From contig JBBILD010000003.1 in NCBI GenBank assembly GCA_037445065.1, forward strand, positions 1 to 64,000: a DNA stretch of 64,000 nt, read 5' to 3'. The notes beneath the pieces were generated by a model that had not been told where the DNA came from, made no database searches, and saw nothing but the letters and a program-made list of their open reading frames with translations. The position numbers were made by a program, and so were the translations under genes. Below are positions 1 through 64,000 of this stretch, one piece after another. The stretch's first letter is position 1; every line of letters begins with the position of its first letter. This DNA is from Myxococcales bacterium. Its GTDB lineage: Bacteria > Desulfobacterota > Binatia > HRBIN30.

Positions 1-282
1 GCGCTTCTGGCACTTGTCAATGGCCGCGAAGCTTGCGCTGCTCCACAAGAAAGCCAGCGCAAGCGGAACGAGAAACTCAGATCTGGGCATTTTCTCACCC
101 CCTGAAAGAACTTGCGTTCGCCGTGCGATCGCTCCCGGCCTCCCCTAGCCGGCAGGGACGCGGCAATTATTCCGGAAAGGCCGCACCCATTGTCAAGTCC
201 GTTCGCGGTGAGCGGAGCCTGGTGAATGGCGAATGGGCGTGGCGCACGGACAACGTGGTACGATGTCCCGCCGCCGATGCGG

Positions 283-329
283 CATCCCGTCGGATTCGGA
301 ACACGGGCAGGCACAAGGCCTGCCCCTAC
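283..329. repeat. Right arm of REP/REPIN-like element (GGGCAGGC-ACAAG-GCCTGCCC-CTAC)
   Basis: Palindrome 305-325 followed by CTAC (GTAG on the minus strand); near-identical to 19132-19169; repeated directly, degenerate, at 551-597 (offset 268 bp). Confidence 0.8.
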
Positions 330-430
330 ATTTCCTCGATCTTTGCTGCGGCATCGGACGAAACGCGGCCGGCATCCGGTCCCACGCCCACGCCTGCGCG
401 GTGACATGCACGCCGGAACCAGCAGAAAAT

Positions 431-597
431 GTAGGGGCGGCCCTTGTGGCCGCCCGTGGTGCGATTTGGCAGGCGTGGTCCGGTCGTGCGCACCGTGGTG
501 CCGACAAGGGAGCTGGCGTGCACGGTGCAGCGCACGCCGCCCGATTTGCGCATTCCATCGGATTCGAAACGCTGGCAGGCCCAAGGCCTGCCCGTGC
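431..597. repeat. REPIN-like element: two inward-facing GTAG-REP palindromes about 165 bp apart
   Basis: Left arm GTAG-GGGCGGCC-CTTGT-GGCCGCCC-GTG (431-458); degenerate right arm 573-597; internal GGTCCGGTCGTGC shared with the copy at 19010-19160. Confidence 0.75.
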
Positions 598-719
598 GTT
601 GCAAACCGCTGCGTCGGGCAAAAACACGCACGCCGGGGCGGCCGTGATGGTCGTCCCGGCGTGTGGGTGGGGGGGTGCCGTGCTGTGCGTTTGGCTCTTG
701 CTTCCTGGCGGCTCTGGCC

Positions 720-3700
720 TCAGGGCACGCAGCTCAAGCGCAGCATGGTACGCTTGCCCTTGGGCCGCGGGAAGCTGCCATCCTTGGCCACCGTGCGGAT
801 CGCAAGCCGCCGCTTGGCGCGGTCCTTGACCGTCTGGATCACAAACGTCTTCATCTTCAGCGGCTGGCTGCAGAAGTTCTTCTGCGGCGCGGTCAGCGGA
901 ATCCCCTTGCTGTAACCCGCACCCGGATCCTGCGGGTCCAAAAGCTGCGTGAGCGCGGTGCTCACCTTGGCAATGTTGGCCACCGCCTCCGGCCCGATGA
1001 TCGGCGTGCTCGCCACCTTGAGCGGCACGGGCTTGACCAGCACGCTCGACACCCCCGTGCCCGGCTGCACGCAGGCCGGAATGGAGGCATCGGTGGTGTT
1101 CAAGCACAGGGCCACCGTAAACTCGCACACCCCAAGGGTCGGATCGCTGTCGCAGGTGGGGTCGTTGTCGCGGCAGACCTGGTCCCGATCCGGTAGCCCG
1201 AACTTGTCCACCGGGTTGTTCGGGTTGGCCACGTACCACTCCAGCAGGCAGCCGTACTTGTCCTTGAGCGGATTGCTGCGGCTGGCGCGCACCAGCGGCG
1301 AGCTGGTGTACTTGCAGTCCTGCCCAGGCCCCGACGGACAGTCATCCAGCGCCAGGTCCTGATTGCCATCGTCGCACTGCTCGCCCACATCCGGCAGCCC
1401 ATTGCCGCAGCAGTTCGGGCGCACCTCCGGCACGCACAGCCCCGAGCGGCATGCATTGAGGCAGGTGTTGCCGTTTGTCCCCGCGCAGCCGTCCCCCTCG
1501 TTGAGCGTCACGTCCGCCGGGCAGGCCACCCCCGTACCCGTGCAGTACTCCGCCACATCGCAGGTGCCGTCGGCCGCCGCGCGGCAGACCACCGTGCTCG
1601 GCTGGAACTGATCCGGCGGACACTGCGCACTCACTCCGTCGCACGCCTCGGCCACATCGCACACCCCCGCCGAAGCCCGACACTGCGTGCCGCTCGCCAA
1701 CACCTGGTCCGAGGGACAGTCGTTGCTCACCCCGTCGCACACCTCGGCCACATCGCAATCCCCATCCACTGCCCGGCACACATCGCCCAGCTTTTTCTGG
1801 TCGGCCGGGCAGTTCTTGCTGGCCCCGTCGCAAAAGTCGTCCGCATCGCACACCCCTGCGGCCGGGCGGCAGACCACCGTGTCCGGCGCCACCGCATCGG
1901 CCGGACACTGCGGGTTGACCCCATCGCAAAACTCCGCCACGTCGCACACCCCGCTTGCCGCACGGCACAGCTCGGTGGCAGCCTTGACCTGATCCGCAGG
2001 ACACGTGGGGCTCACCCCATCGCAAAACTCCGTGAGGTCACACGCCCCCACTGCATTGCGGCACACTTGCGTGCTCGGCGCCCGCTGGTCCGCAGGGCAG
2101 TCCACCCCCGTGCCCGCACAAAACTCCGCCACATCGCACGGACCCGCCGCTGCCCGGCACTCCACCGACGCCCCCGCAAAGCTGTCGCTCGGACACTGCG
2201 GCCCTACCCCCGTGCACAACTCCTCCACATCGCACACCCCAGCCGAAGGCCGGCAGACCACCGTGTTGCCCTTGAACTCATCGGCCGGACACGCCTTCGA
2301 CTCCCCGTCGCAGCTCTCCGGCTCGTCGCACGCCCCGGCCACCCCACGGCACACAAACCCAGCCGCACGCACCCCATCCGCAGGGCAGTTCACGCTCGTA
2401 CCCGTGCACGTCTCCGCCACATCGCACGCGCCCGTGGCCGCACGACACTCCGTGGAAGCCGAGGCAAGTTGGTCGGCAGGACAGTTCGGCCCCGTGCCCG
2501 TGCACGTCTCCGCCACATCGCACACCCCAGCCGCTGAGCGGCACACAAAGGTGTTCGGCCGGAAGCCATCTGCCGGACAGCTATCCGAGTTGCCGCTGCA
2601 CGTCTCTGCCACATCGCATACATCCACCGCCGCACGGCAGACCGTGCCGGCCGCCTTCTTCGCATCCGCCGGGCAGGAAGCCGCCGTGCCCGTGCAGTTC
2701 TCAGCCTGGTCGCACTCGCCCGCTGCTGGCCGGCAGACCACGCTCGAAGGCTGAAAATTGTTGGGCGGGCAGTCGTTGCTCACCCCGTCGCAGCTCTCCG
2801 CCACGTCGCACACCCCGCCCGCAGGCCGGCACACCGCCGTGCTCTTCTGGTCCACCGGACACACCGGGCTCGTGCCCGTGCAGAATTCCGCCAGGTCGCA
2901 GTCACCCGCGGAGGGGCGGCACTCCGTCGTTGGAGGTAGCACGGCATCGGGCGGGCAAGTTGGATTGAAGCCATCGCAGAAGTCCACCACATCGCAGCTT
3001 CCCTGCAATGGGCGACACACCTCCGAGGCGGGCTTGATCGGGTGCTGGCAGGTGTCGTTTACCCCATCGCAGCGATCGAAGGTGCAGGGGAGGCCATCGT
3101 CGGAACAAGCCGTACCGTTGGGCTGTTTGGCGTCCCCTGGGCAGGTGGCTGCGGTTCCCGAGCACACTTCGGCTGGGTCACACTCGCCAGCAGAGGCGCG
3201 GCACACCGAGCCGTTCGCACGGAACTGGCACTGCGCGGTGCAGCAGGTGCTGCTGCTCCCGTTACCGCCCGCCAAGTCGCACTGCTCCTTGGTTTCGATG
3301 ATGCCGTTACCACAGATGGGAAGGGGCGCCGCAGAGAAACCCATGGCCGGGCGGTTGTCGTCGAGCACCTTGCCGTTGAAGGTGAGCGGGTACGCGGTGG
3401 CGCTCGACCCGCCTGCGGTCTGAAAGCCAATCGTGGCTCCTTGACCGTTCGCGTTGTTATTTGCAGAGCGGAACTTCACGTGAATCGCGTTCGAGCGCTC
3501 GTGGATCTGCACTTGGAACTGAAGGGCGTAGCTGCCGGTGAACGTTTGGACGTCGTAGTCGACCACAAACGTCCGGTTGCCTGTGCTGCCGACGGTCCCG
3601 TAGCGCACGTGATTGCCGGTGGTGACCAAGTCGTCCCAGTACGCGGCCAGGAAGGGGTTCGTGTGCGATGCGTCGGGCAGGGCGCGGTTGTTCAAGTCGG

Positions 3701-5252
3701 CAGTGCCCTGCGTGTTGCCGCCGAATTCGAGCCAACCGTTGGTGGAGATGGCCACCGTCGAGTAATCCACGCCGTCGATACGCACCGCAAAGGGGAGCGT
3801 GGCGGTGGCAACCACGTCATCGCCGGAGAGCGTTTGCAGGCCCGGGATGTTGGTCGCATTGATGTCGTCCGGGCTGTGCGCCATGCCGGCGTGCAACGAC
3901 ATGGCTCCGAGTGCCTTGGGGTGAACGGACCATCCTTCCTCGTTGATCTGATTGTCGTCGAGGATCTTGCCGTTACAGGTGAGGGGGTAAGCCACTGCCG
4001 AACTTCCACCCGCGCCCTGGAAACCGATGGTCGCGCTCTGCCCGTTGGCGGCAAACTGGGCCGTGTAGTAGCGCACAGAAATCAAGCTGGACGTTTCGTG
4101 AATCTGTACTTGAGCGAACACGTCGGCGCCGCCGGAAACCGTTTCTATTTGGAAATCCACGATGAAGGTACGGTTCGGCGACGCCCCCACGGTGCCGTAC
4201 CGAATGGCGCTCGACACCGTCTGCATATCGTCCCAGTACACGGCCAAGAAGGGATTGCTGTGGTTGGCTGCCGGCAGGCAGGTGTTGTTCGGGTCGGAGG
4301 AGCCCGAAGTGTTGCCGCCAAACTCGATCCAGCCGTTGGTGGAAATGGAGAGAACGCTCCAGTTCTGTCCCTCGATATTGACCGAAAAGGGCATGCTGGT
4401 GCTCACCACTGAGTCGTTACCGGTTAGAGTGGCGAATCCACTGATGTCGTCCGGGCTATGGGCATTGAGCGCGCCGAGTGTCACCAAGCCAGGGCGGCCC
4501 ACGTCCACCGACCAACTCTCGTTGTCGGCATTGTCGTCGAGGATCTTGCCGTTGCAGGTAAGCGGCTGGGCTTCGGCACTCGCGCCCCCGGCGGTCTGAA
4601 AGCCGATGGTGGCGCTCTGGCCGTTGGCCAAGTGCCCGGAGTCACGATACTGCACGTTGATCGCGTTCGAGGTCTCGTGCAGCTGGATTTGAAACCGGAT
4701 GTCGTCGGCAGCGTTGTTCTCGACACCCGGGTCCACGTCCACCTCGTAATCCACAATGAATGTGCGGTTCGGTGCCGTGCCCACGGTGCCGTAGCGGATG
4801 TGCGTCCCGAAGGTCTGCAAGTCGTCCCAATAGGCAGCCAGGAAGGGGTTCGTATGCTTCGAGGTCGGTAAACACGTATTGCCCGGATCGGAGTTATTCG
4901 TGCCGCAACCGCTCGTGCAGGTGTTGCCGCCGAACTCGATCCAGCCATTGGTGGAGATGGCAACCGAGTTGTATGCCGTGCCCTGGATCACGAACGAAAA
5001 CGGCAGGGTCACGGCCGCCACGTTGTCGTTGCCGCTGAGGGTAGCAAAGCCACTGATGTCGTCCGGGCTGTGCGCCATGCGCGCGGCAATGGACACGCCG
5101 GCCTCGGCGCGCAGCGCTCCGATGGCGGCAAGGGTCAGGGATGCTAGCAGGATGCGGCGCAGGGAAATGCGGTCTGCGTGCTTGCATCGGAGTTCGCGGG
5201 AACCAATGAACCCCGTTTGCTTCCAGCCACTGCTCTCGATCGTGCTCGTCAT
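720..5252 (-). CDS. Large secreted Cys-rich protein: 3 NIDO-like domains, 17 disintegrin-like repeats, myxococcal Cys-rich motif (1510 aa)
   Basis: ATG at 5252 after a GGAGGGAAGG SD; hydrophobic signal (RRILLASLTLAAIGALRAEA); three AHSPDD...ISTNGW.EFG...FLA.YWDD units; CRxxxGxCDxxExCxGxxxxCPxD repeats; CGNG...EQCDDGN. Confidence 0.85.
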   Translation of the reverse strand: MTSTIESSGWKQTGFIGSRELRCKHADRISLRRILLASLTLAAIGALRAEAGVSIAARMAHSPDDISGFATLSGNDNVAAVTLPFSFVIQGTAYNSVAISTNGWIEFGGNTCTSGCGTNNSDPGNTCLPTSKHTNPFLAAYWDDLQTFGTHIRYGTVGTAPNRTFIVDYEVDVDPGVENNAADDIRFQIQLHETSNAINVQYRDSGHLANGQSATIGFQTAGGASAEAQPLTCNGKILDDNADNESWSVDVGRPGLVTLGALNAHSPDDISGFATLTGNDSVVSTSMPFSVNIEGQNWSVLSISTNGWIEFGGNTSGSSDPNNTCLPAANHSNPFLAVYWDDMQTVSSAIRYGTVGASPNRTFIVDFQIETVSGGADVFAQVQIHETSSLISVRYYTAQFAANGQSATIGFQGAGGSSAVAYPLTCNGKILDDNQINEEGWSVHPKALGAMSLHAGMAHSPDDINATNIPGLQTLSGDDVVATATLPFAVRIDGVDYSTVAISTNGWLEFGGNTQGTADLNNRALPDASHTNPFLAAYWDDLVTTGNHVRYGTVGSTGNRTFVVDYDVQTFTGSYALQFQVQIHERSNAIHVKFRSANNNANGQGATIGFQTAGGSSATAYPLTFNGKVLDDNRPAMGFSAAPLPICGNGIIETKEQCDLAGGNGSSSTCCTAQCQFRANGSVCRASAGECDPAEVCSGTAATCPGDAKQPNGTACSDDGLPCTFDRCDGVNDTCQHPIKPASEVCRPLQGSCDVVDFCDGFNPTCPPDAVLPPTTECRPSAGDCDLAEFCTGTSPVCPVDQKSTAVCRPAGGVCDVAESCDGVSNDCPPNNFQPSSVVCRPAAGECDQAENCTGTAASCPADAKKAAGTVCRAAVDVCDVAETCSGNSDSCPADGFRPNTFVCRSAAGVCDVAETCTGTGPNCPADQLASASTECRAATGACDVAETCTGTSVNCPADGVRAAGFVCRGVAGACDEPESCDGESKACPADEFKGNTVVCRPSAGVCDVEELCTGVGPQCPSDSFAGASVECRAAAGPCDVAEFCAGTGVDCPADQRAPSTQVCRNAVGACDLTEFCDGVSPTCPADQVKAATELCRAASGVCDVAEFCDGVNPQCPADAVAPDTVVCRPAAGVCDADDFCDGASKNCPADQKKLGDVCRAVDGDCDVAEVCDGVSNDCPSDQVLASGTQCRASAGVCDVAEACDGVSAQCPPDQFQPSTVVCRAAADGTCDVAEYCTGTGVACPADVTLNEGDGCAGTNGNTCLNACRSGLCVPEVRPNCCGNGLPDVGEQCDDGNQDLALDDCPSGPGQDCKYTSSPLVRASRSNPLKDKYGCLLEWYVANPNNPVDKFGLPDRDQVCRDNDPTCDSDPTLGVCEFTVALCLNTTDASIPACVQPGTGVSSVLVKPVPLKVASTPIIGPEAVANIAKVSTALTQLLDPQDPGAGYSKGIPLTAPQKNFCSQPLKMKTFVIQTVKDRAKRRLAIRTVAKDGSFPRPKGKRTMLRLSCVP
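1515..3210 (-). repeat. Intragenic tandem repeat, period about 99 bp (33 aa), encoding disintegrin-like modules
   Basis: Recurrent ccacatcgcacaccc-type motif on the + strand; 17 copies counted in the translation. Confidence 0.85.
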
Positions 5253-5495
5253 GCCTTCCCTCCCCGAGCCGTGCCAGGATCTCGAACACCCGACAGCAAG
5301 CGCTAGCTTTACCACAGCACCTGCACCGTTTGTCAACACAGACGCTGGGAGGATCCTATCGCCTCCTCCAGGACGCCTCCCGGCAATCTGCGTGGCTCGG
5401 TGTCAACCGGGAGAAGCGTGCGATAACGGGCGAATGGCCGATAACGCGTCCGGCAGGTTTTGCTGTAATCGCGAGCATGGCCGCTGCGGGGATAG

Positions 5496-5635
5496 GTAGG
5501 GGCGGCCCCTGGGGCCGCCCGTGGTGTTACTGACAGGGTATGTCGGTCGCGCGCGCTCGTACCGGGACGCGCCGCTGGCGGCGACGCGGTCGCAGTGCCA
5601 CGCTGCCACGGCACAGGCACACAGGCCCGTTCCAC
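5496..5635. repeat. REPIN-like element copy
   Basis: GTAG-GGGCGGCC-CCTGG-GGCCGCCC-GTGGTG at 5496-5526; degenerate right arm cacggcacaggcacacaggcccgttccac at 5607-5635. Confidence 0.65.
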
Positions 5636-5877
5636 GGGCCAGCGCTGAACGCGTTGCCCAAGACAGCGCTGAATTGGCACTGTGCGCCTAGGAAGGGAAG
5701 CTCAGCGCGCCCCGACGTCTCGCTGCTGCCCGCAACGCGTTGTCCCACGCGCTGGAGCCTACCATCGAACAACCACGCGATTGCACGCTTCGTGCCGATT
5801 CTGGTTCGCGCAAGCGTCGAGCGCGCCGGCGCCTGCGGGCTTATGGTTAGCGGCGAGGGCTGTCTGCCTGCAGTCCC

Positions 5878-6798
5878 TCAGTGGGGCGCGCCAATGGTAT
5901 TTCCCTCGAGCAGTGGTGGCAGTGACTCCTGGCAGAGGCGCATGAAGGCTTTGACCGCCTGCGTTCGGTGCTGCGCCGACGGCAGAGCGAGTGCCCAACG
6001 GCGGACCAGGCCATTCTTTCCGATTGGTCGCATGCACAGGCGCCCGCTGGCGTGCTCTGCAGTGACTGCCCAGCGCGGCACAATGGCGACACCGAGACCG
6101 GCACACACCATTTCCACCACGGCTTCGAGTTGGTCCATTTCCATGGCGATCCGCGGCAGGACCCCGGCCTCCAGCAACGTACGCTCGATCAAGTGGTAGG
6201 CCTGCGTGCGCCGCTCGTAGACGAGCAGCGGCTCGCCCGCAAAGTCGGCGGCTTGTATACGGCGCCGCTCGCTCCAGGCGTGCCCTGGTGGAGCGATTGC
6301 CACCAGCTCGTCGTTGCCGAGTTCGCTCAGGCTAAGTTTCGGCTCGGCAAGAGGGAGGGTGACCAGTCCTACGTCCAGTTCGCCCGCTAGCAGGCGCTCC
6401 ACCGTGTGCGCGGTGGGCCCGCTGGTGACCCGCAGTTCCACGCGCGGGAAGCGCCGGCAGAACTCGCGCAAGACAGGAGGCAGCAAAAAGTGACATGCCG
6501 CTCCCCCCGCGCCAATGCGCAAGAGTCCGCGCGGCGACGACTCGAGATCGGCGAGCACCCGCTCGGCTTCTTCGATCTTGCGCAGGATTTGCCGCGCGTA
6601 CTGCAGTAACAGGTCTCCCGCCGGAGTGGGCCGCGCGCCGCTACCGGAGCGGGTTAGGATCGGCACTCCGAGCTGCTTCTCGAGCGCACGGATCTGCTGG
6701 CTGATCGCCGACTGGCTGATGCCGAGCCGCCGCCCGGCACGCGTGAAGCTCTGCAAATCCACGATGGTGACGAACGTGCGTAAATGTTTGGCGTCCAT
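5878..6798 (-). CDS. LysR-family transcriptional regulator
   Basis: N-terminal HTH (LRTFVTIVDLQSFTRAGRRLGISQSAISQQIRALE) plus substrate-binding domain; GGAGG SD; the upstream part of the 724-aa ORF is antisense to nirB and is discounted. Confidence 0.92.
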   Translation of the reverse strand: MDAKHLRTFVTIVDLQSFTRAGRRLGISQSAISQQIRALEKQLGVPILTRSGSGARPTPAGDLLLQYARQILRKIEEAERVLADLESSPRGLLRIGAGGAACHFLLPPVLREFCRRFPRVELRVTSGPTAHTVERLLAGELDVGLVTLPLAEPKLSLSELGNDELVAIAPPGHAWSERRRIQAADFAGEPLLVYERRTQAYHLIERTLLEAGVLPRIAMEMDQLEAVVEMVCAGLGVAIVPRWAVTAEHASGRLCMRPIGKNGLVRRWALALPSAQHRTQAVKAFMRLCQESLPPLLEGNTIGAPH

Positions 6799-6984
6799 GG
6801 CAATCGCTTCCTCCGATGTGAGACTTCGTGTTTTCTGATCGCGCTCCGCCCTGACTGACTGCGCACCAAGTGGGCAGTGCGCTGCCTCCTTGCCCGCGCG
6901 CGCAGCACAGGCCGGCCTGGCGAGCTGCCGGCCCGGGAGATGCGCGCATGCGGAGCGAATGCGGGAAAATCGCGCCCACACGCG

Positions 6985-6998
6985 GGCACAACCCTTGC
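6985..6998 (+). promoter_or_regulatory. Putative sigma-54 (-24/-12) promoter of the nitrate-assimilation operon
   Basis: GGCACAACCCTTGC matches the GGCAC-N5-TTGC consensus with exact GG-N10-GC spacing, about 95 bp upstream of nirB. Confidence 0.7.
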
Positions 6999-7092
6999 GA
7001 TTTCCCGCTGCCGATTTCCGGAAAGCAAACGTTCGAGCGGCACGATGAACGAAATAAGCAGCAGCGATGCCAGGGAAAGCGGAGCGAAGAAG

Positions 7093-9618
7093 ATGGTCGA
7101 GAAAAATGGAAACGAGCGAAGAGCAAAGCGACTGTTGGTTGTGGGTGGAGGGATGGCCGCCGCGGCTCTGGTGGAAGAAGTCTGCGCAGTGGCCCCCGAT
7201 CGGTTCTCGATCACCGTGCTCAGCGCCGAGCCGTGGCCGCCGTACAACCGGATTTTGCTCACCGAGGTCCTGGCCGGAAAACACGACGTGGCTTCCACTC
7301 GGTTGCGCCCGCTCGGCTGGTACGAAGAGCACGGCGTGCAGCTGTGGACCGAGACGCGCGCCGTGCGCATCGATCGCCAAGCACGCGTTGTGCACGCGGT
7401 GCGCGCTCGCCGAGACCAAGCCGAGTTCCGTGCGGTTCGTAGCGGCGACGCCAAACCGCTCTCTCTTCGTTACGATGTGCTGGTCTTGGCCACGGGCTCG
7501 CGCCCGTTTGTACCCCCGATCGAAGGGACCGCGCTGAGTGGCGTGTACTGCTTCCGCACGCTCGACGACTGTGCCGCGATCGGCCGCGCGGCAGCGCGTG
7601 CGCAGCGCGCGGTTGTCGTGGGCGGAGGGCTCCTCGGACTCGAAGCAGCGCGGGGCCTGCTCGAGCACAGGGTGCGGGTGACGGTCGTAGAAGCCGCTCC
7701 GCAGCTCATGCCGGCGCAGCTCGACCGCGAGGGCGGGGCGCTGCTGAAGCAGACACTCGAAGCCATGGGCATCGAAGTGCGTTGCGCTGCCCAGGTGCGC
7801 AAGGTGACTGGGGAAGAGAGAGTGGAGACGGTGGAACTTTCCACTGGTGAGATATTGCCCTGTTCCCTGGTCGTGCTTGCAGCCGGAATCCGGCCCGATG
7901 TCGAACTGGCGCGCGAAGCGGGGCTTGCTGTCCAGCGCGGCATCGTGTGCGACGATCAGATGCGCACCAGCGATCCGCATATTTTTGCATTGGGTGAGTG
8001 CGCCGAGCATCGCGGTGTGGTGTACGGCTTGGTGGACCCGATCCGCGAGCAAGCGCGCGTGCTCGCCCAGGTCCTGTCAGGGGCTGGCCCGCAGGCCGCG
8101 TACTGGGGCTCGCGTCTGGCGGTGCGGCTGAAAGTGATGGGAGTAGATTTGGTGTGCCTGGGCGACCCGCGCGGCGAGGGCCCCGGCGACGAGGTCGTGG
8201 TGTACCGCGAGCCTGCCCGCGGCGTGTACAAGAAGCTCGTTGTCCGCGATGGGAAGCTGGAAGCCGGCATCCTCCTCGGCGAAGCGGATACTGCCGGGGT
8301 TCTCACCCAGCTCTACTTGGCGCGCGCGCCCCTTCCCGAGCGGCGCGCGGAAGTGTTGTTCGGTACCGCGAGCGGGGCGCCGATCCTTTCGATCTTCGAC
8401 CTCCCGGACCACGCCCAGATCTGCAACTGCAACGGAGTCTGCAAAGGCGAGATTCGCGAGGCGATCGTGCTCGGCAAGTGCCGCTCGCTGTCGCGCTTGA
8501 GTGCTGTGACCCGGGCCGGCAGCGGCTGCGGTAGTTGTAAATCCTTGCTCAAGCAGTTCCTCGAAGTCTACGCTGGCGACGAAGTCGGGGAAGACGAGGC
8601 CGAGCACCACTATGTCCCTGGCGTCCCGCTCGCCAAGCCCGCGCTGGTGCGGGAGATCAAAGCCCGCCGCCTGAAAAGCGTGAGCGCCGTTTTTGCTGCC
8701 CTCGCTGGCGGGCGCGAGGACCCGGCGAGCAAGCCGGGCTTGGCCTCGTTACTGCGCACCATTTGGGGGCGAGAGTACGACGACGAGCGCGACGCTCGCT
8801 TCATCAACGATCGCGTGCACGCCAACATTCAGCGCGACGGTACCTTCAGTGTCGTGCCGCGCATGTACGCGGGCGTAACTTCCCCCGCGGAGCTGCGCCG
8901 CATCGCCGAGGTGGCCGAGAAGTACCAGGTGCGCATGGTCAAACTCACAGGTGGCCAGCGGATCGATTTGCTCGGGGTGCGCAAGGAGGATTTACCACTC
9001 ATTTGGCGCGACTTGGGCATGCCGAGTGGGCACGCCTACACCAAGGCGTTTCGTACCTGCAAAAGCTGCGTGGGGACGGACTTTTGTCGCTTCGGCCTCG
9101 GCGACTCGATCGCTCTCGCGCAGAAAATCGAGCGCCGCTTCCAAGGACTGGAAGCCCCTCACAAGCTCAAGCTCGCCACCGCAGGGTGCCCGCGCAATTG
9201 CTCCGAGGCGTACGTCAAAGACGTGGGTGTGGTGGCGGTCGAGGGCGGCCGCTGGGAGATTTACGTCGGTGGCGCGGCGGGCAGCCACGTGCGCAAAGGC
9301 GACCTGCTCGCCACCGTGCGCTCGCACGAAGAGGTGCTGCAGCTCGTCGGCCGCTTTCTCCAGTACTACCGCGAGCATGCCAAGTATGCCGAGCGCACCT
9401 ACGGCTTTGTCGAGCGCGTTGGCATCGAGAAACTGCGCGCCGTGGTGGTGGACGATCGCGAAGGACTCGCTGCCGCGCTTGACGCCGAGATCGAGGCAGC
9501 GGTGGCGAGTTATCGCGACCCGTGGGCCGAGGAAGCCGCCGCGCCCGTGTTTCCCGGACAGTTTGCCGGTGTCGAACGCCTGGAGGCTGCTGGTGAGCAG
9601 CCGCTCGCTGGCAGGTGA
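7093..9618 (+). CDS. nirB: NAD(P)H-dependent siroheme nitrite reductase, large subunit
   Basis: FAD/NAD motifs (VVGGGMAA, VVGGGLLGLE), BFD CNC...CGSC, siroheme/4Fe-4S CKSCVGTDFC...GCPRNC; alternative start at 7045. Confidence 0.93.
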   Translation: MVEKNGNERRAKRLLVVGGGMAAAALVEEVCAVAPDRFSITVLSAEPWPPYNRILLTEVLAGKHDVASTRLRPLGWYEEHGVQLWTETRAVRIDRQARVVHAVRARRDQAEFRAVRSGDAKPLSLRYDVLVLATGSRPFVPPIEGTALSGVYCFRTLDDCAAIGRAAARAQRAVVVGGGLLGLEAARGLLEHRVRVTVVEAAPQLMPAQLDREGGALLKQTLEAMGIEVRCAAQVRKVTGEERVETVELSTGEILPCSLVVLAAGIRPDVELAREAGLAVQRGIVCDDQMRTSDPHIFALGECAEHRGVVYGLVDPIREQARVLAQVLSGAGPQAAYWGSRLAVRLKVMGVDLVCLGDPRGEGPGDEVVVYREPARGVYKKLVVRDGKLEAGILLGEADTAGVLTQLYLARAPLPERRAEVLFGTASGAPILSIFDLPDHAQICNCNGVCKGEIREAIVLGKCRSLSRLSAVTRAGSGCGSCKSLLKQFLEVYAGDEVGEDEAEHHYVPGVPLAKPALVREIKARRLKSVSAVFAALAGGREDPASKPGLASLLRTIWGREYDDERDARFINDRVHANIQRDGTFSVVPRMYAGVTSPAELRRIAEVAEKYQVRMVKLTGGQRIDLLGVRKEDLPLIWRDLGMPSGHAYTKAFRTCKSCVGTDFCRFGLGDSIALAQKIERRFQGLEAPHKLKLATAGCPRNCSEAYVKDVGVVAVEGGRWEIYVGGAAGSHVRKGDLLATVRSHEEVLQLVGRFLQYYREHAKYAERTYGFVERVGIEKLRAVVVDDREGLAAALDAEIEAAVASYRDPWAEEAAAPVFPGQFAGVERLEAAGEQPLAGR

Positions 9619-9642
9619 GAACAACTCGACGGGGAGGTGAGC

Positions 9643-10029
9643 ATGGAGTGTCTGTTGGCGACACAACCGCGTCTCGGCGTAACTGCGCAGCAGGCCGAGC
9701 GTGGGCCGCGTGAGCTGCGCGTGGATTTGGAGCAGATTCCGCTGGGGCAGGGGCGTGCCTTTGTGGCAGGAGGGATCGAGGTGGCGGTCTTCCGCCAGCG
9801 TGACGGGCAAGTGTTCGCCCTGCACGCGCGCTGCCCGCACCGAGGCGGCCCGCTTGCCGATGGCCTCCTTGGAGCGGGCAAGGTGATTTGCCCGCTGCAC
9901 GGTTGGGTGATCGACCTCGCTAGCGGCGAGTGCTGGTACAGTCACGACAAACTACCCACGTATCCGGTGCGCGTGGAAAGGGGAACCCTGATCGTAACCC
10001 TCGAGCCCCAGCTAGGGGAGGCACCATGA
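9643..10029 (+). CDS. nirD: Nitrite reductase small subunit (Rieske-type)
   Basis: CPHRGGPL...CPLHGW; GGAGG SD; directly follows nirB. Confidence 0.88.
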   Translation: MECLLATQPRLGVTAQQAERGPRELRVDLEQIPLGQGRAFVAGGIEVAVFRQRDGQVFALHARCPHRGGPLADGLLGAGKVICPLHGWVIDLASGECWYSHDKLPTYPVRVERGTLIVTLEPQLGEAP

Positions 10030-11054
10030 AGGCAACCGCGTTCCGCGACGCCTCGCTTGCCACGCTCGTGCTGCTCGCGGCCATTTACGCTGGCTCCGGG
10101 CAAGGGGAGCACTTCGATTCGGCCTTGCGCGGTTACGCTTTCGGGGTGGTCACCGTGTTCTTCGTGACTGCCTACCGGGCCGCCATGCTGTGGCGCCACC
10201 CAGCGGCGGCGCTGTTTGCACGGGAACTCGGCCGCGCCCTTTGCCAGCCGAGATGGTGGTGGGAAAGCTTGAGCGAGTTCGGCCGCAGTTTGGTGGCGCA
10301 ACGTTTCCTCGCAGCCAGGGGGCGCCTGCGCTGGCTTGCGCACCTCAGCCTCTCCTGGGGAACACTGCTCGCCTTCCTGGTGACGGTCCCTTTGGTATTT
10401 GGCTGGATACATTTCGAAGTTGCAGGCGAACGCCTCTACCGAGCGCACGCATTCGGCGTCGGCTTGCTGAGTTTCGACGTGGACAGCCTGCTTGGCTGGC
10501 TTGTCTTTCACGTTCTCCACGTGTGCTCCGTTTTGGTGTTGCTCGGGTGCACGTACTTCGTGCTCGTCCGCTTGCGCGCCCGCGGCGAGTGGCATGGCCA
10601 GCGTAGCTTTCACCTGGCTCCTTTGCTGGCGCTCGCTTGGCTGGCGGCCACCGGACTCGCCCTGCCGTGGGCGGCTCAGCAGGGTGACGCAAGCTTGGTG
10701 CGCTTGGCGCAAGTGCTCCACCAGGTGGCCGTACTGGGTCTCCTTGCGAGTTTGCCGTTTGGCAAGCTCGCGCACCTCCTCTTGCGGCCGTTGCATGCAG
10801 GCGCCGTGATGCTGCGGCGGACAAGGGCATCCGTGAGGTGTCGCTCGTGCGAGGCTCCGCTCGCGCCAGGCGAACAAGTGGTCCGGGTGCAGGAAATCCT
10901 GTCGCGGCAACGAGTGGGGGCGCCAGCGCCGGTTTGGCTGTGTACGGCCTGCCGGCGCCGGGCTGTGGCGATGACCCACAGCAAGCTCGTCGGCCGGGGC
11001 TTTTTACCGACCGTGGTGCAGGGCCGGCACGAGGCACAACGAAAGGTAGCGTGA
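10026..11054 (+). CDS. Polytopic membrane protein, NarI/cytochrome-b-like, with C-terminal CxxC...CxxC
   Basis: About 6-7 TM segments; His in TM segments (WLAHLSL, FHVLHV, VLHQV, PFGKLAH); CRSC...CTAC; ATGA overlap with nirD. Confidence 0.7.
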
Positions 11055-11056
11055 CG

Positions 11057-13258
11057 ATGGCGCGCATTCCGATTTCCGAGGCGGAGTGTATCGAGCGGTA
11101 TGGGCCGCACCCGCAGTACGAGCCTCCCGGCGGATTTGCCGGGCGTGGGGTGCCCGACCGCAAAGTGCTCACGCATTGCTGCTTTTGCGGCCAGCAGTGC
11201 GGGGTGAAGCTACTGGTGCGCAACGAGCGGGTGATCGGCGTCGAGCCGTGGGAGGAATTCCCGTTCAACCGCGGCAACCTCTGTCCAAAGGGCGTCAAGC
11301 GCTACTTGCAGAACCACCATCCCGACCGCTTGCGCACCCCCTTGCTGCGCACGGACTCTGGATTCGCCCCGATTGGATGGGACGAGGCACTCGATCTGGT
11401 GGTGGAGCGTTTCCAGCACCTGCAACGCAACTACGGGCGAGACAGCGTGGCGGTGCTCTCTGGGGCCTCGCTGACCAACGAGAAAGCCTACCTGATGGGC
11501 AAGTTTGCGCGGGTGGCGCTCGGAACCCGGCACATTGATTACAACGGGCGCCTGTGCATGGTGGCAGCGGGAGCGGCCAACCTTCGTGCCTTCGGCATCG
11601 ACCGCGCCGCGAACCCATGGGCCGACATCGCCAGCACGGATCTTGTCCTGGTGACAGGGGCAAACGTGTCGGAGTGCAGCCCGATCACCATTGACTACAT
11701 CTGGCGTGCGCGCGACCGCGGCGCCAAGCTGATCGTCATTGACCCCCGCCTCACACCCGTGGCGCGCACCGCCGACCTGTACTTGCCGGTGCGCCCAGGG
11801 CGCGACGTGGCGCTGATGAATGCCATCCTCCACGCCGTCATCCGGCTCGGCGGCGTGGATCAGGAGTTCGTCGAACGGCACACCAGCGGGTTCGAGAACG
11901 TGCGCGCCGCTGTGGAGCGGTATTCGCCTGAGTCGGTGGAGCGCCTGGTGGGGGTGCCGGCTGCACGCATTTGGCAGGCAGCGCGCATGTGGGTGCAAGC
12001 ACCGCGCACCATGCTGCTGCACGCGCGCGGCATCGAGCATCACACCAAGGGTGTGGACAACGTGCTTTCCTGCATCAATCTCGTGCTCGCCACCGGTAAG
12101 ATCGGCCGGCCTGGCTGCGGCTACGCCACCATTACCGGCCAGGGCAACGGGCAGGGCGCGCGCGAGCACGGCCAGCGCTGCAATCAGCTTCCTGGGGCGC
12201 GCGACATCGAAAACCCAGAACACCGCGCCTGGATCGCTTCGGTGTGGGGCGTACCGGAAAACGAGCTGCCGGGTAAGGGCGGGACACTTCCAGAAATTCT
12301 GGAACTCGCCCACCGCGGCGAGGTCAAGGGCCTACTTTCGATTTGCCTCAACCCAGCGGTCTCCCTACCCGACACGGCCTTTACCCGCGCCGCCTTGGAG
12401 CGTCTGCGCTTTTACGTAGCGATTGACTTCTTTCTCTCGGAAACAGCTCGCCACGCCGATCTCGTTCTCCCCGGCTCGCTGCACGAAGAAGACGAAGGGA
12501 CCGTCACGAGTGCCGAGGGCAGAGTCATCCGCATCCGGCAGGCAGTGTCCCCGCCTCCTGGTGCGCGGCGCGACTGGGAGATCATTTGCGAGCTGGCCCG
12601 CCGCCTCGGCAAAGGCCGTTACTTTTCTTTTTCCTCTCCGCGCGAGATCTTCGATGAGTTGCGCCTGGCATCGCGCGGCGGCAAGGCCGATTACTTTGGC
12701 ATCACCTACGAAAAGATCGAGCAGAACTACGGCGTGTTCTGGCCTTGCCCGTCGCTCGATCATCCGGGTACGCCGCGCTTGTTCGATGGCGGCCGCTTTG
12801 CACATGCGGATGGGCGGGCCCGCTTCCACGCCGTCGAGTACCGGCCGCCGGCAGAGGACGTGGACGCCGACTACCCGCTCTTTCTCACCACCGGCCGCGT
12901 GGTCTCGCAGTTCCTTTCCGGGAACCAGACCCGTCGCATCGGGCCACTCCTCGACCAGTACCCCAGCCCGCGCGTGGAAATGCACCCGCACTTGGCAACG
13001 CAGCTCGGTATTGCCGACGGCGATCCTGTGCGCGTGGTGAGCCGCCGCGGGGCACTCGAGCTGCCCGCCACCGTGGCGCGCACGATTCGACCCGACACGG
13101 TGTTCATCCCGTATCATTGGCCGGGCGAACAAGCAGCCAATCAGCTGACCATTCGTGCGTACGATCCGGTGGCCGGAATTCCAGAATTCAAAGTGTGCGC
13201 GGTGCGAGTGGAGAAAATCGCGCCGGCTTCGTCCGCCAGGGGGCGGGGGTTGCGATGA
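11057..13258 (+). CDS. nasA: Assimilatory-type nitrate reductase catalytic subunit (Mo-bisPGD, NasA/NarB family)
   Basis: [10 protein letters not shown]...LCPKG [4Fe-4S] motif; NGRLCM Mo-ligand motif; C-terminal molydop-binding domain (PEFKVCAV); no Tat signal. Confidence 0.85.
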
Positions 13259-13866
13259 GCCGCGAGCGCCGCACGTTGTTTTTGGATCCGCAGCGCTGCA
13301 TTGGTTGCCGCGCTTGCGTGCAAGCGTGTAGCGAGTGCCCCGGTCACGCCGGCGAGGCGATGATCCATCTCGACGAGCTAGCGCGCGGCGACAGCGTGCA
13401 AACCGCTCCGGCGGTGTGCATGCACTGCGAGGAGCCGGCGTGCGCCGCGGTTTGCCCGGTGGACGCCATCCACAAAGGTCGCGATGGTGTGGTGCACACG
13501 GCTCAGCGCGAGCGCTGTATTGGCTGCGGGAACTGTGCGCTGGCCTGCCCGTTCGGCGTGCCAAAGGTGGATGCACGCCGCGAACTCATGGTGAAGTGCG
13601 ACCTTTGCTACGAGCGCACGTCGCTCGGGCTGGCACCAATGTGCGCCACGGTGTGTCCATCCGGAGCCTTGTTTTACGGCACCGAGGAAGAGGTGGTTGA
13701 CCAGCGCGCGCTGCATCCACTCAACCGCTTCACGTTTGGCACCGACCTCGTTCGCACCTCGGTGCGGTATTTGGTGCCAGCGTGGCACCGGACCATTCCA
13801 GTTTCCAATCAGGCGCAGAGAGACCGCTCGATTGCAGAGTTGTGCATGGAGGAGGCGATCGTATGA
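13255..13866 (+). CDS. DmsB/NrfC-like 4x[4Fe-4S] electron-transfer subunit
   Basis: [42 protein letters not shown]...CATVCP; ATGA overlap with the upstream gene. Confidence 0.88.
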
Positions 13867-14342
13867 GGAACGAAGGAACCGAGGTTCGAGCTGAGGCGAC
13901 CCCGCAACGGCTCCCGAGTGCGGCTTGCCCGCAAGTCGGCCGCCGTGCCTTTCTGGGGACTGCAGCGGCGGTGGCGGTTGGGGCCCTGGCCGGCGAATGG
14001 AGCACCACGGGTGACGGGGAAGCGAGCGCAGAGAGTTGGGGCCCGCTATTGGCGAGCGCCGAGCTGGCCGCCGGCGAGGGGCGGCACGTTCGCGGGGAGG
14101 GCAGCGCAAGACTGGTGTTGGTGGTTCGCTTGCTCGACGGCGCCTTGCGCGCCTTCGACGCGCGCTGCCAGCATCTCGGCTGCCCCGTGCTGTGGTCGCG
14201 CCAGCGCCAGCGCATCGAGTGCCCGTGCCACCAAGCCGTGTTCGATGCTCAGGACGGTGGGGTGGTAACGGGACCGCCGGCGCGCGGCCTCGAGCCGCTC
14301 GAAGTGTACGAGCGCGGCGGCACGGTGTTCGTACGGGTGTGA
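13863..14342 (+). CDS. Rieske [2Fe-2S] protein with twin-arginine N-terminus
   Basis: GRRAFLG followed by a hydrophobic helix; CQHLGC...CPCH; GPP motif. Confidence 0.87.
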   Translation: MRNEGTEVRAEATPQRLPSAACPQVGRRAFLGTAAAVAVGALAGEWSTTGDGEASAESWGPLLASAELAAGEGRHVRGEGSARLVLVVRLLDGALRAFDARCQHLGCPVLWSRQRQRIECPCHQAVFDAQDGGVVTGPPARGLEPLEVYERGGTVFVRV

Positions 14343-14372
14343 GGGAGCTGTTCCAGTGAAGGAGGGTGGTGC

Positions 14373-15590
14373 GTGACTGTAGAGCGGGGGTTTTGGCGGG
14401 AGTTTTGGCATGCGGGCCACGGGCCCACTCTGCTCGCTGCGTTTTTGTACTTCGACGTGAGTTTCCTCTTGTGGATGCTTGTCGGCTCGCTCGCCGTGTT
14501 TCTCAGCGCGGACCTCGAGCTGACCGCCTCGCAAAAGGGATTTCTGGTTGCGTTGCCGCTGTTGTCTGGCGCGTGCTTGCGTTTGCTGGCGGGTACCCTG
14601 GCGGACCGCATCGGGGCACGCCGCACGGCGGCGCTCGGCATGTCCCTGACTGCGGTGGCTCTGTTGTGCGGTGGGTTGGGGGTGCAAGGCTTTGTCTCGG
14701 CGCTGTGCACCGCGGCCCTGCTCGGAGTGGCGGGCGCAAGCTTTGCCGTGGCGCTGCCGCTCGCCAGCCGATCGTATCCGGCCCGCTTCCAAGGAATCGC
14801 CATGGGCATCGCGGGTGCGGGCAACTCCGGTACCGTGTTGGCCGCGTTTTTCGCGCCGCGCTTGGCGGAGTGGGTCGGGTGGAGGGGAGTGTTTTTGTGG
14901 TGCCTGATCCCCCTCCTCATTACCTTGGTCCTGTTTCTCCTCCTCGCACGCGAGCCGGCGTCCTTTGCACGCAACGCCCGGCAGCCGATCGCGCGCGAGC
15001 CCGACCTGTGGTGGCTATGCGCGTTTTACATGCTGACCTTCGGCGGCTTTGTCGGCTGGAGTAGCTTCTTGCCCGTGTTGTTCTCGGATCTTTACGGGGT
15101 ACCGGCAGTGACTGCAGGCACGTGGACGGCGGCTTGCGTGCTCGCTGGCAGCGCGTTGCGGCCGCTCGGTGGGTGGCTGGCCGATCGCTGGGGTGGAGTC
15201 GGCGTGCTGAGTAGCGTGTACGCCCTGGCTGGCGGGGTCGCCTCGTTGATCGGCTTGGTTCCCTCGCCGGCGGCTGCAGTGCTGCTCATGGTGGCCATGC
15301 TGGGTAGCCTCGGGGCAGGCAACGGCGCGGTGTTCCAGCTCGTGGGCCAGCGCTTTCCTGGCGCAATCGGCAAGGCCACCGGGATCGTCGGTGCGGCCGG
15401 GGGCGTGGGGGGATTCTTGTTGCCCTCGATCTTGGGAGTGGTGCGTGAGATTTCCGGCAGCTATGTGCCGGGCTTTGGCGCGTTTGCGAGCGCCGCGGTC
15501 GCCTTGCTGGTAGCCCTCCGCTGGCTCGAGCGGCGCTGGCGGTGGACGCTGGCGGTCCGCCGACAAGTCGAGCCGGGCGTCGCGCACTGA
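14373..15590 (+). CDS. narK: NarK/NRT2-family nitrate/nitrite MFS transporter
   Basis: About 12 TM; GIAGAGNSG and GAGNGAVFQ...GIVGAAGGVGGF nitrate-signature motifs. Confidence 0.9.
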   Translation: MTVERGFWREFWHAGHGPTLLAAFLYFDVSFLLWMLVGSLAVFLSADLELTASQKGFLVALPLLSGACLRLLAGTLADRIGARRTAALGMSLTAVALLCGGLGVQGFVSALCTAALLGVAGASFAVALPLASRSYPARFQGIAMGIAGAGNSGTVLAAFFAPRLAEWVGWRGVFLWCLIPLLITLVLFLLLAREPASFARNARQPIAREPDLWWLCAFYMLTFGGFVGWSSFLPVLFSDLYGVPAVTAGTWTAACVLAGSALRPLGGWLADRWGGVGVLSSVYALAGGVASLIGLVPSPAAAVLLMVAMLGSLGAGNGAVFQLVGQRFPGAIGKATGIVGAAGGVGGFLLPSILGVVREISGSYVPGFGAFASAAVALLVALRWLERRWRWTLAVRRQVEPGVAH

Positions 15591-15619
15591 CGGTCCGGCG
15601 AGGGGAACAAAGCGCGCGC

Positions 15620-15647
15620 TTGACACTGCGCTGCCCCTCGGCATACT
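15620..15647 (+). promoter_or_regulatory. Putative sigma-70 promoter for the cohesin-like lipoprotein, implying a near-leaderless mRNA
   Basis: TTGACA-N16-CATACT ending 9 bp before the ATG at 15657; no SD. Confidence 0.55.
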
Positions 15648-15656
15648 CGTGGCCCC

Positions 15657-16226
15657 ATGCAGCGTGGCGCCGTCTCTTGTTGGAGCAGTTTGGCATTGTT
15701 CCTTGCGCTCGCTTGCCTGGCCTCTTGCCAGCGGCAAAAGGAAGCCACCGCCCCGGCACCCGTGCCTCCTGTGGCCCAGCCTCAGCCGAGCGAAGGCATG
15801 GTGGTAGCCGTGCAAAGTGCCAAGGCGAGCGCCGACGGGGCGACCAAGGTTTGCGTGCGCTTGGAGCGGAATTCCGGCAAGGTCTCCGGCATGCAGATGG
15901 ACTTGGGTTGGGATCCGAGCTGCCTCACAATGGAACAGACTGGCAACGGCGAGCCAGCGTGCACGATGAACCCGGAGGCGCAGCGCAGCTTGTTCCGTGC
16001 TGCCAAGCGCGAGCGAGGAATCCGAGTGCTGTTTCTGAACTTGAACGATACGAACCCGATGCCTGCCTCGGTGGGGGAACTGTTTTGCTGCCAATTCCGG
16101 ACGGCGGGGCCTGGCCGCCAGTGTGAGGTGAGCATCAGCAACGCGATCGCCTCCGATCCGACCGGAACTCGCCTTCCCCTGACCACCCAGGCTGGTACCG
16201 TCCAGGTGGAAGGCTCCGCCGGCTGA
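15657..16226 (+). CDS. Lipoprotein with a cohesin-like beta-sandwich domain
   Basis: Lipobox LAS-C, Pro-rich linker, then V.VRL...VSGMQMDLGWDP...GELFCCQF...ISNAIASD..G..L......GTVQV pattern. Confidence 0.65.
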   Translation: MQRGAVSCWSSLALFLALACLASCQRQKEATAPAPVPPVAQPQPSEGMVVAVQSAKASADGATKVCVRLERNSGKVSGMQMDLGWDPSCLTMEQTGNGEPACTMNPEAQRSLFRAAKRERGIRVLFLNLNDTNPMPASVGELFCCQFRTAGPGRQCEVSISNAIASDPTGTRLPLTTQAGTVQVEGSAG

Positions 16227-16401
16227 AGCGAGCTTGGGTTCTCCCGCGCGCGGCGGCGCTTGCGTTCGGACCTCGAACTCGCTCGCTCTCCAACCACTCA
16301 GCAAGCGCCGGTAACAAGTGAGAGCGCAATTTGTGCCGCTCGGGTGGTTTGCGGCTCGGCCGCTTGACTTGCCTGCGGCGCACGGGCTAGCGGGCGCGGC
16401 C

Positions 16402-18624
16402 ATGAGTGGAGCTGTGGGTCGTGGGTCGAAAGTGTGGGTTGTGCTGGTTTTAACAGCGTTCACGGCAGTGGTGTGTGCTGGGTGTGGGGACAACGAGATC
16501 ACGGCAGCACTGACCCCGACGGGTACGCCAGCGGCAACGGCCACACTGTCGCGCAGCCCGACGCAGGGTGTCACACCCTCACCCCAGATCACGCTCCCTT
16601 CGGAAACACCGCGCACCCCGACTTCCACCGCGACGCTGTCGGCCACACCGGTGGCAAGCGCAACCGCGACCTTCACTGCAACGCCCACCTTCACGGCCAC
16701 CGCCACGAGCACGGCTACGCTTCCGGCCACCCCCACCGCGACCCAAGGGCCCGCCACCGCCCTTTTCTCGCTCGACGCCGACAACCCGGACAATCCTTTC
16801 CCTAGCGATCGGCTGCGCGACGAGGCGGGACGCGTGCGGGTGCCCGCGCCGTATTTGCGCATCGCGTTGCCCGATACGGCGGAGTTTGCCGCAGCTCGCG
16901 CCTTTGGGGAGGCGATCGCTTCGCAGCTTCAAGTGCTCACGGGCTTCTCGACTTTTGCACCCATTCGCGTGCGCTTCGATCGCCCGGTGGTGGTGGATGC
17001 GGGGAGCTTCCCGCGTGGCATCTGGCTGTTGCGGGCAGACGAACTCGACGACCCTCCCCACTGGATCCAAGCGTCGTACTACGACCCGGACCGCGCCCTC
17101 GAGATTTATCCGGTGGTGCCGCTGCGCCCCAAGACCCCGTACGCACTGGTAGTCACGGACGACCTGGTGGATTCTCGGGGGTACCACGTACAGCCCTCCG
17201 AGGACTTCGTTCGCCTGCGTGAGGGAATCGGACTGGATGCTGCAGCTCAGGCGTGGCGAGATCGCTTGCTGCCCATTTGGGACTACGTGGAACGGCGCTT
17301 GGAGATTCGGCGCAGTGAAATCGTGCTCACGGAACTGTTCACGACCCAGCCGACGTGGGACGACTTGGTCGCCATTCGCCAACGGCTCGACGCGGGCGCG
17401 CTGCCGGAGGCACTGCCAGTGCTCGATCGGCCGCTGGGCGACTTGCGTACCGGCATCTTCCCAGAGGGTACGCCGGAGTTCGAAAGCCTGGTGGGTGCGG
17501 CGAACACAGCCAACGTGGCCGCTGCCGCCGTCGGTTTCTTCGACTCCTTTGACTTTCGTGATCGCCCCAACGGGGCCTTCGACCCCAGCAAGATCGCGGG
17601 CGAGGCGACGCCGAGCCCGAACAAGGTGGACTTTTACATGGCGCTGCCCAAAGCGACGCCGCCACCGAACGGGTATCCGGTGGCGGTCTTTGGGCACGGA
17701 CTGGGCGGTTCCGGGCGCGACGTTTACCAAATCGCGCGCCTCAATCTGCACATACCGATGGTGGGCATCGCCATTTCTGCCCTTCAGCACGGACGGCGCG
17801 GGTCGGTGACTAACTTTTTCAACCTCACGAGTATCACCACGACGCGCGAGTTTTTCCGGCAAACGATCGCGGACTTTATGCAACTCGTGCGCATGATCCG
17901 CCGTGCCCACGCCGCACGGATCGCACCGTTCGATACTGTGGATCCCGAGCGCATCGTATACATCGGTGGCTCGCTCGGCGGCATCATGGGGACGATGTTC
18001 ATGGCGGTGGAGAACCAGGTGCTCGTGGGCATGCTGAGCGTGCCAGGGGGCGGATTGCCGAACATCCTGGCCTCGCGACAAATCGGCCAGTTGCTCGAGC
18101 CCTTCCTCGGTGTGCTGATTGGGTTGCAACCGAGTAGCCCCTTCTTCGAGCCCTTCTTGCACCGCTTCCGGCAGGTCGCACAGTGGGCCCTCGATCCGGC
18201 CGACCCGATCAACTACGCGCCCTACGTGGTGGTGCCGGGAGCGCAACTGCCAGGCGTGCCGCCAAAGCGCATCCTCATGCACGAAGGAATCGTGGACGAT
18301 GTGGTGCCCAATCGCACCACGGAAGATCTCGCTCTGGCCATGCGCTTACCCGACCTCAACGCCACGCGCGGCTGCCTCCGTGCAAGCGGCTGCAGCGGAA
18401 TCTGGCGCTTTGTGATGACCGATTACGGCCGCGACGAGCTGAGCGGGCACACGGTGACCGTTGATGTGGCAGAGGCAACGCGCCAAGCCTTCGCGTTTTT
18501 GCTGAGCGATGGCACGTGGATCCCGGATGCGAGTCCCGGAGCGGAAATTGACCTCGACGCCCCGCCCCTGCCGCTCCAGTGGTTGGTCACGAGCGAGGTG
18601 GGAGCCGAACTGGGAATCCAATAA
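16402..18624 (+). CDS. Secreted/lipoprotein alpha/beta hydrolase (extracellular lipase-like) with Thr/Pro-rich linker
   Basis: Lipobox-like CAG-C; TPT/TAT linker; PFPSD motif; FGHGLGG oxyanion and GGSLGG nucleophile motifs; DDVVPN; GH. Confidence 0.75.
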   Translation: MSGAVGRGSKVWVVLVLTAFTAVVCAGCGDNEITAALTPTGTPAATATLSRSPTQGVTPSPQITLPSETPRTPTSTATLSATPVASATATFTATPTFTATATSTATLPATPTATQGPATALFSLDADNPDNPFPSDRLRDEAGRVRVPAPYLRIALPDTAEFAAARAFGEAIASQLQVLTGFSTFAPIRVRFDRPVVVDAGSFPRGIWLLRADELDDPPHWIQASYYDPDRALEIYPVVPLRPKTPYALVVTDDLVDSRGYHVQPSEDFVRLREGIGLDAAAQAWRDRLLPIWDYVERRLEIRRSEIVLTELFTTQPTWDDLVAIRQRLDAGALPEALPVLDRPLGDLRTGIFPEGTPEFESLVGAANTANVAAAAVGFFDSFDFRDRPNGAFDPSKIAGEATPSPNKVDFYMALPKATPPPNGYPVAVFGHGLGGSGRDVYQIARLNLHIPMVGIAISALQHGRRGSVTNFFNLTSITTTREFFRQTIADFMQLVRMIRRAHAARIAPFDTVDPERIVYIGGSLGGIMGTMFMAVENQVLVGMLSVPGGGLPNILASRQIGQLLEPFLGVLIGLQPSSPFFEPFLHRFRQVAQWALDPADPINYAPYVVVPGAQLPGVPPKRILMHEGIVDDVVPNRTTEDLALAMRLPDLNATRGCLRASGCSGIWRFVMTDYGRDELSGHTVTVDVAEATRQAFAFLLSDGTWIPDASPGAEIDLDAPPLPLQWLVTSEVGAELGIQ

Positions 18625-19009
18625 GGCCCAAGCTTCGTCGGCGCATGCCACGCAGCCATCGGTGCGCGCGTGATTCCTCGTGCTCGCCGCTGTGGAGCCT
18701 GCCGGCGTTGAGAACCCCATTGTGGGGCCCGACCCACGCTCGTTCGACGGCAACCCGTGGCCGGGCGATCGGGTTTCCGGCGGTCGCGCAGGGATGGTTA
18801 GCTCGCGAGAGCTCAGTGCGGATGGTCAGCACGCCTGTGCGCTGCGTACAGATCGGACGATGGCGTGCCCAAGTGCAGGAACACTCATGGCGGAGCCAAT
18901 CAACCCTCTGGGATCGTCCCGCAGGTGAGTGCGGGGGAGTCCCACATTGCGGTGGACGTCACGGGACCACGGCAAGCCCGCGGCCCGGCACAGCCCTGCT
19001 CTCCCGGAT

Positions 19010-19160
19010 GTGGGGGCGGCCCTTGTGGCGGCCCGTGGTGCCCTCGGCAGGGCGGTCCGGTCGTGCACGCGGGGGTCCGGAGCGTGGTCGGCGTGGCGTG
19101 CGGCCCGATTCGACATTTCGGTCCGCTCACAACACGGGCAGGCACAAGACCTGCCCCTAC
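19010..19160. repeat. REPIN-like element copy (151 bp)
   Basis: Left arm GTGG-GGGCGGCC-CTTGT-GGCGGCCC-GTGGTGC; right arm GGGCAGGCACAAGACCTGCCCCTAC (19136-19160). Confidence 0.8.
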
Positions 19161-19551
19161 GTTTCCTCGGTAACGGCGTGCGACCACAGGCGCACTGGTG
19201 CCGGCCGTGGTGCGGTCACCCCCGGTGCCTCGCTCGACGTCCGTGTTGCGGCGCGCTCCGATGTTACGGAGCGAATCAGGGACGGCCTGCGGTGGTATCC
19301 TGCTTCCACCACAGCGCCTGGGAACGTGCAGGCTGCCTCTTCCGGGGGGACAGCGCTGAAGGCGTTGCACAATCCAGCCTGGGTACACGATGCGCACCAA
19401 CCGCCCGGCCAAAATGCGCAACTCTTGTTGCGTGCGCTGAGCCGCCGGGGGAGCGGTGCCGAAACACTCGCACGCCAAGGGCCACAACGAAAGGCCAGGA
19501 TTCCGTCGGACTGGTTTCCCCAGCCCCGCGCTTGTGGCACTCACTGGGGGC

Positions 19552-20097
19552 ATGGGAAAGACCTACGACTCGCTCGAGCCGCTGGCGGATTTCCTCTTGC
19601 GCCAGCACGTGTTTTTCGTGGCCACCGCTCCGCTTGCGGCAGAGGGCCATGTGAACCTCTCCCCCAAAGGCCTCGACTCCTTGCGGATCCTCGGCCCGAA
19701 GACAATTGCCTATCTGGACCTCACTGGCAGCGGTGCCGAAACCATCGCACACCTGCGCGAGAATGGGCGGATCGCGTTGATGTTTTGTGCGTTCGAAGGG
19801 CCCCCGAAAATCGTGCGGCTGCACGGGCGCGGGCGTGTTGTCTTCCCGGGTGACGAAGAGTTTTCTGCGCTTCGCCCGCGTTTCCCGGATTGGCCCGGCG
19901 TTCGCGCCATCATCGTGGCCGAGCTGGAGAGGATCTCCGATTCTTGCGGCTACGGTGTGCCTTTGTACGAGTATCGAGGCGAGCGCAGACAACTCGTCGA
20001 GTGGGCGCAACGGAAGGGGGAACGGGGACTCGAGGAGTATCGCGCCAAGCACAATCGCGCCAGCATTGACGGCCTGCCCGCCCTCGCAACGGAGTGA
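19552..20097 (+). CDS. Pyridoxamine 5'-phosphate oxidase-like FMN-binding protein
   Basis: FFVATAPL...VNLSPKG...YLDLTGSGAETIAHLRENGR...SCGYGVP...NRASIDGLP family pattern. Confidence 0.88.
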   Translation: MGKTYDSLEPLADFLLRQHVFFVATAPLAAEGHVNLSPKGLDSLRILGPKTIAYLDLTGSGAETIAHLRENGRIALMFCAFEGPPKIVRLHGRGRVVFPGDEEFSALRPRFPDWPGVRAIIVAELERISDSCGYGVPLYEYRGERRQLVEWAQRKGERGLEEYRAKHNRASIDGLPALATE

Positions 20098-20106
20098 GGA
20101 ACCAGC

Positions 20107-20928
20107 TCAGCTTTCCGCGCCAGGCAGCTCGGCGGTGAGTTGGAGTCGCCGCTGCAAAATCGCGCACATGGCAGGGTGAATGTGCGGATTCGCAGCCACG
20201 ATTTGCTCGCCGAACAAAGCGAGGGAGCGGCCGCGAAAGTCGCTGACGCGCCCTCCGGCTTCTCGCACGATGAGGCTACCGGCGGCGACGTCCCAGGCGT
20301 GCAGGCGCCACTCCCAGAATCCATCGTAACGCCCACAGGCGACCCAGCATAAATCCAGGGCCGCTGAGCCGAAGCGGCGGATATCCTGCGCTTGGCGCAC
20401 AAACTCGCTCATGAAGCCGAGGTAGTAGTCGCAGTGTCTCTGGCGATCGTAGGGAAGACCCGTGGCGAGCAAAGCCCCGCCCAGTTCCTCTACCGACGAC
20501 ACCCGGATCGGCTGCCCGTTGCGGGTGGCGCCAGACCCGCGCACAGCGAAAAACTCCTCGTTGCGCATCGGATCGATCACGACCCCGACTTCCACGTCTT
20601 CGCCGCGCGCAAAGGCGAGCGAAACGGCGAAGTGTGGGACCCGGTGTACAAAGTTCACCGTGCCGTCGAGGGGATCAACGTACCAGGCAGGTGCTCCCAC
20701 CGGCGGCCGTCGTGCTTGCCCACCGCTTCCTTCTTCGGCCACGATCAAGTGATCGGGGAACGCATCTCGAATCATTGCCACGATCGTAGCCTCTGCTTCG
20801 CGGTCGGTGGCTGTGACCAGGTCAACCGGCCCCTTGTACTCGACCCGCCGCTGGCCGTGCCAAGCGTTGCGAACGATGGCGGCCGCCTGCCGAGCTGCCG
20901 CGAGCGCCACCTCTGGTATGTTTTTCAT
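20107..20928 (-). CDS. suhB: Inositol monophosphatase family protein
   Basis: DLVTATD, VDPLDGTVNF, GSAALDLC, WDVAAG motifs. Confidence 0.92.
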   Translation of the reverse strand: MKNIPEVALAAARQAAAIVRNAWHGQRRVEYKGPVDLVTATDREAEATIVAMIRDAFPDHLIVAEEGSGGQARRPPVGAPAWYVDPLDGTVNFVHRVPHFAVSLAFARGEDVEVGVVIDPMRNEEFFAVRGSGATRNGQPIRVSSVEELGGALLATGLPYDRQRHCDYYLGFMSEFVRQAQDIRRFGSAALDLCWVACGRYDGFWEWRLHAWDVAAGSLIVREAGGRVSDFRGRSLALFGEQIVAANPHIHPAMCAILQRRLQLTAELPGAES

Positions 20929-20943
20929 CCCGTCTCCTTCGCC

Positions 20944-23484
20944 TCACCTGCAAGCGGTGATGGCGGGCGGCACCGAGTCGGCAAGCTTCGCCAGATACTG
21001 CCGCTCGAGCCAGCCGCGGCGGCCATCGCAGGCCGCGACCAAGACCCAACTGCCGCGCTCGGTTTGTAAGCGCAAGAGGGTTCCCGGAGGGGCGGCGTAA
21101 TGGACCGTTGCACTGGGCTCGGGCGCATAGCGCACCGCCGCCGGCTCGCGGCTGAGCACGACGACGGTGGAAGCCGGATCGCTGCGCAACCGAACCAAGA
21201 GCCACGAGGCCCCGGCGAGCACCACCAGCCCGAGAGAGGCTGCGCTGCCCCGCAACAGCAACCTGCGCCACGAAGGGAGCAGAAATGCCATCGTCGCCAG
21301 CGCGGCGGTGAGCAAGTAGAAGCCCTGTGTCAACCCGGCCAGCTCGCCCCGACTCAATCGTGTCGCAAAGGGAAGGAGCAGCCGTTCCCACCAGGCGTCC
21401 GGACATGCGCGAGCCCCGGCACGGGCGCGCGCGAATGCGAGGTTGGCAGCGAGGTCCGGGTCGCGTGGATCGAGCAAGCGGGCGCGCTCGTAACTCCAGA
21501 TCGCTCGGCCGAGGTCGCCGGCGCGAACGAGTGCGTTGCCGATGTTGTAATAAATTGCGGCCGATTCGTAGCCAGCTCGGAGTACCGACTCATACGCCTC
21601 GGCTGCCTTGGTGTAATCCCCGCGGCGGTACGCGGCATTCCCCTCGGCAAATCGAGCCAGCAGCGTCACATCCGCAATCGTGCTCGTAGCGGCAAGCAAA
21701 AGCAAAATCGCGGCAGCGGTCCGAGGCGCGCCAGAGCATCCCGATTGCGGGCGGTCGAGCAGGTCGAGTAAGGCGCGGAGTTCCTCCAGGTGCTGGGCTG
21801 GAGCGACACGCGGCGAGGCAAGGCCAAAGCGAACCGCTTCGCATGCCTCGAGCAAGGCGCGGGTGCGGGCGCGCGCGTTTTCCGGGAGAGGCAGCAACGT
21901 GGCTCGTTCTGCATCCAGGAAGCCGGGGGCGAGATCGAAGCGGGCGCTCAGCGCCGCGCGCAAGGTTTCGGCTAACGCGTCGTAAAAAGCACGGGGCTCT
22001 GAGAGCGCGGCTTCGCAGCGCGCAATCCCGGCGCGCGCCGCAGCGCGGCATGCCTGGATGCGGTGCCACTCGCGATCTGCTTGACGGCGGCGCCGATGCC
22101 GGTCCCAAAGGTAGGCCGCAAGCGGAAAGCAGAGCACGAGAGCGTTGCTTGCCGCAACCGAGCCACCGGTCGGGGCGGGCAAGCGCAGGTGCCCCGGATC
22201 CTCCTTGATGTCCAGGATGTCCTGGTCGGCTTGGTCCCTTGCGCCTGGCTCCTCGGCGACGGTGACCGCCGCGGGTGTCTCGAGCGAGGGTCGCACCACC
22301 ACTGCCAGAGGGCCGCTCTCAATCGTCTGGTAGCGCTCGAGCTCCGGATCGAAGTACGAAAAGGAGAGCGGGGGAAGTGGCTCCGCGGGCGTCTTGGGAA
22401 TGGCCACTTGTTCGAATACCCACTGCGGCGGGCCAGACTGCACGAGTTGAGGGTCGTAGAACTTCCACGCTGGATGAGGCCGCAGGCTAGGCGGGATGAC
22501 TCCGTCGAGATTGCCGTCGCCGCGCAAGGTGAAGCGGAACGTGACCGGGTCGCCGGTCCGGACCTCCGTCGGCTGTGCTTCGGCATGAAGTGTGAAACGC
22601 CCCACCGCGCCGCTGAAATCCGGCGGGCGCCCTCGTTCAGGCAAGGGTTGCACTTCTAGAGGAACCGCTTCGGCGTGTAGGGTGAGGTTCCGGCGTTGCC
22701 AGAAAAACGGGTCATCGAACCAACTGCGCCCGGGGCGTTCGAGCACGCTCAAGCTCAATGTGGCCGGGCCCAGCGCGAGCAGGCCCGGCTTGAGCGGGGT
22801 GAGCGTCGAGGCAAAGCGCACCACTTGGAAGCGCTGCCCGTCCACGGTTTCCTCCCCTTGCGTTGGCTCCCCGAAGCGATCGAGAGCGGCTCCCTCCACG
22901 TTGAGCTGCGGGTACTGCAGATCGCCCACGCGCACAGCGCCGACGTACAGCAGGACTTCGATCGGTATGCGCTCGCGCACGTACGGCCGCGCTTTTGCAG
23001 CGCGTACGACCAAGCGCAGGGGCCGCTCCCGGGCAGCGTTTCCTGCGCTTGGGGGGAGTACTTCGACCTCCACCGCGCTGGCCTCCAGGTGCTCCGAGCC
23101 GAGCTGCACCGAAAAGGGCCCGAGCTGATACCGCCCGGGTGTGTCGCTGTGGACCTGGTAGCGGTGCTCGACGCGGGCTTGTACCTGGCCGTTCACGATC
23201 ATCACTTGGGTGGACGGCCCCAGGTACTGGACCTGTATACTGGGCGGCACCTGGAATTCCGGGAGCGGCGCGCTTTGCGTCCCGTGGAGGGTAACGCGCA
23301 GCAGCGCTGCCTCCCCGGCAGGCAGACGGCGCGGTTCGACTTGCACCTCGAGACGCGCGGCTGCCGCCCAGGTATGCAGGAAGGGGAGAAGAAACAAACT
23401 CAAAGCGGCGCAACGCATGCTGCGGGGAAGCGAACGGAGGCAACAGCGCTTCGGGGAAAAACGCGGCTCTGGCATGGCGATCAC
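20944..23484 (-). CDS. batD: BatD-like protein fused to a BatE-like TPR/SH3 module
   Basis: Ig-like BatD repeats (P.F.GAVG.F; FSYFDP...Y.T), TM helix, then TPR (YNIGNA...AIWSYERA..LDPRD) and C-terminal SH3b (GW); GTG start overlaps the upstream stop (ATG at 23475 is an alternative). Confidence 0.82.
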   Translation of the reverse strand: MIAMPEPRFSPKRCCLRSLPRSMRCAALSLFLLPFLHTWAAAARLEVQVEPRRLPAGEAALLRVTLHGTQSAPLPEFQVPPSIQVQYLGPSTQVMIVNGQVQARVEHRYQVHSDTPGRYQLGPFSVQLGSEHLEASAVEVEVLPPSAGNAARERPLRLVVRAAKARPYVRERIPIEVLLYVGAVRVGDLQYPQLNVEGAALDRFGEPTQGEETVDGQRFQVVRFASTLTPLKPGLLALGPATLSLSVLERPGRSWFDDPFFWQRRNLTLHAEAVPLEVQPLPERGRPPDFSGAVGRFTLHAEAQPTEVRTGDPVTFRFTLRGDGNLDGVIPPSLRPHPAWKFYDPQLVQSGPPQWVFEQVAIPKTPAEPLPPLSFSYFDPELERYQTIESGPLAVVVRPSLETPAAVTVAEEPGARDQADQDILDIKEDPGHLRLPAPTGGSVAASNALVLCFPLAAYLWDRHRRRRQADREWHRIQACRAAARAGIARCEAALSEPRAFYDALAETLRAALSARFDLAPGFLDAERATLLPLPENARARTRALLEACEAVRFGLASPRVAPAQHLEELRALLDLLDRPQSGCSGAPRTAAAILLLLAATSTIADVTLLARFAEGNAAYRRGDYTKAAEAYESVLRAGYESAAIYYNIGNALVRAGDLGRAIWSYERARLLDPRDPDLAANLAFARARAGARACPDAWWERLLLPFATRLSRGELAGLTQGFYLLTAALATMAFLLPSWRRLLLRGSAASLGLVVLAGASWLLVRLRSDPASTVVVLSREPAAVRYAPEPSATVHYAAPPGTLLRLQTERGSWVLVAACDGRRGWLERQYLAKLADSVPPAITACR

Positions 23485-24428
23485 CAATCGTTGAGCGGCT
23501 CGGCGACCTGCCCGTGTGCCAGGCGGCGCAGGATTTCGCCCGGCGACAGTTCCTCAGCTCGCGCGGCATCGAGGATCGCCTGAGCTGCGGCCTGGTGCGC
23601 GGCCGGAGTGCCAGCCTCCGGTCGCGGAGACGAAGCGGCTAGCGGCTCGCGCGGCGCGCTTGGTAGCCCTGGTTCCTTGCTTCCCGCAGCCTCCGACGAT
23701 TCCTCTTCGTTAGGGGCTCGCTCCGCAGGGCTGTCTTCCTGGCTGGAAGCTTCGCCGCTCTCTTCGCTGGGCTCAGCGGGAGCGGCGGGGGAACCTTCAC
23801 GGGATGCAGGAGTGGGTTCGTCGCCCCCAGGGTTAGCCTCCGCGGAGTCCTCGGAGGGAGAACCCCCTGACTCCTCTGGGGGAGAGGAGGGGTCTTGCGG
23901 TTGGGGCTGCGCTTGCTGTGGAGAAGGCGGTTGTTGCAAGGGCTGCTCCTGCCGCTGCCTGAGTTCCTCCAGCTTCTTGCGGGCGAGTTCGTAATTGAAT
24001 TTTGCGTCTTGGTCGTTCGGGTCGTTCCGCAAGACCTGCCGATAGGAGGCGAGGGCTTCGGCGTAAAGTTGAAGCGCTCGCTCGGGCTGCGCCCGTTCGC
24101 TTGCCTCCGCAAGGCGGTACAGGGCGTTGCCCCGATTGTAGGTCGCCAAGTGCGCGGCTTTGGGATCACTGTCGCCAACGTGCTGCCACGCAGCCAGGGC
24201 CTGGTCGAACTGTTGCGCGCGGTACAGCGCGTTTCCGAGGTTGTAATGCAGTAGCGGTGAGTCGGGTGCGTCAATCCGTGCCTGGTTGTACTGTTTGATT
24301 GCCTCCTCGACTTTGCCTGCGCGGAGCAATTCGTTGGCGCTTTCCACAAGGCTACCGATTGGCTCCGTCCACCCGCTGGAAAGGAAACCCAACAGAGAAG
24401 CAATGGCGATCTTTCTGCTCCTACGCAT
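23481..24428 (-). CDS. batC: BatC-like TPR protein with acidic/Gln-Pro low-complexity tail
   Basis: YNLGNALYR TPRs, DAKFNYELA, C-terminal ..NDW typical of this family. Confidence 0.8.
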   Translation of the reverse strand: MRRSRKIAIASLLGFLSSGWTEPIGSLVESANELLRAGKVEEAIKQYNQARIDAPDSPLLHYNLGNALYRAQQFDQALAAWQHVGDSDPKAAHLATYNRGNALYRLAEASERAQPERALQLYAEALASYRQVLRNDPNDQDAKFNYELARKKLEELRQRQEQPLQQPPSPQQAQPQPQDPSSPPEESGGSPSEDSAEANPGGDEPTPASREGSPAAPAEPSEESGEASSQEDSPAERAPNEEESSEAAGSKEPGLPSAPREPLAASSPRPEAGTPAAHQAAAQAILDAARAEELSPGEILRRLAHGQVAEPLNDW

Positions 24429-25434
24429 GGTCTCGCTCCTTGGCCACGGTGGTCTTGCGTCGTGTTGGGACGAGCGGTTCGATGAGAAGCAAGAGCAGGG
24501 CGGGCAGGGCGAAGTAGGCGAAGCGGTGGACAAGAAGCCGCTCGCGACCGGTCCGCCGTTCTTTTGGCTCGAGCTGCGCGCGGGCCTGCTCATAAAGCGG
24601 CACGAGAGAAAACCCGGAAGCAGACGCGCTGAGGTAAGCACCGCCCGTGCGGCGGGCGATGGTTTGCAATAGCTCTTCGTCCAGGCGCGATTTGACAGGT
24701 TTTCCCTGCCGGTCTTTGAGGTAGCCGCCATTTGCCACCGGGATCAGTTCTCCTTCTTTGCTCCCGAGACCGACGGTAAACACCGCAATGCCTCTTTGCG
24801 TGGCTCGTTCGACGGCGGCGGCCACATTCCCTTCATGATCCTCTCCATCGGTCAGCAAGAGGACTGCGCGGTGCTTGCCTTCCTCACCTTCGAACGCTTC
24901 GATCGCTCGCTCCAGGGCTTGCCCGATTGCGGTGCCGCCTTTGGGTAAAATTCCCGGCTCAGCGGCACGAAGGTTTTGCAGGAAGGCCGAGTAGTCCACG
25001 GTCAGTGGGCACTGCAGGAAGGCCGTCCCAGCGAATAGCACCAAGGCCACCCGATCGCCGCGCAGACTCCGGAGCAGCTCTTCCAAGGCCAGCTTGGCGC
25101 GCTCGAGGCGGCTGGGTGCGAGGTCTGGTGCCAGCATGCTGCGCGATACATCGAGCGCGATCACCAGATCCAGACCGCGGCTTCGCACTTGCTGCCAATG
25201 AACACCCCACCGCGGGCCAGCCATGGCGAGCACGAGCAAGACAGAAATCAGCAACGCCAAGGCAGCCCGTAGCCAGCGCAGAGAAGGCGGCGCTGTGAGG
25301 AGCTGGGGGAGCAAGGTTTCTTCGGCAAAACGGCGCAGCCGTTGCTGCTCCCACTTTGCGGAAAGCCAGAAGGAAGCGGCCAGCAGGGGAGCGAGGCAGA
25401 GCAAGAGGAGTAGGCGTGGCTCGTACCAGTTCAT
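24421..25434 (-). CDS. batB: BatB-like VWA domain membrane protein
   Basis: MIDAS DVSRSM, CPLTVD, LLTDGED. Confidence 0.85.
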   Translation of the reverse strand: MNWYEPRLLLLLCLAPLLAASFWLSAKWEQQRLRRFAEETLLPQLLTAPPSLRWLRAALALLISVLLVLAMAGPRWGVHWQQVRSRGLDLVIALDVSRSMLAPDLAPSRLERAKLALEELLRSLRGDRVALVLFAGTAFLQCPLTVDYSAFLQNLRAAEPGILPKGGTAIGQALERAIEAFEGEEGKHRAVLLLTDGEDHEGNVAAAVERATQRGIAVFTVGLGSKEGELIPVANGGYLKDRQGKPVKSRLDEELLQTIARRTGGAYLSASASGFSLVPLYEQARAQLEPKERRTGRERLLVHRFAYFALPALLLLLIEPLVPTRRKTTVAKERDHA

Positions 25435-26435
25435 CCGGGAACGGCCTCCAACCAACGATGGCGCACGAACAGCTCGACACAAAAGAGCATCCATGCGGCG
25501 AGCAGGAACCACGGGTACGCTTCCTCTGCGTCAACCCACTGCGGGCTCGAAAACTCGGTTTTCTCGAGGCGGTCAATCTCGCGGTACACGGTCTCCAGGC
25601 TGGCTCGATCGGTAGCCCGGAAATACCGGCCCCCGGTCTTGACCGCCACTTCCTCGAGCAAAGCATCATCAATGTCCACCTGAATGGGACGATACACGCG
25701 GTTGCCGAACACGTCGCGTAGCGGAAAGGGCGCAAGCCCGCGCGTGCCGGTACCCACTGTGTACACTTTGATCCCCAGCGTCGAGAGCGCTTCTGCGGCC
25801 GTGCGTGGGGGCACACGACCGGCGTTGTTTTGGCCGTCGGTGAGCAGGATCACCACCTTGCTCTTTGCGTCCGATTGCCGCAGCCGCTCACCGGCGGTGG
25901 CCAGCGCCGAGCCGATCGCGGTACCGTCTTCGATCATGCCGATGTTGGCGCGTTCCAGGTTTTGCAGCAACCAACGATGGTCCAAGGTCAGCGGGCACTG
26001 CGTGTAGGGCCGAGCGGCGAAGAGTACGAGAGCAAAACGGTCGCTCGGGCGGCGTTGGATGAAGTCGCGTAGCACCTCCTTGGCGACCTCCAAACGATTC
26101 GCACGCGCCCCGCTCGCCAGGGTGAAGTCTTCCGCTTGCATACTGCCCGAGAGATCGAGCAGCAGCACGATATCAATGCCCTGGCCACGCACCGGTTGCT
26201 CGCGCCCGCCATACTGGGGCTGCGCAAGGGCGAGGACGATCAGCGCTAAGACCAGGAAACGCAATGCCGTAGGAACCCACAGCCAGCGAGAGCGGCCCAG
26301 ACGATGCAACCCGGCGAGGAATCCTAGGGTCGGAAGCGGCAGGGCCGCGGGACGCTGGCGAAAGCGCCGCCAGGCAAAGGCGGCAAACGGCAACAACAGA
26401 AGCAGGAGCAGAAAGTGTGGTTGCTCAAGCCGCAT
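25431..26435 (-). CDS. batA: BatA-like VWA domain membrane protein
   Basis: DLSGSM MIDAS, GTAIGSALA, LLTDGQNNAG, TGGRYFRA. Confidence 0.88.
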   Translation of the reverse strand: MRLEQPHFLLLLLLLPFAAFAWRRFRQRPAALPLPTLGFLAGLHRLGRSRWLWVPTALRFLVLALIVLALAQPQYGGREQPVRGQGIDIVLLLDLSGSMQAEDFTLASGARANRLEVAKEVLRDFIQRRPSDRFALVLFAARPYTQCPLTLDHRWLLQNLERANIGMIEDGTAIGSALATAGERLRQSDAKSKVVILLTDGQNNAGRVPPRTAAEALSTLGIKVYTVGTGTRGLAPFPLRDVFGNRVYRPIQVDIDDALLEEVAVKTGGRYFRATDRASLETVYREIDRLEKTEFSSPQWVDAEEAYPWFLLAAWMLFCVELFVRHRWLEAVPG

Positions 26436-27444
26436 GCGCCGCCTCCGGAGTCGTCTGTGCCGGCCGAGCCGTTTCTTCCACGAACGTGCGCACTCGCTGG
26501 TAGGCATCTTGCGCTCGTTCCGGCGCGGGAACGGCGCGCGCGAATTTCACCAGGTCTGCCTGGGTGAGCACCTCGGCAAGCATCGTTCGCTGGGTTGGTG
26601 CCAAGCGCGGGTGATAGCGGGCCGCGGCGAGGAACTCTTCCGTGGTCATTTCTGCAGCGCGGATTTCGAATTGCTCCTCCAGGTAGCGGCGTAGGATGGC
26701 GGACAGATCGCGGTAAAAGGCATCCCAACTGCCCCGCTGGAGGTCCCCACGTGCCCACAGGCCGTCGAGGGCACGCAAAGCCCGCTCGTGGGCAGGGGGC
26801 GCCGGAACTGTATAGGCCGGCCTGCGCTTGCGGAGCAGGAAGTACAAAAAGCAGGCGAGCAAGAGCAAAAGCCCGACCACGGTGCTCACAAACCAGAGGA
26901 GAGAACCGGCCGCAGGATCGAGCAGGGGCTTGATGTCGCGCAGATCGAGCCTGGTGGTGTTGGCGGGCAGCACGCTCACGATCTCGACCGTTTGCTCTGC
27001 ACCGTGCACCTGCCCGCTCTGCCCTTGCCAGCGGTAGCGTACGGTGGGGGCTGGGATGCGAAGCGGGCCAGTGTCGAATGCAGCGAGGGTGTAGCTCTGG
27101 GTCACCTGCACGTGCCCGGGCTGGGTAGGTTGCGAACGGGTGCGCACGTCGAGCACGGTAAACGGGCCCAGCACCTCGCGATCGCGGGGCAGTTCGAGTT
27201 CCGCGTCCGGCGGTGCGGTGACCCGGATGGTGTAGTGGAGCGGATCGCCAATGGTGGCTCGCGCGGGCTCGACGCTGGTTTCTATCTGGAGCGGCTGTGG
27301 TGGTTCGGCCAGCAGTGGCGCCTGCAGGCGGATGTGAGTGGAACCTTGCAGGGTCAGTATGGCCAGCAGGCTGGCGAACGAACACCTGCGTACACGCCCT
27401 GGGCAGCTAGCCGGGAAAAGCGAAGACCGCTTGCACGGGTCCAT
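26425..27444 (-). CDS. Bat-operon membrane protein (Ig-like domain, TM, DUF4381-like)
   Basis: LRDIKP followed by TM, then LSAILRRYLE...EMTTEE...ADLVKFA pattern and operon position. Confidence 0.75.
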   Translation of the reverse strand: MDPCKRSSLFPASCPGRVRRCSFASLLAILTLQGSTHIRLQAPLLAEPPQPLQIETSVEPARATIGDPLHYTIRVTAPPDAELELPRDREVLGPFTVLDVRTRSQPTQPGHVQVTQSYTLAAFDTGPLRIPAPTVRYRWQGQSGQVHGAEQTVEIVSVLPANTTRLDLRDIKPLLDPAAGSLLWFVSTVVGLLLLLACFLYFLLRKRRPAYTVPAPPAHERALRALDGLWARGDLQRGSWDAFYRDLSAILRRYLEEQFEIRAAEMTTEEFLAAARYHPRLAPTQRTMLAEVLTQADLVKFARAVPAPERAQDAYQRVRTFVEETARPAQTTPEAAHAA

Positions 27445-27465
27445 GGTGCTGCCTTCCCCTTTGCG

Positions 27466-28347
27466 TCATCGTTCCCGGCGCCGCTCGCGGGTGCGGAAAA
27501 AGCGTACGAGGGCATCGGTGTACGGGCGCTCGGTGCTGAGTGAAATCGTGTCCACCTCGCAGCGGCGCAGCCGCCGTTCGCGTTCCTGGCAAGCCGCTTG
27601 CGCTCGTTGCGCAAAGATCGCGCGCAGGCGCGGGTGGGAGCTGTCAATCACGGCTTGGGTGCCGGTTTCGGGGTTGGCGAGGGTGAGTAAGCCGGCCTTG
27701 GGAAGAGCAAAGTCGCGCGGGTCGTCGAGCAGCACGGCGATCACATCGTGCCGCTGGCGGGCGAGCTTGAGAGCCGCGTCGAAGTCGGGGTCGAGGAAGT
27801 CCGACATCAGGAACACCACTGCTCGTCGCTTGCAAACGTGCTGCAAATGTTCGAGTGCGGCGCCGATGCGAGTGTTGGTGCCCACGGGGACGAAGGAAAG
27901 GACATCGCGGATCACGCGCAATACATGGCGCCGCCCTTTCCGCGGTGGAATCGCGTGCTCGACGCGGTCGCTGAACAAAACCAGGCCCACCTTGTCATGG
28001 TTGCGGATCGCCGAGAAAGCCAACACGGCCGCGACTTCGGCGGCTAGTTGGCTCTTGAACTGGCGCACGCTGCCAAAGCGAGTCGAGGGACTGGCGTCGA
28101 CGAGGAGCATGACGGTGAGTTCGCGCTCTTCGGCAAACCGTTTCACAAAGGGACTGCCGGTGCGCGCCGTCACGTTCCAGTCGATGGTCCGGATGTCGTC
28201 CCCAGGGACGTAGGGGCGTACCTCGGCGAACTCCATGCCGCGACCTTTGAAGACGCTCTGGTACGCGCCTGCAAACTGCTCGGCCACCAAGTGGCTGGTG
28301 CGAATCTCGATACGGCGGATGGTGCGCAGGAGTTCCTCGGTCAGCAT
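27466..28347 (-). CDS. DUF58 (VWA-like) MoxR partner protein
   Basis: GRGMEFAEVRPYVPGDDIRTIDWNVTAR; SDF. Confidence 0.92.
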   Translation of the reverse strand: MLTEELLRTIRRIEIRTSHLVAEQFAGAYQSVFKGRGMEFAEVRPYVPGDDIRTIDWNVTARTGSPFVKRFAEERELTVMLLVDASPSTRFGSVRQFKSQLAAEVAAVLAFSAIRNHDKVGLVLFSDRVEHAIPPRKGRRHVLRVIRDVLSFVPVGTNTRIGAALEHLQHVCKRRAVVFLMSDFLDPDFDAALKLARQRHDVIAVLLDDPRDFALPKAGLLTLANPETGTQAVIDSSHPRLRAIFAQRAQAACQERERRLRRCEVDTISLSTERPYTDALVRFFRTRERRRER

Positions 28348-28395
28348 CGGGCAACTCGCGTCCCTTCGTGGGCGGATCTTGCCAGCAAAGCGCGC

Positions 28396-29385
28396 TCAGG
28401 GCACAGGGATGCCATCGAGGACGCGGCGGACGACTTGGTCGGCATCGATTTCCTCGGCCTCGGCTTCGTACGAAACGATGACCCGATGCCGAAGCACGTC
28501 GGGCGCAATGGATTTGACGTCCTGCGGCGTAACGTAGGCGCGCCCGTTCAGTAGGGCGTGCGCCTTGGCGCCCAGAGCCAGGTACAGGGTGGCACGTGGC
28601 GAGGCGCCGTAATGGATCCAGCGCCGTAGGTCGAGCCGGTAATGCTCGGGGTCGCGGGTGGCGAGGACCAGGTCCACGATGTAGTCCTTGACTTTCTCGT
28701 CGAGGTAAATTTGGTCCACCAGGGCACGCAGCCGTTTCAGATCAGGGGCGGAGACCACCGTGGCTGCCTCCAGGGAAGGCATGGTGGAGGCCATCCGGTC
28801 CAAGATTTCACGCTCCTCGGCCCGGCTCGGATAGGGTACGGTGAGTTTCAGCATGAAGCGGTCCACCTGTGCTTCGGGCAGAGGATAGGTGCCTTCCTGC
28901 TCGATTGGATTCTGCGTGGCGAGCACGAGAAAGGGATCCGGCAGCGGATGGGTTTCCTCGCCAATCGTGACCTGCCGCTCCTGCATGGCTTCGAGCAAGG
29001 CGCTTTGTACCTTGGCTGGTGCGCGGTTGATTTCGTCGGCCAGCACCAAGTTGGCGAACACCGGCCCGCGCTTGGTACGAAACGTCCCGTCGTGCGGTTG
29101 GTAGACCAGGGTGCCGATGATGTCGGCGGGAAGCAAATCAGGAGTGAACTGTAAGCGCTGGAAGCTGGCGTCAATGGTACGGGCGAGCGTTTTCACGGTT
29201 AGTGTCTTGGCCAGTCCTGGTACCCCCTCGAGCAGCACGTGGCCGTTGGTGAGTAGCCCGATGAGGAGGCGATCCACGAGGTAGCGCTGCCCCACCACCA
29301 CGCGGCCCACTTCGTCGCGGATCCGCGCCAGCAGAGCCGCCTCCCGCTGTACGCGTTCTTGCAATAGAGTCAGCCCAGCTTCCAT
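28396..29385 (-). CDS. moxR: MoxR-family AAA+ ATPase
   Basis: GVPGLAKT Walker A, QFTPDLLPADI, LADEINRA, ATQNPIEQEGTYPLPEAQ.DRF. Confidence 0.94.
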   Translation of the reverse strand: MEAGLTLLQERVQREAALLARIRDEVGRVVVGQRYLVDRLLIGLLTNGHVLLEGVPGLAKTLTVKTLARTIDASFQRLQFTPDLLPADIIGTLVYQPHDGTFRTKRGPVFANLVLADEINRAPAKVQSALLEAMQERQVTIGEETHPLPDPFLVLATQNPIEQEGTYPLPEAQVDRFMLKLTVPYPSRAEEREILDRMASTMPSLEAATVVSAPDLKRLRALVDQIYLDEKVKDYIVDLVLATRDPEHYRLDLRRWIHYGASPRATLYLALGAKAHALLNGRAYVTPQDVKSIAPDVLRHRVIVSYEAEAEEIDADQVVRRVLDGIPVP

Positions 29386-29532
29386 CGTCCTCCCTCTCTG
29401 CCGCAACACGACACCGGCCGTGCAAGCGGCCGGCGCAGGCGGGGTAGACGTTTTATCTTTGCCCTGGCTTCAATCCAACCGCGGACCTGAGGCAAGGCGA
29501 CCATCTTGCAATCGTGCCGCAGAGCGCCGAGC

Positions 29533-30591
29533 ATGAAAGAGCCGATGACTCCCAGATGCGTGCTGCTTGCGGCAACGTTGCTCTTGGGCTCTACCCTGGC
29601 AAGCTGCCCGGGCAGCAGAGCAGCAAAGGAAGGAGAGGACGCCACGATGCGGCCACGGTATTCCCGATCGCATTACGACATTACGCGACTTGCTCCGGAG
29701 GAGGTACGCAAGCTGGCCGAGCGTCTCGACCCGGAGGCGTTTCGAGTGACCCAACGCGCCGGCACGGAGCCGCCCTTTTGCGGGAAGTTCGTGGATCATG
29801 AGGAGGATGGGATCTACGCCTGCGTGGTGTGTGGGCTGCCTTTGTATCGTTCGGAGCACAAGTTCCATTCCGGCACGGGCTGGCCCTCCTTTTACCGCGA
29901 ATTCGACCCGGATCACGTCGAGCGGCGGCCCGACTTGAGTCACGGCATGGTACGCACCGAGATTGCATGCGCGCGCTGCGGGGCGCATCTCGGCCACGTC
30001 TTTCCAGACGGGCCGCCGCCCACGGGCGAGCGGCACTGCCTGAACTCTGCCGCCCTCAAATTTTACCGGCAAGGCGAGCCGTTGCCGGAGGAAAGCCGTT
30101 CGGTCGAAACCCGGGTGGCGTATTTTGCCGGTGGCTGCTTTTGGGGCATTGAGCATTACTTCCAACAAGGCCCGGGGGTGATCGAGGCCATTTCCGGATA
30201 CATGCAGGGCCACGTGGACAATCCCTCTTACGAGCAGGTGTGCAGCGGGACCACGGGGCACGCGGAGACCGTCAAGGTGATTTACGATCCCAAGCGGATT
30301 TCCTACCGCCGCCTGCTGGAGGCGTTTTTTGCCATGCACGACCCCACCCAGTGGAACCGCCAGGGGCCGGACTACGGCCCCCAATACCGCTCCGGAATTT
30401 GGTGCGTGGACGAAGAGCAAAAGCGCGAAGCGGAACAAATGATCCGAGAACTCGAGGCCGGTGGCCGCTACGGCGGCAAGAAAATCGTCACGTTGGTCGA
30501 ACCGGCAAAAACCTTCTGGCCCGCCGAGGACTACCACCAAGACTACATCGCGCGCACCGGCCGCCCGTGCCACGTTGCCAATCCGTGGTGA
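29533..30591 (+). CDS. msrAB: Exported bifunctional methionine sulfoxide reductase MsrB-MsrA
   Basis: Signal with lipobox-like LAS-C; MsrB (CVVC, GWPSF, CARC, RHCLNS) followed by MsrA (GCFWG, AEDYHQDY). Confidence 0.9.
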   Translation: MKEPMTPRCVLLAATLLLGSTLASCPGSRAAKEGEDATMRPRYSRSHYDITRLAPEEVRKLAERLDPEAFRVTQRAGTEPPFCGKFVDHEEDGIYACVVCGLPLYRSEHKFHSGTGWPSFYREFDPDHVERRPDLSHGMVRTEIACARCGAHLGHVFPDGPPPTGERHCLNSAALKFYRQGEPLPEESRSVETRVAYFAGGCFWGIEHYFQQGPGVIEAISGYMQGHVDNPSYEQVCSGTTGHAETVKVIYDPKRISYRRLLEAFFAMHDPTQWNRQGPDYGPQYRSGIWCVDEEQKREAEQMIRELEAGGRYGGKKIVTLVEPAKTFWPAEDYHQDYIARTGRPCHVANPW

Positions 30592-30881
30592 GAAGGGAGG
30601 CGCCAGGGGGTCGTCCCTGCGCCAGGTGAGGTAGCCCGATTGGCAAAGCCCGGGCACGCTAAGCAGAGCGGCATGGGATGTTCCTGCAAAGTGCGAGGCG
30701 CGCAAGCCGAAGCGGCTGAGGTGGTGAGGGAAGTGTAGAAGCAGGGGCACCTCCATGCGCGCGAGTGCCGCGAGGGTCATCCGCAGAGGTTGTCTTGCGG
30801 AACACCGCCCGCGTGGAAACGATCGAGCTTGCAGCACACGGGCAGCCTTGGTAGCGGGCGCAGTTCGACAAGGAACCGAGC

Positions 30882-32696
30882 ATGAGCCAACCGAGCGGGC
30901 GTTCCTGGGTAGAGCTTTCGAGCAAGAAGTTCGTATTGGGCTGCGTGCTCGTTGCGTTCGGGGTGTGGCTAGTCGGCAACGTGTACCGCTTGCCGCTGTG
31001 GTTGCTGGGTGCAGAGGCGTTTGCCACGGTGCTCGGACTCTTCGTGTTTGGTTCGATTCGCTATCGCCTCGACAAAAACGCCCTCACGTACGGTGCTGTG
31101 TTGGTGGTCGCCGCCACGTTTTGGGGCGTCTGGTGGCATGACTCTGCGATGCGGCAAGAAGTGGCGCGCGAGGGGTGGATGCCGCTCGTGCGGGTAATCG
31201 CCTACCACTTGTTCACACTCGAGGGCCTCGACCGAGTGGTGCACGCGGATACGATGTTATTTCTCTTGGGCCTCACGTGCTTCGTGGCGGTGATCTCGCA
31301 GACGCGGCTGCTCGAGAGCGTGAGTTTCAAGTTGCTCGCGCGTAACCGCGGTGCGGTGTTGCCGACCGTCGTGGCAATCACGGCGCTGGTGTCGTTTGCG
31401 TCGGGGATCCTCGACGGGGTCTCGATGATCGGGCTCACCTTGCGCATTTTGGTGATCATCCTGTTTCTGGTGGACGCGCCCCTCAGCGAGGTGCGTTACG
31501 TGGTCATGATCTCGACGGTCGTCACCACCGTGTGTGGGATGTGGCTTGCATACGGTGAGCCGCCCAACTTGATCATGAAGTCGAACCTGCACCCCCGCCT
31601 GAACGATGCGTTCTTTCTGAGTTACTGTGCACCCCTGGCGCTGGCCTCTTACGGAGTGGTGGCGTTGAGTTTGTGGCGGCGCTTGCGCGGCTTGCGGCTG
31701 CGCTTCGAGCGCCTAGATGTGCTCGACCGCTACGTGGCCGATGTACGCTTCCTCCAAGCCGAGCGCCACGGCGCCGTGCTGACCGCGATCGAGCTAGTGG
31801 AATCGTACGAAACGAAACTAGGGGACCGTTTCGAGGCGGTGCGAGAGCGGCTGCACCACGGGCAGTCGCTGGGCCACGCCCTGGTGGCAGAACACGTGCC
31901 GCAGCCGTTACGGCTCGAACTGTTGGCGGCGTACGCGCACGAGGACCTGGCTGGACCCCTCGATGAACACTACCGCCACGATGTCGCCGGCGATAGCCGA
32001 GCGGCGCGCGAAGCGGAGCGCCCGGTGCGCGCCGTGTTGCGGCAGATCAAGCGACGGCGTGTGAGGGCGCAGCGCGTCGGCATGCTCGCCTTTGTCCCGT
32101 TCGTGGCCTTGTTAGTGGCGCACGCCGTCAATCCCGAGTTCCGCTTGTTCTACTCTTCGGTGGCTGCCTTTGCGGTGGCGCTAACCGGAATTTGGTCGCT
32201 ACCCAACATACGCCGCCTCGCTTTGCACGAGGCGTGGCATGAGTACCGAGAGTACTTGTTTCTTTTCCCGCTCTTTCTTTCCATTACGCTGCTGCAAGTA
32301 GCGGGCTTCTTCGATCGTCTGGAAAGCGTCTTGCTGGCCGGCATTGAGCGTCTGGGTGTGGGGCCGGTGGCGTGGATCCAATTCGCCGGTGCCACGGTGC
32401 TCTCCGCCATGCTCGACAACAACGTGGTCGCGGATTTTTCCGCCCGTGCACTCCACGACCTCGAGTTGCCGCTCGTGCATCTGTTCTCCATGGCGCAAAT
32501 TGCCGGTTACGCTCTCGGTGGGTGCTGGACGCACATTGGCTGCGCACAGTCGGTGGTGGCGTACGCGTTCATGCGGAAGGACGTGGACGAGCACTTTACC
32601 CCCTTGGCCTGGATTCGAGTGATGACCCCTACTCTCACTGGCCTGTTTGCGCTGCTCACCGGGCTCGTTTTTCTGCGGGCCTGGTGCGCCGGCTAG
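30882..32696 (+). CDS. IT-superfamily (NhaB/NhaD/ArsB-like) ion transporter with a central soluble insertion
   Basis: Multiple TMs; SGILDGVS, GMWLAYGEPPNL, LSAMLDN, LGGCWTHIG motifs. Confidence 0.7.
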   Translation: MSQPSGRSWVELSSKKFVLGCVLVAFGVWLVGNVYRLPLWLLGAEAFATVLGLFVFGSIRYRLDKNALTYGAVLVVAATFWGVWWHDSAMRQEVAREGWMPLVRVIAYHLFTLEGLDRVVHADTMLFLLGLTCFVAVISQTRLLESVSFKLLARNRGAVLPTVVAITALVSFASGILDGVSMIGLTLRILVIILFLVDAPLSEVRYVVMISTVVTTVCGMWLAYGEPPNLIMKSNLHPRLNDAFFLSYCAPLALASYGVVALSLWRRLRGLRLRFERLDVLDRYVADVRFLQAERHGAVLTAIELVESYETKLGDRFEAVRERLHHGQSLGHALVAEHVPQPLRLELLAAYAHEDLAGPLDEHYRHDVAGDSRAAREAERPVRAVLRQIKRRRVRAQRVGMLAFVPFVALLVAHAVNPEFRLFYSSVAAFAVALTGIWSLPNIRRLALHEAWHEYREYLFLFPLFLSITLLQVAGFFDRLESVLLAGIERLGVGPVAWIQFAGATVLSAMLDNNVVADFSARALHDLELPLVHLFSMAQIAGYALGGCWTHIGCAQSVVAYAFMRKDVDEHFTPLAWIRVMTPTLTGLFALLTGLVFLRAWCAG

Positions 32697-32714
32697 GCCG
32701 AGCGGCGCTTGCGG

Positions 32715-33521
32715 CTACCTGTGACCAGGTGCTGAGCGCGCTGCGGCAAGTGCATCGAGGAACGCTTTGAGATCTTCCGGGCGCTTGACGCGTAGGCGCG
32801 CACGGGTGGGTTCCGTGGAGCAGCCCACGCGGATGGTGAGGGCCGAGGGCGCCAGCAACGCAAACGCGTCTTCATCCGTGCGATCGTCGCCCGCGTATAG
32901 CGGCAGGGCATCTGGACGGACGGTTTGCAGCAGGCCCAGGACGGCCTGCCCCTTGTTGATGCCGCGGGGACGGAACTCCCAAACGCAATGGCCGTGGATG
33001 AGTTCCAGCGGAGCCGATTCCGAGGCCAGACGCTGGGCAATGGCGGTAACCGCACTGTCGAGGCGGCTGACGGATGGCGGGTCCGCCTGGCGGTAGTGGC
33101 AGGCCAAAGACAGCTCCTTGTCTTCGAGCCACACGCCATGGAGGGAAGGGAGAAGGGTTGCGAGCTGTCGTCGCACTTCCTGCAAGGCTTCCTGTGCATC
33201 TTGGGAAAGGGTGGCGTGCCTCTCCTCCCCGCTCGGCCAGCGCAGCTCGGCGCCGTGGGCGCCGATGTAAAACACGCCGGGGACATCGAGCAGCGAGCGT
33301 ACATCGGACAAGCGGCGGCCGCTGACCACCGCCACGTACGTGGCGGCGGCGGAAGCAAGGCGGCCCAGTGTCTGTGCCGTGCTCGGCAAGGGCAGGGCTA
33401 GCTCAGGACGCGGGGCAATCGGCGCCAGAGTACCGTCGTAATCCAGGAAGCAAAACAGCGCGCCGGCAGAAGCGGCAGCGCGCAAAGCAGAGCGAAGCTC
33501 TTCGTGGCCCGCCTCATTCAC
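32715..33521 (-). CDS. otsB: Trehalose-6-phosphate phosphatase
   Basis: HAD motifs DYDGTL, VSGR, KG, GDDRTDEDAF. Confidence 0.92.
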   Translation of the reverse strand: MNEAGHEELRSALRAAASAGALFCFLDYDGTLAPIAPRPELALPLPSTAQTLGRLASAAATYVAVVSGRRLSDVRSLLDVPGVFYIGAHGAELRWPSGEERHATLSQDAQEALQEVRRQLATLLPSLHGVWLEDKELSLACHYRQADPPSVSRLDSAVTAIAQRLASESAPLELIHGHCVWEFRPRGINKGQAVLGLLQTVRPDALPLYAGDDRTDEDAFALLAPSALTIRVGCSTEPTRARLRVKRPEDLKAFLDALAAARSAPGHR

Positions 33522-35110
33522 AGCGTGCCTTCCAGTTTACGCCGCTGGGCGATGCGCCCCATCGCGGTGATGATCTTGCCCGCCCAACGGTAAATATTGT
33601 TCCGCTGCAAGGTGTCGCGCAGGGCGCTCATGCGCGTGCGGCGTTCGTGTGCTTCCATCGCCAGTGCCTGGTGCATGGCGGCGGCAAGCTCATCCACCGC
33701 GTACGGGTTCACTTGCAGCGCTTCCTCGAGTTCGCGCGCCACGCCGGTAAAGCGGCTCAGGATGAGAACGCCGTCCAAGTCCGGGCGCGCGGCCACGAAC
33801 TCTTTGGCCACCAAATTCATCCCATCGTGCAGGGAGCTTACCACGCAGACGTCGGCCAGCCGGTAAAACGCCAGTACTTCCTCGGGAGGGTGCGCCACGT
33901 CGAGGTAAATCACCGGGGTCCACCGCCCGGAGCCATACTTCCAGTTGATATCGGCGACCAACGAATCCAGTTCGGCGGCGAGGGCCTTGTAACTGGGAAT
34001 CCGGCTGCGGCTAGGCGCGCCGATTTGCACGAAGCAAATCTTGCCGGTGTACTCTGGGTGGGTTTGCAACAGCCGGTCGAAGGCGCGCAACCGTTCTGGG
34101 ATCCCCTTCGTGTAATCAATGCGATCCACGCCGAGGAGTACTCGCTCCTCACCCAGGCCGAGACGGGCGCGCAAGGCGCGCACGCGCTGCTCGAGTTCTG
34201 GGGCTCGTGCCTCTTCGCTGATGGCATCAATGTCTAGGCTAATGGGGAACGGGCGCACAAAGGTGGTTTGCCCGCGCCGCGTCACGCACGATTGCTCACT
34301 ATCCACGCGGGCTTCGACGGCGGATGCCACCGACTCGAGAAAGTTCTGGCAGTGGTAACGAATGTGGAAGCCGAGCAGGTCAGTGCCCAGCAGCCCGTCG
34401 AGGATTTCCGCCCCCCATGGGCAGATGCGAAACGCTTCCCGGTTCGGCCATGGAATGTGCCAGAACTGAGCAATGAGTAAGCGGGGTTGGGCCTCGCGCA
34501 GCATGCGGGGCAAGAGGGCGAAGTGGTAATCCTGGATGAGGACAATGGTGGGACGATCGCGTGCCTCGTCGAGCACGGCCTCCGCGAACTGGCGGTTGAC
34601 CCGCCGGTACGCCCCCCAATGTTCGACGCGGAACAGCGGCCGCTGAAACACGATGTGGCAGAGCGGCCACAAGGCCTGGTTGGCAAAGCCGAAGTAGTAG
34701 TCTTCCTCGTCCTCCTTGCTGATCCACAGCCGCCGCAGCGTGTAGCTGGGGGCCTGCGGCGGCACAGGCAAGCGGCCAGACGCATCGGCCACTTCGCGGT
34801 CGGCGTTGCCGCTGCCGTGCGCCACCCAGGTGCCACCGCAGGCGCGCATCATCGGCTCGAGGGCGGTGACCAGGCCGCTCACCGGTCGCTCGCATACGAT
34901 TTTCCCGGCCTCCAGCCGGTGCACGTAAGGTTCCCGGTTCGAAACCACCACCAAATTGTACCCTTGGAGAGCACGTTCCACGACCTGGTGGAGAGTCTCC
35001 CGGCTCCAGAAGCGAGGGAACTCCTCGCTACTTTCTAGCGCGTCGTATTGCGTCAGAGGTAACTCTCGCAACGGCACGGCAGGAGCTTCCTTAAGGCTCG
35101 CACGTGGCAT
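33518..35110 (-). CDS. otsA: Trehalose-6-phosphate synthase (GT20)
   Basis: [39 protein letters not shown]; start position uncertain. Confidence 0.9.
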
Positions 35111-35174
35111 CGGCAAGCTTGCCGTGCACCGGGGCCCTTGCCTGCAGCACGCGCTTTTGCCAGCGACAGGCCCC

Positions 35175-38479
<3,305 letters not shown>

Positions 38480-38489
<10 letters not shown>

Positions 38490-38521
38490 TGGGGCGCAGC
38501 GTTGCGCCCCATCAGCAGGCA
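38480..38521. terminator. Perfect 19-bp inverted repeat between convergent treS and hppA; probable bidirectional terminator or stabiliser
   Basis: TGCCTGCTGATGGGGCGCA-GCGT-TGCGCCCCATCAGCAGGCA; overlaps the treS stop; no clear U-tract. Confidence 0.6.
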
Positions 38522-38537
38522 GCTTCTCACACCTCGC

Positions 38538-40985
38538 TCAGGCCTGCTCGCTCTTGATCCGCATGCCGTAGAAGGAACGGTACACAAAGGTCACTGCGCC
38601 AGCGAAGAACGCGAGCGCCAGGAAACGGGTGAGTGTATGAGGTAGGGTGACCGCCAGCTCCACGGCCAGTAAGCCGAACAGAGTCGTGAACTTGATCACC
38701 GGGTTCATGGCCACCGACGACGTGTCTTTGAACGGGTCACCGACCGTGTCCCCGACCACTGTGGCGGCGTGTAGTTCGGAGCCTTTTTCCTTGAGTTCGA
38801 CCTCGACGATTTTCTTGGCATTGTCCCAAGCCCCGCCCGCATTGGCCATGAAAATTGCCTGGAACAAGCCAAAGAGAGCAATCGAGACCAAGTACCCTAC
38901 GAAAAAGAACGGATCCAAGCTGGCGAAGGCGAGGGTGGAGAAAAACACGGCGAGGAAGATGTTGAACATGCCGGACTGCGCATACTGGGTGCAGATCTCC
39001 ACCACCCGTTTCGAGTCGGCGATGGAAGCCTTCTCGACTCCCTCGAGGCGGATGTTGGCCTTGATAAACTCCACTGCCCGGTAGGCACCAGTGACCACGG
39101 CCTGTGTCGTTGCGCCGGTGAACCAGTAAATCATCGCGCCTCCGCAAATGAGGCCCAGCAAGAAGGGCGGGCTGAGGAGAGACAAGTGCCCGAGGTATTC
39201 CGCTTGCAGGCCGTTGGTGAGGGCCACCACAATGGAGAAGATCATTGTGGTGGCACCGACGACTGCGGTCCCGATGAGTACGGGCTTGGCCGTTGCCTTG
39301 AACGTGTTGCCCGCGCCGTCGTTTTCCTCGAGATAGTGCTTGGCGCGATCAAAGGCCGGGGTAAATCCGAACTCCCTTTGAATCTCCTCCTTCACGTTGG
39401 GGATGTTCTCGATCACGGAAAGTTCGTAGACGGACTGCGCATTGTCGGTCACCGGGCCGTAGGAATCCACGGCGATCGTAACCGGTCCCATCCCCAGGAA
39501 GCCGAAAGCGACCAAGCCGAAAGCAAACACCGGGGCGGTCATGTGCGCAGTGGCTTGCGGCAAGGCCTGCTGCAGGTCGCCGCCACTCACGATCCAAGCG
39601 AGGCCCATGAGCACAATGAAGGTTGCCCCCATCCAGTACGACGAATAGTTTCCCGCAGTGAGACCACTCAGGATGTTGAGGGATGGCCCGCCCTCGCGCG
39701 AGGCTGTGACCACCTCGCGCACGTGCGCTGACTCGGTGGAAGTGAAGATCTTCACGAGCTCGGGGATCAGTGCGCCAGCGATGGTGCCGCAACTGATGAT
39801 CGTTGAGAGCTGCCACCACAGGTTCCCCGTGCCTAAGTCGCGAATCAGCAAGTACGACACGATGTAGGTGAGGGTGATGGAGACAATCGAGGTCAGCCAG
39901 ACGAGGAAGGTCAGTGGCTGCTCGAAGTTCATTTGGTCTGCGTTGCCGAGGCGGGCGCGCTGGATGGCCTCGTTCAGTAGGTAGGAGCCGCCGGAGGCCA
40001 CAATCATCATGATGCGCATGGCAAAGATCCACACCAGTAAGGTGACTTGTAGGTGCGGGTCCTGGCCGAGAACGAGCAGGATAAAGGTGATCAGCGCGAC
40101 GCCCGTGACTCCGTAGGTCTCGAAACCATCGGCCGATGGCCCCACCGAGTCGCCCGCATTGTCGCCGGTGCAATCCGCGATCACACCCGGATTGCGCGCG
40201 TCGTCTTCTTTGATGTTGAAGACGATCTTCATGAGATCGGAGCCGATGTCAGCGATCTTGGTGAAGATACCGCCAGCGATGCGCAGCGCAGAGGCGCCGA
40301 GGGACTCCCCAATCGCAAAGCCGATAAAACAGGGGCCGGCGAAGTTGGCGGGAATGTAGAGCAGGATCACGAGCATGATGAGCAGCTCTACGGAAATCAG
40401 GACCATACCGATGCTCATCCCGGCCTTGAGAGGGATTTCGTAAGTGGGGAACGGCTTGCCGCGTAGAGCCGCGAAGGCCGCTCGCGAGTTAGCGAAGTTG
40501 TTTACCCGCATCCCGAACCAAGCCACTCCGTAGCTGCCGCCGATCCCGACTAGGCTAAAGAAGAGAACGATCAGTACCTTGGTGAGATCGCCCTCGAAGG
40601 CGCGGTAGAAGTACACCGCCATGATGACGCCGATGAAAAACTCCAGGATCAGGATGAACTTGCCCTGGGTCAGCAGATACGTCTTACAGGTCTCGTAGAT
40701 CAGTTCGGAAATCTCGCGCATGGCGCGGTGCACCGGCAGGTTCTTGAGCTGTTGGTAAATGACCAAACCGAACAGCAGGCCAAGGGCGCACACCAGCAGG
40801 CCAATGGAAAGGAGGGTATGGCCGCTCACGCCCAGAAAGTGCACGATGCGGAAGTCCGGCAGCACCAGATGCATCTCGCCGTGCGCCTGCGTCCCAGCTC
40901 CAAACGCGGGCGCGGAAAACAAGCCTATCAGCCAGATTCCCAACCAGGCCAATGCCGGCCAGCTTTTGCGCGTTCCTTCGATCAT
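38538..40985 (-). CDS. hppA: Membrane-bound cation-translocating pyrophosphatase (K+-independent type)
   Basis: GGIFTKIADIGSDL, EDDARNPGVIADCTGDNAGD, GNTFK (Lys determinant), GGAWDNAKK, GDTVGDPFKDTS. Confidence 0.93.
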   Translation of the reverse strand: MIEGTRKSWPALAWLGIWLIGLFSAPAFGAGTQAHGEMHLVLPDFRIVHFLGVSGHTLLSIGLLVCALGLLFGLVIYQQLKNLPVHRAMREISELIYETCKTYLLTQGKFILILEFFIGVIMAVYFYRAFEGDLTKVLIVLFFSLVGIGGSYGVAWFGMRVNNFANSRAAFAALRGKPFPTYEIPLKAGMSIGMVLISVELLIMLVILLYIPANFAGPCFIGFAIGESLGASALRIAGGIFTKIADIGSDLMKIVFNIKEDDARNPGVIADCTGDNAGDSVGPSADGFETYGVTGVALITFILLVLGQDPHLQVTLLVWIFAMRIMMIVASGGSYLLNEAIQRARLGNADQMNFEQPLTFLVWLTSIVSITLTYIVSYLLIRDLGTGNLWWQLSTIISCGTIAGALIPELVKIFTSTESAHVREVVTASREGGPSLNILSGLTAGNYSSYWMGATFIVLMGLAWIVSGGDLQQALPQATAHMTAPVFAFGLVAFGFLGMGPVTIAVDSYGPVTDNAQSVYELSVIENIPNVKEEIQREFGFTPAFDRAKHYLEENDGAGNTFKATAKPVLIGTAVVGATTMIFSIVVALTNGLQAEYLGHLSLLSPPFLLGLICGGAMIYWFTGATTQAVVTGAYRAVEFIKANIRLEGVEKASIADSKRVVEICTQYAQSGMFNIFLAVFFSTLAFASLDPFFFVGYLVSIALFGLFQAIFMANAGGAWDNAKKIVEVELKEKGSELHAATVVGDTVGDPFKDTSSVAMNPVIKFTTLFGLLAVELAVTLPHTLTRFLALAFFAGAVTFVYRSFYGMRIKSEQA

Positions 40986-41307
40986 GTCGGTTTCCCTTCT
41001 CTGCAAATTCGTTCTCCTGGGGTGGGGCCAAATGGCGGACCCATCTGGATCGTTCCCCACCCGAGACCACACCACAAGCGTCCCCTCAGAGGCCGCGCCC
41101 TTATGGCAAAACGCTCTTTTTGCCGCAAGGTAACCGGGCTCGGGCTAGTTTCGGGCGGTACCGGGCAGCGCTCGTGCGGCCGGGCTCGGTTGTGGTAGAG
41201 AGAAGAGGGCCCGCGGGATGGTGGCGAGGCCCTTTGGCAGCGGTGGTTGGTAGCGTTTCTCGAGCACGAGGAAGGGGCTCGGAGCGAGAAGTCAAGGTCG
41301 AAGAAGA

Positions 41308-41886
41308 ATGATCGGTAGCGAGAGCTGGATTCCGTTGACCGAAGAAGAGCGGAGCTTACTCCTCTCTGTTGCCCGGGAAAGCATCCGCAGCGCTCTCGAA
41401 GGGTACGAAGCCCCGGTGTTGGAAGAAATCCCGCCATTGTTGCAACAACCGGCCGCGGTGTTCGTGACCTTGTACCGAGGACAGGAGCTGCGAGGTTGCG
41501 TGGGCACGGTGGAGGCTCGCGAACCACTCTATCAGGCGGTGATCCGCACGGCGCGTTCAGCCGCTCTGCACGATCCCCGCTTCCCTCCGGTCCGGCCTGA
41601 AGAGGTCGATGCGCTGACCATCGAGATTTCTCGCTTGTCGCCCCTGCGCCCGGTGCCGCCGGAAGAGATCTTGGTGGGAATCCACGGCGTCTGCCTGGAA
41701 CTTGGCTCGGCGCGGGCTGTGTTCTTGCCGAAAGTGGCGCTCGAGCAAGGGTGGAGCCGAGAGCAACTCCTCGACCAGCTCGCCCGCAAGGCGGGGTTGG
41801 CTCCCGATGCCTGGCAGGAGGAGGATGCCCGCCTGTTCGTTTTTACCACCGAGGTGTTTGCTGCAGCGGGCAGCGGCCAGCAGTAG
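41308..41886 (+). CDS. AMMECR1-domain protein (AmmeMemoRadiSam protein A)
   Basis: VFVTL...LRGCVG, DPRFPP, IEIS.LSP, VFLP.V, KAG. Confidence 0.9.
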   Translation: MIGSESWIPLTEEERSLLLSVARESIRSALEGYEAPVLEEIPPLLQQPAAVFVTLYRGQELRGCVGTVEAREPLYQAVIRTARSAALHDPRFPPVRPEEVDALTIEISRLSPLRPVPPEEILVGIHGVCLELGSARAVFLPKVALEQGWSREQLLDQLARKAGLAPDAWQEEDARLFVFTTEVFAAAGSGQQ

Positions 41887-41928
41887 CGGCGCTCGAACTG
41901 GCCGCAGGGGAAAGCCACGCCGCGTGGC

Positions 41929-43128
41929 TCAGGCAGCTACGTCCGGCGCCAGCGCCTTGAGAGCCTGCTCGATTCGGTCCAGAGCTTCCGACGAGTTGTC
42001 GAGCGAATTGGCATAGGAGATGCGGATGTGGTCCGGGTAACCGAAGTCGGTGCCGCCGACGAGCGCCACGTGGGCGCGCTCAATGAGAAACTTGGCCAAC
42101 TCATCGCCGGTTTGTGGTCCCCCTGGACGCCGCAGGTACGCCGAGACGTTCGGAAAAACATAAAACGCTCCTTGCGGCATCGGACAGCGAATCCCAGGGA
42201 TGCGGCGCAAGCGCTGCATGACGAAGTCCCGCCGCTCTGCGAAAGCCGCCATCATTTGCCCGACGGAGTCCTGCGGTCCGGCGAGCGCCGCAGCCGCGGC
42301 AGCCTGAGCGATGGAAGAGGGGTTCGAAGTCATCTGACCTTGGATGGTGGTCATGGCCTTAATCACGGGAGCGGGCGCTGCCGTGTAGCCCACGCGCCAG
42401 CCGGTCATGGCGTAGGTTTTGGATACGGAGTTACAGAGGATCGTTCGTTCGCGCAGCTCGGGTCGCAAGCGGAGGACTTGGCCGAGGCGAAAATCCCCGT
42501 ACACCATTTTTTCGTAGACGTCGTCTGAAATGATCCAGCAAGGCCGTTCGGCCACAACCTCGAGCAGAGCGGCGAGTTCCTCCTCGTTGTAGGCCACACC
42601 GGCGGGGTTGCTGGGGCTGTTCAAGATCACCGCGCGGGTGCGTGCACTCCAGGCCCCTGCCAGATCACTAGCGGTGAGTTTGAAATCGTTTTCCGGGCGA
42701 GGAAAGACAATGCGCGCTTCCGCTCCGGCTAGGCGGAGCATATCCGGGTAGCTGACCCAAAACGGTGCTGGAACGAGTACTTCGTCGCCATCGTTGAACA
42801 AGGCTTGGAAGGCGACAAAGAGCGAATGCTTGCCGCCGCAGTTGGCCATGACCTCGTTTTTCGCGTACTCGACGCCGTTGTCGCGCTTGAGCTTGGTGAC
42901 AATCGCCTCTTTGAGTTCGTCGGTGCCGCCAACGGGCGTGTACTTGGTCTCGCCACGGGCCAAGGCTTGCCGTGCAGCTTCCTTGATGTGCTCGGGCGTG
43001 TCGAAGTCCGGTTCGCCCGCGCCAAGGTCAATGACCGCTACGCCCTGCCGCCGCAGCGCGTTGGCAGCCTCGGTGACCGCCAGCGTGGCCGATGGTTTTA
43101 CGAAGCGCAGTCGTTGGCTGAGTTCCAT
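41929..43128 (-). CDS. aspC: Aspartate aminotransferase (class I/II PLP)
   Basis: GEPDFDTP, NSPSNPAG, SDDVY, SKTYAMTGWRVG. Confidence 0.9.
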   Translation of the reverse strand: MELSQRLRFVKPSATLAVTEAANALRRQGVAVIDLGAGEPDFDTPEHIKEAARQALARGETKYTPVGGTDELKEAIVTKLKRDNGVEYAKNEVMANCGGKHSLFVAFQALFNDGDEVLVPAPFWVSYPDMLRLAGAEARIVFPRPENDFKLTASDLAGAWSARTRAVILNSPSNPAGVAYNEEELAALLEVVAERPCWIISDDVYEKMVYGDFRLGQVLRLRPELRERTILCNSVSKTYAMTGWRVGYTAAPAPVIKAMTTIQGQMTSNPSSIAQAAAAAALAGPQDSVGQMMAAFAERRDFVMQRLRRIPGIRCPMPQGAFYVFPNVSAYLRRPGGPQTGDELAKFLIERAHVALVGGTDFGYPDHIRISYANSLDNSSEALDRIEQALKALAPDVAA

Positions 43129-43188
43129 GGCATTCCTTTCCCCACAGGTGGTTGCGATGCGACCGAGGCGCTTATCGAAAAGCGGGCC

Positions 43189-44274
43189 TCAGCGCGAGGG
43201 AGCGAGTTTCTCCAACAGTAGACGGCGCACGTTGTCGGGAACCTGCCCGCTGATGTCGCCCCCGAGGGCGGCCACTTCCTTCACCAAGCGGGAAGACGTG
43301 TACGAGTGTGCCTCGCTGGTGGGGAGAAACACGGTATGGATGTGCGGGCGCAAGTGGCGATTCATCATCGCCATTTGGAACTCGTATTCGAAGTCCGACA
43401 CCGCTCTGAGGCCGCGAATGATGACCCGCGCGCCCACTTGGTCGCAGTAATCCACGAGCAGACCGCCGAAGGCATCCACCTGCACCCGATCCCCCGCGTC
43501 GCGCAGCGCTTCGCGAATCATGGCCACTCGCTCCTCGGGCGTGAACAGGGCCCCGCCTTTCTTGGCGTCGCTGGTCACTCCTGCCACCGCCACGATGACC
43601 TGATCGAACACCTCGATGGCGCGGCGGATGAGGTCAATGTGACCGTTGGTGATCGGGTCAAAGGAACCAGCGTAAACGGCTTTCAGTAAACGATGGGACA
43701 TTTTGTTGTCGTTTGCCATGGAAGTCTGGAACAGAGCGACCGCTGTCTTTCCATACCGGCGGGTGTGAAGCAACTGCAGCGCTCCGTAGCGAGCGCGAAG
43801 GGAACGGTCGGCTGCCACCTCCAGCGCGAGCCATGCCTCTGGCGCGAGCAACGGAGATTCCCCGAGCAGCGAGAGCAGCGCATCCAAATCGGGCGTGCGG
43901 TACGGGGGATCGGCGAAGGCACCGTGGAAACGGACTCCTTGTTGCGCCAGCCGCCGCAGCGTGGGGAGAACGGCTCCGCGTAGGACAGTGGCTCGACTCG
44001 CAAATCGGCAGTGCGCGAGATTTTTGCGCAGCGCGGCGAGAGCGGCTTCGCTTTTCTCGACGAAGGTGACATGCCGGGCACCGCGGCTGAGCGCCTCGAT
44101 GCCGAGCGAGCCGCTACCCGCGTAGAGGTCCAGCAACTCTGCGCCATGCAGGGAAAAGCGGCTTTCTACAATGTTGAAAATGGCTCCTTTGACTTTGTCC
44201 GCCGTCGGCCGAGTTGCAAGGCCGCGCGGGGCCACCAATCTTCGCCCTTTTGCCTCCCCGGCGATCACCCGCAT
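43189..44274 (-). CDS. coaD: Single ORF encoding RsmD (16S m2G966 methyltransferase) in frame with CoaD (phosphopantetheine adenylyltransferase)
   Basis: MRVIAG..KG, RPT, DLYAGSG, DPPY (RsmD), then YAGSFDPITNGH, RGLRAVSDFEYE, SSRLVKE (CoaD); no stop between; internal ATGs at 43719 and 43701. Confidence 0.88.
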   Translation of the reverse strand: MRVIAGEAKGRRLVAPRGLATRPTADKVKGAIFNIVESRFSLHGAELLDLYAGSGSLGIEALSRGARHVTFVEKSEAALAALRKNLAHCRFASRATVLRGAVLPTLRRLAQQGVRFHGAFADPPYRTPDLDALLSLLGESPLLAPEAWLALEVAADRSLRARYGALQLLHTRRYGKTAVALFQTSMANDNKMSHRLLKAVYAGSFDPITNGHIDLIRRAIEVFDQVIVAVAGVTSDAKKGGALFTPEERVAMIREALRDAGDRVQVDAFGGLLVDYCDQVGARVIIRGLRAVSDFEYEFQMAMMNRHLRPHIHTVFLPTSEAHSYTSSRLVKEVAALGGDISGQVPDNVRRLLLEKLAPSR

Positions 44275-44304
44275 CGGCGCTCTCGCCTAGCTTGCAGAGG
44301 CGAA

Positions 44305-45513
44305 CTACGCCGTGGTCAGGGCGACGCGGGCGACCGCAGCGGCGAAGTCTGCGGCTCGCACCACGGCGGCGAGGTCAATTTGCTCCACCGTATCCGTGGG
44401 CTGGTGGTAGTTCCGCGGAACGCCGTTGTCTTCGAGAGTGATCAAGGAGAGAGCCGGGTAGCCGCATAACGCGGGGACTTTGCCGTCGGTGCCGGCGAGC
44501 AGGTGCACCGGGGTAACGCGCCCAAAGCGGCCGCTTGCGGCTACCGAGCGCGCCACCTCGAGCAGGCGGGGAGGGTAGTGGGTGCGGCCGAGCAGCCCCT
44601 CGCTCAGGATATAGTGTAGGTTCCCCCCACCAACACACTCGAAGTTGATGAAAAACGTGTGCTCGGGGTCCCAATGGGAGTGCGTTTCCACGAACTCCCA
44701 CATGCCCCCGCTGCCGCATTCTTCGGCGCCGGTTCCCACCAGCCACAGTTCCACGTCGTCGCCCAGTTGCTGGGCGAGCGAGTCGCCGGCCAGCAGCATG
44801 GCGGCCACTGCTGAGGCGTTGTCGTTCGCGCCCGGCGTGGGTTGGGCCATGGCCCATTGCAAGCCGAGACCCACGGCGAGGGCGAGCCCCAGGATGTCAG
44901 CATAGCGAATGGCCCCGAACAGCCAGCCATGGGAACCGGTCCACTCTGCAAGCGCGACCGCCGTTCCCAACGCCAGCAGCAGCTCAGGGACAGCCAGGGG
45001 CGGGATGGGCAAGCGGTTGCCGTTACCTTGCCGTTGGTGGTTCCAGCCCGCAAACCAATGAGCCACCCGCGGCGAGAAAACGAAGCCGGCCTCGGTGGTG
45101 TCAATATGGGCACTGAAAATCACACGCCGGCTCGCCTGTGGCGAGCCACGACGGCCGACGACGTTGACCGAGTTCGAGACTCCGAGCAGGCGCGAGAGAA
45201 TACGTGCTTGACGCCGGTTCTCCAAACGAAACGACACCCACGCCAACAGAACGAGGAGAACGCCGATCAAGCCGCCCCACAGGACCCCGAGCAAACCCAC
45301 GGCGGCGTGCAATGCCAGCACTCGGCCCGGGCGGGGCCCTCCTTCCACTGGCACCACCTGTACATCGGAGAACCCCAGTTGCTGCAGCCAGTCTGCGACT
45401 TGATCTGCCGCCTGCCGCTCGTAGAACGTGCCGGCGATGCGGCTCGGTAGCTCGCAGAGGCGTTGGATCCAAGCGCGGGCGCGGCTCTCCCGTTCCTGAG
45501 TTGCTTCCATCAT
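44305..45513 (-). CDS. Membrane-embedded M28-family metallopeptidase
   Basis: AHID, GANDNAS, GAEE, NFE, YHQPTD zinc-ligand motifs; TM hairpins. Confidence 0.85.
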   Translation of the reverse strand: MMEATQERESRARAWIQRLCELPSRIAGTFYERQAADQVADWLQQLGFSDVQVVPVEGGPRPGRVLALHAAVGLLGVLWGGLIGVLLVLLAWVSFRLENRRQARILSRLLGVSNSVNVVGRRGSPQASRRVIFSAHIDTTEAGFVFSPRVAHWFAGWNHQRQGNGNRLPIPPLAVPELLLALGTAVALAEWTGSHGWLFGAIRYADILGLALAVGLGLQWAMAQPTPGANDNASAVAAMLLAGDSLAQQLGDDVELWLVGTGAEECGSGGMWEFVETHSHWDPEHTFFINFECVGGGNLHYILSEGLLGRTHYPPRLLEVARSVAASGRFGRVTPVHLLAGTDGKVPALCGYPALSLITLEDNGVPRNYHQPTDTVEQIDLAAVVRAADFAAAVARVALTTA

Positions 45514-45699
45514 GGGCAGGCCTCCTCTCCTTTCGTTGTGTGCTGCTCGAGTGGGAAGCCCTTAGCTAGCGCTGGCGTTTCGCGGCTGCACCCGTGCGCG
45601 CGAACGGTGCCTACAGGGGAACGCGGGGGCCTTCGACGCGGGGCGTGACGGATGTGTGCATTGCTTGGCAAGGAGCAGCGGAACCGTTAGGGAAGGGCC

Positions 45700-46260
45700 A
45701 TGTCGCAAAGTTCGTTGGCGCCCGGGTTTTTGCTGGCCATGCCGCAGATGACGGACCCGAACTTCGCGCGCTCCGTGGTGTTGCTGTGCCGGCACGATGG
45801 CGACGGAGCCATGGGTCTGGTGGTCAATCGCCCCACCTCTACCTTGGTGTCGAGCGTGGTGGCGTTCGAGCCGCCATTGCGCGCAGATCGGGCACAGATG
45901 CGGGTTTGGACGGGTGGACCGGTGGAACCCCATCGCGGCTGGCTGCTGCTCGGTTTCGATCCGGGTGGTGACCATGCTGTGTCCATTGGTCCAGGGTTGT
46001 ATCTTTCGGGTTCTGCGGACCTGCTGCGCCGCTTGCTGGAAGAAGAACCGGAGCGGGCTGCCGATGCCCGGTTTTTGTTGGGGTACGCTGGGTGGGCCGG
46101 CGGTCAGCTCGAGGGAGAGCTGGCTGCCTCTGCGTGGCTCACCGCGGATGCGGATAAGGACCTGATCTTCCACACCGATGCTTCGCTCATGTGGGAAACG
46201 GCGATCCGCCGCTTGGGCATTGATCCGTACGCACTGCAGCTTGGGTCGGGCGTCCATTGA
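45700..46260 (+). CDS. YqgE/AlgH family protein
   Basis: LLAMP...DPNF.RSVV, GLVVNRP, GGPV, GYAGW..GQLE.E. Confidence 0.92.
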   Translation: MSQSSLAPGFLLAMPQMTDPNFARSVVLLCRHDGDGAMGLVVNRPTSTLVSSVVAFEPPLRADRAQMRVWTGGPVEPHRGWLLLGFDPGGDHAVSIGPGLYLSGSADLLRRLLEEEPERAADARFLLGYAGWAGGQLEGELAASAWLTADADKDLIFHTDASLMWETAIRRLGIDPYALQLGSGVH

Positions 46261-46272
46261 GCAGGCTTGCGC

Positions 46273-47076
46273 ATGAACGGTAGTCACGAGCATCCGCTGC
46301 CCTCCGCGCCGGGGGTCCTGGCGGGGAAACGAGCGTGCATCCTGGGTGTGGCCAACGACCACAGCTTAGCGTGGGGGATCGCGCAGGCTTTTGCGGCCCA
46401 AGGCGCAGAGCTCGCTTTTACCTATGCGAACGAGGCGTTCGAGCGCCGGGTGCGGCCGCTGGCGGCCTCTCTCAACGTGGAGCGCGTCTATCCCTGCGAT
46501 GTGCTGGTGGACGAACAAATTGCCGCTCTGGCTGAACGTTTGGGCGCGGTGTGGGGCAAGGTAGACGTGTTGGTGCACGCCATTGCCTTTGCCGAACGCG
46601 AGGACTTGAAAGGGCGTTTTCTCGATACCTCGCGCGCCGGCTTTCGCCTCGCTCTCGAGGTGAGCACGTACTCTCTGGTGGCGTTGGCGCGGGCGTTCGA
46701 GCCGTTGTTGCCGGCGGGCGGATCGGTGCTCACGCTCACGTACTTTGGCGCAGAGAAGGTGGTGCCGAATTATAACGTGATGGGCGTGGCCAAAGCGGCC
46801 CTCGAGGCGAGTGTCCGTTACCTTGCGTACGAGCTGGGCTCCAAGCAGGTACGGGTGAACGCCATTTCAGCCGGTCCGGTGCGCACTCTTTCTGCTGCTG
46901 GCATCAGCGGTTTTCGGGATATGCTGCGCCATCATGCCGAGCGAGCCCCACTGCGACGCAACATTCGCGCGGAGGAAGTCGCGCATGCGGCCGTGTACTT
47001 GGCGAGCGACTGGGCAAGTGGGGTCACCGGCGAGGTGGTCCATGTGGACGCGGGTTACAACATCGTGGGAGTGTGA
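46273..47076 (+). CDS. fabI: Enoyl-ACP reductase
   Basis: GVANDHSLAWGIA, YNVMGVAKAALE, NAISAGPVRTL. Confidence 0.94.
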   Translation: MNGSHEHPLPSAPGVLAGKRACILGVANDHSLAWGIAQAFAAQGAELAFTYANEAFERRVRPLAASLNVERVYPCDVLVDEQIAALAERLGAVWGKVDVLVHAIAFAEREDLKGRFLDTSRAGFRLALEVSTYSLVALARAFEPLLPAGGSVLTLTYFGAEKVVPNYNVMGVAKAALEASVRYLAYELGSKQVRVNAISAGPVRTLSAAGISGFRDMLRHHAERAPLRRNIRAEEVAHAAVYLASDWASGVTGEVVHVDAGYNIVGV

Positions 47077-47139
47077 GCAGGAGGCGCACCGGAAGCCAGG
47101 TGCCAGACGGCGGCGCCGGCGCAGGCAGGCGAAAGAGCG

Positions 47140-47928
47140 ATGCGCCCAATCTTGTTTTCCATAGGTGACTTCTCCGTGCCCAGTTTCTGGGCCATGGCCT
47201 TTCTGGCGTTTGTGGCGGGCTTTTTCGTGGTCCGCTCCGAAGTGCAGCGGCGTGGGTTTCCGGCCGACCTTGCCTATGACATCCTGCTGTATGCGTACAT
47301 CGGAGGCTGGGTCGGGGCGCGCTTGTTCCTGATCCCCACTGCCTGGGATCTGTTTGGCTCCGATCCGCTGGCCTTCTTGCTCTCGGGCAGTGGCTGGGTC
47401 TGGTACGGCGGCCTCATTGGCGGCGCGCTAGCGGTTGCCTTCCTGGCGCGCCAGCGTGGCGTCCCGCTGCTGGTGCTCGCGGACATCACCGCACCAGCAC
47501 TGGCGTTGGGGTTAGGCATCGGGCGAATCGGCTGCCAGCTCAGTGGCGACGGCGATTACGGCGTTCCCACCGACCTGCCGTGGGCCATGAGCTACCCGCA
47601 CGGAGTGGTGCCGACCACCGAGCGCGTGCACCCAGCGCCGGTGTACGAGATGCTGGCTTCGTTCGCCATTTTTGCTTTCCTGTGGCGCAAGCGCCGGGCG
47701 GCGCGCAGCGGAGAGATCACCGGCTGGTACTTGCTCTTGGCGCCAGCGGCGCGCTTCGCAATCGAGTTTGTGCGGCGCAATCCGGCGTGGCTGTGGGGGC
47801 TGACGACGGCGCAAGCTTACAGCATCGCCCTGATGTTGCTCGGGATCTTCCTGCTCCGTACCGCGAAACGCGGCGCAAGGCAGAACACCGAGCAGGCTGC
47901 GCAAGCAGTGGCGGACGGCGCCGCGTGA
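47140..47928 (+). CDS. lgt: Prolipoprotein diacylglyceryl transferase
   Basis: GARL, YGGLIGG, GRIGC, HPAPVYE, RFAIEFVR. Confidence 0.88.
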   Translation: MRPILFSIGDFSVPSFWAMAFLAFVAGFFVVRSEVQRRGFPADLAYDILLYAYIGGWVGARLFLIPTAWDLFGSDPLAFLLSGSGWVWYGGLIGGALAVAFLARQRGVPLLVLADITAPALALGLGIGRIGCQLSGDGDYGVPTDLPWAMSYPHGVVPTTERVHPAPVYEMLASFAIFAFLWRKRRAARSGEITGWYLLLAPAARFAIEFVRRNPAWLWGLTTAQAYSIALMLLGIFLLRTAKRGARQNTEQAAQAVADGAA

Positions 47929-48033
47929 GCCGCCTGGCGCAGGAGCCGGCCGAACGGCGGTCTGGGGCAGCACCGAGAGACGTTGGGCGTGGGCTTGCGC
48001 TCCCCGGCTGCGCCGGCCTAGATTGCCGGTATC

Positions 48034-48624
48034 GTGCGCAAAGCGTGGCTCCTGCTTGCCGTTGCGATCGTGGCTTCACCCGTACGCGGGCAAATCTACG
48101 CTTGGCGCGATGCAGATGGGGTTACGCACTTTACGAATCTCGAGGAGGAGATTCCTGCGAGTGAGCGGGCGAACGCCCGAGAGGTGGTCGGGGCCGCCTG
48201 GAGCCGTGCTGGGTTGCAGGCGGAAGCGGAACCGGCGCCACCGGTGAGAGAGGAGAGAGGTGCAGCCACGGTCGTCGTGCCCGCGTTGGCTACGCGGCCC
48301 GCACCCGTTCCACCTGTTCGAGTGAGGGAGGTCGCCGGGGGAAACGTTCAGATCCAAGGTCCGCTGGCGGTTGCCGTGGCTGATGCCCCTGCGTTCGCTG
48401 CTGCCGTACCGGCTGTGTTTCCCGGGTTTGTCACCACCGCCTTCGACCGCGGTCGCTCGCGCCATCGGACACTGCGGCTTCTGGCGGAGGAGGCGCTCTT
48501 CCCTGAGCTGGTTTGGCCTGTTGCTTTGGCGGTTCCTTCTTCGCCGTGCCCGCGTCCCTGGCTGACCTTTGCCGGCGGTCCGCGGTATTCGTGCCTCGAG
48601 TGGCCACCGCTGGCGTTACGCTGA
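48034..48624 (+). CDS. Secreted DUF4124-domain protein
   Basis: Signal peptide followed by IYAWRDADGVTHFTN. Confidence 0.7.
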   Translation: MRKAWLLLAVAIVASPVRGQIYAWRDADGVTHFTNLEEEIPASERANAREVVGAAWSRAGLQAEAEPAPPVREERGAATVVVPALATRPAPVPPVRVREVAGGNVQIQGPLAVAVADAPAFAAAVPAVFPGFVTTAFDRGRSRHRTLRLLAEEALFPELVWPVALAVPSSPCPRPWLTFAGGPRYSCLEWPPLALR

Positions 48625-48846
48625 TCGAGAACGAGTGCGGACGACGTTCTTCTTTGGGGACCGTGCAGCGCGCGGGAGGTTTGGGGCGAGGGGATCGGGG
48701 GCCGCCAAAGTGGCCTCGTGCGGGCCTCAACCGGCGCTGCTTATGTGCAGAAGGTGCTTTCGCAGACGGGGCTGGGTGGTGAACCGGTCGGCCGACGGTT
48801 GGTTGTGCGCGTGAGAGAAGAAGAATCCGTTTGTGGTGCCCAGCAA

Positions 48847-48869
48847 GGGTGCGCACTGTGCGCCCCTAC
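48847..48869 (-). repeat. Variant GTAG-type REP palindrome
   Basis: Reverse complement reads GTAG-GGGCGCAC-A-GTGCGCACCC; intergenic. Confidence 0.55.
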
Positions 48870-49095
48870 GGGGACCGCAGGAGCTGGACCACGAACCCCG
48901 TCGGGCACAACGGACGAGCCGGTAATTTTTTGTGGCAAGGGTCCGCCCGAGGTTCGCGCGCTTCGTAGCCGGGCCGCGTTGTCGCTCCCCTCCCTGCTTC
49001 CGAAGGTGGTGCAGAGCTCGCCATTGCGACCCTGATGCGGACCGTCTAGGCGAAGCATTTACGGACATCGTTTGGGTGAAAGACGGCGCGGAGTC

Positions 49096-49653
49096 ATGAA
49101 GATCGAAAGACTTTTGCAGCGCGAGCAAAGCATCGTTGTTGTGATTGACATTCAGGAGGCGTACCGCGGAAAGACCTTTTGCGAGGAACGCTTTCTCGCT
49201 GCGACGCAACGGCTGTTGCGCAGCGCGCAGTTGGTCGGTGTTCCTGTGCTGGCGACCGAACAGTACCCGCGCGGCTTGGGTGCCACCTTGCCGGAGATTC
49301 GCTCCCTATTTGGTAGCGAGGCGAAGGTCTTCGAGAAGCGCAGCCTGAGTTGCTGGCATGCCGCGGGCTTTGCGGAAGCGTTGCGGGCTGCAGCGCGCTG
49401 GCAGCTAGTGGTTTGTGGGTTGGAGACCCATGCTTGTGTCAACCAGACCGTGCACGACTTGTTGGCGCGAGGGTTCCAGGTGCACGTCCCGGTAGACGCT
49501 GTGGCGTCGCGCTTTCCGCTCGACTACCGCGTTGGGCTACGCAAAATGTTCCAGAGCGGTGCCGTTCCTGCCACGGTGGAGATGGTAGCTTTCGAGTGGC
49601 TACGCACCGCCGAGGCCAAGGAATTCAAGTCGGTGCAGCAACTCTTCAAATAG
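49096..49653 (+). CDS. Isochorismatase-family hydrolase
   Basis: IDIQE, TEQYPRGLG.T, FEK, GLETHACVNQT. Confidence 0.9.
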   Translation: MKIERLLQREQSIVVVIDIQEAYRGKTFCEERFLAATQRLLRSAQLVGVPVLATEQYPRGLGATLPEIRSLFGSEAKVFEKRSLSCWHAAGFAEALRAAARWQLVVCGLETHACVNQTVHDLLARGFQVHVPVDAVASRFPLDYRVGLRKMFQSGAVPATVEMVAFEWLRTAEAKEFKSVQQLFK

Positions 49654-49736
49654 TGGCCTCTGACAACGGAGTGCGGTGTGGGAATGGTGCGCGGGCCGCG
49701 CCAATCCGCTAAGCGGATTCATCTCGAGGATCAGAG

Positions 49737-51143
49737 ATGGGTCGAACACTGTTGGATAAAGTTTGGGAAGCGCACACTGTGCGCGAACTGCCGGGAGGGC
49801 AGACACAGCTCTTCATTGGTTTGCACCTGGTGCACGAAGTGACCAGCCCGCAGGCCTTTCAGATGCTGCGCGAACAAGGGCTCCGGGTGCTGTTTCCAGA
49901 GCGGACGGTCGCGACTGTGGATCACATCATCCCCACCGACACGCGACGGCGGCCGTATGCGGACGAGCAGGCCGAGGGGATGATGAGCGCCATCGAGCGG
50001 AACTGCGCTGAGTTCGGAATTCGCTTCTTTAACGCCAACAGCGGGCAGCAGGGAATCGTGCACGTGTTGGGTCCGGAACTCGGCCTCACGCAGCCTGGGA
50101 TGACGGTGGCGTGCGGCGACAGCCACACCAGTACGCATGGTGCGCTGGGGGCTGTGGCCTTTGGCATCGGCACCAGTCAGGTGCGCGATGTCTTGGCCGC
50201 GCAGTGCCTGGTGATGCAAAAACCGCGGGTGCGGCGCATTGTAGTCCGTGGGCGCCTGGCGCGCGGAGTGTATGCCAAGGACGTGATCTTGTTCATCATC
50301 CGCAAGCTCGGGGTGAAAGGCGGGGTCGGCTACGCCTACGAATATGCGGGTGAGGTGATCGATGCCATGTCCATGGAAGAGCGCATGACGGTGTGCAACA
50401 TGAGCATCGAAGGCGGGGCGCGGCTCGGGTACGTGAATCCGGACCAGAAGACGTTCGACTACTTGCGCGGGCGGCCTTTTGCGCCGGCGGGGGACGCCTT
50501 CGAGCGTGCGGTAACGTGGTGGTCGGCGATGGCCTCGGATGCGAACGCAGCCTACGACGATGTGGTCGAGTTGGACGGTTCCGCCATCGCTCCCACGGTT
50601 ACCTGGGGGATCAACCCCGGGCAGGCAATCGGGGTGGACGAGACGATCCCTCCGCCCGAGGCCTTTCCGCCGGATGAGCGCGCGGTTGCAGAGGAGGCGT
50701 ACGCGTACATGGATGTGCAGCCGGGCAAGCCGATCCGCGGTATGAAGATCGACGTCGCTTTTATTGGCTCCTGCACCAACGGCCGCCTTTCCGACTTGCG
50801 CGAGGCTGCCCGGATTGCTCGCTTGGGCCGCGTGCGACCGCATGTAAAGGCCCTGGTCGTGCCCGGTTCGGAAGCGGTGGCACGGGCTGCAGAGGAGGAG
50901 GGATTGCACGAAATCTTTGGCGCTGCGGGCTTCGAATGGCGCTTGCCAGGTTGCTCGATGTGCCTGGCTATGAACCCGGACAAGCTCGTCGGCCGCCAAG
51001 TGTGCGCTTCCTCCAGCAACCGCAATTTCAAGGGGCGGCAGGGATCCCCGGCCGGACGGACCTTGCTGATGAGTCCGGCGATGGTGGCGGCAGCGGCGAT
51101 CGCGGGCGAGGTCGTGGATGTACGCGAGGTTCTGAAAGACTGA
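49737..51143 (+). CDS. leuC: 3-isopropylmalate dehydratase large subunit
   Basis: [41 protein letters not shown]. Confidence 0.96.
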
Positions 51144-51160
51144 ATAGGCAGGAGGAGCGG

Positions 51161-51781
51161 ATGGCAAAATCGAGCCGAATCGAACGGGTCGAGGGGCGCC
51201 CCATCCCGTTGCGTGGAAACGATATTGATACCGATCGGATTATCCCGGCCCGCTTCATGAAGGTGGTGATCTTCGAAGGGCTCGGCCAGTACGCCTTTTA
51301 TGATGAGCGTTTCGACGCGCAGGGTCGTTCCAAAGGGCACGTTCTCGACGACCCTCGCTTCCAAGCCAAAGGCCCGCGGATCGCCGTGGTGAACAAGAAC
51401 TTTGGTTGTGGCTCGTCGCGGGAACATGCGCCCCAAGCGCTGCTGCGGTGGGGGATTCGCGCGCTCGTCGGTGAGTCCTTCGCGGATATCTTTTTCGGGA
51501 ATTGCATTGCTTTGGGCATGCCGTGCGTGACCGCGGGTGAGGAAGCGATTACCACGCTGCAGGAGTTGGTAGAACGCCACCCGCAGGAGATCATGGTGGT
51601 TGATTTGAACGAGTGCCGCGTGTCGTTTGTGGGGCGAAGTATCCCGGTGCAAATTCCAGAGGCTGCGCGCCGGCAACTGCTGGAGGGCACCTGGGATGCC
51701 ACGCAGATCTTGCTGCAAGCAGAAGAGCAAATCCGCGAGACGGCGCGGCGCCTCCCCTACGTGCGCGGCTTTTCGAGCTGA
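51161..51781 (+). CDS. leuD: 3-isopropylmalate dehydratase small subunit
   Basis: DIDTDRIIP, NFGCGSSREHAP, SFADIF; GGAGG SD. Confidence 0.95.
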   Translation: MAKSSRIERVEGRPIPLRGNDIDTDRIIPARFMKVVIFEGLGQYAFYDERFDAQGRSKGHVLDDPRFQAKGPRIAVVNKNFGCGSSREHAPQALLRWGIRALVGESFADIFFGNCIALGMPCVTAGEEAITTLQELVERHPQEIMVVDLNECRVSFVGRSIPVQIPEAARRQLLEGTWDATQILLQAEEQIRETARRLPYVRGFSS

Positions 51782-51802
51782 CTGCCGAAGGCAGACCTGG
51801 TG

Positions 51803-52633
51803 ATGGCGGCAAGCGAACGAGAGGGGGATGGGCAAGCCACAGCGCGCGAGCGTCTGCGCCTGCTTTATGAGCTGAACCGGGACCTGACCACCTTTGCCGA
51901 TCTGGCTCGCTTGCTGGCTTTTGCTACCGAACGCGGGCGTGTTCTCTTCGAAGCCGAGGGCTGCGCGATCTTGATGCTCGATCCCAAGAGGAACGAGTTT
52001 TACTTCCCGGTGGTCAGCGACGTTGACGCTTCGTCGGAGGCAAAACTGGGAGAGGTGCGTTTCCCGGCCGATCGCGGTATTGCGGGCTGGGTGCTCGCTC
52101 ATGATCGTGCCGAGCTCGTGGCGGATACCGCCAATGATGAGCGCTTTTACCGCGGCGTCGACCAGCAGACGCACATGACAACGCGGTCCCTGCTGTGCGC
52201 TCCTTTGCGCACGCGAACGGGGAACATCGGGGTCATGGAGGTCGTGAACCCTGCGCCTCGGTTCTTGACCCCGGCTGACTTGGAGTTTTTGGAGGCGGTG
52301 GCGGCGGACGTGGCTGTGGCTTGCGAGAAAGCGCAACTCTACGAGCGCTTGCGCGACGAGGCGCTGGGCTTGCGGCAAGTGTGCCGGGTGGCCGGGCTGA
52401 CTCTGGCGGTGGCAGGGGGAGTACTGGTGGCAGGTGCGGTCTTGGGGCAGCTCGGGCGGGCGCTGCCGGTGCTGGAACTCGTAGTGCGGCCTACCTTCGT
52501 GATGGGTGTGGTCGCCGTTTTGGGAGGTGGCTTGCTCACCGCGGTGGCCCAGGGGTGGCTGGTTCCGCCGGCCGAGGCGACTCGGGTAGCCGCAGGTGGA
52601 GGAAGTACTCCACGTTTCCCTTTGGTCCGGTAA
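51803..52633 (+). CDS. GAF-domain protein with two C-terminal TM helices
   Basis: GIAGWV...D.RFY..VD......TRSLLCAPL...IGVMEVVN...F...D GAF signature; hydrophobic C-terminus. Confidence 0.78.
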   Translation: MAASEREGDGQATARERLRLLYELNRDLTTFADLARLLAFATERGRVLFEAEGCAILMLDPKRNEFYFPVVSDVDASSEAKLGEVRFPADRGIAGWVLAHDRAELVADTANDERFYRGVDQQTHMTTRSLLCAPLRTRTGNIGVMEVVNPAPRFLTPADLEFLEAVAADVAVACEKAQLYERLRDEALGLRQVCRVAGLTLAVAGGVLVAGAVLGQLGRALPVLELVVRPTFVMGVVAVLGGGLLTAVAQGWLVPPAEATRVAAGGGSTPRFPLVR

Positions 52634-53324
52634 TCGGTGAGGTGCACTCACCGTAGCAATCAAAACCTAGCTGCACGGCGAAGGCGCGGATTGCGCGCAC
52701 CGCCGCATCGCGGGCCGTAGCGCTGCGCACGACGCCGCCGGAGCCCACTAGTTCGCGGCCGACCTCGAATTGGGGTTTGACCAGCGGCAGCACATCGGCT
52801 CCGGGGAGGAGCAAGCCGACGATCACGGGCAGAACGAGGCGCAGGGAAATGAAGGAAACGTCAATCACGGCCAGAGACGCGCGCTCCAGGAGTTGCTCGG
52901 GAGTCACATGGCGGATGTTCGTGCGCTCCAAAACCACCACACGCGGGTCCCTGCGCAACTTCCAGGCGAGCTGCCCATAGCCAACATCGATTGCGTAAAC
53001 CCGCGCTGCACCTCGCTGCAGCAAGCAGTCCGTGAAGCCGCCTGTGGAAGCGCCGACATCGAGTGCGATGCGCCCCCGCACGTCGAGCGCGAAGGAGTCG
53101 AGGGCGTGGGCGAGCTTGAGGCCACCACGGCTGACAAACGGAAGATCCTCCCCCCGGACCTCGAGCGCAGCATCCTCCGGCAGCAGCGTTCCCGGTTTTC
53201 GCACGAGCTGGGTGCCGTGGTAGACCGCCCCGGCTAACACCAAAGCTTGCGCCCGCTCGCGGCTAGGTGCCAGCCCGCGTTCGACGAGAAGCTTGTCGGC
53301 GCGTACACGGCGGCGAGACCTCAT
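52536..53324 (-). CDS. tlyA: TlyA-family rRNA 2'-O-methyltransferase
   Basis: S4 domain, VSRGGLKL, DVGASTGGFTD, DVSFISL, KPQFE, GNVEY. Confidence 0.93.
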   Translation of the reverse strand: MRSRRRVRADKLLVERGLAPSRERAQALVLAGAVYHGTQLVRKPGTLLPEDAALEVRGEDLPFVSRGGLKLAHALDSFALDVRGRIALDVGASTGGFTDCLLQRGAARVYAIDVGYGQLAWKLRRDPRVVVLERTNIRHVTPEQLLERASLAVIDVSFISLRLVLPVIVGLLLPGADVLPLVKPQFEVGRELVGSGGVVRSATARDAAVRAIRAFAVQLGFDCYGECTSPITGPKGNVEYFLHLRLPESPRPAEPATPGPPR

Positions 53325-54214
53325 GGGGAACAAGCCCGCGCCACGATTAGGCGGGCAATTTGCCGCAGTGGCTCCGCTCGCTGATCGAACCCGGCAAGCT
53401 CGTTGAGGGCGGAGTCGAGCAACTCGCGGGCGCGCTGCTTGGAGGCGGGCAAGCCGAGCACTGCCGGAAAAGTAGCCTTTTGCCGCTCGCGGTCGCGACC
53501 ACCTCGCTTGCCGGTGAGCTGAAAGCTTCCCTCTTCATCCAAGATGTCGTCCGCGATTTGGAAGGCAAGGCCGAGAAACTCCGCGTACCGTGTGAGGCGG
53601 CGCAAGTCACTTGAGCGCGCCCCGCCCAGGATCGCGCCCGCCCGCACGCTGGCGCGGATCAACTCGCCGGTTTTGCGCACGTGGATGTACTCCACCAGGG
53701 GCAGGTCGGGGGTGGAATGCTCCGCATGGAGATCCGCCGCCTGGCCCGCCACCATCCCGCGGGCCCCAGCCGCCGCCGCCACCTCGACCAGCACCTGCAG
53801 GGCCCGCCGCGGCGGTACGGAGCCAGAGAGTGCCGCCTGACCCATGAGGTGGAATGCCTCGGTCAAGAGAGCGTCTCCGGCGAGAATGGCCAGTGCCTCG
53901 CCAAAGACCACATGGCTGGTGGGCCGCCCACGGCGCAACTCATCGTCGTCCATGGCGGGAAGGTCGTCGTGGATCAGGGAGTAGGTGTGGATCATCTCGA
54001 TGGCACAAGCAAAGGGCAGAATGGGCTCGAGAGATCCCCCCACTGCTTCGCTGGCTGCCAGCGCCAGCACCGGGCGCAGCCGCTTGCCACCGGAGAGAAG
54101 GCTATAGCGAATGGCTTCGATCAGGCGATCTGGATGTTGCGTGGCGGGAAAGTAGCGATCGAGAGCCCGGTCCACTAAGCGCCGCTTTTGTTCGAGGTAG
54201 CGGTTCAGCCGCAA
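53321..54214 (-). CDS. ispA: Farnesyl/geranylgeranyl diphosphate synthase
   Basis: GGKRLRP, LIHDDLPAMDDDELRRG, FQIADDILD. Confidence 0.93.
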   Translation of the reverse strand: MRLNRYLEQKRRLVDRALDRYFPATQHPDRLIEAIRYSLLSGGKRLRPVLALAASEAVGGSLEPILPFACAIEMIHTYSLIHDDLPAMDDDELRRGRPTSHVVFGEALAILAGDALLTEAFHLMGQAALSGSVPPRRALQVLVEVAAAAGARGMVAGQAADLHAEHSTPDLPLVEYIHVRKTGELIRASVRAGAILGGARSSDLRRLTRYAEFLGLAFQIADDILDEEGSFQLTGKRGGRDRERQKATFPAVLGLPASKQRARELLDSALNELAGFDQRAEPLRQIARLIVARACSP

Positions 54215-54218
54215 CGGC

Positions 54219-54461
54219 TCACTCCTCCGTTTCTGGTTCGAGTGACATGAGTGTGAGCTGGCCTTCTGCAGAGCGGGTCAGCACCTCTACTTTGCTCTCG
54301 ATTTGTGTCAACCGCTCGTTGAGTTTGCGGACCAAGGCGACACCTTGCTCGAATGTCGCCAGAGCGTCCTCGAGCGGCAAGTCACCCCGCTCCAGCCGGC
54401 GAACGATTTCTTCGAGGGCGCGCATGGCTTCCTCGAACGACTGCAGAGATTCCTCGCTCAT
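54219..54461 (-). CDS. xseB: Exodeoxyribonuclease VII small subunit
   Basis: FEEAM..LEEIV..LE.G.LPLE. Confidence 0.93.
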   Translation of the reverse strand: MSEESLQSFEEAMRALEEIVRRLERGDLPLEDALATFEQGVALVRKLNERLTQIESKVEVLTRSAEGQLTLMSLEPETEE

Positions 54462-55690
54462 GATCCTTCCTCTCCTTGCTCGACCGTTTCCACCCGGACT
54501 TGCGAGGCTCCGCGGGCAAAGCGCAGGCGTAAGCGGTCCCCGGAACTGAGGGATCGAGCATCGCGGACGATGGCGCCGCTGTCCACCCGGGTGGCAAGAG
54601 CAAAGCCTCGGTCGAGCACCGCCAGCGGGCTCAGCGCGTGCAACTGCTCTGCAAGGGCGCGTGCCCTGAGCCGGTGTTGAAGGACAAGCCGCCCGATGGC
54701 GCGTGCCGCGCGCTCGCCCAGTTCATCGAGCCGCAGGCGGTGGTTCTCGATGGCGTGGCGCGGGTCGCGCAGCCGCCGCGCCAAGTGGGAAAGCCTTTCG
54801 CGGTGCAGGCTGAGAGTGCGACCAAACGCACTGGCCAACAGTCGCCGCTGTTGTTCGATGTGGGCGAGCAAGTCGCGCCGATGCGGAACCACCATGGTGG
54901 CAGCGGCGGTCGGAGTGGGAGCGCGGCGGTCGGCAACCAAATCGGCAATCGTGACATCAATCTCGTGGCCGACTGCGGAGACGATCGGAACTCTGCAGGC
55001 CGCAATCGCCCGCGCCACAGCCTCGTCATTGAAGGCCCACAAGTCTTCGCGCGAGCCGCCCCCGCGGCCGACAATGATCACGTCGAGATCGGGCAACCGT
55101 TGTAAGTCGTGCAGCGCTTGCACGATCTCGCCCGGTGCCTCCTTGCCTTGCACCAACACAGGCCGAACCACCACTGGCACGCTGGGCATACGTTGGTGCA
55201 ACACGACCAGCATGTCCCGAATCGCTGCGCCGCCGAGGGCGGTTACGATGCCGACCCGGCGCGGCAGAAACGGCAGTGGGCGCTTGCGTTCCTCCGCGAA
55301 CAGCCCCTCTGCAGCGAGCCGTTGCTTGAGCTGTTCGAGAGCCAGGTGCACGCTACCAATTCCGCACGGCTCCATCGTGTCCACGTACAACTGCAGCGTG
55401 CCCCGTACCTCATACAGGCTCACCCGGCCGTGCACCAGCACCTTGAGTCCATCTTCCGGACGAAAGGCAAGAGCCCGGTTTGCGCCACGGAACATGACCG
55501 CGGAGATTTGCGACTGCTCGTCCTTGAGCACGAAATAAAAGTGCCCGGAGGGCGGCACACGAAAGTTCGAGATTTCTCCCACCACCCAACACTCCTCGAG
55601 CACGGTCTCGAGCGCTTCGCGTACGCGCTGCGTTAGTTCGGACACGGTCAGGTAACTCGGGCGGGGCCAGAGCCCCGGGGTGTCACTCAT
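54458..55690 (-). CDS. xseA: Exodeoxyribonuclease VII large subunit
   Basis: GEISNF, SGHFYF.LKD, RGGGS.EDL..FN, VGHE.D, PTPTAAA. Confidence 0.95.
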   Translation of the reverse strand: MSDTPGLWPRPSYLTVSELTQRVREALETVLEECWVVGEISNFRVPPSGHFYFVLKDEQSQISAVMFRGANRALAFRPEDGLKVLVHGRVSLYEVRGTLQLYVDTMEPCGIGSVHLALEQLKQRLAAEGLFAEERKRPLPFLPRRVGIVTALGGAAIRDMLVVLHQRMPSVPVVVRPVLVQGKEAPGEIVQALHDLQRLPDLDVIIVGRGGGSREDLWAFNDEAVARAIAACRVPIVSAVGHEIDVTIADLVADRRAPTPTAAATMVVPHRRDLLAHIEQQRRLLASAFGRTLSLHRERLSHLARRLRDPRHAIENHRLRLDELGERAARAIGRLVLQHRLRARALAEQLHALSPLAVLDRGFALATRVDSGAIVRDARSLSSGDRLRLRFARGASQVRVETVEQGEEGS

Positions 55691-55745
55691 GACCTGGCTC
55701 TTACCAAAGAGGCGCGTCAAGCAGCAACGCGCTGTTCCTGCACCC

Positions 55746-56924
55746 TTACCGAGTGGGCTGTGCGGGGGCGCTCTCTAGAACGGCGCTGGGCAACCCAGGA
55801 TCGGCCGGTTCCGTGCTGGAAAGCGGGTCGCGCAGCATGTTCGCAACCGAAACCAAGGCGATGTCCGACTCAGTGAAGCGCCTTACTTCTTCGCGTAGTG
55901 TTTCCGCGCTGCCCTCCGCGGGGACCAAGAGGATGCGATCGCCCGCCTGCTGCGCCAGCATGCGGGCAGCAACCAGGCGGACTTGCAAGCGGTCAGGCGG
56001 ACTTTGCACGAGGTTTTCCTCGGCACTCGTACAGCGGATTTCCATTCGTGCCACCCGGCTGCACACTTCCTTGCTCCAGGAATTCGGCCACACGACCAGA
56101 AGAGGGGCGCGGCCGCGCAACTGTGCGAGGAACCCGATCTCGGTCAAGGCGGGAACCGTCTCTTCCCGGGCCCGTAGCAGCAAACCCGAAGCTCGGGGCA
56201 ATTTCTGGAATGCGAGAGCGAGGGAGGCCGTGAGGTCGCCTTCTTCCGTTTCCGGTGCCGATTCGGGAGGGTATACCCAGTCCACCAACACTTCCCCTCC
56301 CGCGGCAGCAAGCCGCTCAGCCACCACGTCGGAAAACGGCGTAAAGGGCGACACGGCAAACGAGGGTCGCGGTTCGATGGCAAGAAACTCGCGGGCGGAC
56401 AGGAGGTCGCTTCCGAGGCCGGTAACGATCAAGGAGACCCGCGGGCGGCCGGGGATCCAGTCGAAACGCACCGTGTGAGTGCGGAGACCGGCGATTCCAT
56501 ACTGGAGTTCAGCGAAGTCTTTTCCTTCCTGCACGGCCACGGAAGTGCCAGGTACCTGGTGGGGGAGAGCAAGAAAGGGGGCAAGAAATTGATCGAAGTT
56601 ACGCGGCCGGCGCAGGGAAAGCAGGTAACGCCGGTGGGTCCATTGAAGCACGCCTTGTCCCATCGGTTCTTCGTCGGGATCGGGTAACGGAAAAGACTCC
56701 GCGAATTGGCGCAAAGCAATTGTGAGCTGGGCGGCAGCGAGAATCACTTGCGAGGGTTCGACGGCGGCAGGCTCGGCGGAAAGGGCAGGAGCAGCAATGG
56801 GGCGGTTCTCGAGTGGGTTCCCCTGTTGGAGGTACTGTAAGTCGAGGTACGCGAGGCCAGCGATGAGGAGCATCGACAGCCAGCGCAGCGGCGACAAAGC
56901 AGTGAGGAAGCGGACACGAGCCAT
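55746..56924 (-). CDS. Membrane-anchored divergent polysaccharide deacetylase (YibQ-like), metal ligands apparently lost
   Basis: N-terminal TM; VSLIVTGLG...FAVSPFTP...GGEVLV pattern; position between ctpA and xseA. Confidence 0.6.
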   Translation of the reverse strand: MARVRFLTALSPLRWLSMLLIAGLAYLDLQYLQQGNPLENRPIAAPALSAEPAAVEPSQVILAAAQLTIALRQFAESFPLPDPDEEPMGQGVLQWTHRRYLLSLRRPRNFDQFLAPFLALPHQVPGTSVAVQEGKDFAELQYGIAGLRTHTVRFDWIPGRPRVSLIVTGLGSDLLSAREFLAIEPRPSFAVSPFTPFSDVVAERLAAAGGEVLVDWVYPPESAPETEEGDLTASLALAFQKLPRASGLLLRAREETVPALTEIGFLAQLRGRAPLLVVWPNSWSKEVCSRVARMEIRCTSAEENLVQSPPDRLQVRLVAARMLAQQAGDRILLVPAEGSAETLREEVRRFTESDIALVSVANMLRDPLSSTEPADPGLPSAVLESAPAQPTR

Positions 56925-56980
56925 CGGCGCCCCGGACCAACTGCGCTCCGGTGTCTGCTTACCGCCGCCTCGACTTCGCG

Positions 56981-58345
56981 CTACTGTTGTTGCGCAACGA
57001 CGGTCTTAAATACCTGCCAACTCTTCAGCAGCTCGAGGGCGCGGTCGAGTTGCGGGTCCTTGCCCAATTCCCCTTCTCGAATCTCGGGCAGCGCGCTCTC
57101 GCCCTCGTCCTCCGGTACATCCTCCGACTCCCCCGGCTCGCCAGAGGGCGGTTGTTTCGGAGCCCGCAAGTGACGCGGGAGATTCTCTTCACGGATTCGG
57201 GGGAAGGTTCCTGCTCCGCTGCCGGCACGCACGAGAGCGGGGGTGTTGTCCAGGATGATGTCCGGTGTGATCCCGGTCGCCTGGATGGAACGTCCTTTGG
57301 GGGTGTAGTAGCGCGCCGTGGTCAGGCGGATGGCGGAGTTCTCGTCCAGCGGCAAGATGGTCTGCACCGATCCCTTGCCGAATGTTTGCGTGCCGAGCAC
57401 CAGAGCACGCCGGTGGTCTTGCAGGGCTCCGGCCACAATTTCCGAGGCACTGGCGCTGCCGCCGTTGACCAACACGATCATGGGGAAGTCCGTATGGGAG
57501 CCGGCCTTGTGCGCGAAGTACTTTTGTTTCTGTGTCTCTAGCCGGCCATCCGTGTACACGACCAGGCCGGAATCAATGAATTCATCTGCCACTTTGATTG
57601 CCTGGGTCAGCAAGCCGCCTGGGTTGTTGCGTAGATCCAGAATCAGGCCCTGGAGCGGACCGCCGTTGTCCTGCTCCAGCTTGGCGAGTGCTTTTTGCAA
57701 ATCGTCGTCGGTTCGTTCCTGGAAACTGGTGATCCGCACATAGGCGTACCCTTTTTCCAGCAAGCGCGCTTTGACACTTTGGATTTTGATGATCTCGCGG
57801 GTGAGCGTGAGTTCGATCGGCTTGGCGACCCCTTCGCGGCGAATGGTCAAGCGCACTTTTGTGCCGGGGGTGCCGCGCATGCGCCGCACCGCATCCACCA
57901 GCGACATGTCCTTGGTCAACTCCTCATCGATTTTGATGATTTGGTCCCCGGAACGGATGCCGGCGCGATAGGCTGGGGTGTCTTCGATGGGCGAGACCAC
58001 GGTGAGCACGTTGTTGCGGATCGTGATCTCGATGCCCAGACCTCCGAACGTGCCACGGGTGTCCACCTGTAACTCCCGGTACGAGTCGGGGGGCAAGTAC
58101 GCGCTATGTGGATCCAAGGCACTCATCATGCCGGTGATCGCGCCCTCGATGAGTTGCTTGGTGGTCACCGGGTCCACGTAATTGCGCTGCACCAGTGTGA
58201 GCACGTTGGTGAAGACTTCGATGTTTTCGTACGCGTCCTTGGCGATTGCCGAGACGCGGGTAGCCAGACGGCTGCCCGACCACAAGACGAGGCTCAATAA
58301 AACTCCCCACCACAGCGCGTGGAGCCAGCGGCGACGTGACGTCAT
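56981..58345 (-). CDS. ctpA: C-terminal processing peptidase (S41A, PDZ)
   Basis: LDPHS.Y, GLGIEI, DLRNNPGG, SASASEIVAG, TFGKGSVQ. Confidence 0.93.
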   Translation of the reverse strand: MTSRRRWLHALWWGVLLSLVLWSGSRLATRVSAIAKDAYENIEVFTNVLTLVQRNYVDPVTTKQLIEGAITGMMSALDPHSAYLPPDSYRELQVDTRGTFGGLGIEITIRNNVLTVVSPIEDTPAYRAGIRSGDQIIKIDEELTKDMSLVDAVRRMRGTPGTKVRLTIRREGVAKPIELTLTREIIKIQSVKARLLEKGYAYVRITSFQERTDDDLQKALAKLEQDNGGPLQGLILDLRNNPGGLLTQAIKVADEFIDSGLVVYTDGRLETQKQKYFAHKAGSHTDFPMIVLVNGGSASASEIVAGALQDHRRALVLGTQTFGKGSVQTILPLDENSAIRLTTARYYTPKGRSIQATGITPDIILDNTPALVRAGSGAGTFPRIREENLPRHLRAPKQPPSGEPGESEDVPEDEGESALPEIREGELGKDPQLDRALELLKSWQVFKTVVAQQQ

Positions 58346-58546
58346 GAGTGGACTGGACCTTTCTGCCAACACGAAGTGGCACGGCTTATAACCGAAGTGC
58401 GCTCCCGGCACAATTTACCTTCTTCCTCGCGAACGCGTGTTGCACTTCGCGGCGGCACTCCACGGGGACACGGTTCGCGTCGCTCTGGAGATCCTTTGCG
58501 GGCGGGATTGGCGCAACCAACGCAGTCGCTAAACTCTGGCGGTACC

Positions 58547-59125
58547 ATGAGTAGTTCGTCGTTAGTGCGCCGCAATCTCACCGAGTTTTTCCGAGAGATT
58601 CTGCAGCGAGCCATGGAAGCGCAGGAAGTGCGTACCACGGAGGATGCAGAATTTTACCTGGTCAAACTGCTCGAAGGGGTTGCGCATCCGGTACGCCGCT
58701 GGGACGACCGCCCGCTTGCGCTCGATTACTTGGAGTCCTTTCACAGTCCGCCGGCTCATCGCTTCGGCAAGCTCAAGCACGTTGGCGACACAGCGTTGCT
58801 CATGGCCGGGTTGTTCATGGAAGCGATGGACCGCCGGCTCGTGAACAGTGACTACTACGCGATGCTCGGCCAAACTGCGTACGGCCACCTCGCAACCTTG
58901 GGGAGCGTTGGAACGGCCAGCGGCGTGTTTTCCGAGTTATCCGACCGGTTCCGCGACTTGGTGCGGGTGTTCGCGGAAATCAGTTTCCGCGATCTGTTTC
59001 CAAGCGACGCGCAGGCGTTACGCGTGTACACACGCTGGCTCTACACGCGCAGTGAGCGGGATGCGCTGTGGCTCATCCAGCGCGGTATGATCCCGGTGCG
59101 GCCACCAAAGGGGAAAGCCCACTGA
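58547..59125 (+). CDS. Conserved-looking hypothetical protein
   Basis: Helical protein-like composition (EFYLVKLL, LKHVGDTALLMAGLF, YYAMLGQTAY, FSELS..F); fills the gap between ctpA and the pmtA-like gene. Confidence 0.75.
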   Translation: MSSSSLVRRNLTEFFREILQRAMEAQEVRTTEDAEFYLVKLLEGVAHPVRRWDDRPLALDYLESFHSPPAHRFGKLKHVGDTALLMAGLFMEAMDRRLVNSDYYAMLGQTAYGHLATLGSVGTASGVFSELSDRFRDLVRVFAEISFRDLFPSDAQALRVYTRWLYTRSERDALWLIQRGMIPVRPPKGKAH

Positions 59126-59771
59126 GTGCAGCCTTCTCGGCGGCCTTGCCGTTGCGGGCAATCATAATGGTGAAGAGGGAGTAACGGCTCAGTTTGAAGG
59201 CGCGCACTTGGTCCAGCGGTTGAGAGTCCAGCACCTCGTTCAAGTCCAGGGTGTGCCAGCCGAGATGTAAGGTGATCGGCTCCACCATGCGATCGAGAGC
59301 CGCGAACAACCGGTTGCGGCTGCGGAAGTGGTTGATCAAAGCGATGGTCCCCTGGGGTTTGCTGACACGCACGATCTCTCCCATCAGCCGCCGAGCATCC
59401 GGCACAACGCTCACGACATGGAAGGCGGTTACGTAATCGAAGACACTGTTCTCGAACTGCAGATTGAGCGCATCCATCCGCATGAGGCGGATGTGGGTCC
59501 AGCCGTGGCGTCGTACCTTTTCCTGTGCCTTTTGCAGCATGTCGGGAGCGAGATCGATGCCGACCACTTGCGCATGTGTTGGATAGGCCTCGAGCGAGAT
59601 CCCGGTACCAACGCCGACCTCGAGCACCTTGGCGCCAGGCGGAATGGCCAATGACTCAATCACACGGTGGATACGCGGGGCAAAGATCCGCGTAAAAATT
59701 AAATCGTAAACGTGAGCGAGCTCCGAATACAGTTTACTCTCGTGTGCCTGCGCGCCCTCGAATGCGGCCAT
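59073..59771 (-). CDS. Class I SAM methyltransferase, PmtA-like (phospholipid N-methyltransferase)
   Basis: YDLIF, VLEVGVGTG, GIDL..DML, VVSVVPD, NHF. Confidence 0.75.
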   Translation of the reverse strand: MAAFEGAQAHESKLYSELAHVYDLIFTRIFAPRIHRVIESLAIPPGAKVLEVGVGTGISLEAYPTHAQVVGIDLAPDMLQKAQEKVRRHGWTHIRLMRMDALNLQFENSVFDYVTAFHVVSVVPDARRLMGEIVRVSKPQGTIALINHFRSRNRLFAALDRMVEPITLHLGWHTLDLNEVLDSQPLDQVRAFKLSRYSLFTIMIARNGKAAEKAALSGLSPLVAAPGSYRAG

Positions 59772-59817
59772 GCGTGCGTGCTCCTTGCGCGGTTCCCCAG
59801 GGGCTGAGCGCGGGAGC

Positions 59818-60006
59818 TTACGCGGCCGTGTCCCCGCGTAGCTCGCGTTTGAAAGCGGTTACGTCGCGTTGCCGAAAACGCCACTGCCGGCCTTTCTTGA
59901 ACGCCGGCAGGATACTCTTGCGCGCGAATTCGTTCACGGTGTCCGGACTCATATCGAGAATACGAGCAACTTCCTTGCTCGTGAGAATTGCATCGTCTTT
60001 TTCCAT
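59818..60006 (-). CDS. Small excisionase-like (HTH_17/MerR-type) DNA-binding protein, 62 aa
   Basis: LTSKEVARIL.....TV......ILPAFK.GRQWRF. Confidence 0.85.
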   Translation of the reverse strand: MEKDDAILTSKEVARILDMSPDTVNEFARKSILPAFKKGRQWRFRQRDVTAFKRELRGDTAA

Positions 60007-60143
60007 CGCGATTCCCCCCGCAGGCCGGTCACTTGTCCGCTCAAAAATTGAATAGCTAGGATCGGCTAACATGGAGGAAAAATGCAGTCAAGGAAGCCAC
60101 CCCTCGTTAGATTCCCTCGGAAAAACCTCGCTAATTCACTGAC

Positions 60144-61862
60144 TTATCGCTGGTTCCCCGTGCGACTGGGGCGCAAACGCAGCAAGCGCAAGCGGGCCGG
60201 GGCTCGGCCTTGCGGGGTGAGGCGGTCGAGAGTGTACAAGATGTCGAAAGTGCCCTCCGTCAGGGGTTGGCGCTCATCGGGCCAGCGAAAGGCGATCGCT
60301 GGCCAGCTTCGGTCACCTTGCACCAAGAACATCCGGAAATGCTCTCCGCCAAAGGGCTGAACCGCGCGCAGAGACACCGCTCGCGAGAAAAACACGGGCT
60401 CGGGATTGCCGGCCCCGAACGGCTCGAGTTGTTCGATCTCTTGCCAGGTGCGGTCTGTCAGTTGCTCGAGGGGTAGTTCGAGATCTGCCCACACGGTTTC
60501 GGTGACTTGGGGTGCTCGCTGCAGGCGGATGGCTTGTTCGAAGCAGTGGCGGAAGGCCGGGATCTGGTCGGCCGCAATGGTGAGTCCGGCTGCCATCGGG
60601 TGCCCACCGAAACCGAGCAGAAGATCCGCGCACTCGCGCAACGCGGCGTGGACGTTCCAACCCGCGACGCTGCGCACGGATCCACGCCCGACGCCGCTTT
60701 GCGGGTCGAGTGCAATCAGGGCCGTGGGGCGCTGGAAGCGCTCCACCAAGCGGGCGGCGACGATCCCAATCACCCCAGGGTGCCAATCCGGGCTTGCGTA
60801 CACTAGAGTGCTCAAATGTTCCAAATCTGCGTCAGAGCGGCACAGTTCGATCGCCTGGCGCAGGACTTCCGCTTCGATCACCTGCCGATCTCGGTTGGTT
60901 TGGTCAATGAGCTGGGCAAGTTGCCAGGCGCGTTCCGTGTCTTGCTCGATGAGCAACTCGAACGCCTCTCGCGCAAGTCGCAGGCGGCCGCTCGCGTTCA
61001 GGCGCGGGGTGAGGCGGAAACTGACCGTTGCGGTGTCCATGCGTTCCCAGCCGGCAACCGACCGCAGCGCAGCGATGCCGGGGCGGGCTCCATTTTCGAG
61101 TAGGCGCAAGCCGTGGCTTACGATGACGCGGTTCTCCTCCGTGAGCGGAACGAGATCAGCCACCGTGCCCAGGCTCACCAAGTCCAAGCACTGGCGCAAG
61201 TCAGGGAGCTCTCCCCCCTGCGCGCGCAGGCGGCTGCGCACGCCGAGGGCCAGGTAAAAGGCAACTCCGGCACCGCACAGTCCTGAGAAAGGAAACCCGG
61301 CATTGTGCTCCACTGGATTGAGCACGGCGTAGGCCGGTAGGGGCTCTTTCGGGACCTGGTGATGATCGCACACGATGACGTCCATCCCCAATTCCCGCGC
61401 CACCAGCAACTCGCGGTGACTCGCCCCGCCGCAGTCCACGGTGATCAGCACCCGGGTACCGGCGCCTGCCAACTCCTTCAGCGCAGCAGCGTTGAGTCCG
61501 TATCCTTCACGGTGGCGGTCGGGAATGTACACCGAAGGGGCATGGTCGAGATCGCGCAAGAAGCTGTACAGAACCGCCGCCCCGCTCACTCCGTCCACAT
61601 CGTAGTCTGCAAAGATGGTAACTGGCTCCCGGCGCGTGAGAGCGGCGATCACTCGGTGTACGGCGCGCTCCATGTCGCGGAACAAGAAGGGAGAGCGCAG
61701 TCCTTCACTGAGCCGAGGCTTGAGGAAGCGCTCCGCAGAGGCTGGGTCTTCGATCCCACGACGGACCAGGAGCTGCGCCAAAAGGGAGTTGATCCCCAGC
61801 TCACCTTCGAGTTGGGCTTCCGCCGCTGGATTCCCAGTCCGCAGGCACCACCGTTCCGCCAT
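60144..61862 (-). CDS. recJ: Single-stranded-DNA-specific exonuclease
   Basis: DYDVDG, TVDCG, DHH, GTVADLVPL..ENR, PRLNASGR, GGHPMAAG, EPFGAGNPEP. Confidence 0.95.
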   Translation of the reverse strand: MAERWCLRTGNPAAEAQLEGELGINSLLAQLLVRRGIEDPASAERFLKPRLSEGLRSPFLFRDMERAVHRVIAALTRREPVTIFADYDVDGVSGAAVLYSFLRDLDHAPSVYIPDRHREGYGLNAAALKELAGAGTRVLITVDCGGASHRELLVARELGMDVIVCDHHQVPKEPLPAYAVLNPVEHNAGFPFSGLCGAGVAFYLALGVRSRLRAQGGELPDLRQCLDLVSLGTVADLVPLTEENRVIVSHGLRLLENGARPGIAALRSVAGWERMDTATVSFRLTPRLNASGRLRLAREAFELLIEQDTERAWQLAQLIDQTNRDRQVIEAEVLRQAIELCRSDADLEHLSTLVYASPDWHPGVIGIVAARLVERFQRPTALIALDPQSGVGRGSVRSVAGWNVHAALRECADLLLGFGGHPMAAGLTIAADQIPAFRHCFEQAIRLQRAPQVTETVWADLELPLEQLTDRTWQEIEQLEPFGAGNPEPVFFSRAVSLRAVQPFGGEHFRMFLVQGDRSWPAIAFRWPDERQPLTEGTFDILYTLDRLTPQGRAPARLRLLRLRPSRTGNQR

Positions 61863-61902
61863 CAAGGACTTTGTGGCACAGGCTTCCCGTAGGGCCAAGG
61901 GA

Positions 61903-62826
61903 TTAGGCCGTGCGCGCTCGTGCCAAAGCCGATCCCTGCAGCCAGAGGACGATGGGGCTGGAGATAAAGATCGAGGAGTACGTGCCAACGGTAAAGCCCA
62001 CGAGCAACGCAAAGGCGAATCCGTTGATCACGTCCCCGCCCAAGAAAAACAGCGCGAGCAAGACCAAAATCGCGGTTCCCGTGGTTAGGATTGTGCGGCT
62101 CAAGGTTTCGTTGATGCTTTGGTTGATGATCTTGTCGAGAGGATCGCGGCGGTTCTTGCGCAAGTTTTCGCGGATTCGATCGGAAACAATCACCGTGTCG
62201 TTGACCGAAAAGCCGACTACCGTCAGCAGTGCGGCGACAATGGTCAAATCGAACTCGTAGTTGAAGAGGGACAGCGCACCGACTGTGATCAACACGTCGT
62301 GGAACAAAGCAACTGCCGCTCCGATCCCGAAGCGCAGTTCGAAGCGGATCCAAATGTAAATCCCCATCATGACCGTGGCCGCGAGCACGGCGAGGATGGC
62401 GCGCGTGCGCAGCTCGCGGCCGACACGTGGGCCGACCGTTTCGATGCGCAGGATCTCCCATGCGTCGGTGCCGAATCTGTCGGTCAGGGCACGGGTAACC
62501 CGTTCGCTCACGTCGCTCTTCTCGTCCTTGCCCGAGGCAACTCGGATCAGGAACTCGCCGCCGCGTGAGTCGGCACTGCGAAAGTCCTGGATCGAGGCGT
62601 CGGCTAGTTCCGCGGCAGCGAGAGCGCTGCGTACGGCGTCCACCTTTTCTTCCTTGTGAAAGCGGACGTGCACGAGGGTACCACCGGCAAAGTCAATTCC
62701 ATAATTCGGCCCGCCCTTGAGAACCAGCGAGGCAAGGCCGGCCAAAATCAACGCCGAAGAAACGACGAGGGCTTTCCTGAAGTTGCCGACGAAATCGAAT
62801 TTTGTCCCCGGTTTGATCAGTTCCAT
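61903..62826 (-). CDS. secF: Protein translocase subunit SecF
   Basis: GIDFAGG, VGP.VG.EL, HDV, GFSVNDTVIVSDRIRE, SRTILT. Confidence 0.95.
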   Translation of the reverse strand: MELIKPGTKFDFVGNFRKALVVSSALILAGLASLVLKGGPNYGIDFAGGTLVHVRFHKEEKVDAVRSALAAAELADASIQDFRSADSRGGEFLIRVASGKDEKSDVSERVTRALTDRFGTDAWEILRIETVGPRVGRELRTRAILAVLAATVMMGIYIWIRFELRFGIGAAVALFHDVLITVGALSLFNYEFDLTIVAALLTVVGFSVNDTVIVSDRIRENLRKNRRDPLDKIINQSINETLSRTILTTGTAILVLLALFFLGGDVINGFAFALLVGFTVGTYSSIFISSPIVLWLQGSALARARTA

Positions 62827-62840
62827 CTGCGACCTCTCCA

Positions 62841-64000
62841 CTAAATGCTCACGCGCTCGATCCGCCGCCGTGAAAGCAACCAGTCGTAAACCATGCGCGT
62901 GCCCACAACAGCGGTAAAGACGGAAGTCACGATGCCCACGCACAGGGTGACCGCGAAGCCTTTGATCGGGCCGGATCCAAACTGGAACAGAATCAGGCCG
63001 GATAGGAAAGTGGTGATATTCGAGTCGAGAATTGCCGGGAGGGCGCGTTCATAGCCGGCCTGGATGGCCGCGGCTGGACCTTTGCCGAGACGCAATTCTT
63101 CGCGGATGCGTTCGTTGATAAGCACGTTGGCATCTACCGCCATCCCCAGCGTGAGAACGATGCCGGCAATGCCGGGCAGAGTCAGAGTTGCCTGTAAAGC
63201 CGCCAGGGCAGCGAGCAGGAAGGCAACGTTGAGAATCAGTGCGAGGTCGGCGAGCAGCCCCGCAAACCGGTAGTACACGATCATGAAAATGACGACCATC
63301 GAGCCGCCGACCATGAAGGAGATAAACCCTTTGCGAATGGAATCTTGACCTAACGTCGGCCCGACCGTGCGCTCCTCGGCGATGTACACCGGGGCAGGAA
63401 GGGCGCCGGCACGCAAGACAATGGCCAGGTCGCGTGCCTCCTGAAGGCTGAACTGGCCGGTGATCGAGGCGCGGCCGCCGCCGATCCGTTCTTGGATCAC
63501 CGGTGCAGAGTACACCATTCCGTCGAGGATAATGGCGAGGCGGCGCTTCACGTTGGCACCAGTGATTTCCTCGAAGCGCTTGGCACCGCGCGGCGTGAAG
63601 TCGAGGGACACGTACGGTCCCTCGAGCTGCGTGCCTGCTCGAACCCGCGCATCGGCAATGGCGTCACCCGTCAGCAGCACCTTCTTCTCGACCAGGTACT
63701 TGGTCTTTTCGATCCGGTGGCCGACGCGCTCGCCCGTATAGCCGGGAACGATTTCCAGATCGGGCGGCAAGGGTTTCTGGCCGCTGATGTAAGCGTCTGC
63801 GTCCGGGACTTCGGCCAGCAGTTTGAACTCCAGCACGGCCGTGCGGCCAATGAGGGCTTTGGCGCGCTGTGGGTCCTGCACACCAGGCAACTGCACCAGG
63901 ATATCCTGACTGCCTTGGCGTTGGATGATTGGCTCGGCGACCCCGAACTGGTCCACTCGATTGCGGATGGTTTCGAGGGCCTGGTCAACGGCGAATTCGC
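62841..64000 (-). CDS. secD: Protein translocase subunit SecD (5' part outside the window)
   Basis: GVAEP.IQ, LRAGALPAP, VGPTLG, GMAVDANVLINERIREE. Confidence 0.95.
   Translation of the reverse strand, partial: EFAVDQALETIRNRVDQFGVAEPIIQRQGSQDILVQLPGVQDPQRAKALIGRTAVLEFKLLAEVPDADAYISGQKPLPPDLEIVPGYTGERVGHRIEKTKYLVEKKVLLTGDAIADARVRAGTQLEGPYVSLDFTPRGAKRFEEITGANVKRRLAIILDGMVYSAPVIQERIGGGRASITGQFSLQEARDLAIVLRAGALPAPVYIAEERTVGPTLGQDSIRKGFISFMVGGSMVVIFMIVYYRFAGLLADLALILNVAFLLAALAALQATLTLPGIAGIVLTLGMAVDANVLINERIREELRLGKGPAAAIQAGYERALPAILDSNITTFLSGLILFQFGSGPIKGFAVTLCVGIVTSVFTAVVGTRMVYDWLLSRRRIERVSI

Follow-up and report, generated by a model that had tools for sequence, protein, structure and literature searches.

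In NarGHI, the E. coli-type respiratory nitrate reductase A (PDB 1Q16), a dihaem b anchor spans the membrane; it is joined by an Fe-S subunit with four clusters and by a Mo-bisPGD subunit that faces the cytoplasm, and NarK is found nearby. Anchors of the NarI family dock cytoplasmic partners, and the Mo ligand of NarG is an aspartate. Assimilatory nitrate reductases of the NasC type (Bacillus NasC with NasB; Paracoccus NasC-NasG-NasB) are cytoplasmic enzymes with a Cys-Met active-site motif; their partner is an NADH diaphorase or a cytoplasmic Rieske protein resembling NirD, and Gram-positive NasC lacks the C-terminal BFD domain. The Rieske proteins of the bc1/b6f complexes and of arsenite oxidase (AioAB) carry a twin arginine, an N-terminal hydrophobic segment and CTHLGC/CPCH-type cluster boxes. 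An extra Cys pair is typical of them, and AioB occupies a site beside the Fe-S cluster of the large subunit. EtfD, HdrE, DsrM, QmoC and TmcC are anchors of the NarI superfamily with CCG-domain or Hdr-type cytoplasmic partners. In Bacillus bataviensis, a linkage of nasC, Fe-S and Rieske genes was noted in 2012 by Heylen and Keltjens and regarded as an alternative assimilatory system; their account of this linkage mentions no membrane subunit (PMC3475470).

In the window (the whole stretch of 64,000 nucleotides that was analysed), four translationally coupled genes at 10026-14342 on the forward strand are flanked by nirBD and narK (Table 1). We consider, with a probability of about 0.6, that they encode a single membrane-bound nitrate reductase whose active site would face the cytoplasm. 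The best reading is a quinol:nitrate oxidoreductase wired like NarGHI, assembled from unrelated parts and bearing a Rieske centre at the outer face. No membrane-bound design with these subunits was found in the literature searched, in which the arrangement is apparently undescribed. The tight coupling recorded in the initial annotation is confirmed by the junctions read from the sequence: the nirD stop TGA (10027-10029) overlaps the anchor ATG at 10026 as ATGA, the anchor stop at 11054 and the Mo gene start at 11057 leave a 2-bp gap, and ATGA overlaps recur at the Mo/FeS (13255-13258) and FeS/Rieske (13863-13866) junctions. In contrast to NarGHI, the operon contains no narJ. Upstream, NirB comprises Pyr_redox_2, BFD, NIR_SIR_ferr and NIR_SIR domains; the coordinates given are those of the longest open reading frame, and the true start is probably a later ATG because the NirB model begins only at residue 86. 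The nirD product matches Pfam Rieske and Rieske_2.

Table 1. Genes of the nitrate reductase locus and its flanks, with the basis of each assignment.
Feature	Position	Strand	Basis
nirB, NADH-nitrite reductase large subunit	6877..9618	+	TIGR02374 807.8 bits (cut-off 578.35)
nirD, small Rieske-like nitrite reductase subunit	9637..10029	+	TIGR02378 64.2 bits (below 74.65 cut-off)
Membrane anchor, 342 aa	10026..11054	+	six predicted TM helices, NarI-fold core
Catalytic Mo-bisPGD subunit, 733 aa	11057..13258	+	Pfam/NCBIfam matches, motif, tree
Four-cluster ferredoxin (FeS) subunit, 203 aa	13255..13866	+	Fer4_11 76.9 bits; 16 Cys
Rieske [2Fe-2S] protein, 159 aa	13863..14342	+	Pfam Rieske 52.7 bits; twin-arginine motif
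narK-family nitrate/nitrite MFS transporter	14373..15590	+	TIGR00886 236.9 bits (subfamily cut-off 311.7); MFS_1 126.5 bits

The gene set is a conserved module and not a chance neighbourhood, since all four genes occur together in 65 of 80 related loci and stand in the canonical order in 62 of these 65. At the other 15 loci fewer than four genes were called; several of those loci are short, but two of the 15 (L030 and L038) extend several kb downstream and gave no FeS or Rieske match there. The hosts include Acidobacteriota, Actinomycetota (Streptomyces), Myxococcota, Planctomycetota, Armatimonadota, Obscuribacterales and Gemmatimonadota, as well as Deinococcus and Brevibacillus laterosporus. 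At least 600 matching stretches were obtained from a one-genome-per-species collection, and the family comprises 1,798 clusters at 50% identity at E<=0.001, of which 1,060 are retained at <=1e-10; the set recurs in hundreds of bacterial species. Residues assigned to haem, Fe-S clusters and Mo, and those of the twin arginine, show little or no variation. A fifth gene, encoding a DUF6755 protein that NarGHI does not have, is present in most loci and absent from the clade of the window. Of the 65 full loci, 58 have an anion transporter gene no more than 1.5 kb away (NarK-like in 34, TehA-like in 19 and HPP in five), and three proteins (P0019, P0054 and P0064) are NarK::anchor fusions. Genes for qNor, NsrR-like proteins, NnrS, ScdA, flavohaemoglobin and NrfA are neighbours at other loci.

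The catalytic subunit contains only the Pfam domains Molybdop_Fe4S4, Molybdopterin and Molydop_binding. It has no signal peptide, twin-arginine N-terminus or BFD domain, the last as in Gram-positive NasC. Its N-terminal [4Fe-4S] cluster is assigned to Cys41, Cys44, Cys48 and Cys76, and the Mo-ligand Cys167 is followed by Met168, a pair kept in all 71 Mo subunits; the subunit differs from AioAB in this Cys ligand and in having four Cys at its first cluster, and from NarG in the Cys ligand. A Tat-like motif upstream of the first Fe-S Cys occurs in one of 70 Mo subunits, where it falls upstream of the start chosen for that gene, and a cytoplasmic catalytic side is suggested by the sequences without such a motif. 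On the narG model the subunit scores 58 bits (cut-off 1084), and its length falls far short of the 1235 positions of that model. The best NCBIfam match is NasC, at 826.4 bits below the equivalog cut-off of 1100, and the Fdh-alpha model gives 618.7 bits, again below its cut-off (666.25). Among solved structures, formate dehydrogenases match best (7qv7, 509.9 bits, versus 378 bits for NapA). In the tree the Mo subunits form a separate clade that groups with the formate dehydrogenases against Nas and Nap (SH-aLRT 99), nearer to the cytoplasmic formate dehydrogenases than to proteobacterial NasA/NapA. The initial annotation had named a Nas/NarB-type enzyme: the active-site motif RLCM matches the Nas and Nap references, yet the subunit belongs to a clade of its own on the formate dehydrogenase side, distinct from those enzymes too and outside the proteobacterial Nas clade. 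It is very improbable that the enzyme is a formate dehydrogenase or acts on another oxyanion. The tree, the top PDB matches and the two sub-threshold scores point that way, but the invariant Cys-Met pair differs from the Cys/Sec-His or Cys-Gln of formate dehydrogenases, whose motifs at this place are given as CH or CQ (PMC8808070). The NarK, TehA or HPP transporters near 58 of 65 loci, the NarK fusions, the adjoining nirBD in the window and the NO-stress and nitrite-reduction genes elsewhere likewise argue against it, and nitrate would be the substrate.

The anchor gave no Pfam match at E<=0.01, the NarI model included, and Foldseek returned no relatives at E<=0.001. NCBIfam matches to the QmoC, TcuB and TmcC anchors are all weak and far under the cut-offs (QmoC 26 bits versus 300). 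Its AF2 model (pLDDT 88.8) aligns by VIA-align with NarI (Z 8.7, rmsd 5.3, 175 aligned) and best with M. smegmatis EtfD (9ojn_A; Z 10.8, rmsd 3.8, 205 aligned), although the cytoplasmic partner of this anchor is a molybdoenzyme. By hhalign (probability 86%, E 4.9e-6) NarI covers the C-terminal half only, and H232 and H250 coincide with the two His that are invariant in helix V of NarI, a helix with the shared PF(G/S)(K/R)LxH pattern. The anchor has the NarI fold, with six predicted helices. It differs from NarI in two extra N-terminal helices, in the helix that carries H162, a presumed haem ligand, and in a C-terminal Cys4 domain (C272, C275, C306 and C309). This domain follows the last helix, on what would be the cytoplasmic side, and its four Cys are kept in 77 of 77 sequences. 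Four histidines of the anchor, which the initial annotation had described as His-bearing, are also conserved (H106, H232 and H250 in 77/77; H162 in 74/77) and would bind haem in the predicted topology. The analogy drawn in that annotation with the Rieske-cytochrome b core of bc complexes does not hold, the anchor being NarI-type by VIA-align and hhalign and not a bc-type cytochrome b.

The ferredoxin carries 16 Cys in four motifs that are invariant in 68 of 68 sequences, as are E27, C28 and H31; with all 16 Cys in place, a [3Fe-4S] cluster would not be expected. It matches the HybA, DmsB and FDH-beta models weakly and the NarH model at 39 bits (cut-off 524). It has no signal peptide, and a C-terminal hydrophobic stretch is not evident in the translation. 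The Rieske protein carries GRRAFLG, followed by a short Ala-rich hydrophobic stretch, and its boxes in the window are CQHLGC and CPCH; twin arginine and both boxes (CxHxxC/CxCH) are present in 67 of 67 proteins. Judged by its sequence and its two extra Cys it is of the bc/arsenite-oxidase type, with AioB (8r3a_B, E 1.2e-20), the Thermus Rieske protein and b6f PetC as best solved relatives. The extra Cys pair, the twin arginine and a TatC encoded in the genome suggest a centre at the outer face. Pfam, NCBIfam and the sequences thus bear out the earlier description of a Mo enzyme without Tat signal or BFD domain, a four-cluster ferredoxin and an RR-signal Rieske protein. Export of the Mo subunit and ferredoxin on the Rieske Tat signal, as AioA is exported by AioB, would make the enzyme periplasmic. 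This is most improbable, even though the Rieske protein bears the only Tat motif of the module and has AioB as its top solved relative, and the short Ala-rich stretch in the clade of the window resembles a cleavable signal. A NarI-type anchor implies cytoplasmic partners, the conserved Cys4 domain would lie on that side, and nitrate importers adjoin the module or are fused to the anchor; furthermore, the AioB site near the Fe-S cluster of the Mo subunit would be taken by the ferredoxin, and the arsenite-oxidase large-subunit model gives 158 bits against a cut-off of 359.

A hybrid, quinol-fed membrane complex, as proposed earlier, is the best reading because the module, the NarI fold, the His ligands, the 16 Cys and the twin arginine and boxes are conserved. 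Quinol, the likely donor, would be oxidized on the outer side of the anchor, where Tat insertion would place the Rieske centre, and two b haems would carry the electrons across the membrane, the outer held by H162/H232 and the inner by H106/H250. The electrons would then pass to the ferredoxin, bound on the cytoplasmic side close to the Cys4 domain, and to the Mo-bisPGD subunit, where nitrate imported by NarK would be reduced. Energy would then be conserved as a redox loop with non-Nar parts. A loop of the NarGHI type works without a Rieske centre, and the model accordingly gives the most conserved oddity of the module no necessary role. In a complex prediction with anchor, Rieske protein, ferredoxin and two haems, in which the Rieske protein was scored, a score of 0.46 was obtained (best control 0.00), a weak pass that yielded no interface; at least 69% of contacts agreed between runs and partner pLDDT was at least 67. 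Of the 157 solved complexes, 116 reach the mark, compared with 2 of the 215 mismatches; at 0.60 or under, just 18 of the 157 and both of these mismatches reach it.

The role of the Rieske centre may differ. Electrons could enter there from a high-potential chain (a bc-type complex, cytochrome c or some other donor in the periplasm) and cross to nitrate. Nitrate would then be a terminal acceptor downstream of the bc complex, and the energy yield would be higher. An outward-facing Rieske protein of the bc/arsenite-oxidase type, invariant although the loop can do without it, would suit such entry, and Streptomyces coelicolor Nar1 requires, and co-purifies with, the bcc-aa3 supercomplex (PMC7931247). 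We nevertheless regard this as unlikely: the Pfam-scanned ORFs around 14 loci included no gene for a cytochrome c, a cupredoxin or a bc-type cytochrome b, and electrons passing from a high-potential Rieske centre to b haems would have to move uphill, against the membrane potential. The direction would also oppose that of the known Rieske systems, in which electrons arrive from quinol or a Mo enzyme and leave to c-type carriers, never the reverse. A split oxidation of quinol, the possible bifurcation raised in the initial annotation, sending one electron through the Rieske centre to an outside acceptor and the other through the b haems to nitrate, is distinctly improbable. At the outer face, a Rieske centre beside a protein with two b haems would resemble a bc Qo site, but the anchor is not bc-type, the module encodes no acceptor for the Rieske electron, and nitrate is already a high-potential acceptor, leaving nothing to drive uphill.

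The label 'assimilatory' fits the window better than the family. In the genome of the window (97.7% complete) no match to NarG exceeds the family cut-off, none to NapA is seen at E<=1e-200 and none to NirK or NrfA at the thresholds applied, and nirBD adjoins; nitrite would most likely pass to the co-transcribed NirBD and on to ammonium, so that the quinol-fed complex would here serve nitrate assimilation or ammonification. Across the family the label does not carry over: NirB lies within 1.5 kb of one of the 65 full loci and anywhere within the locus in two, no siroheme nitrite/sulfite reductase (NIR_SIR) domain was found in 19 of 51 carrier genomes (many are MAGs, and absence is not proof), and NO- and nitrite-reduction genes are among the neighbours. 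In other lineages the module probably serves dissimilatory nitrate reduction. The same counts bear on a soluble Nas-type enzyme, in which the Mo subunit and ferredoxin would be fed by NirB/NADH or a cytoplasmic ferredoxin while the membrane and Rieske proteins act in, for example, sensing, nitrite export or assembly. NasC as top NCBIfam model, the adjoining nirBD and the assimilatory interpretation of the B. bataviensis genes speak for it; with four genes kept together across phyla (62/65 in the same order), invariant redox ligands, and NirB and NIR_SIR distributed as above, we hold it to be quite improbable. As a counterpoint to the quinol-fed model, the adjacent NirB could provide NADH-derived electrons, as NADH does for Paracoccus NasBGC (PMC3475470).

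The four genes of the module, encoding a membrane anchor, a molybdenum (Mo) subunit, a ferredoxin and a Rieske protein, lie between nirBD and a narK-type gene in the window. Their tight coupling, as described in the initial annotation, agrees with the sequence, in which the junctions at 10026, 13255 and 13863 are ATGA overlaps and two bases (11055-11056) separate the anchor gene from the Mo gene. From nirD to narK the genes follow one another directly or overlap, which leaves no space for an ORF of the narJ chaperone, and none is present in this interval. A promoter and terminator scan of 5300-16500 returned nothing inside the operon exceeding shuffled expectation.

Genes of the module and its immediate neighbours (window coordinates)
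Feature	Position	Strand	Remarks
nirB	6877-9618 (ORF)	+	TIGR02374, 807.8 bits, over its cut-off
nirD	9637-10029	+	head-to-tail with nirB and the module
Membrane anchor, 342 aa	10026-11054	+	no Pfam match; weak NCBIfam matches to the membrane anchors QmoC, TcuB and TmcC
Mo subunit, 733 aa	11057-13258	+	three MopB domains only (Pfam)
Ferredoxin, 203 aa	13255-13866	+	four Cys motifs
Rieske protein, 159 aa	13863-14342	+	GRRAFLG, then a short hydrophobic stretch rich in Ala, and CQHLGC...CPCH
NarK-family transporter	14373-15590	+	last of seven head-to-tail genes

A word-indexed protein search with the anchor found 11 relatives only. By scanning one genome per species with an anchor pattern, at least 600 matching stretches were obtained and 80 loci were retained, of which 65 carry all four genes as judged by tblastn and ORF calling; the order anchor, Mo subunit, ferredoxin, Rieske is kept in 62 of these 65, so that the four genes do occur together well outside the window. 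The other three (L018, L025 and L060, Armatimonadota-type loci) are permuted, with ferredoxin, Rieske, (DUF6755) and NarK genes preceding the anchor and Mo genes. Fewer than four genes were called in the remaining 15 of the 80, several of which are short loci; two of the 15, L030 and L038, nevertheless have several kilobases downstream that hold no match to the ferredoxin or the Rieske protein. Hosts include Acidobacteriota, Actinomycetota, Myxococcota, Planctomycetota, Armatimonadota, Obscuribacterales, Gemmatimonadota and others, among them the acidobacterial isolate Pyrinomonas methylaliphatogenes K22 and, in the Actinomycetota, two Streptomyces, Iamia and Acidimicrobiia; the module is also found on four Deinococcus plasmids and on one Brevibacillus laterosporus replicon. 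An exhaustive profile search collected 1,798 anchor-family clusters (50% identity) at E<=0.001, 1,060 at <=1e-10 and 362 at <=1e-30.

The Mo subunit has neither a BFD domain nor a Tat signal, as initially annotated: three MopB domains are all that Pfam recognizes, and a Tat-like motif appears in one of 70 Mo subunits, where it lies upstream of the start chosen for that gene. The residues C41, C44, C48 and C76 are kept in 70 of 71 sequences and C167-M168 in all 71, so that this subunit shares with NasC/NasA the design of a cytoplasmic MopB enzyme whose N-terminus has a four-Cys cluster and whose Mo site has Cys-Met. The latter enzymes are supplied with electrons by an NADH diaphorase (NasB/NirB) or by ferredoxin/flavodoxin. 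The highest-scoring curated model is that of NasC (NF047855; 826.4 bits, under its cut-off of 1100), followed by the formate dehydrogenase (FDH) alpha-subunit model TIGR01591 (618.7 bits), whose cut-off of 666.25 is not reached either. NarG (TIGR01580) is far from matched, with 58.1 bits against a cut-off of 1084.15, as is the arsenite oxidase AioA (TIGR02693; 158.2 against 359.05); a Cys ligand of Mo is present. In a quick maximum-likelihood tree of 41 rows, 27 of them from the module (25 out of 70 Mo proteins of the loci, together with those of the window and of Deinococcus) and with a reference set without Bacillus NasC and cyanobacterial NarB, the module Mo subunits form a single clade (SH-aLRT 100). 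For the initial assignment to the Nas/NarB type speak the Cys-Met motif and the best-scoring model; the score below the NasC cut-off, the separate clade and the position on the FDH side of the tree speak against it.

That position bears on the substrate. One branch (SH-aLRT 99) places the module clade together with the FDHs, with Nas and Nap on its other side, and the best solved relatives of the Mo subunit are FDHs; the subunit might thus act on a substrate other than nitrate. Against this stands the active-site stretch RLCM(V)SA, which shares RLCM with six nirBD-linked Nas references and resembles the RHCM of three NapA references in its Cys-Met, whereas five FDH references have C(or Sec)-H or C-Q at the Mo site. 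FDH active sites are described as Cys/Sec followed by His, or by Gln in the ForC type (PMC8808070); FdhF-type enzymes differ accordingly from the Cys-Met found here in 71 of 71. The genomic setting also argues against another substrate: an anion transporter lies within 1.5 kb in 58 of the 65 full loci (34 NarK-like, 19 TehA/SLAC1-like and 5 HPP), and in the proteins P0019, P0054 and P0064 a NarK-family MFS transporter, with the NarK model as best match, is naturally fused to the anchor. On balance the transporters, the NarK fusions and the RLCM motif favour nitrate as the probable substrate, and we regard any other substrate as very improbable. P0144 is also listed among the natural fusion proteins; P0121 (MFS, anchor and the first domain of the Mo subunit) and P0141 (anchor and Mo subunit) may be gene-calling read-throughs of overlapping genes.

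The anchor had been noted as a His-bearing polytopic membrane protein, a description that holds for the family: H106, H232 and H250 are present in 77 of 77 sequences (the window and all called locus genes) and H162 in 74. The window protein matched no Pfam family at E<=0.01, the NarI gamma family PF02665 included, and a Deinococcus homologue scored 22.2 bits against the PF02665 cut-off of 22.9. An AlphaFold2 model built with 84 sequences (pLDDT 88.8, pTM 0.80) is confident; it consists of six long helices, the third and fourth of which are separated by a small sheet of three strands, and ends in a hairpin-plus-helix domain at the C-terminus. With this model Foldseek found nothing in the PDB at E<=0.001, only GPCR-like rows being returned with EtfD at rank 12. 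In a wide VIA-align search, which does not depend on Foldseek, Mycobacterium smegmatis EtfD came out on top (Z 10.8, rmsd 3.8, 205 aligned), followed by Escherichia coli NarI (Z 8.7, rmsd 5.3, 175 aligned); such Z values are by themselves not decisive for helical bundles. NarI gamma is a dihaem b protein with two His ligands on helix II and two on helix V. When the anchor was compared by hhalign with a NarI alignment drawn from five carriers in which NarGHI occurs as well, the C-terminal half was covered with a probability of 86% (E 4.9e-6), and H232 and H250 fell on the two invariant helix-V His of NarI within a common PF(G/S)(K/R)LxH motif. The helix-II pair of NarI is unmatched in the anchor, in which H106 and H162 lie instead on two separate helices. 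The initial annotation had also likened the module to the Rieske plus cytochrome b core of bc-type quinol oxidation; this comparison fails on the cytochrome b side, as no bc-type cytochrome b was seen among the module genes and the anchor matches the NarI and EtfD folds.

The genome annotation pipeline PGAP labels the Deinococcus sp. NW-56 anchor (L081:8887-9999, WP_104992190.1) 'MFS transporter'. No MFS Pfam match was found, and the sole family signal of this NarI-fold protein is NarI gamma (E 1.2e-4); the label is likely a propagated misannotation, perhaps derived from the NarK-anchor fusions. The anchor carries in addition a C-terminal Cys4 tail (CxxC...CxxC; residues 258-342, window 10797-11051), in which C272, C275, C306 and C309 are retained in 77 of 77 sequences. 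Modelled alone (pLDDT 75), it best matched residues 113-165 of E. coli HycF (Z 4.5, rmsd 1.8, 49 aligned), and the same HycF stretch was hit by profile at E 0.012; the domain weakly resembles this short stretch, which is insufficient to name a fold or a metal.

All 16 Cys of the four ferredoxin motifs are invariant (68 of 68). The protein exceeds the Fer4_11 cut-off (76.9 bits against 26.2) and fits the DmsB/FdnH/HybA-type layout of four [4Fe-4S] motifs, and no specific equivalog model reached its cut-off. It differs from NarH (TIGR01660; 39.4 bits against a cut-off of 524.05) and, at 203 aa, retains all 16 Cys. Directly past the first cluster motif, E27, C28 and H31 are also kept in 68 of 68, in addition to the cluster Cys. 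The Rieske protein is of the bc type, with a Tat motif and CxHxGC/CxCH boxes; the twin arginine and all six box residues (CxHxxC, CxCH) are conserved in 67 of 67, in line with the RR-signal Rieske protein originally noted. Its best-matching solved relatives are the arsenite-oxidase subunit AioB and the bc/b6f Rieske proteins, and it stays under the curated cut-offs for bc1 (48.7 against 275) and b6f (44.7 against 154).

A fifth gene accompanies the module in most loci. In Deinococcus sp. NW-56 a 'DUF6755 family protein' directly follows the Rieske gene (Pfam E 3.6e-11), and with an HMM built from ORFs following the Rieske gene a DUF6755 ORF was found immediately 3' of it in 43 loci, a six-frame search adding 22. 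DUF6755 is a small two-helix membrane protein (examples are L081:13594-13935, L016:12663-12974 and L054:12529-12894). The HMM detected nothing in the window (E<=1) or in its clade members L001 and L004, L002 being an incomplete locus, and the DUF6755 Pfam model had no match at E<=1 over the window's whole genome (97.7% complete). The Rieske protein of most loci starts with a conserved segment, WRxDFP...RRxFxKF, together with some 22 hydrophobic residues that can be interpreted as a membrane anchor; the clade of the window, L001 and L004 has in its place a short Ala/Gly-rich stretch resembling a cleavable Tat signal. This clade seems to have dropped the DUF6755 protein and the Rieske anchor jointly, which suggests that the two interact. 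The window holds a reduced four-gene form of the module attached to nirBD.

Whether the system is assimilatory, as initially proposed, depends on the genome considered. In the window nirBD is directly upstream. The best NarG score in the genome, 99.7 bits, stays under the family cut-off of 1084, and searches for NapA, NirK and NrfA gave no match at the thresholds applied. With NarG and NapA unmatched, the module is left as the sole nitrate reductase candidate there, and NirBD is the obvious sink for nitrite, with nitrate converted to ammonium in the cytoplasm. The proposal fits this genome and does not extend to the family: only one of the 65 full loci has NirB at a distance of 1.5 kb or less, and two have it anywhere in the locus; a NIR_SIR domain at E<=1e-15 is found in 32 of 51 carrier genomes and not in 19, absences that are weak and unproven evidence in carriers that are mostly MAGs. 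Above their cut-offs, NarG occurs in nine of 50 carrier genomes (41 without) and NirK in four of 51; NapA was found in none of 51. NrfA is present in 13 of 51 and, by mapped contig coordinates, adjoins the module in two lineages: at G022:C6:20064-21251 it lies on the same strand just past the NarK genes of L032, and at G034:C257:32423-33619 on the same strand about 1.8 kb upstream of the L056 anchor gene. Pentahaem NrfA beside the module points to nitrate-to-ammonium respiration in these lineages. In the 14 loci whose neighbouring ORFs were scanned with Pfam, qNor and an Rrf2 regulator (L041), NnrS and HPP (L028), hemerythrin/ScdA (L016 and L006, the latter also with a Crp-family regulator) and a globin-reductase fusion (L054) were seen. 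Even so, with MAG absences counting for little, the neighbours of the module point no less strongly to dissimilatory nitrate reduction and NO stress than to assimilation.

From the model helices and the charge distribution, both termini of the anchor are predicted to be cytoplasmic. An inner haem would be held by H106, close to where helix 3 ends on the cytoplasmic side, and by H250, just past the Pro-kinked helix 6; an outer haem by H162, towards the outer tip of helix 4, and by H232 within helix 6. W127, F130 and Y138 are invariant and are placed in the outer sheet of the model. NarI-family anchors dock their partners on the cytoplasmic side, and the Mo and Fe-S subunits carry no export signal, which together argue for NarGHI-like wiring. 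Quinol would be oxidized outside, electrons would cross to the cytoplasm and protons would be consumed inside, following the logic of NarGHI. NarGHI differs, however, in having no counterpart of the Rieske centre, which may be part of the quinol site or may accept or donate electrons at the outer face. A complex prediction with the anchor, ferredoxin, two haems and the Rieske protein as the scored chain reached 0.46 against 0.00 for the best control, which gives weak support and no interface; among 157 solved complexes 116 attained this mark, among 215 mismatches 2, and at scores of 0.60 or below stood only 18 of the 157 solved complexes together with both passing mismatches. Contact agreement between runs was at least 69% and the partner pLDDT at least 67.

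Two other routes would give the Rieske centre a larger part. Electrons may enter on the Rieske side from a bc complex or cytochrome c, for which Nar1 and the bcc-aa3 supercomplex of Streptomyces coelicolor offer a comparison (PMC7931247); or quinol oxidation may be split at the Rieske centre in the manner of a Qo site, the bifurcation suggested initially. The outward Rieske centre as a working electron entry or Qo-type split point, coupling a nitrate reductase with a cytoplasmic site to the membrane potential, seems to us unlikely, if still a serious candidate. Were it true, the electron donors would be at the level of the bc complex, periplasmic carriers or split quinol oxidation. To our knowledge such membrane-potential coupling is used by no characterized nitrate reductase.

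PGAP names the module genes generically or wrongly, the enzyme of Deinococcus sp. NW-56 being a 'molybdopterin oxidoreductase family protein'. A precedent is Bacillus bataviensis, in which nasC is linked to genes for an iron-sulfur protein and a Rieske protein and for which an alternative assimilatory system was proposed; no membrane subunit is mentioned in the accessible parts of that report (PMC3475470; Heylen and Keltjens 2012). No description of a membrane anchor in a module of four or five such genes occurs in the literature searched, most of it outside subscription journals and supplements, including the text of PMC10100899, PMC3475470, PMC11388526 and PMC8808070, and the name 'DUF6755' does not occur in the full texts searched. 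We conclude that the module is a real, conserved and apparently undescribed subunit architecture for a putative nitrate reductase, its function and mechanism being read from sequence.

In nitrogen-cycle surveys narG and napA count as dissimilatory and nasA/nasC/narB as assimilatory. If the Rieske centre does serve as the electron entry or split point considered above, a widespread class of genes that now bear the label 'assimilatory NasC' would stand for an energy-conserving nitrate respiration overlooked by surveys of narG and napA. Should the enzyme be bound to the membrane and linked to quinol, it would constitute an unrecognized and possibly energy-conserving route of nitrate reduction in many bacteria, with soil and freshwater Acidobacteriota, Actinomycetota, Myxococcota, Planctomycetota, Armatimonadota and Deinococcus as candidate bearers. 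For bioenergetics, a NarI-fold anchor with an attached Rieske centre is a putative combination that cultured carriers open to direct testing; among these are Deinococcus sp. NW-56, D. wulumuqiensis, Brevibacillus laterosporus, Pyrinomonas methylaliphatogenes K22 and Streptomyces sp. A5-4.

Upstream of the operon, the minus strand of the window encodes a 1539-aa ORF (720-5339) with seven matched Disintegrin stretches (PF00200, E 5.4e-90). The Disintegrin domain is unusual in bacteria. Synteny with the window is kept in L001, where a protein with RCC1 repeats and Disintegrin (L001:2314-4806) lies upstream of nirB.
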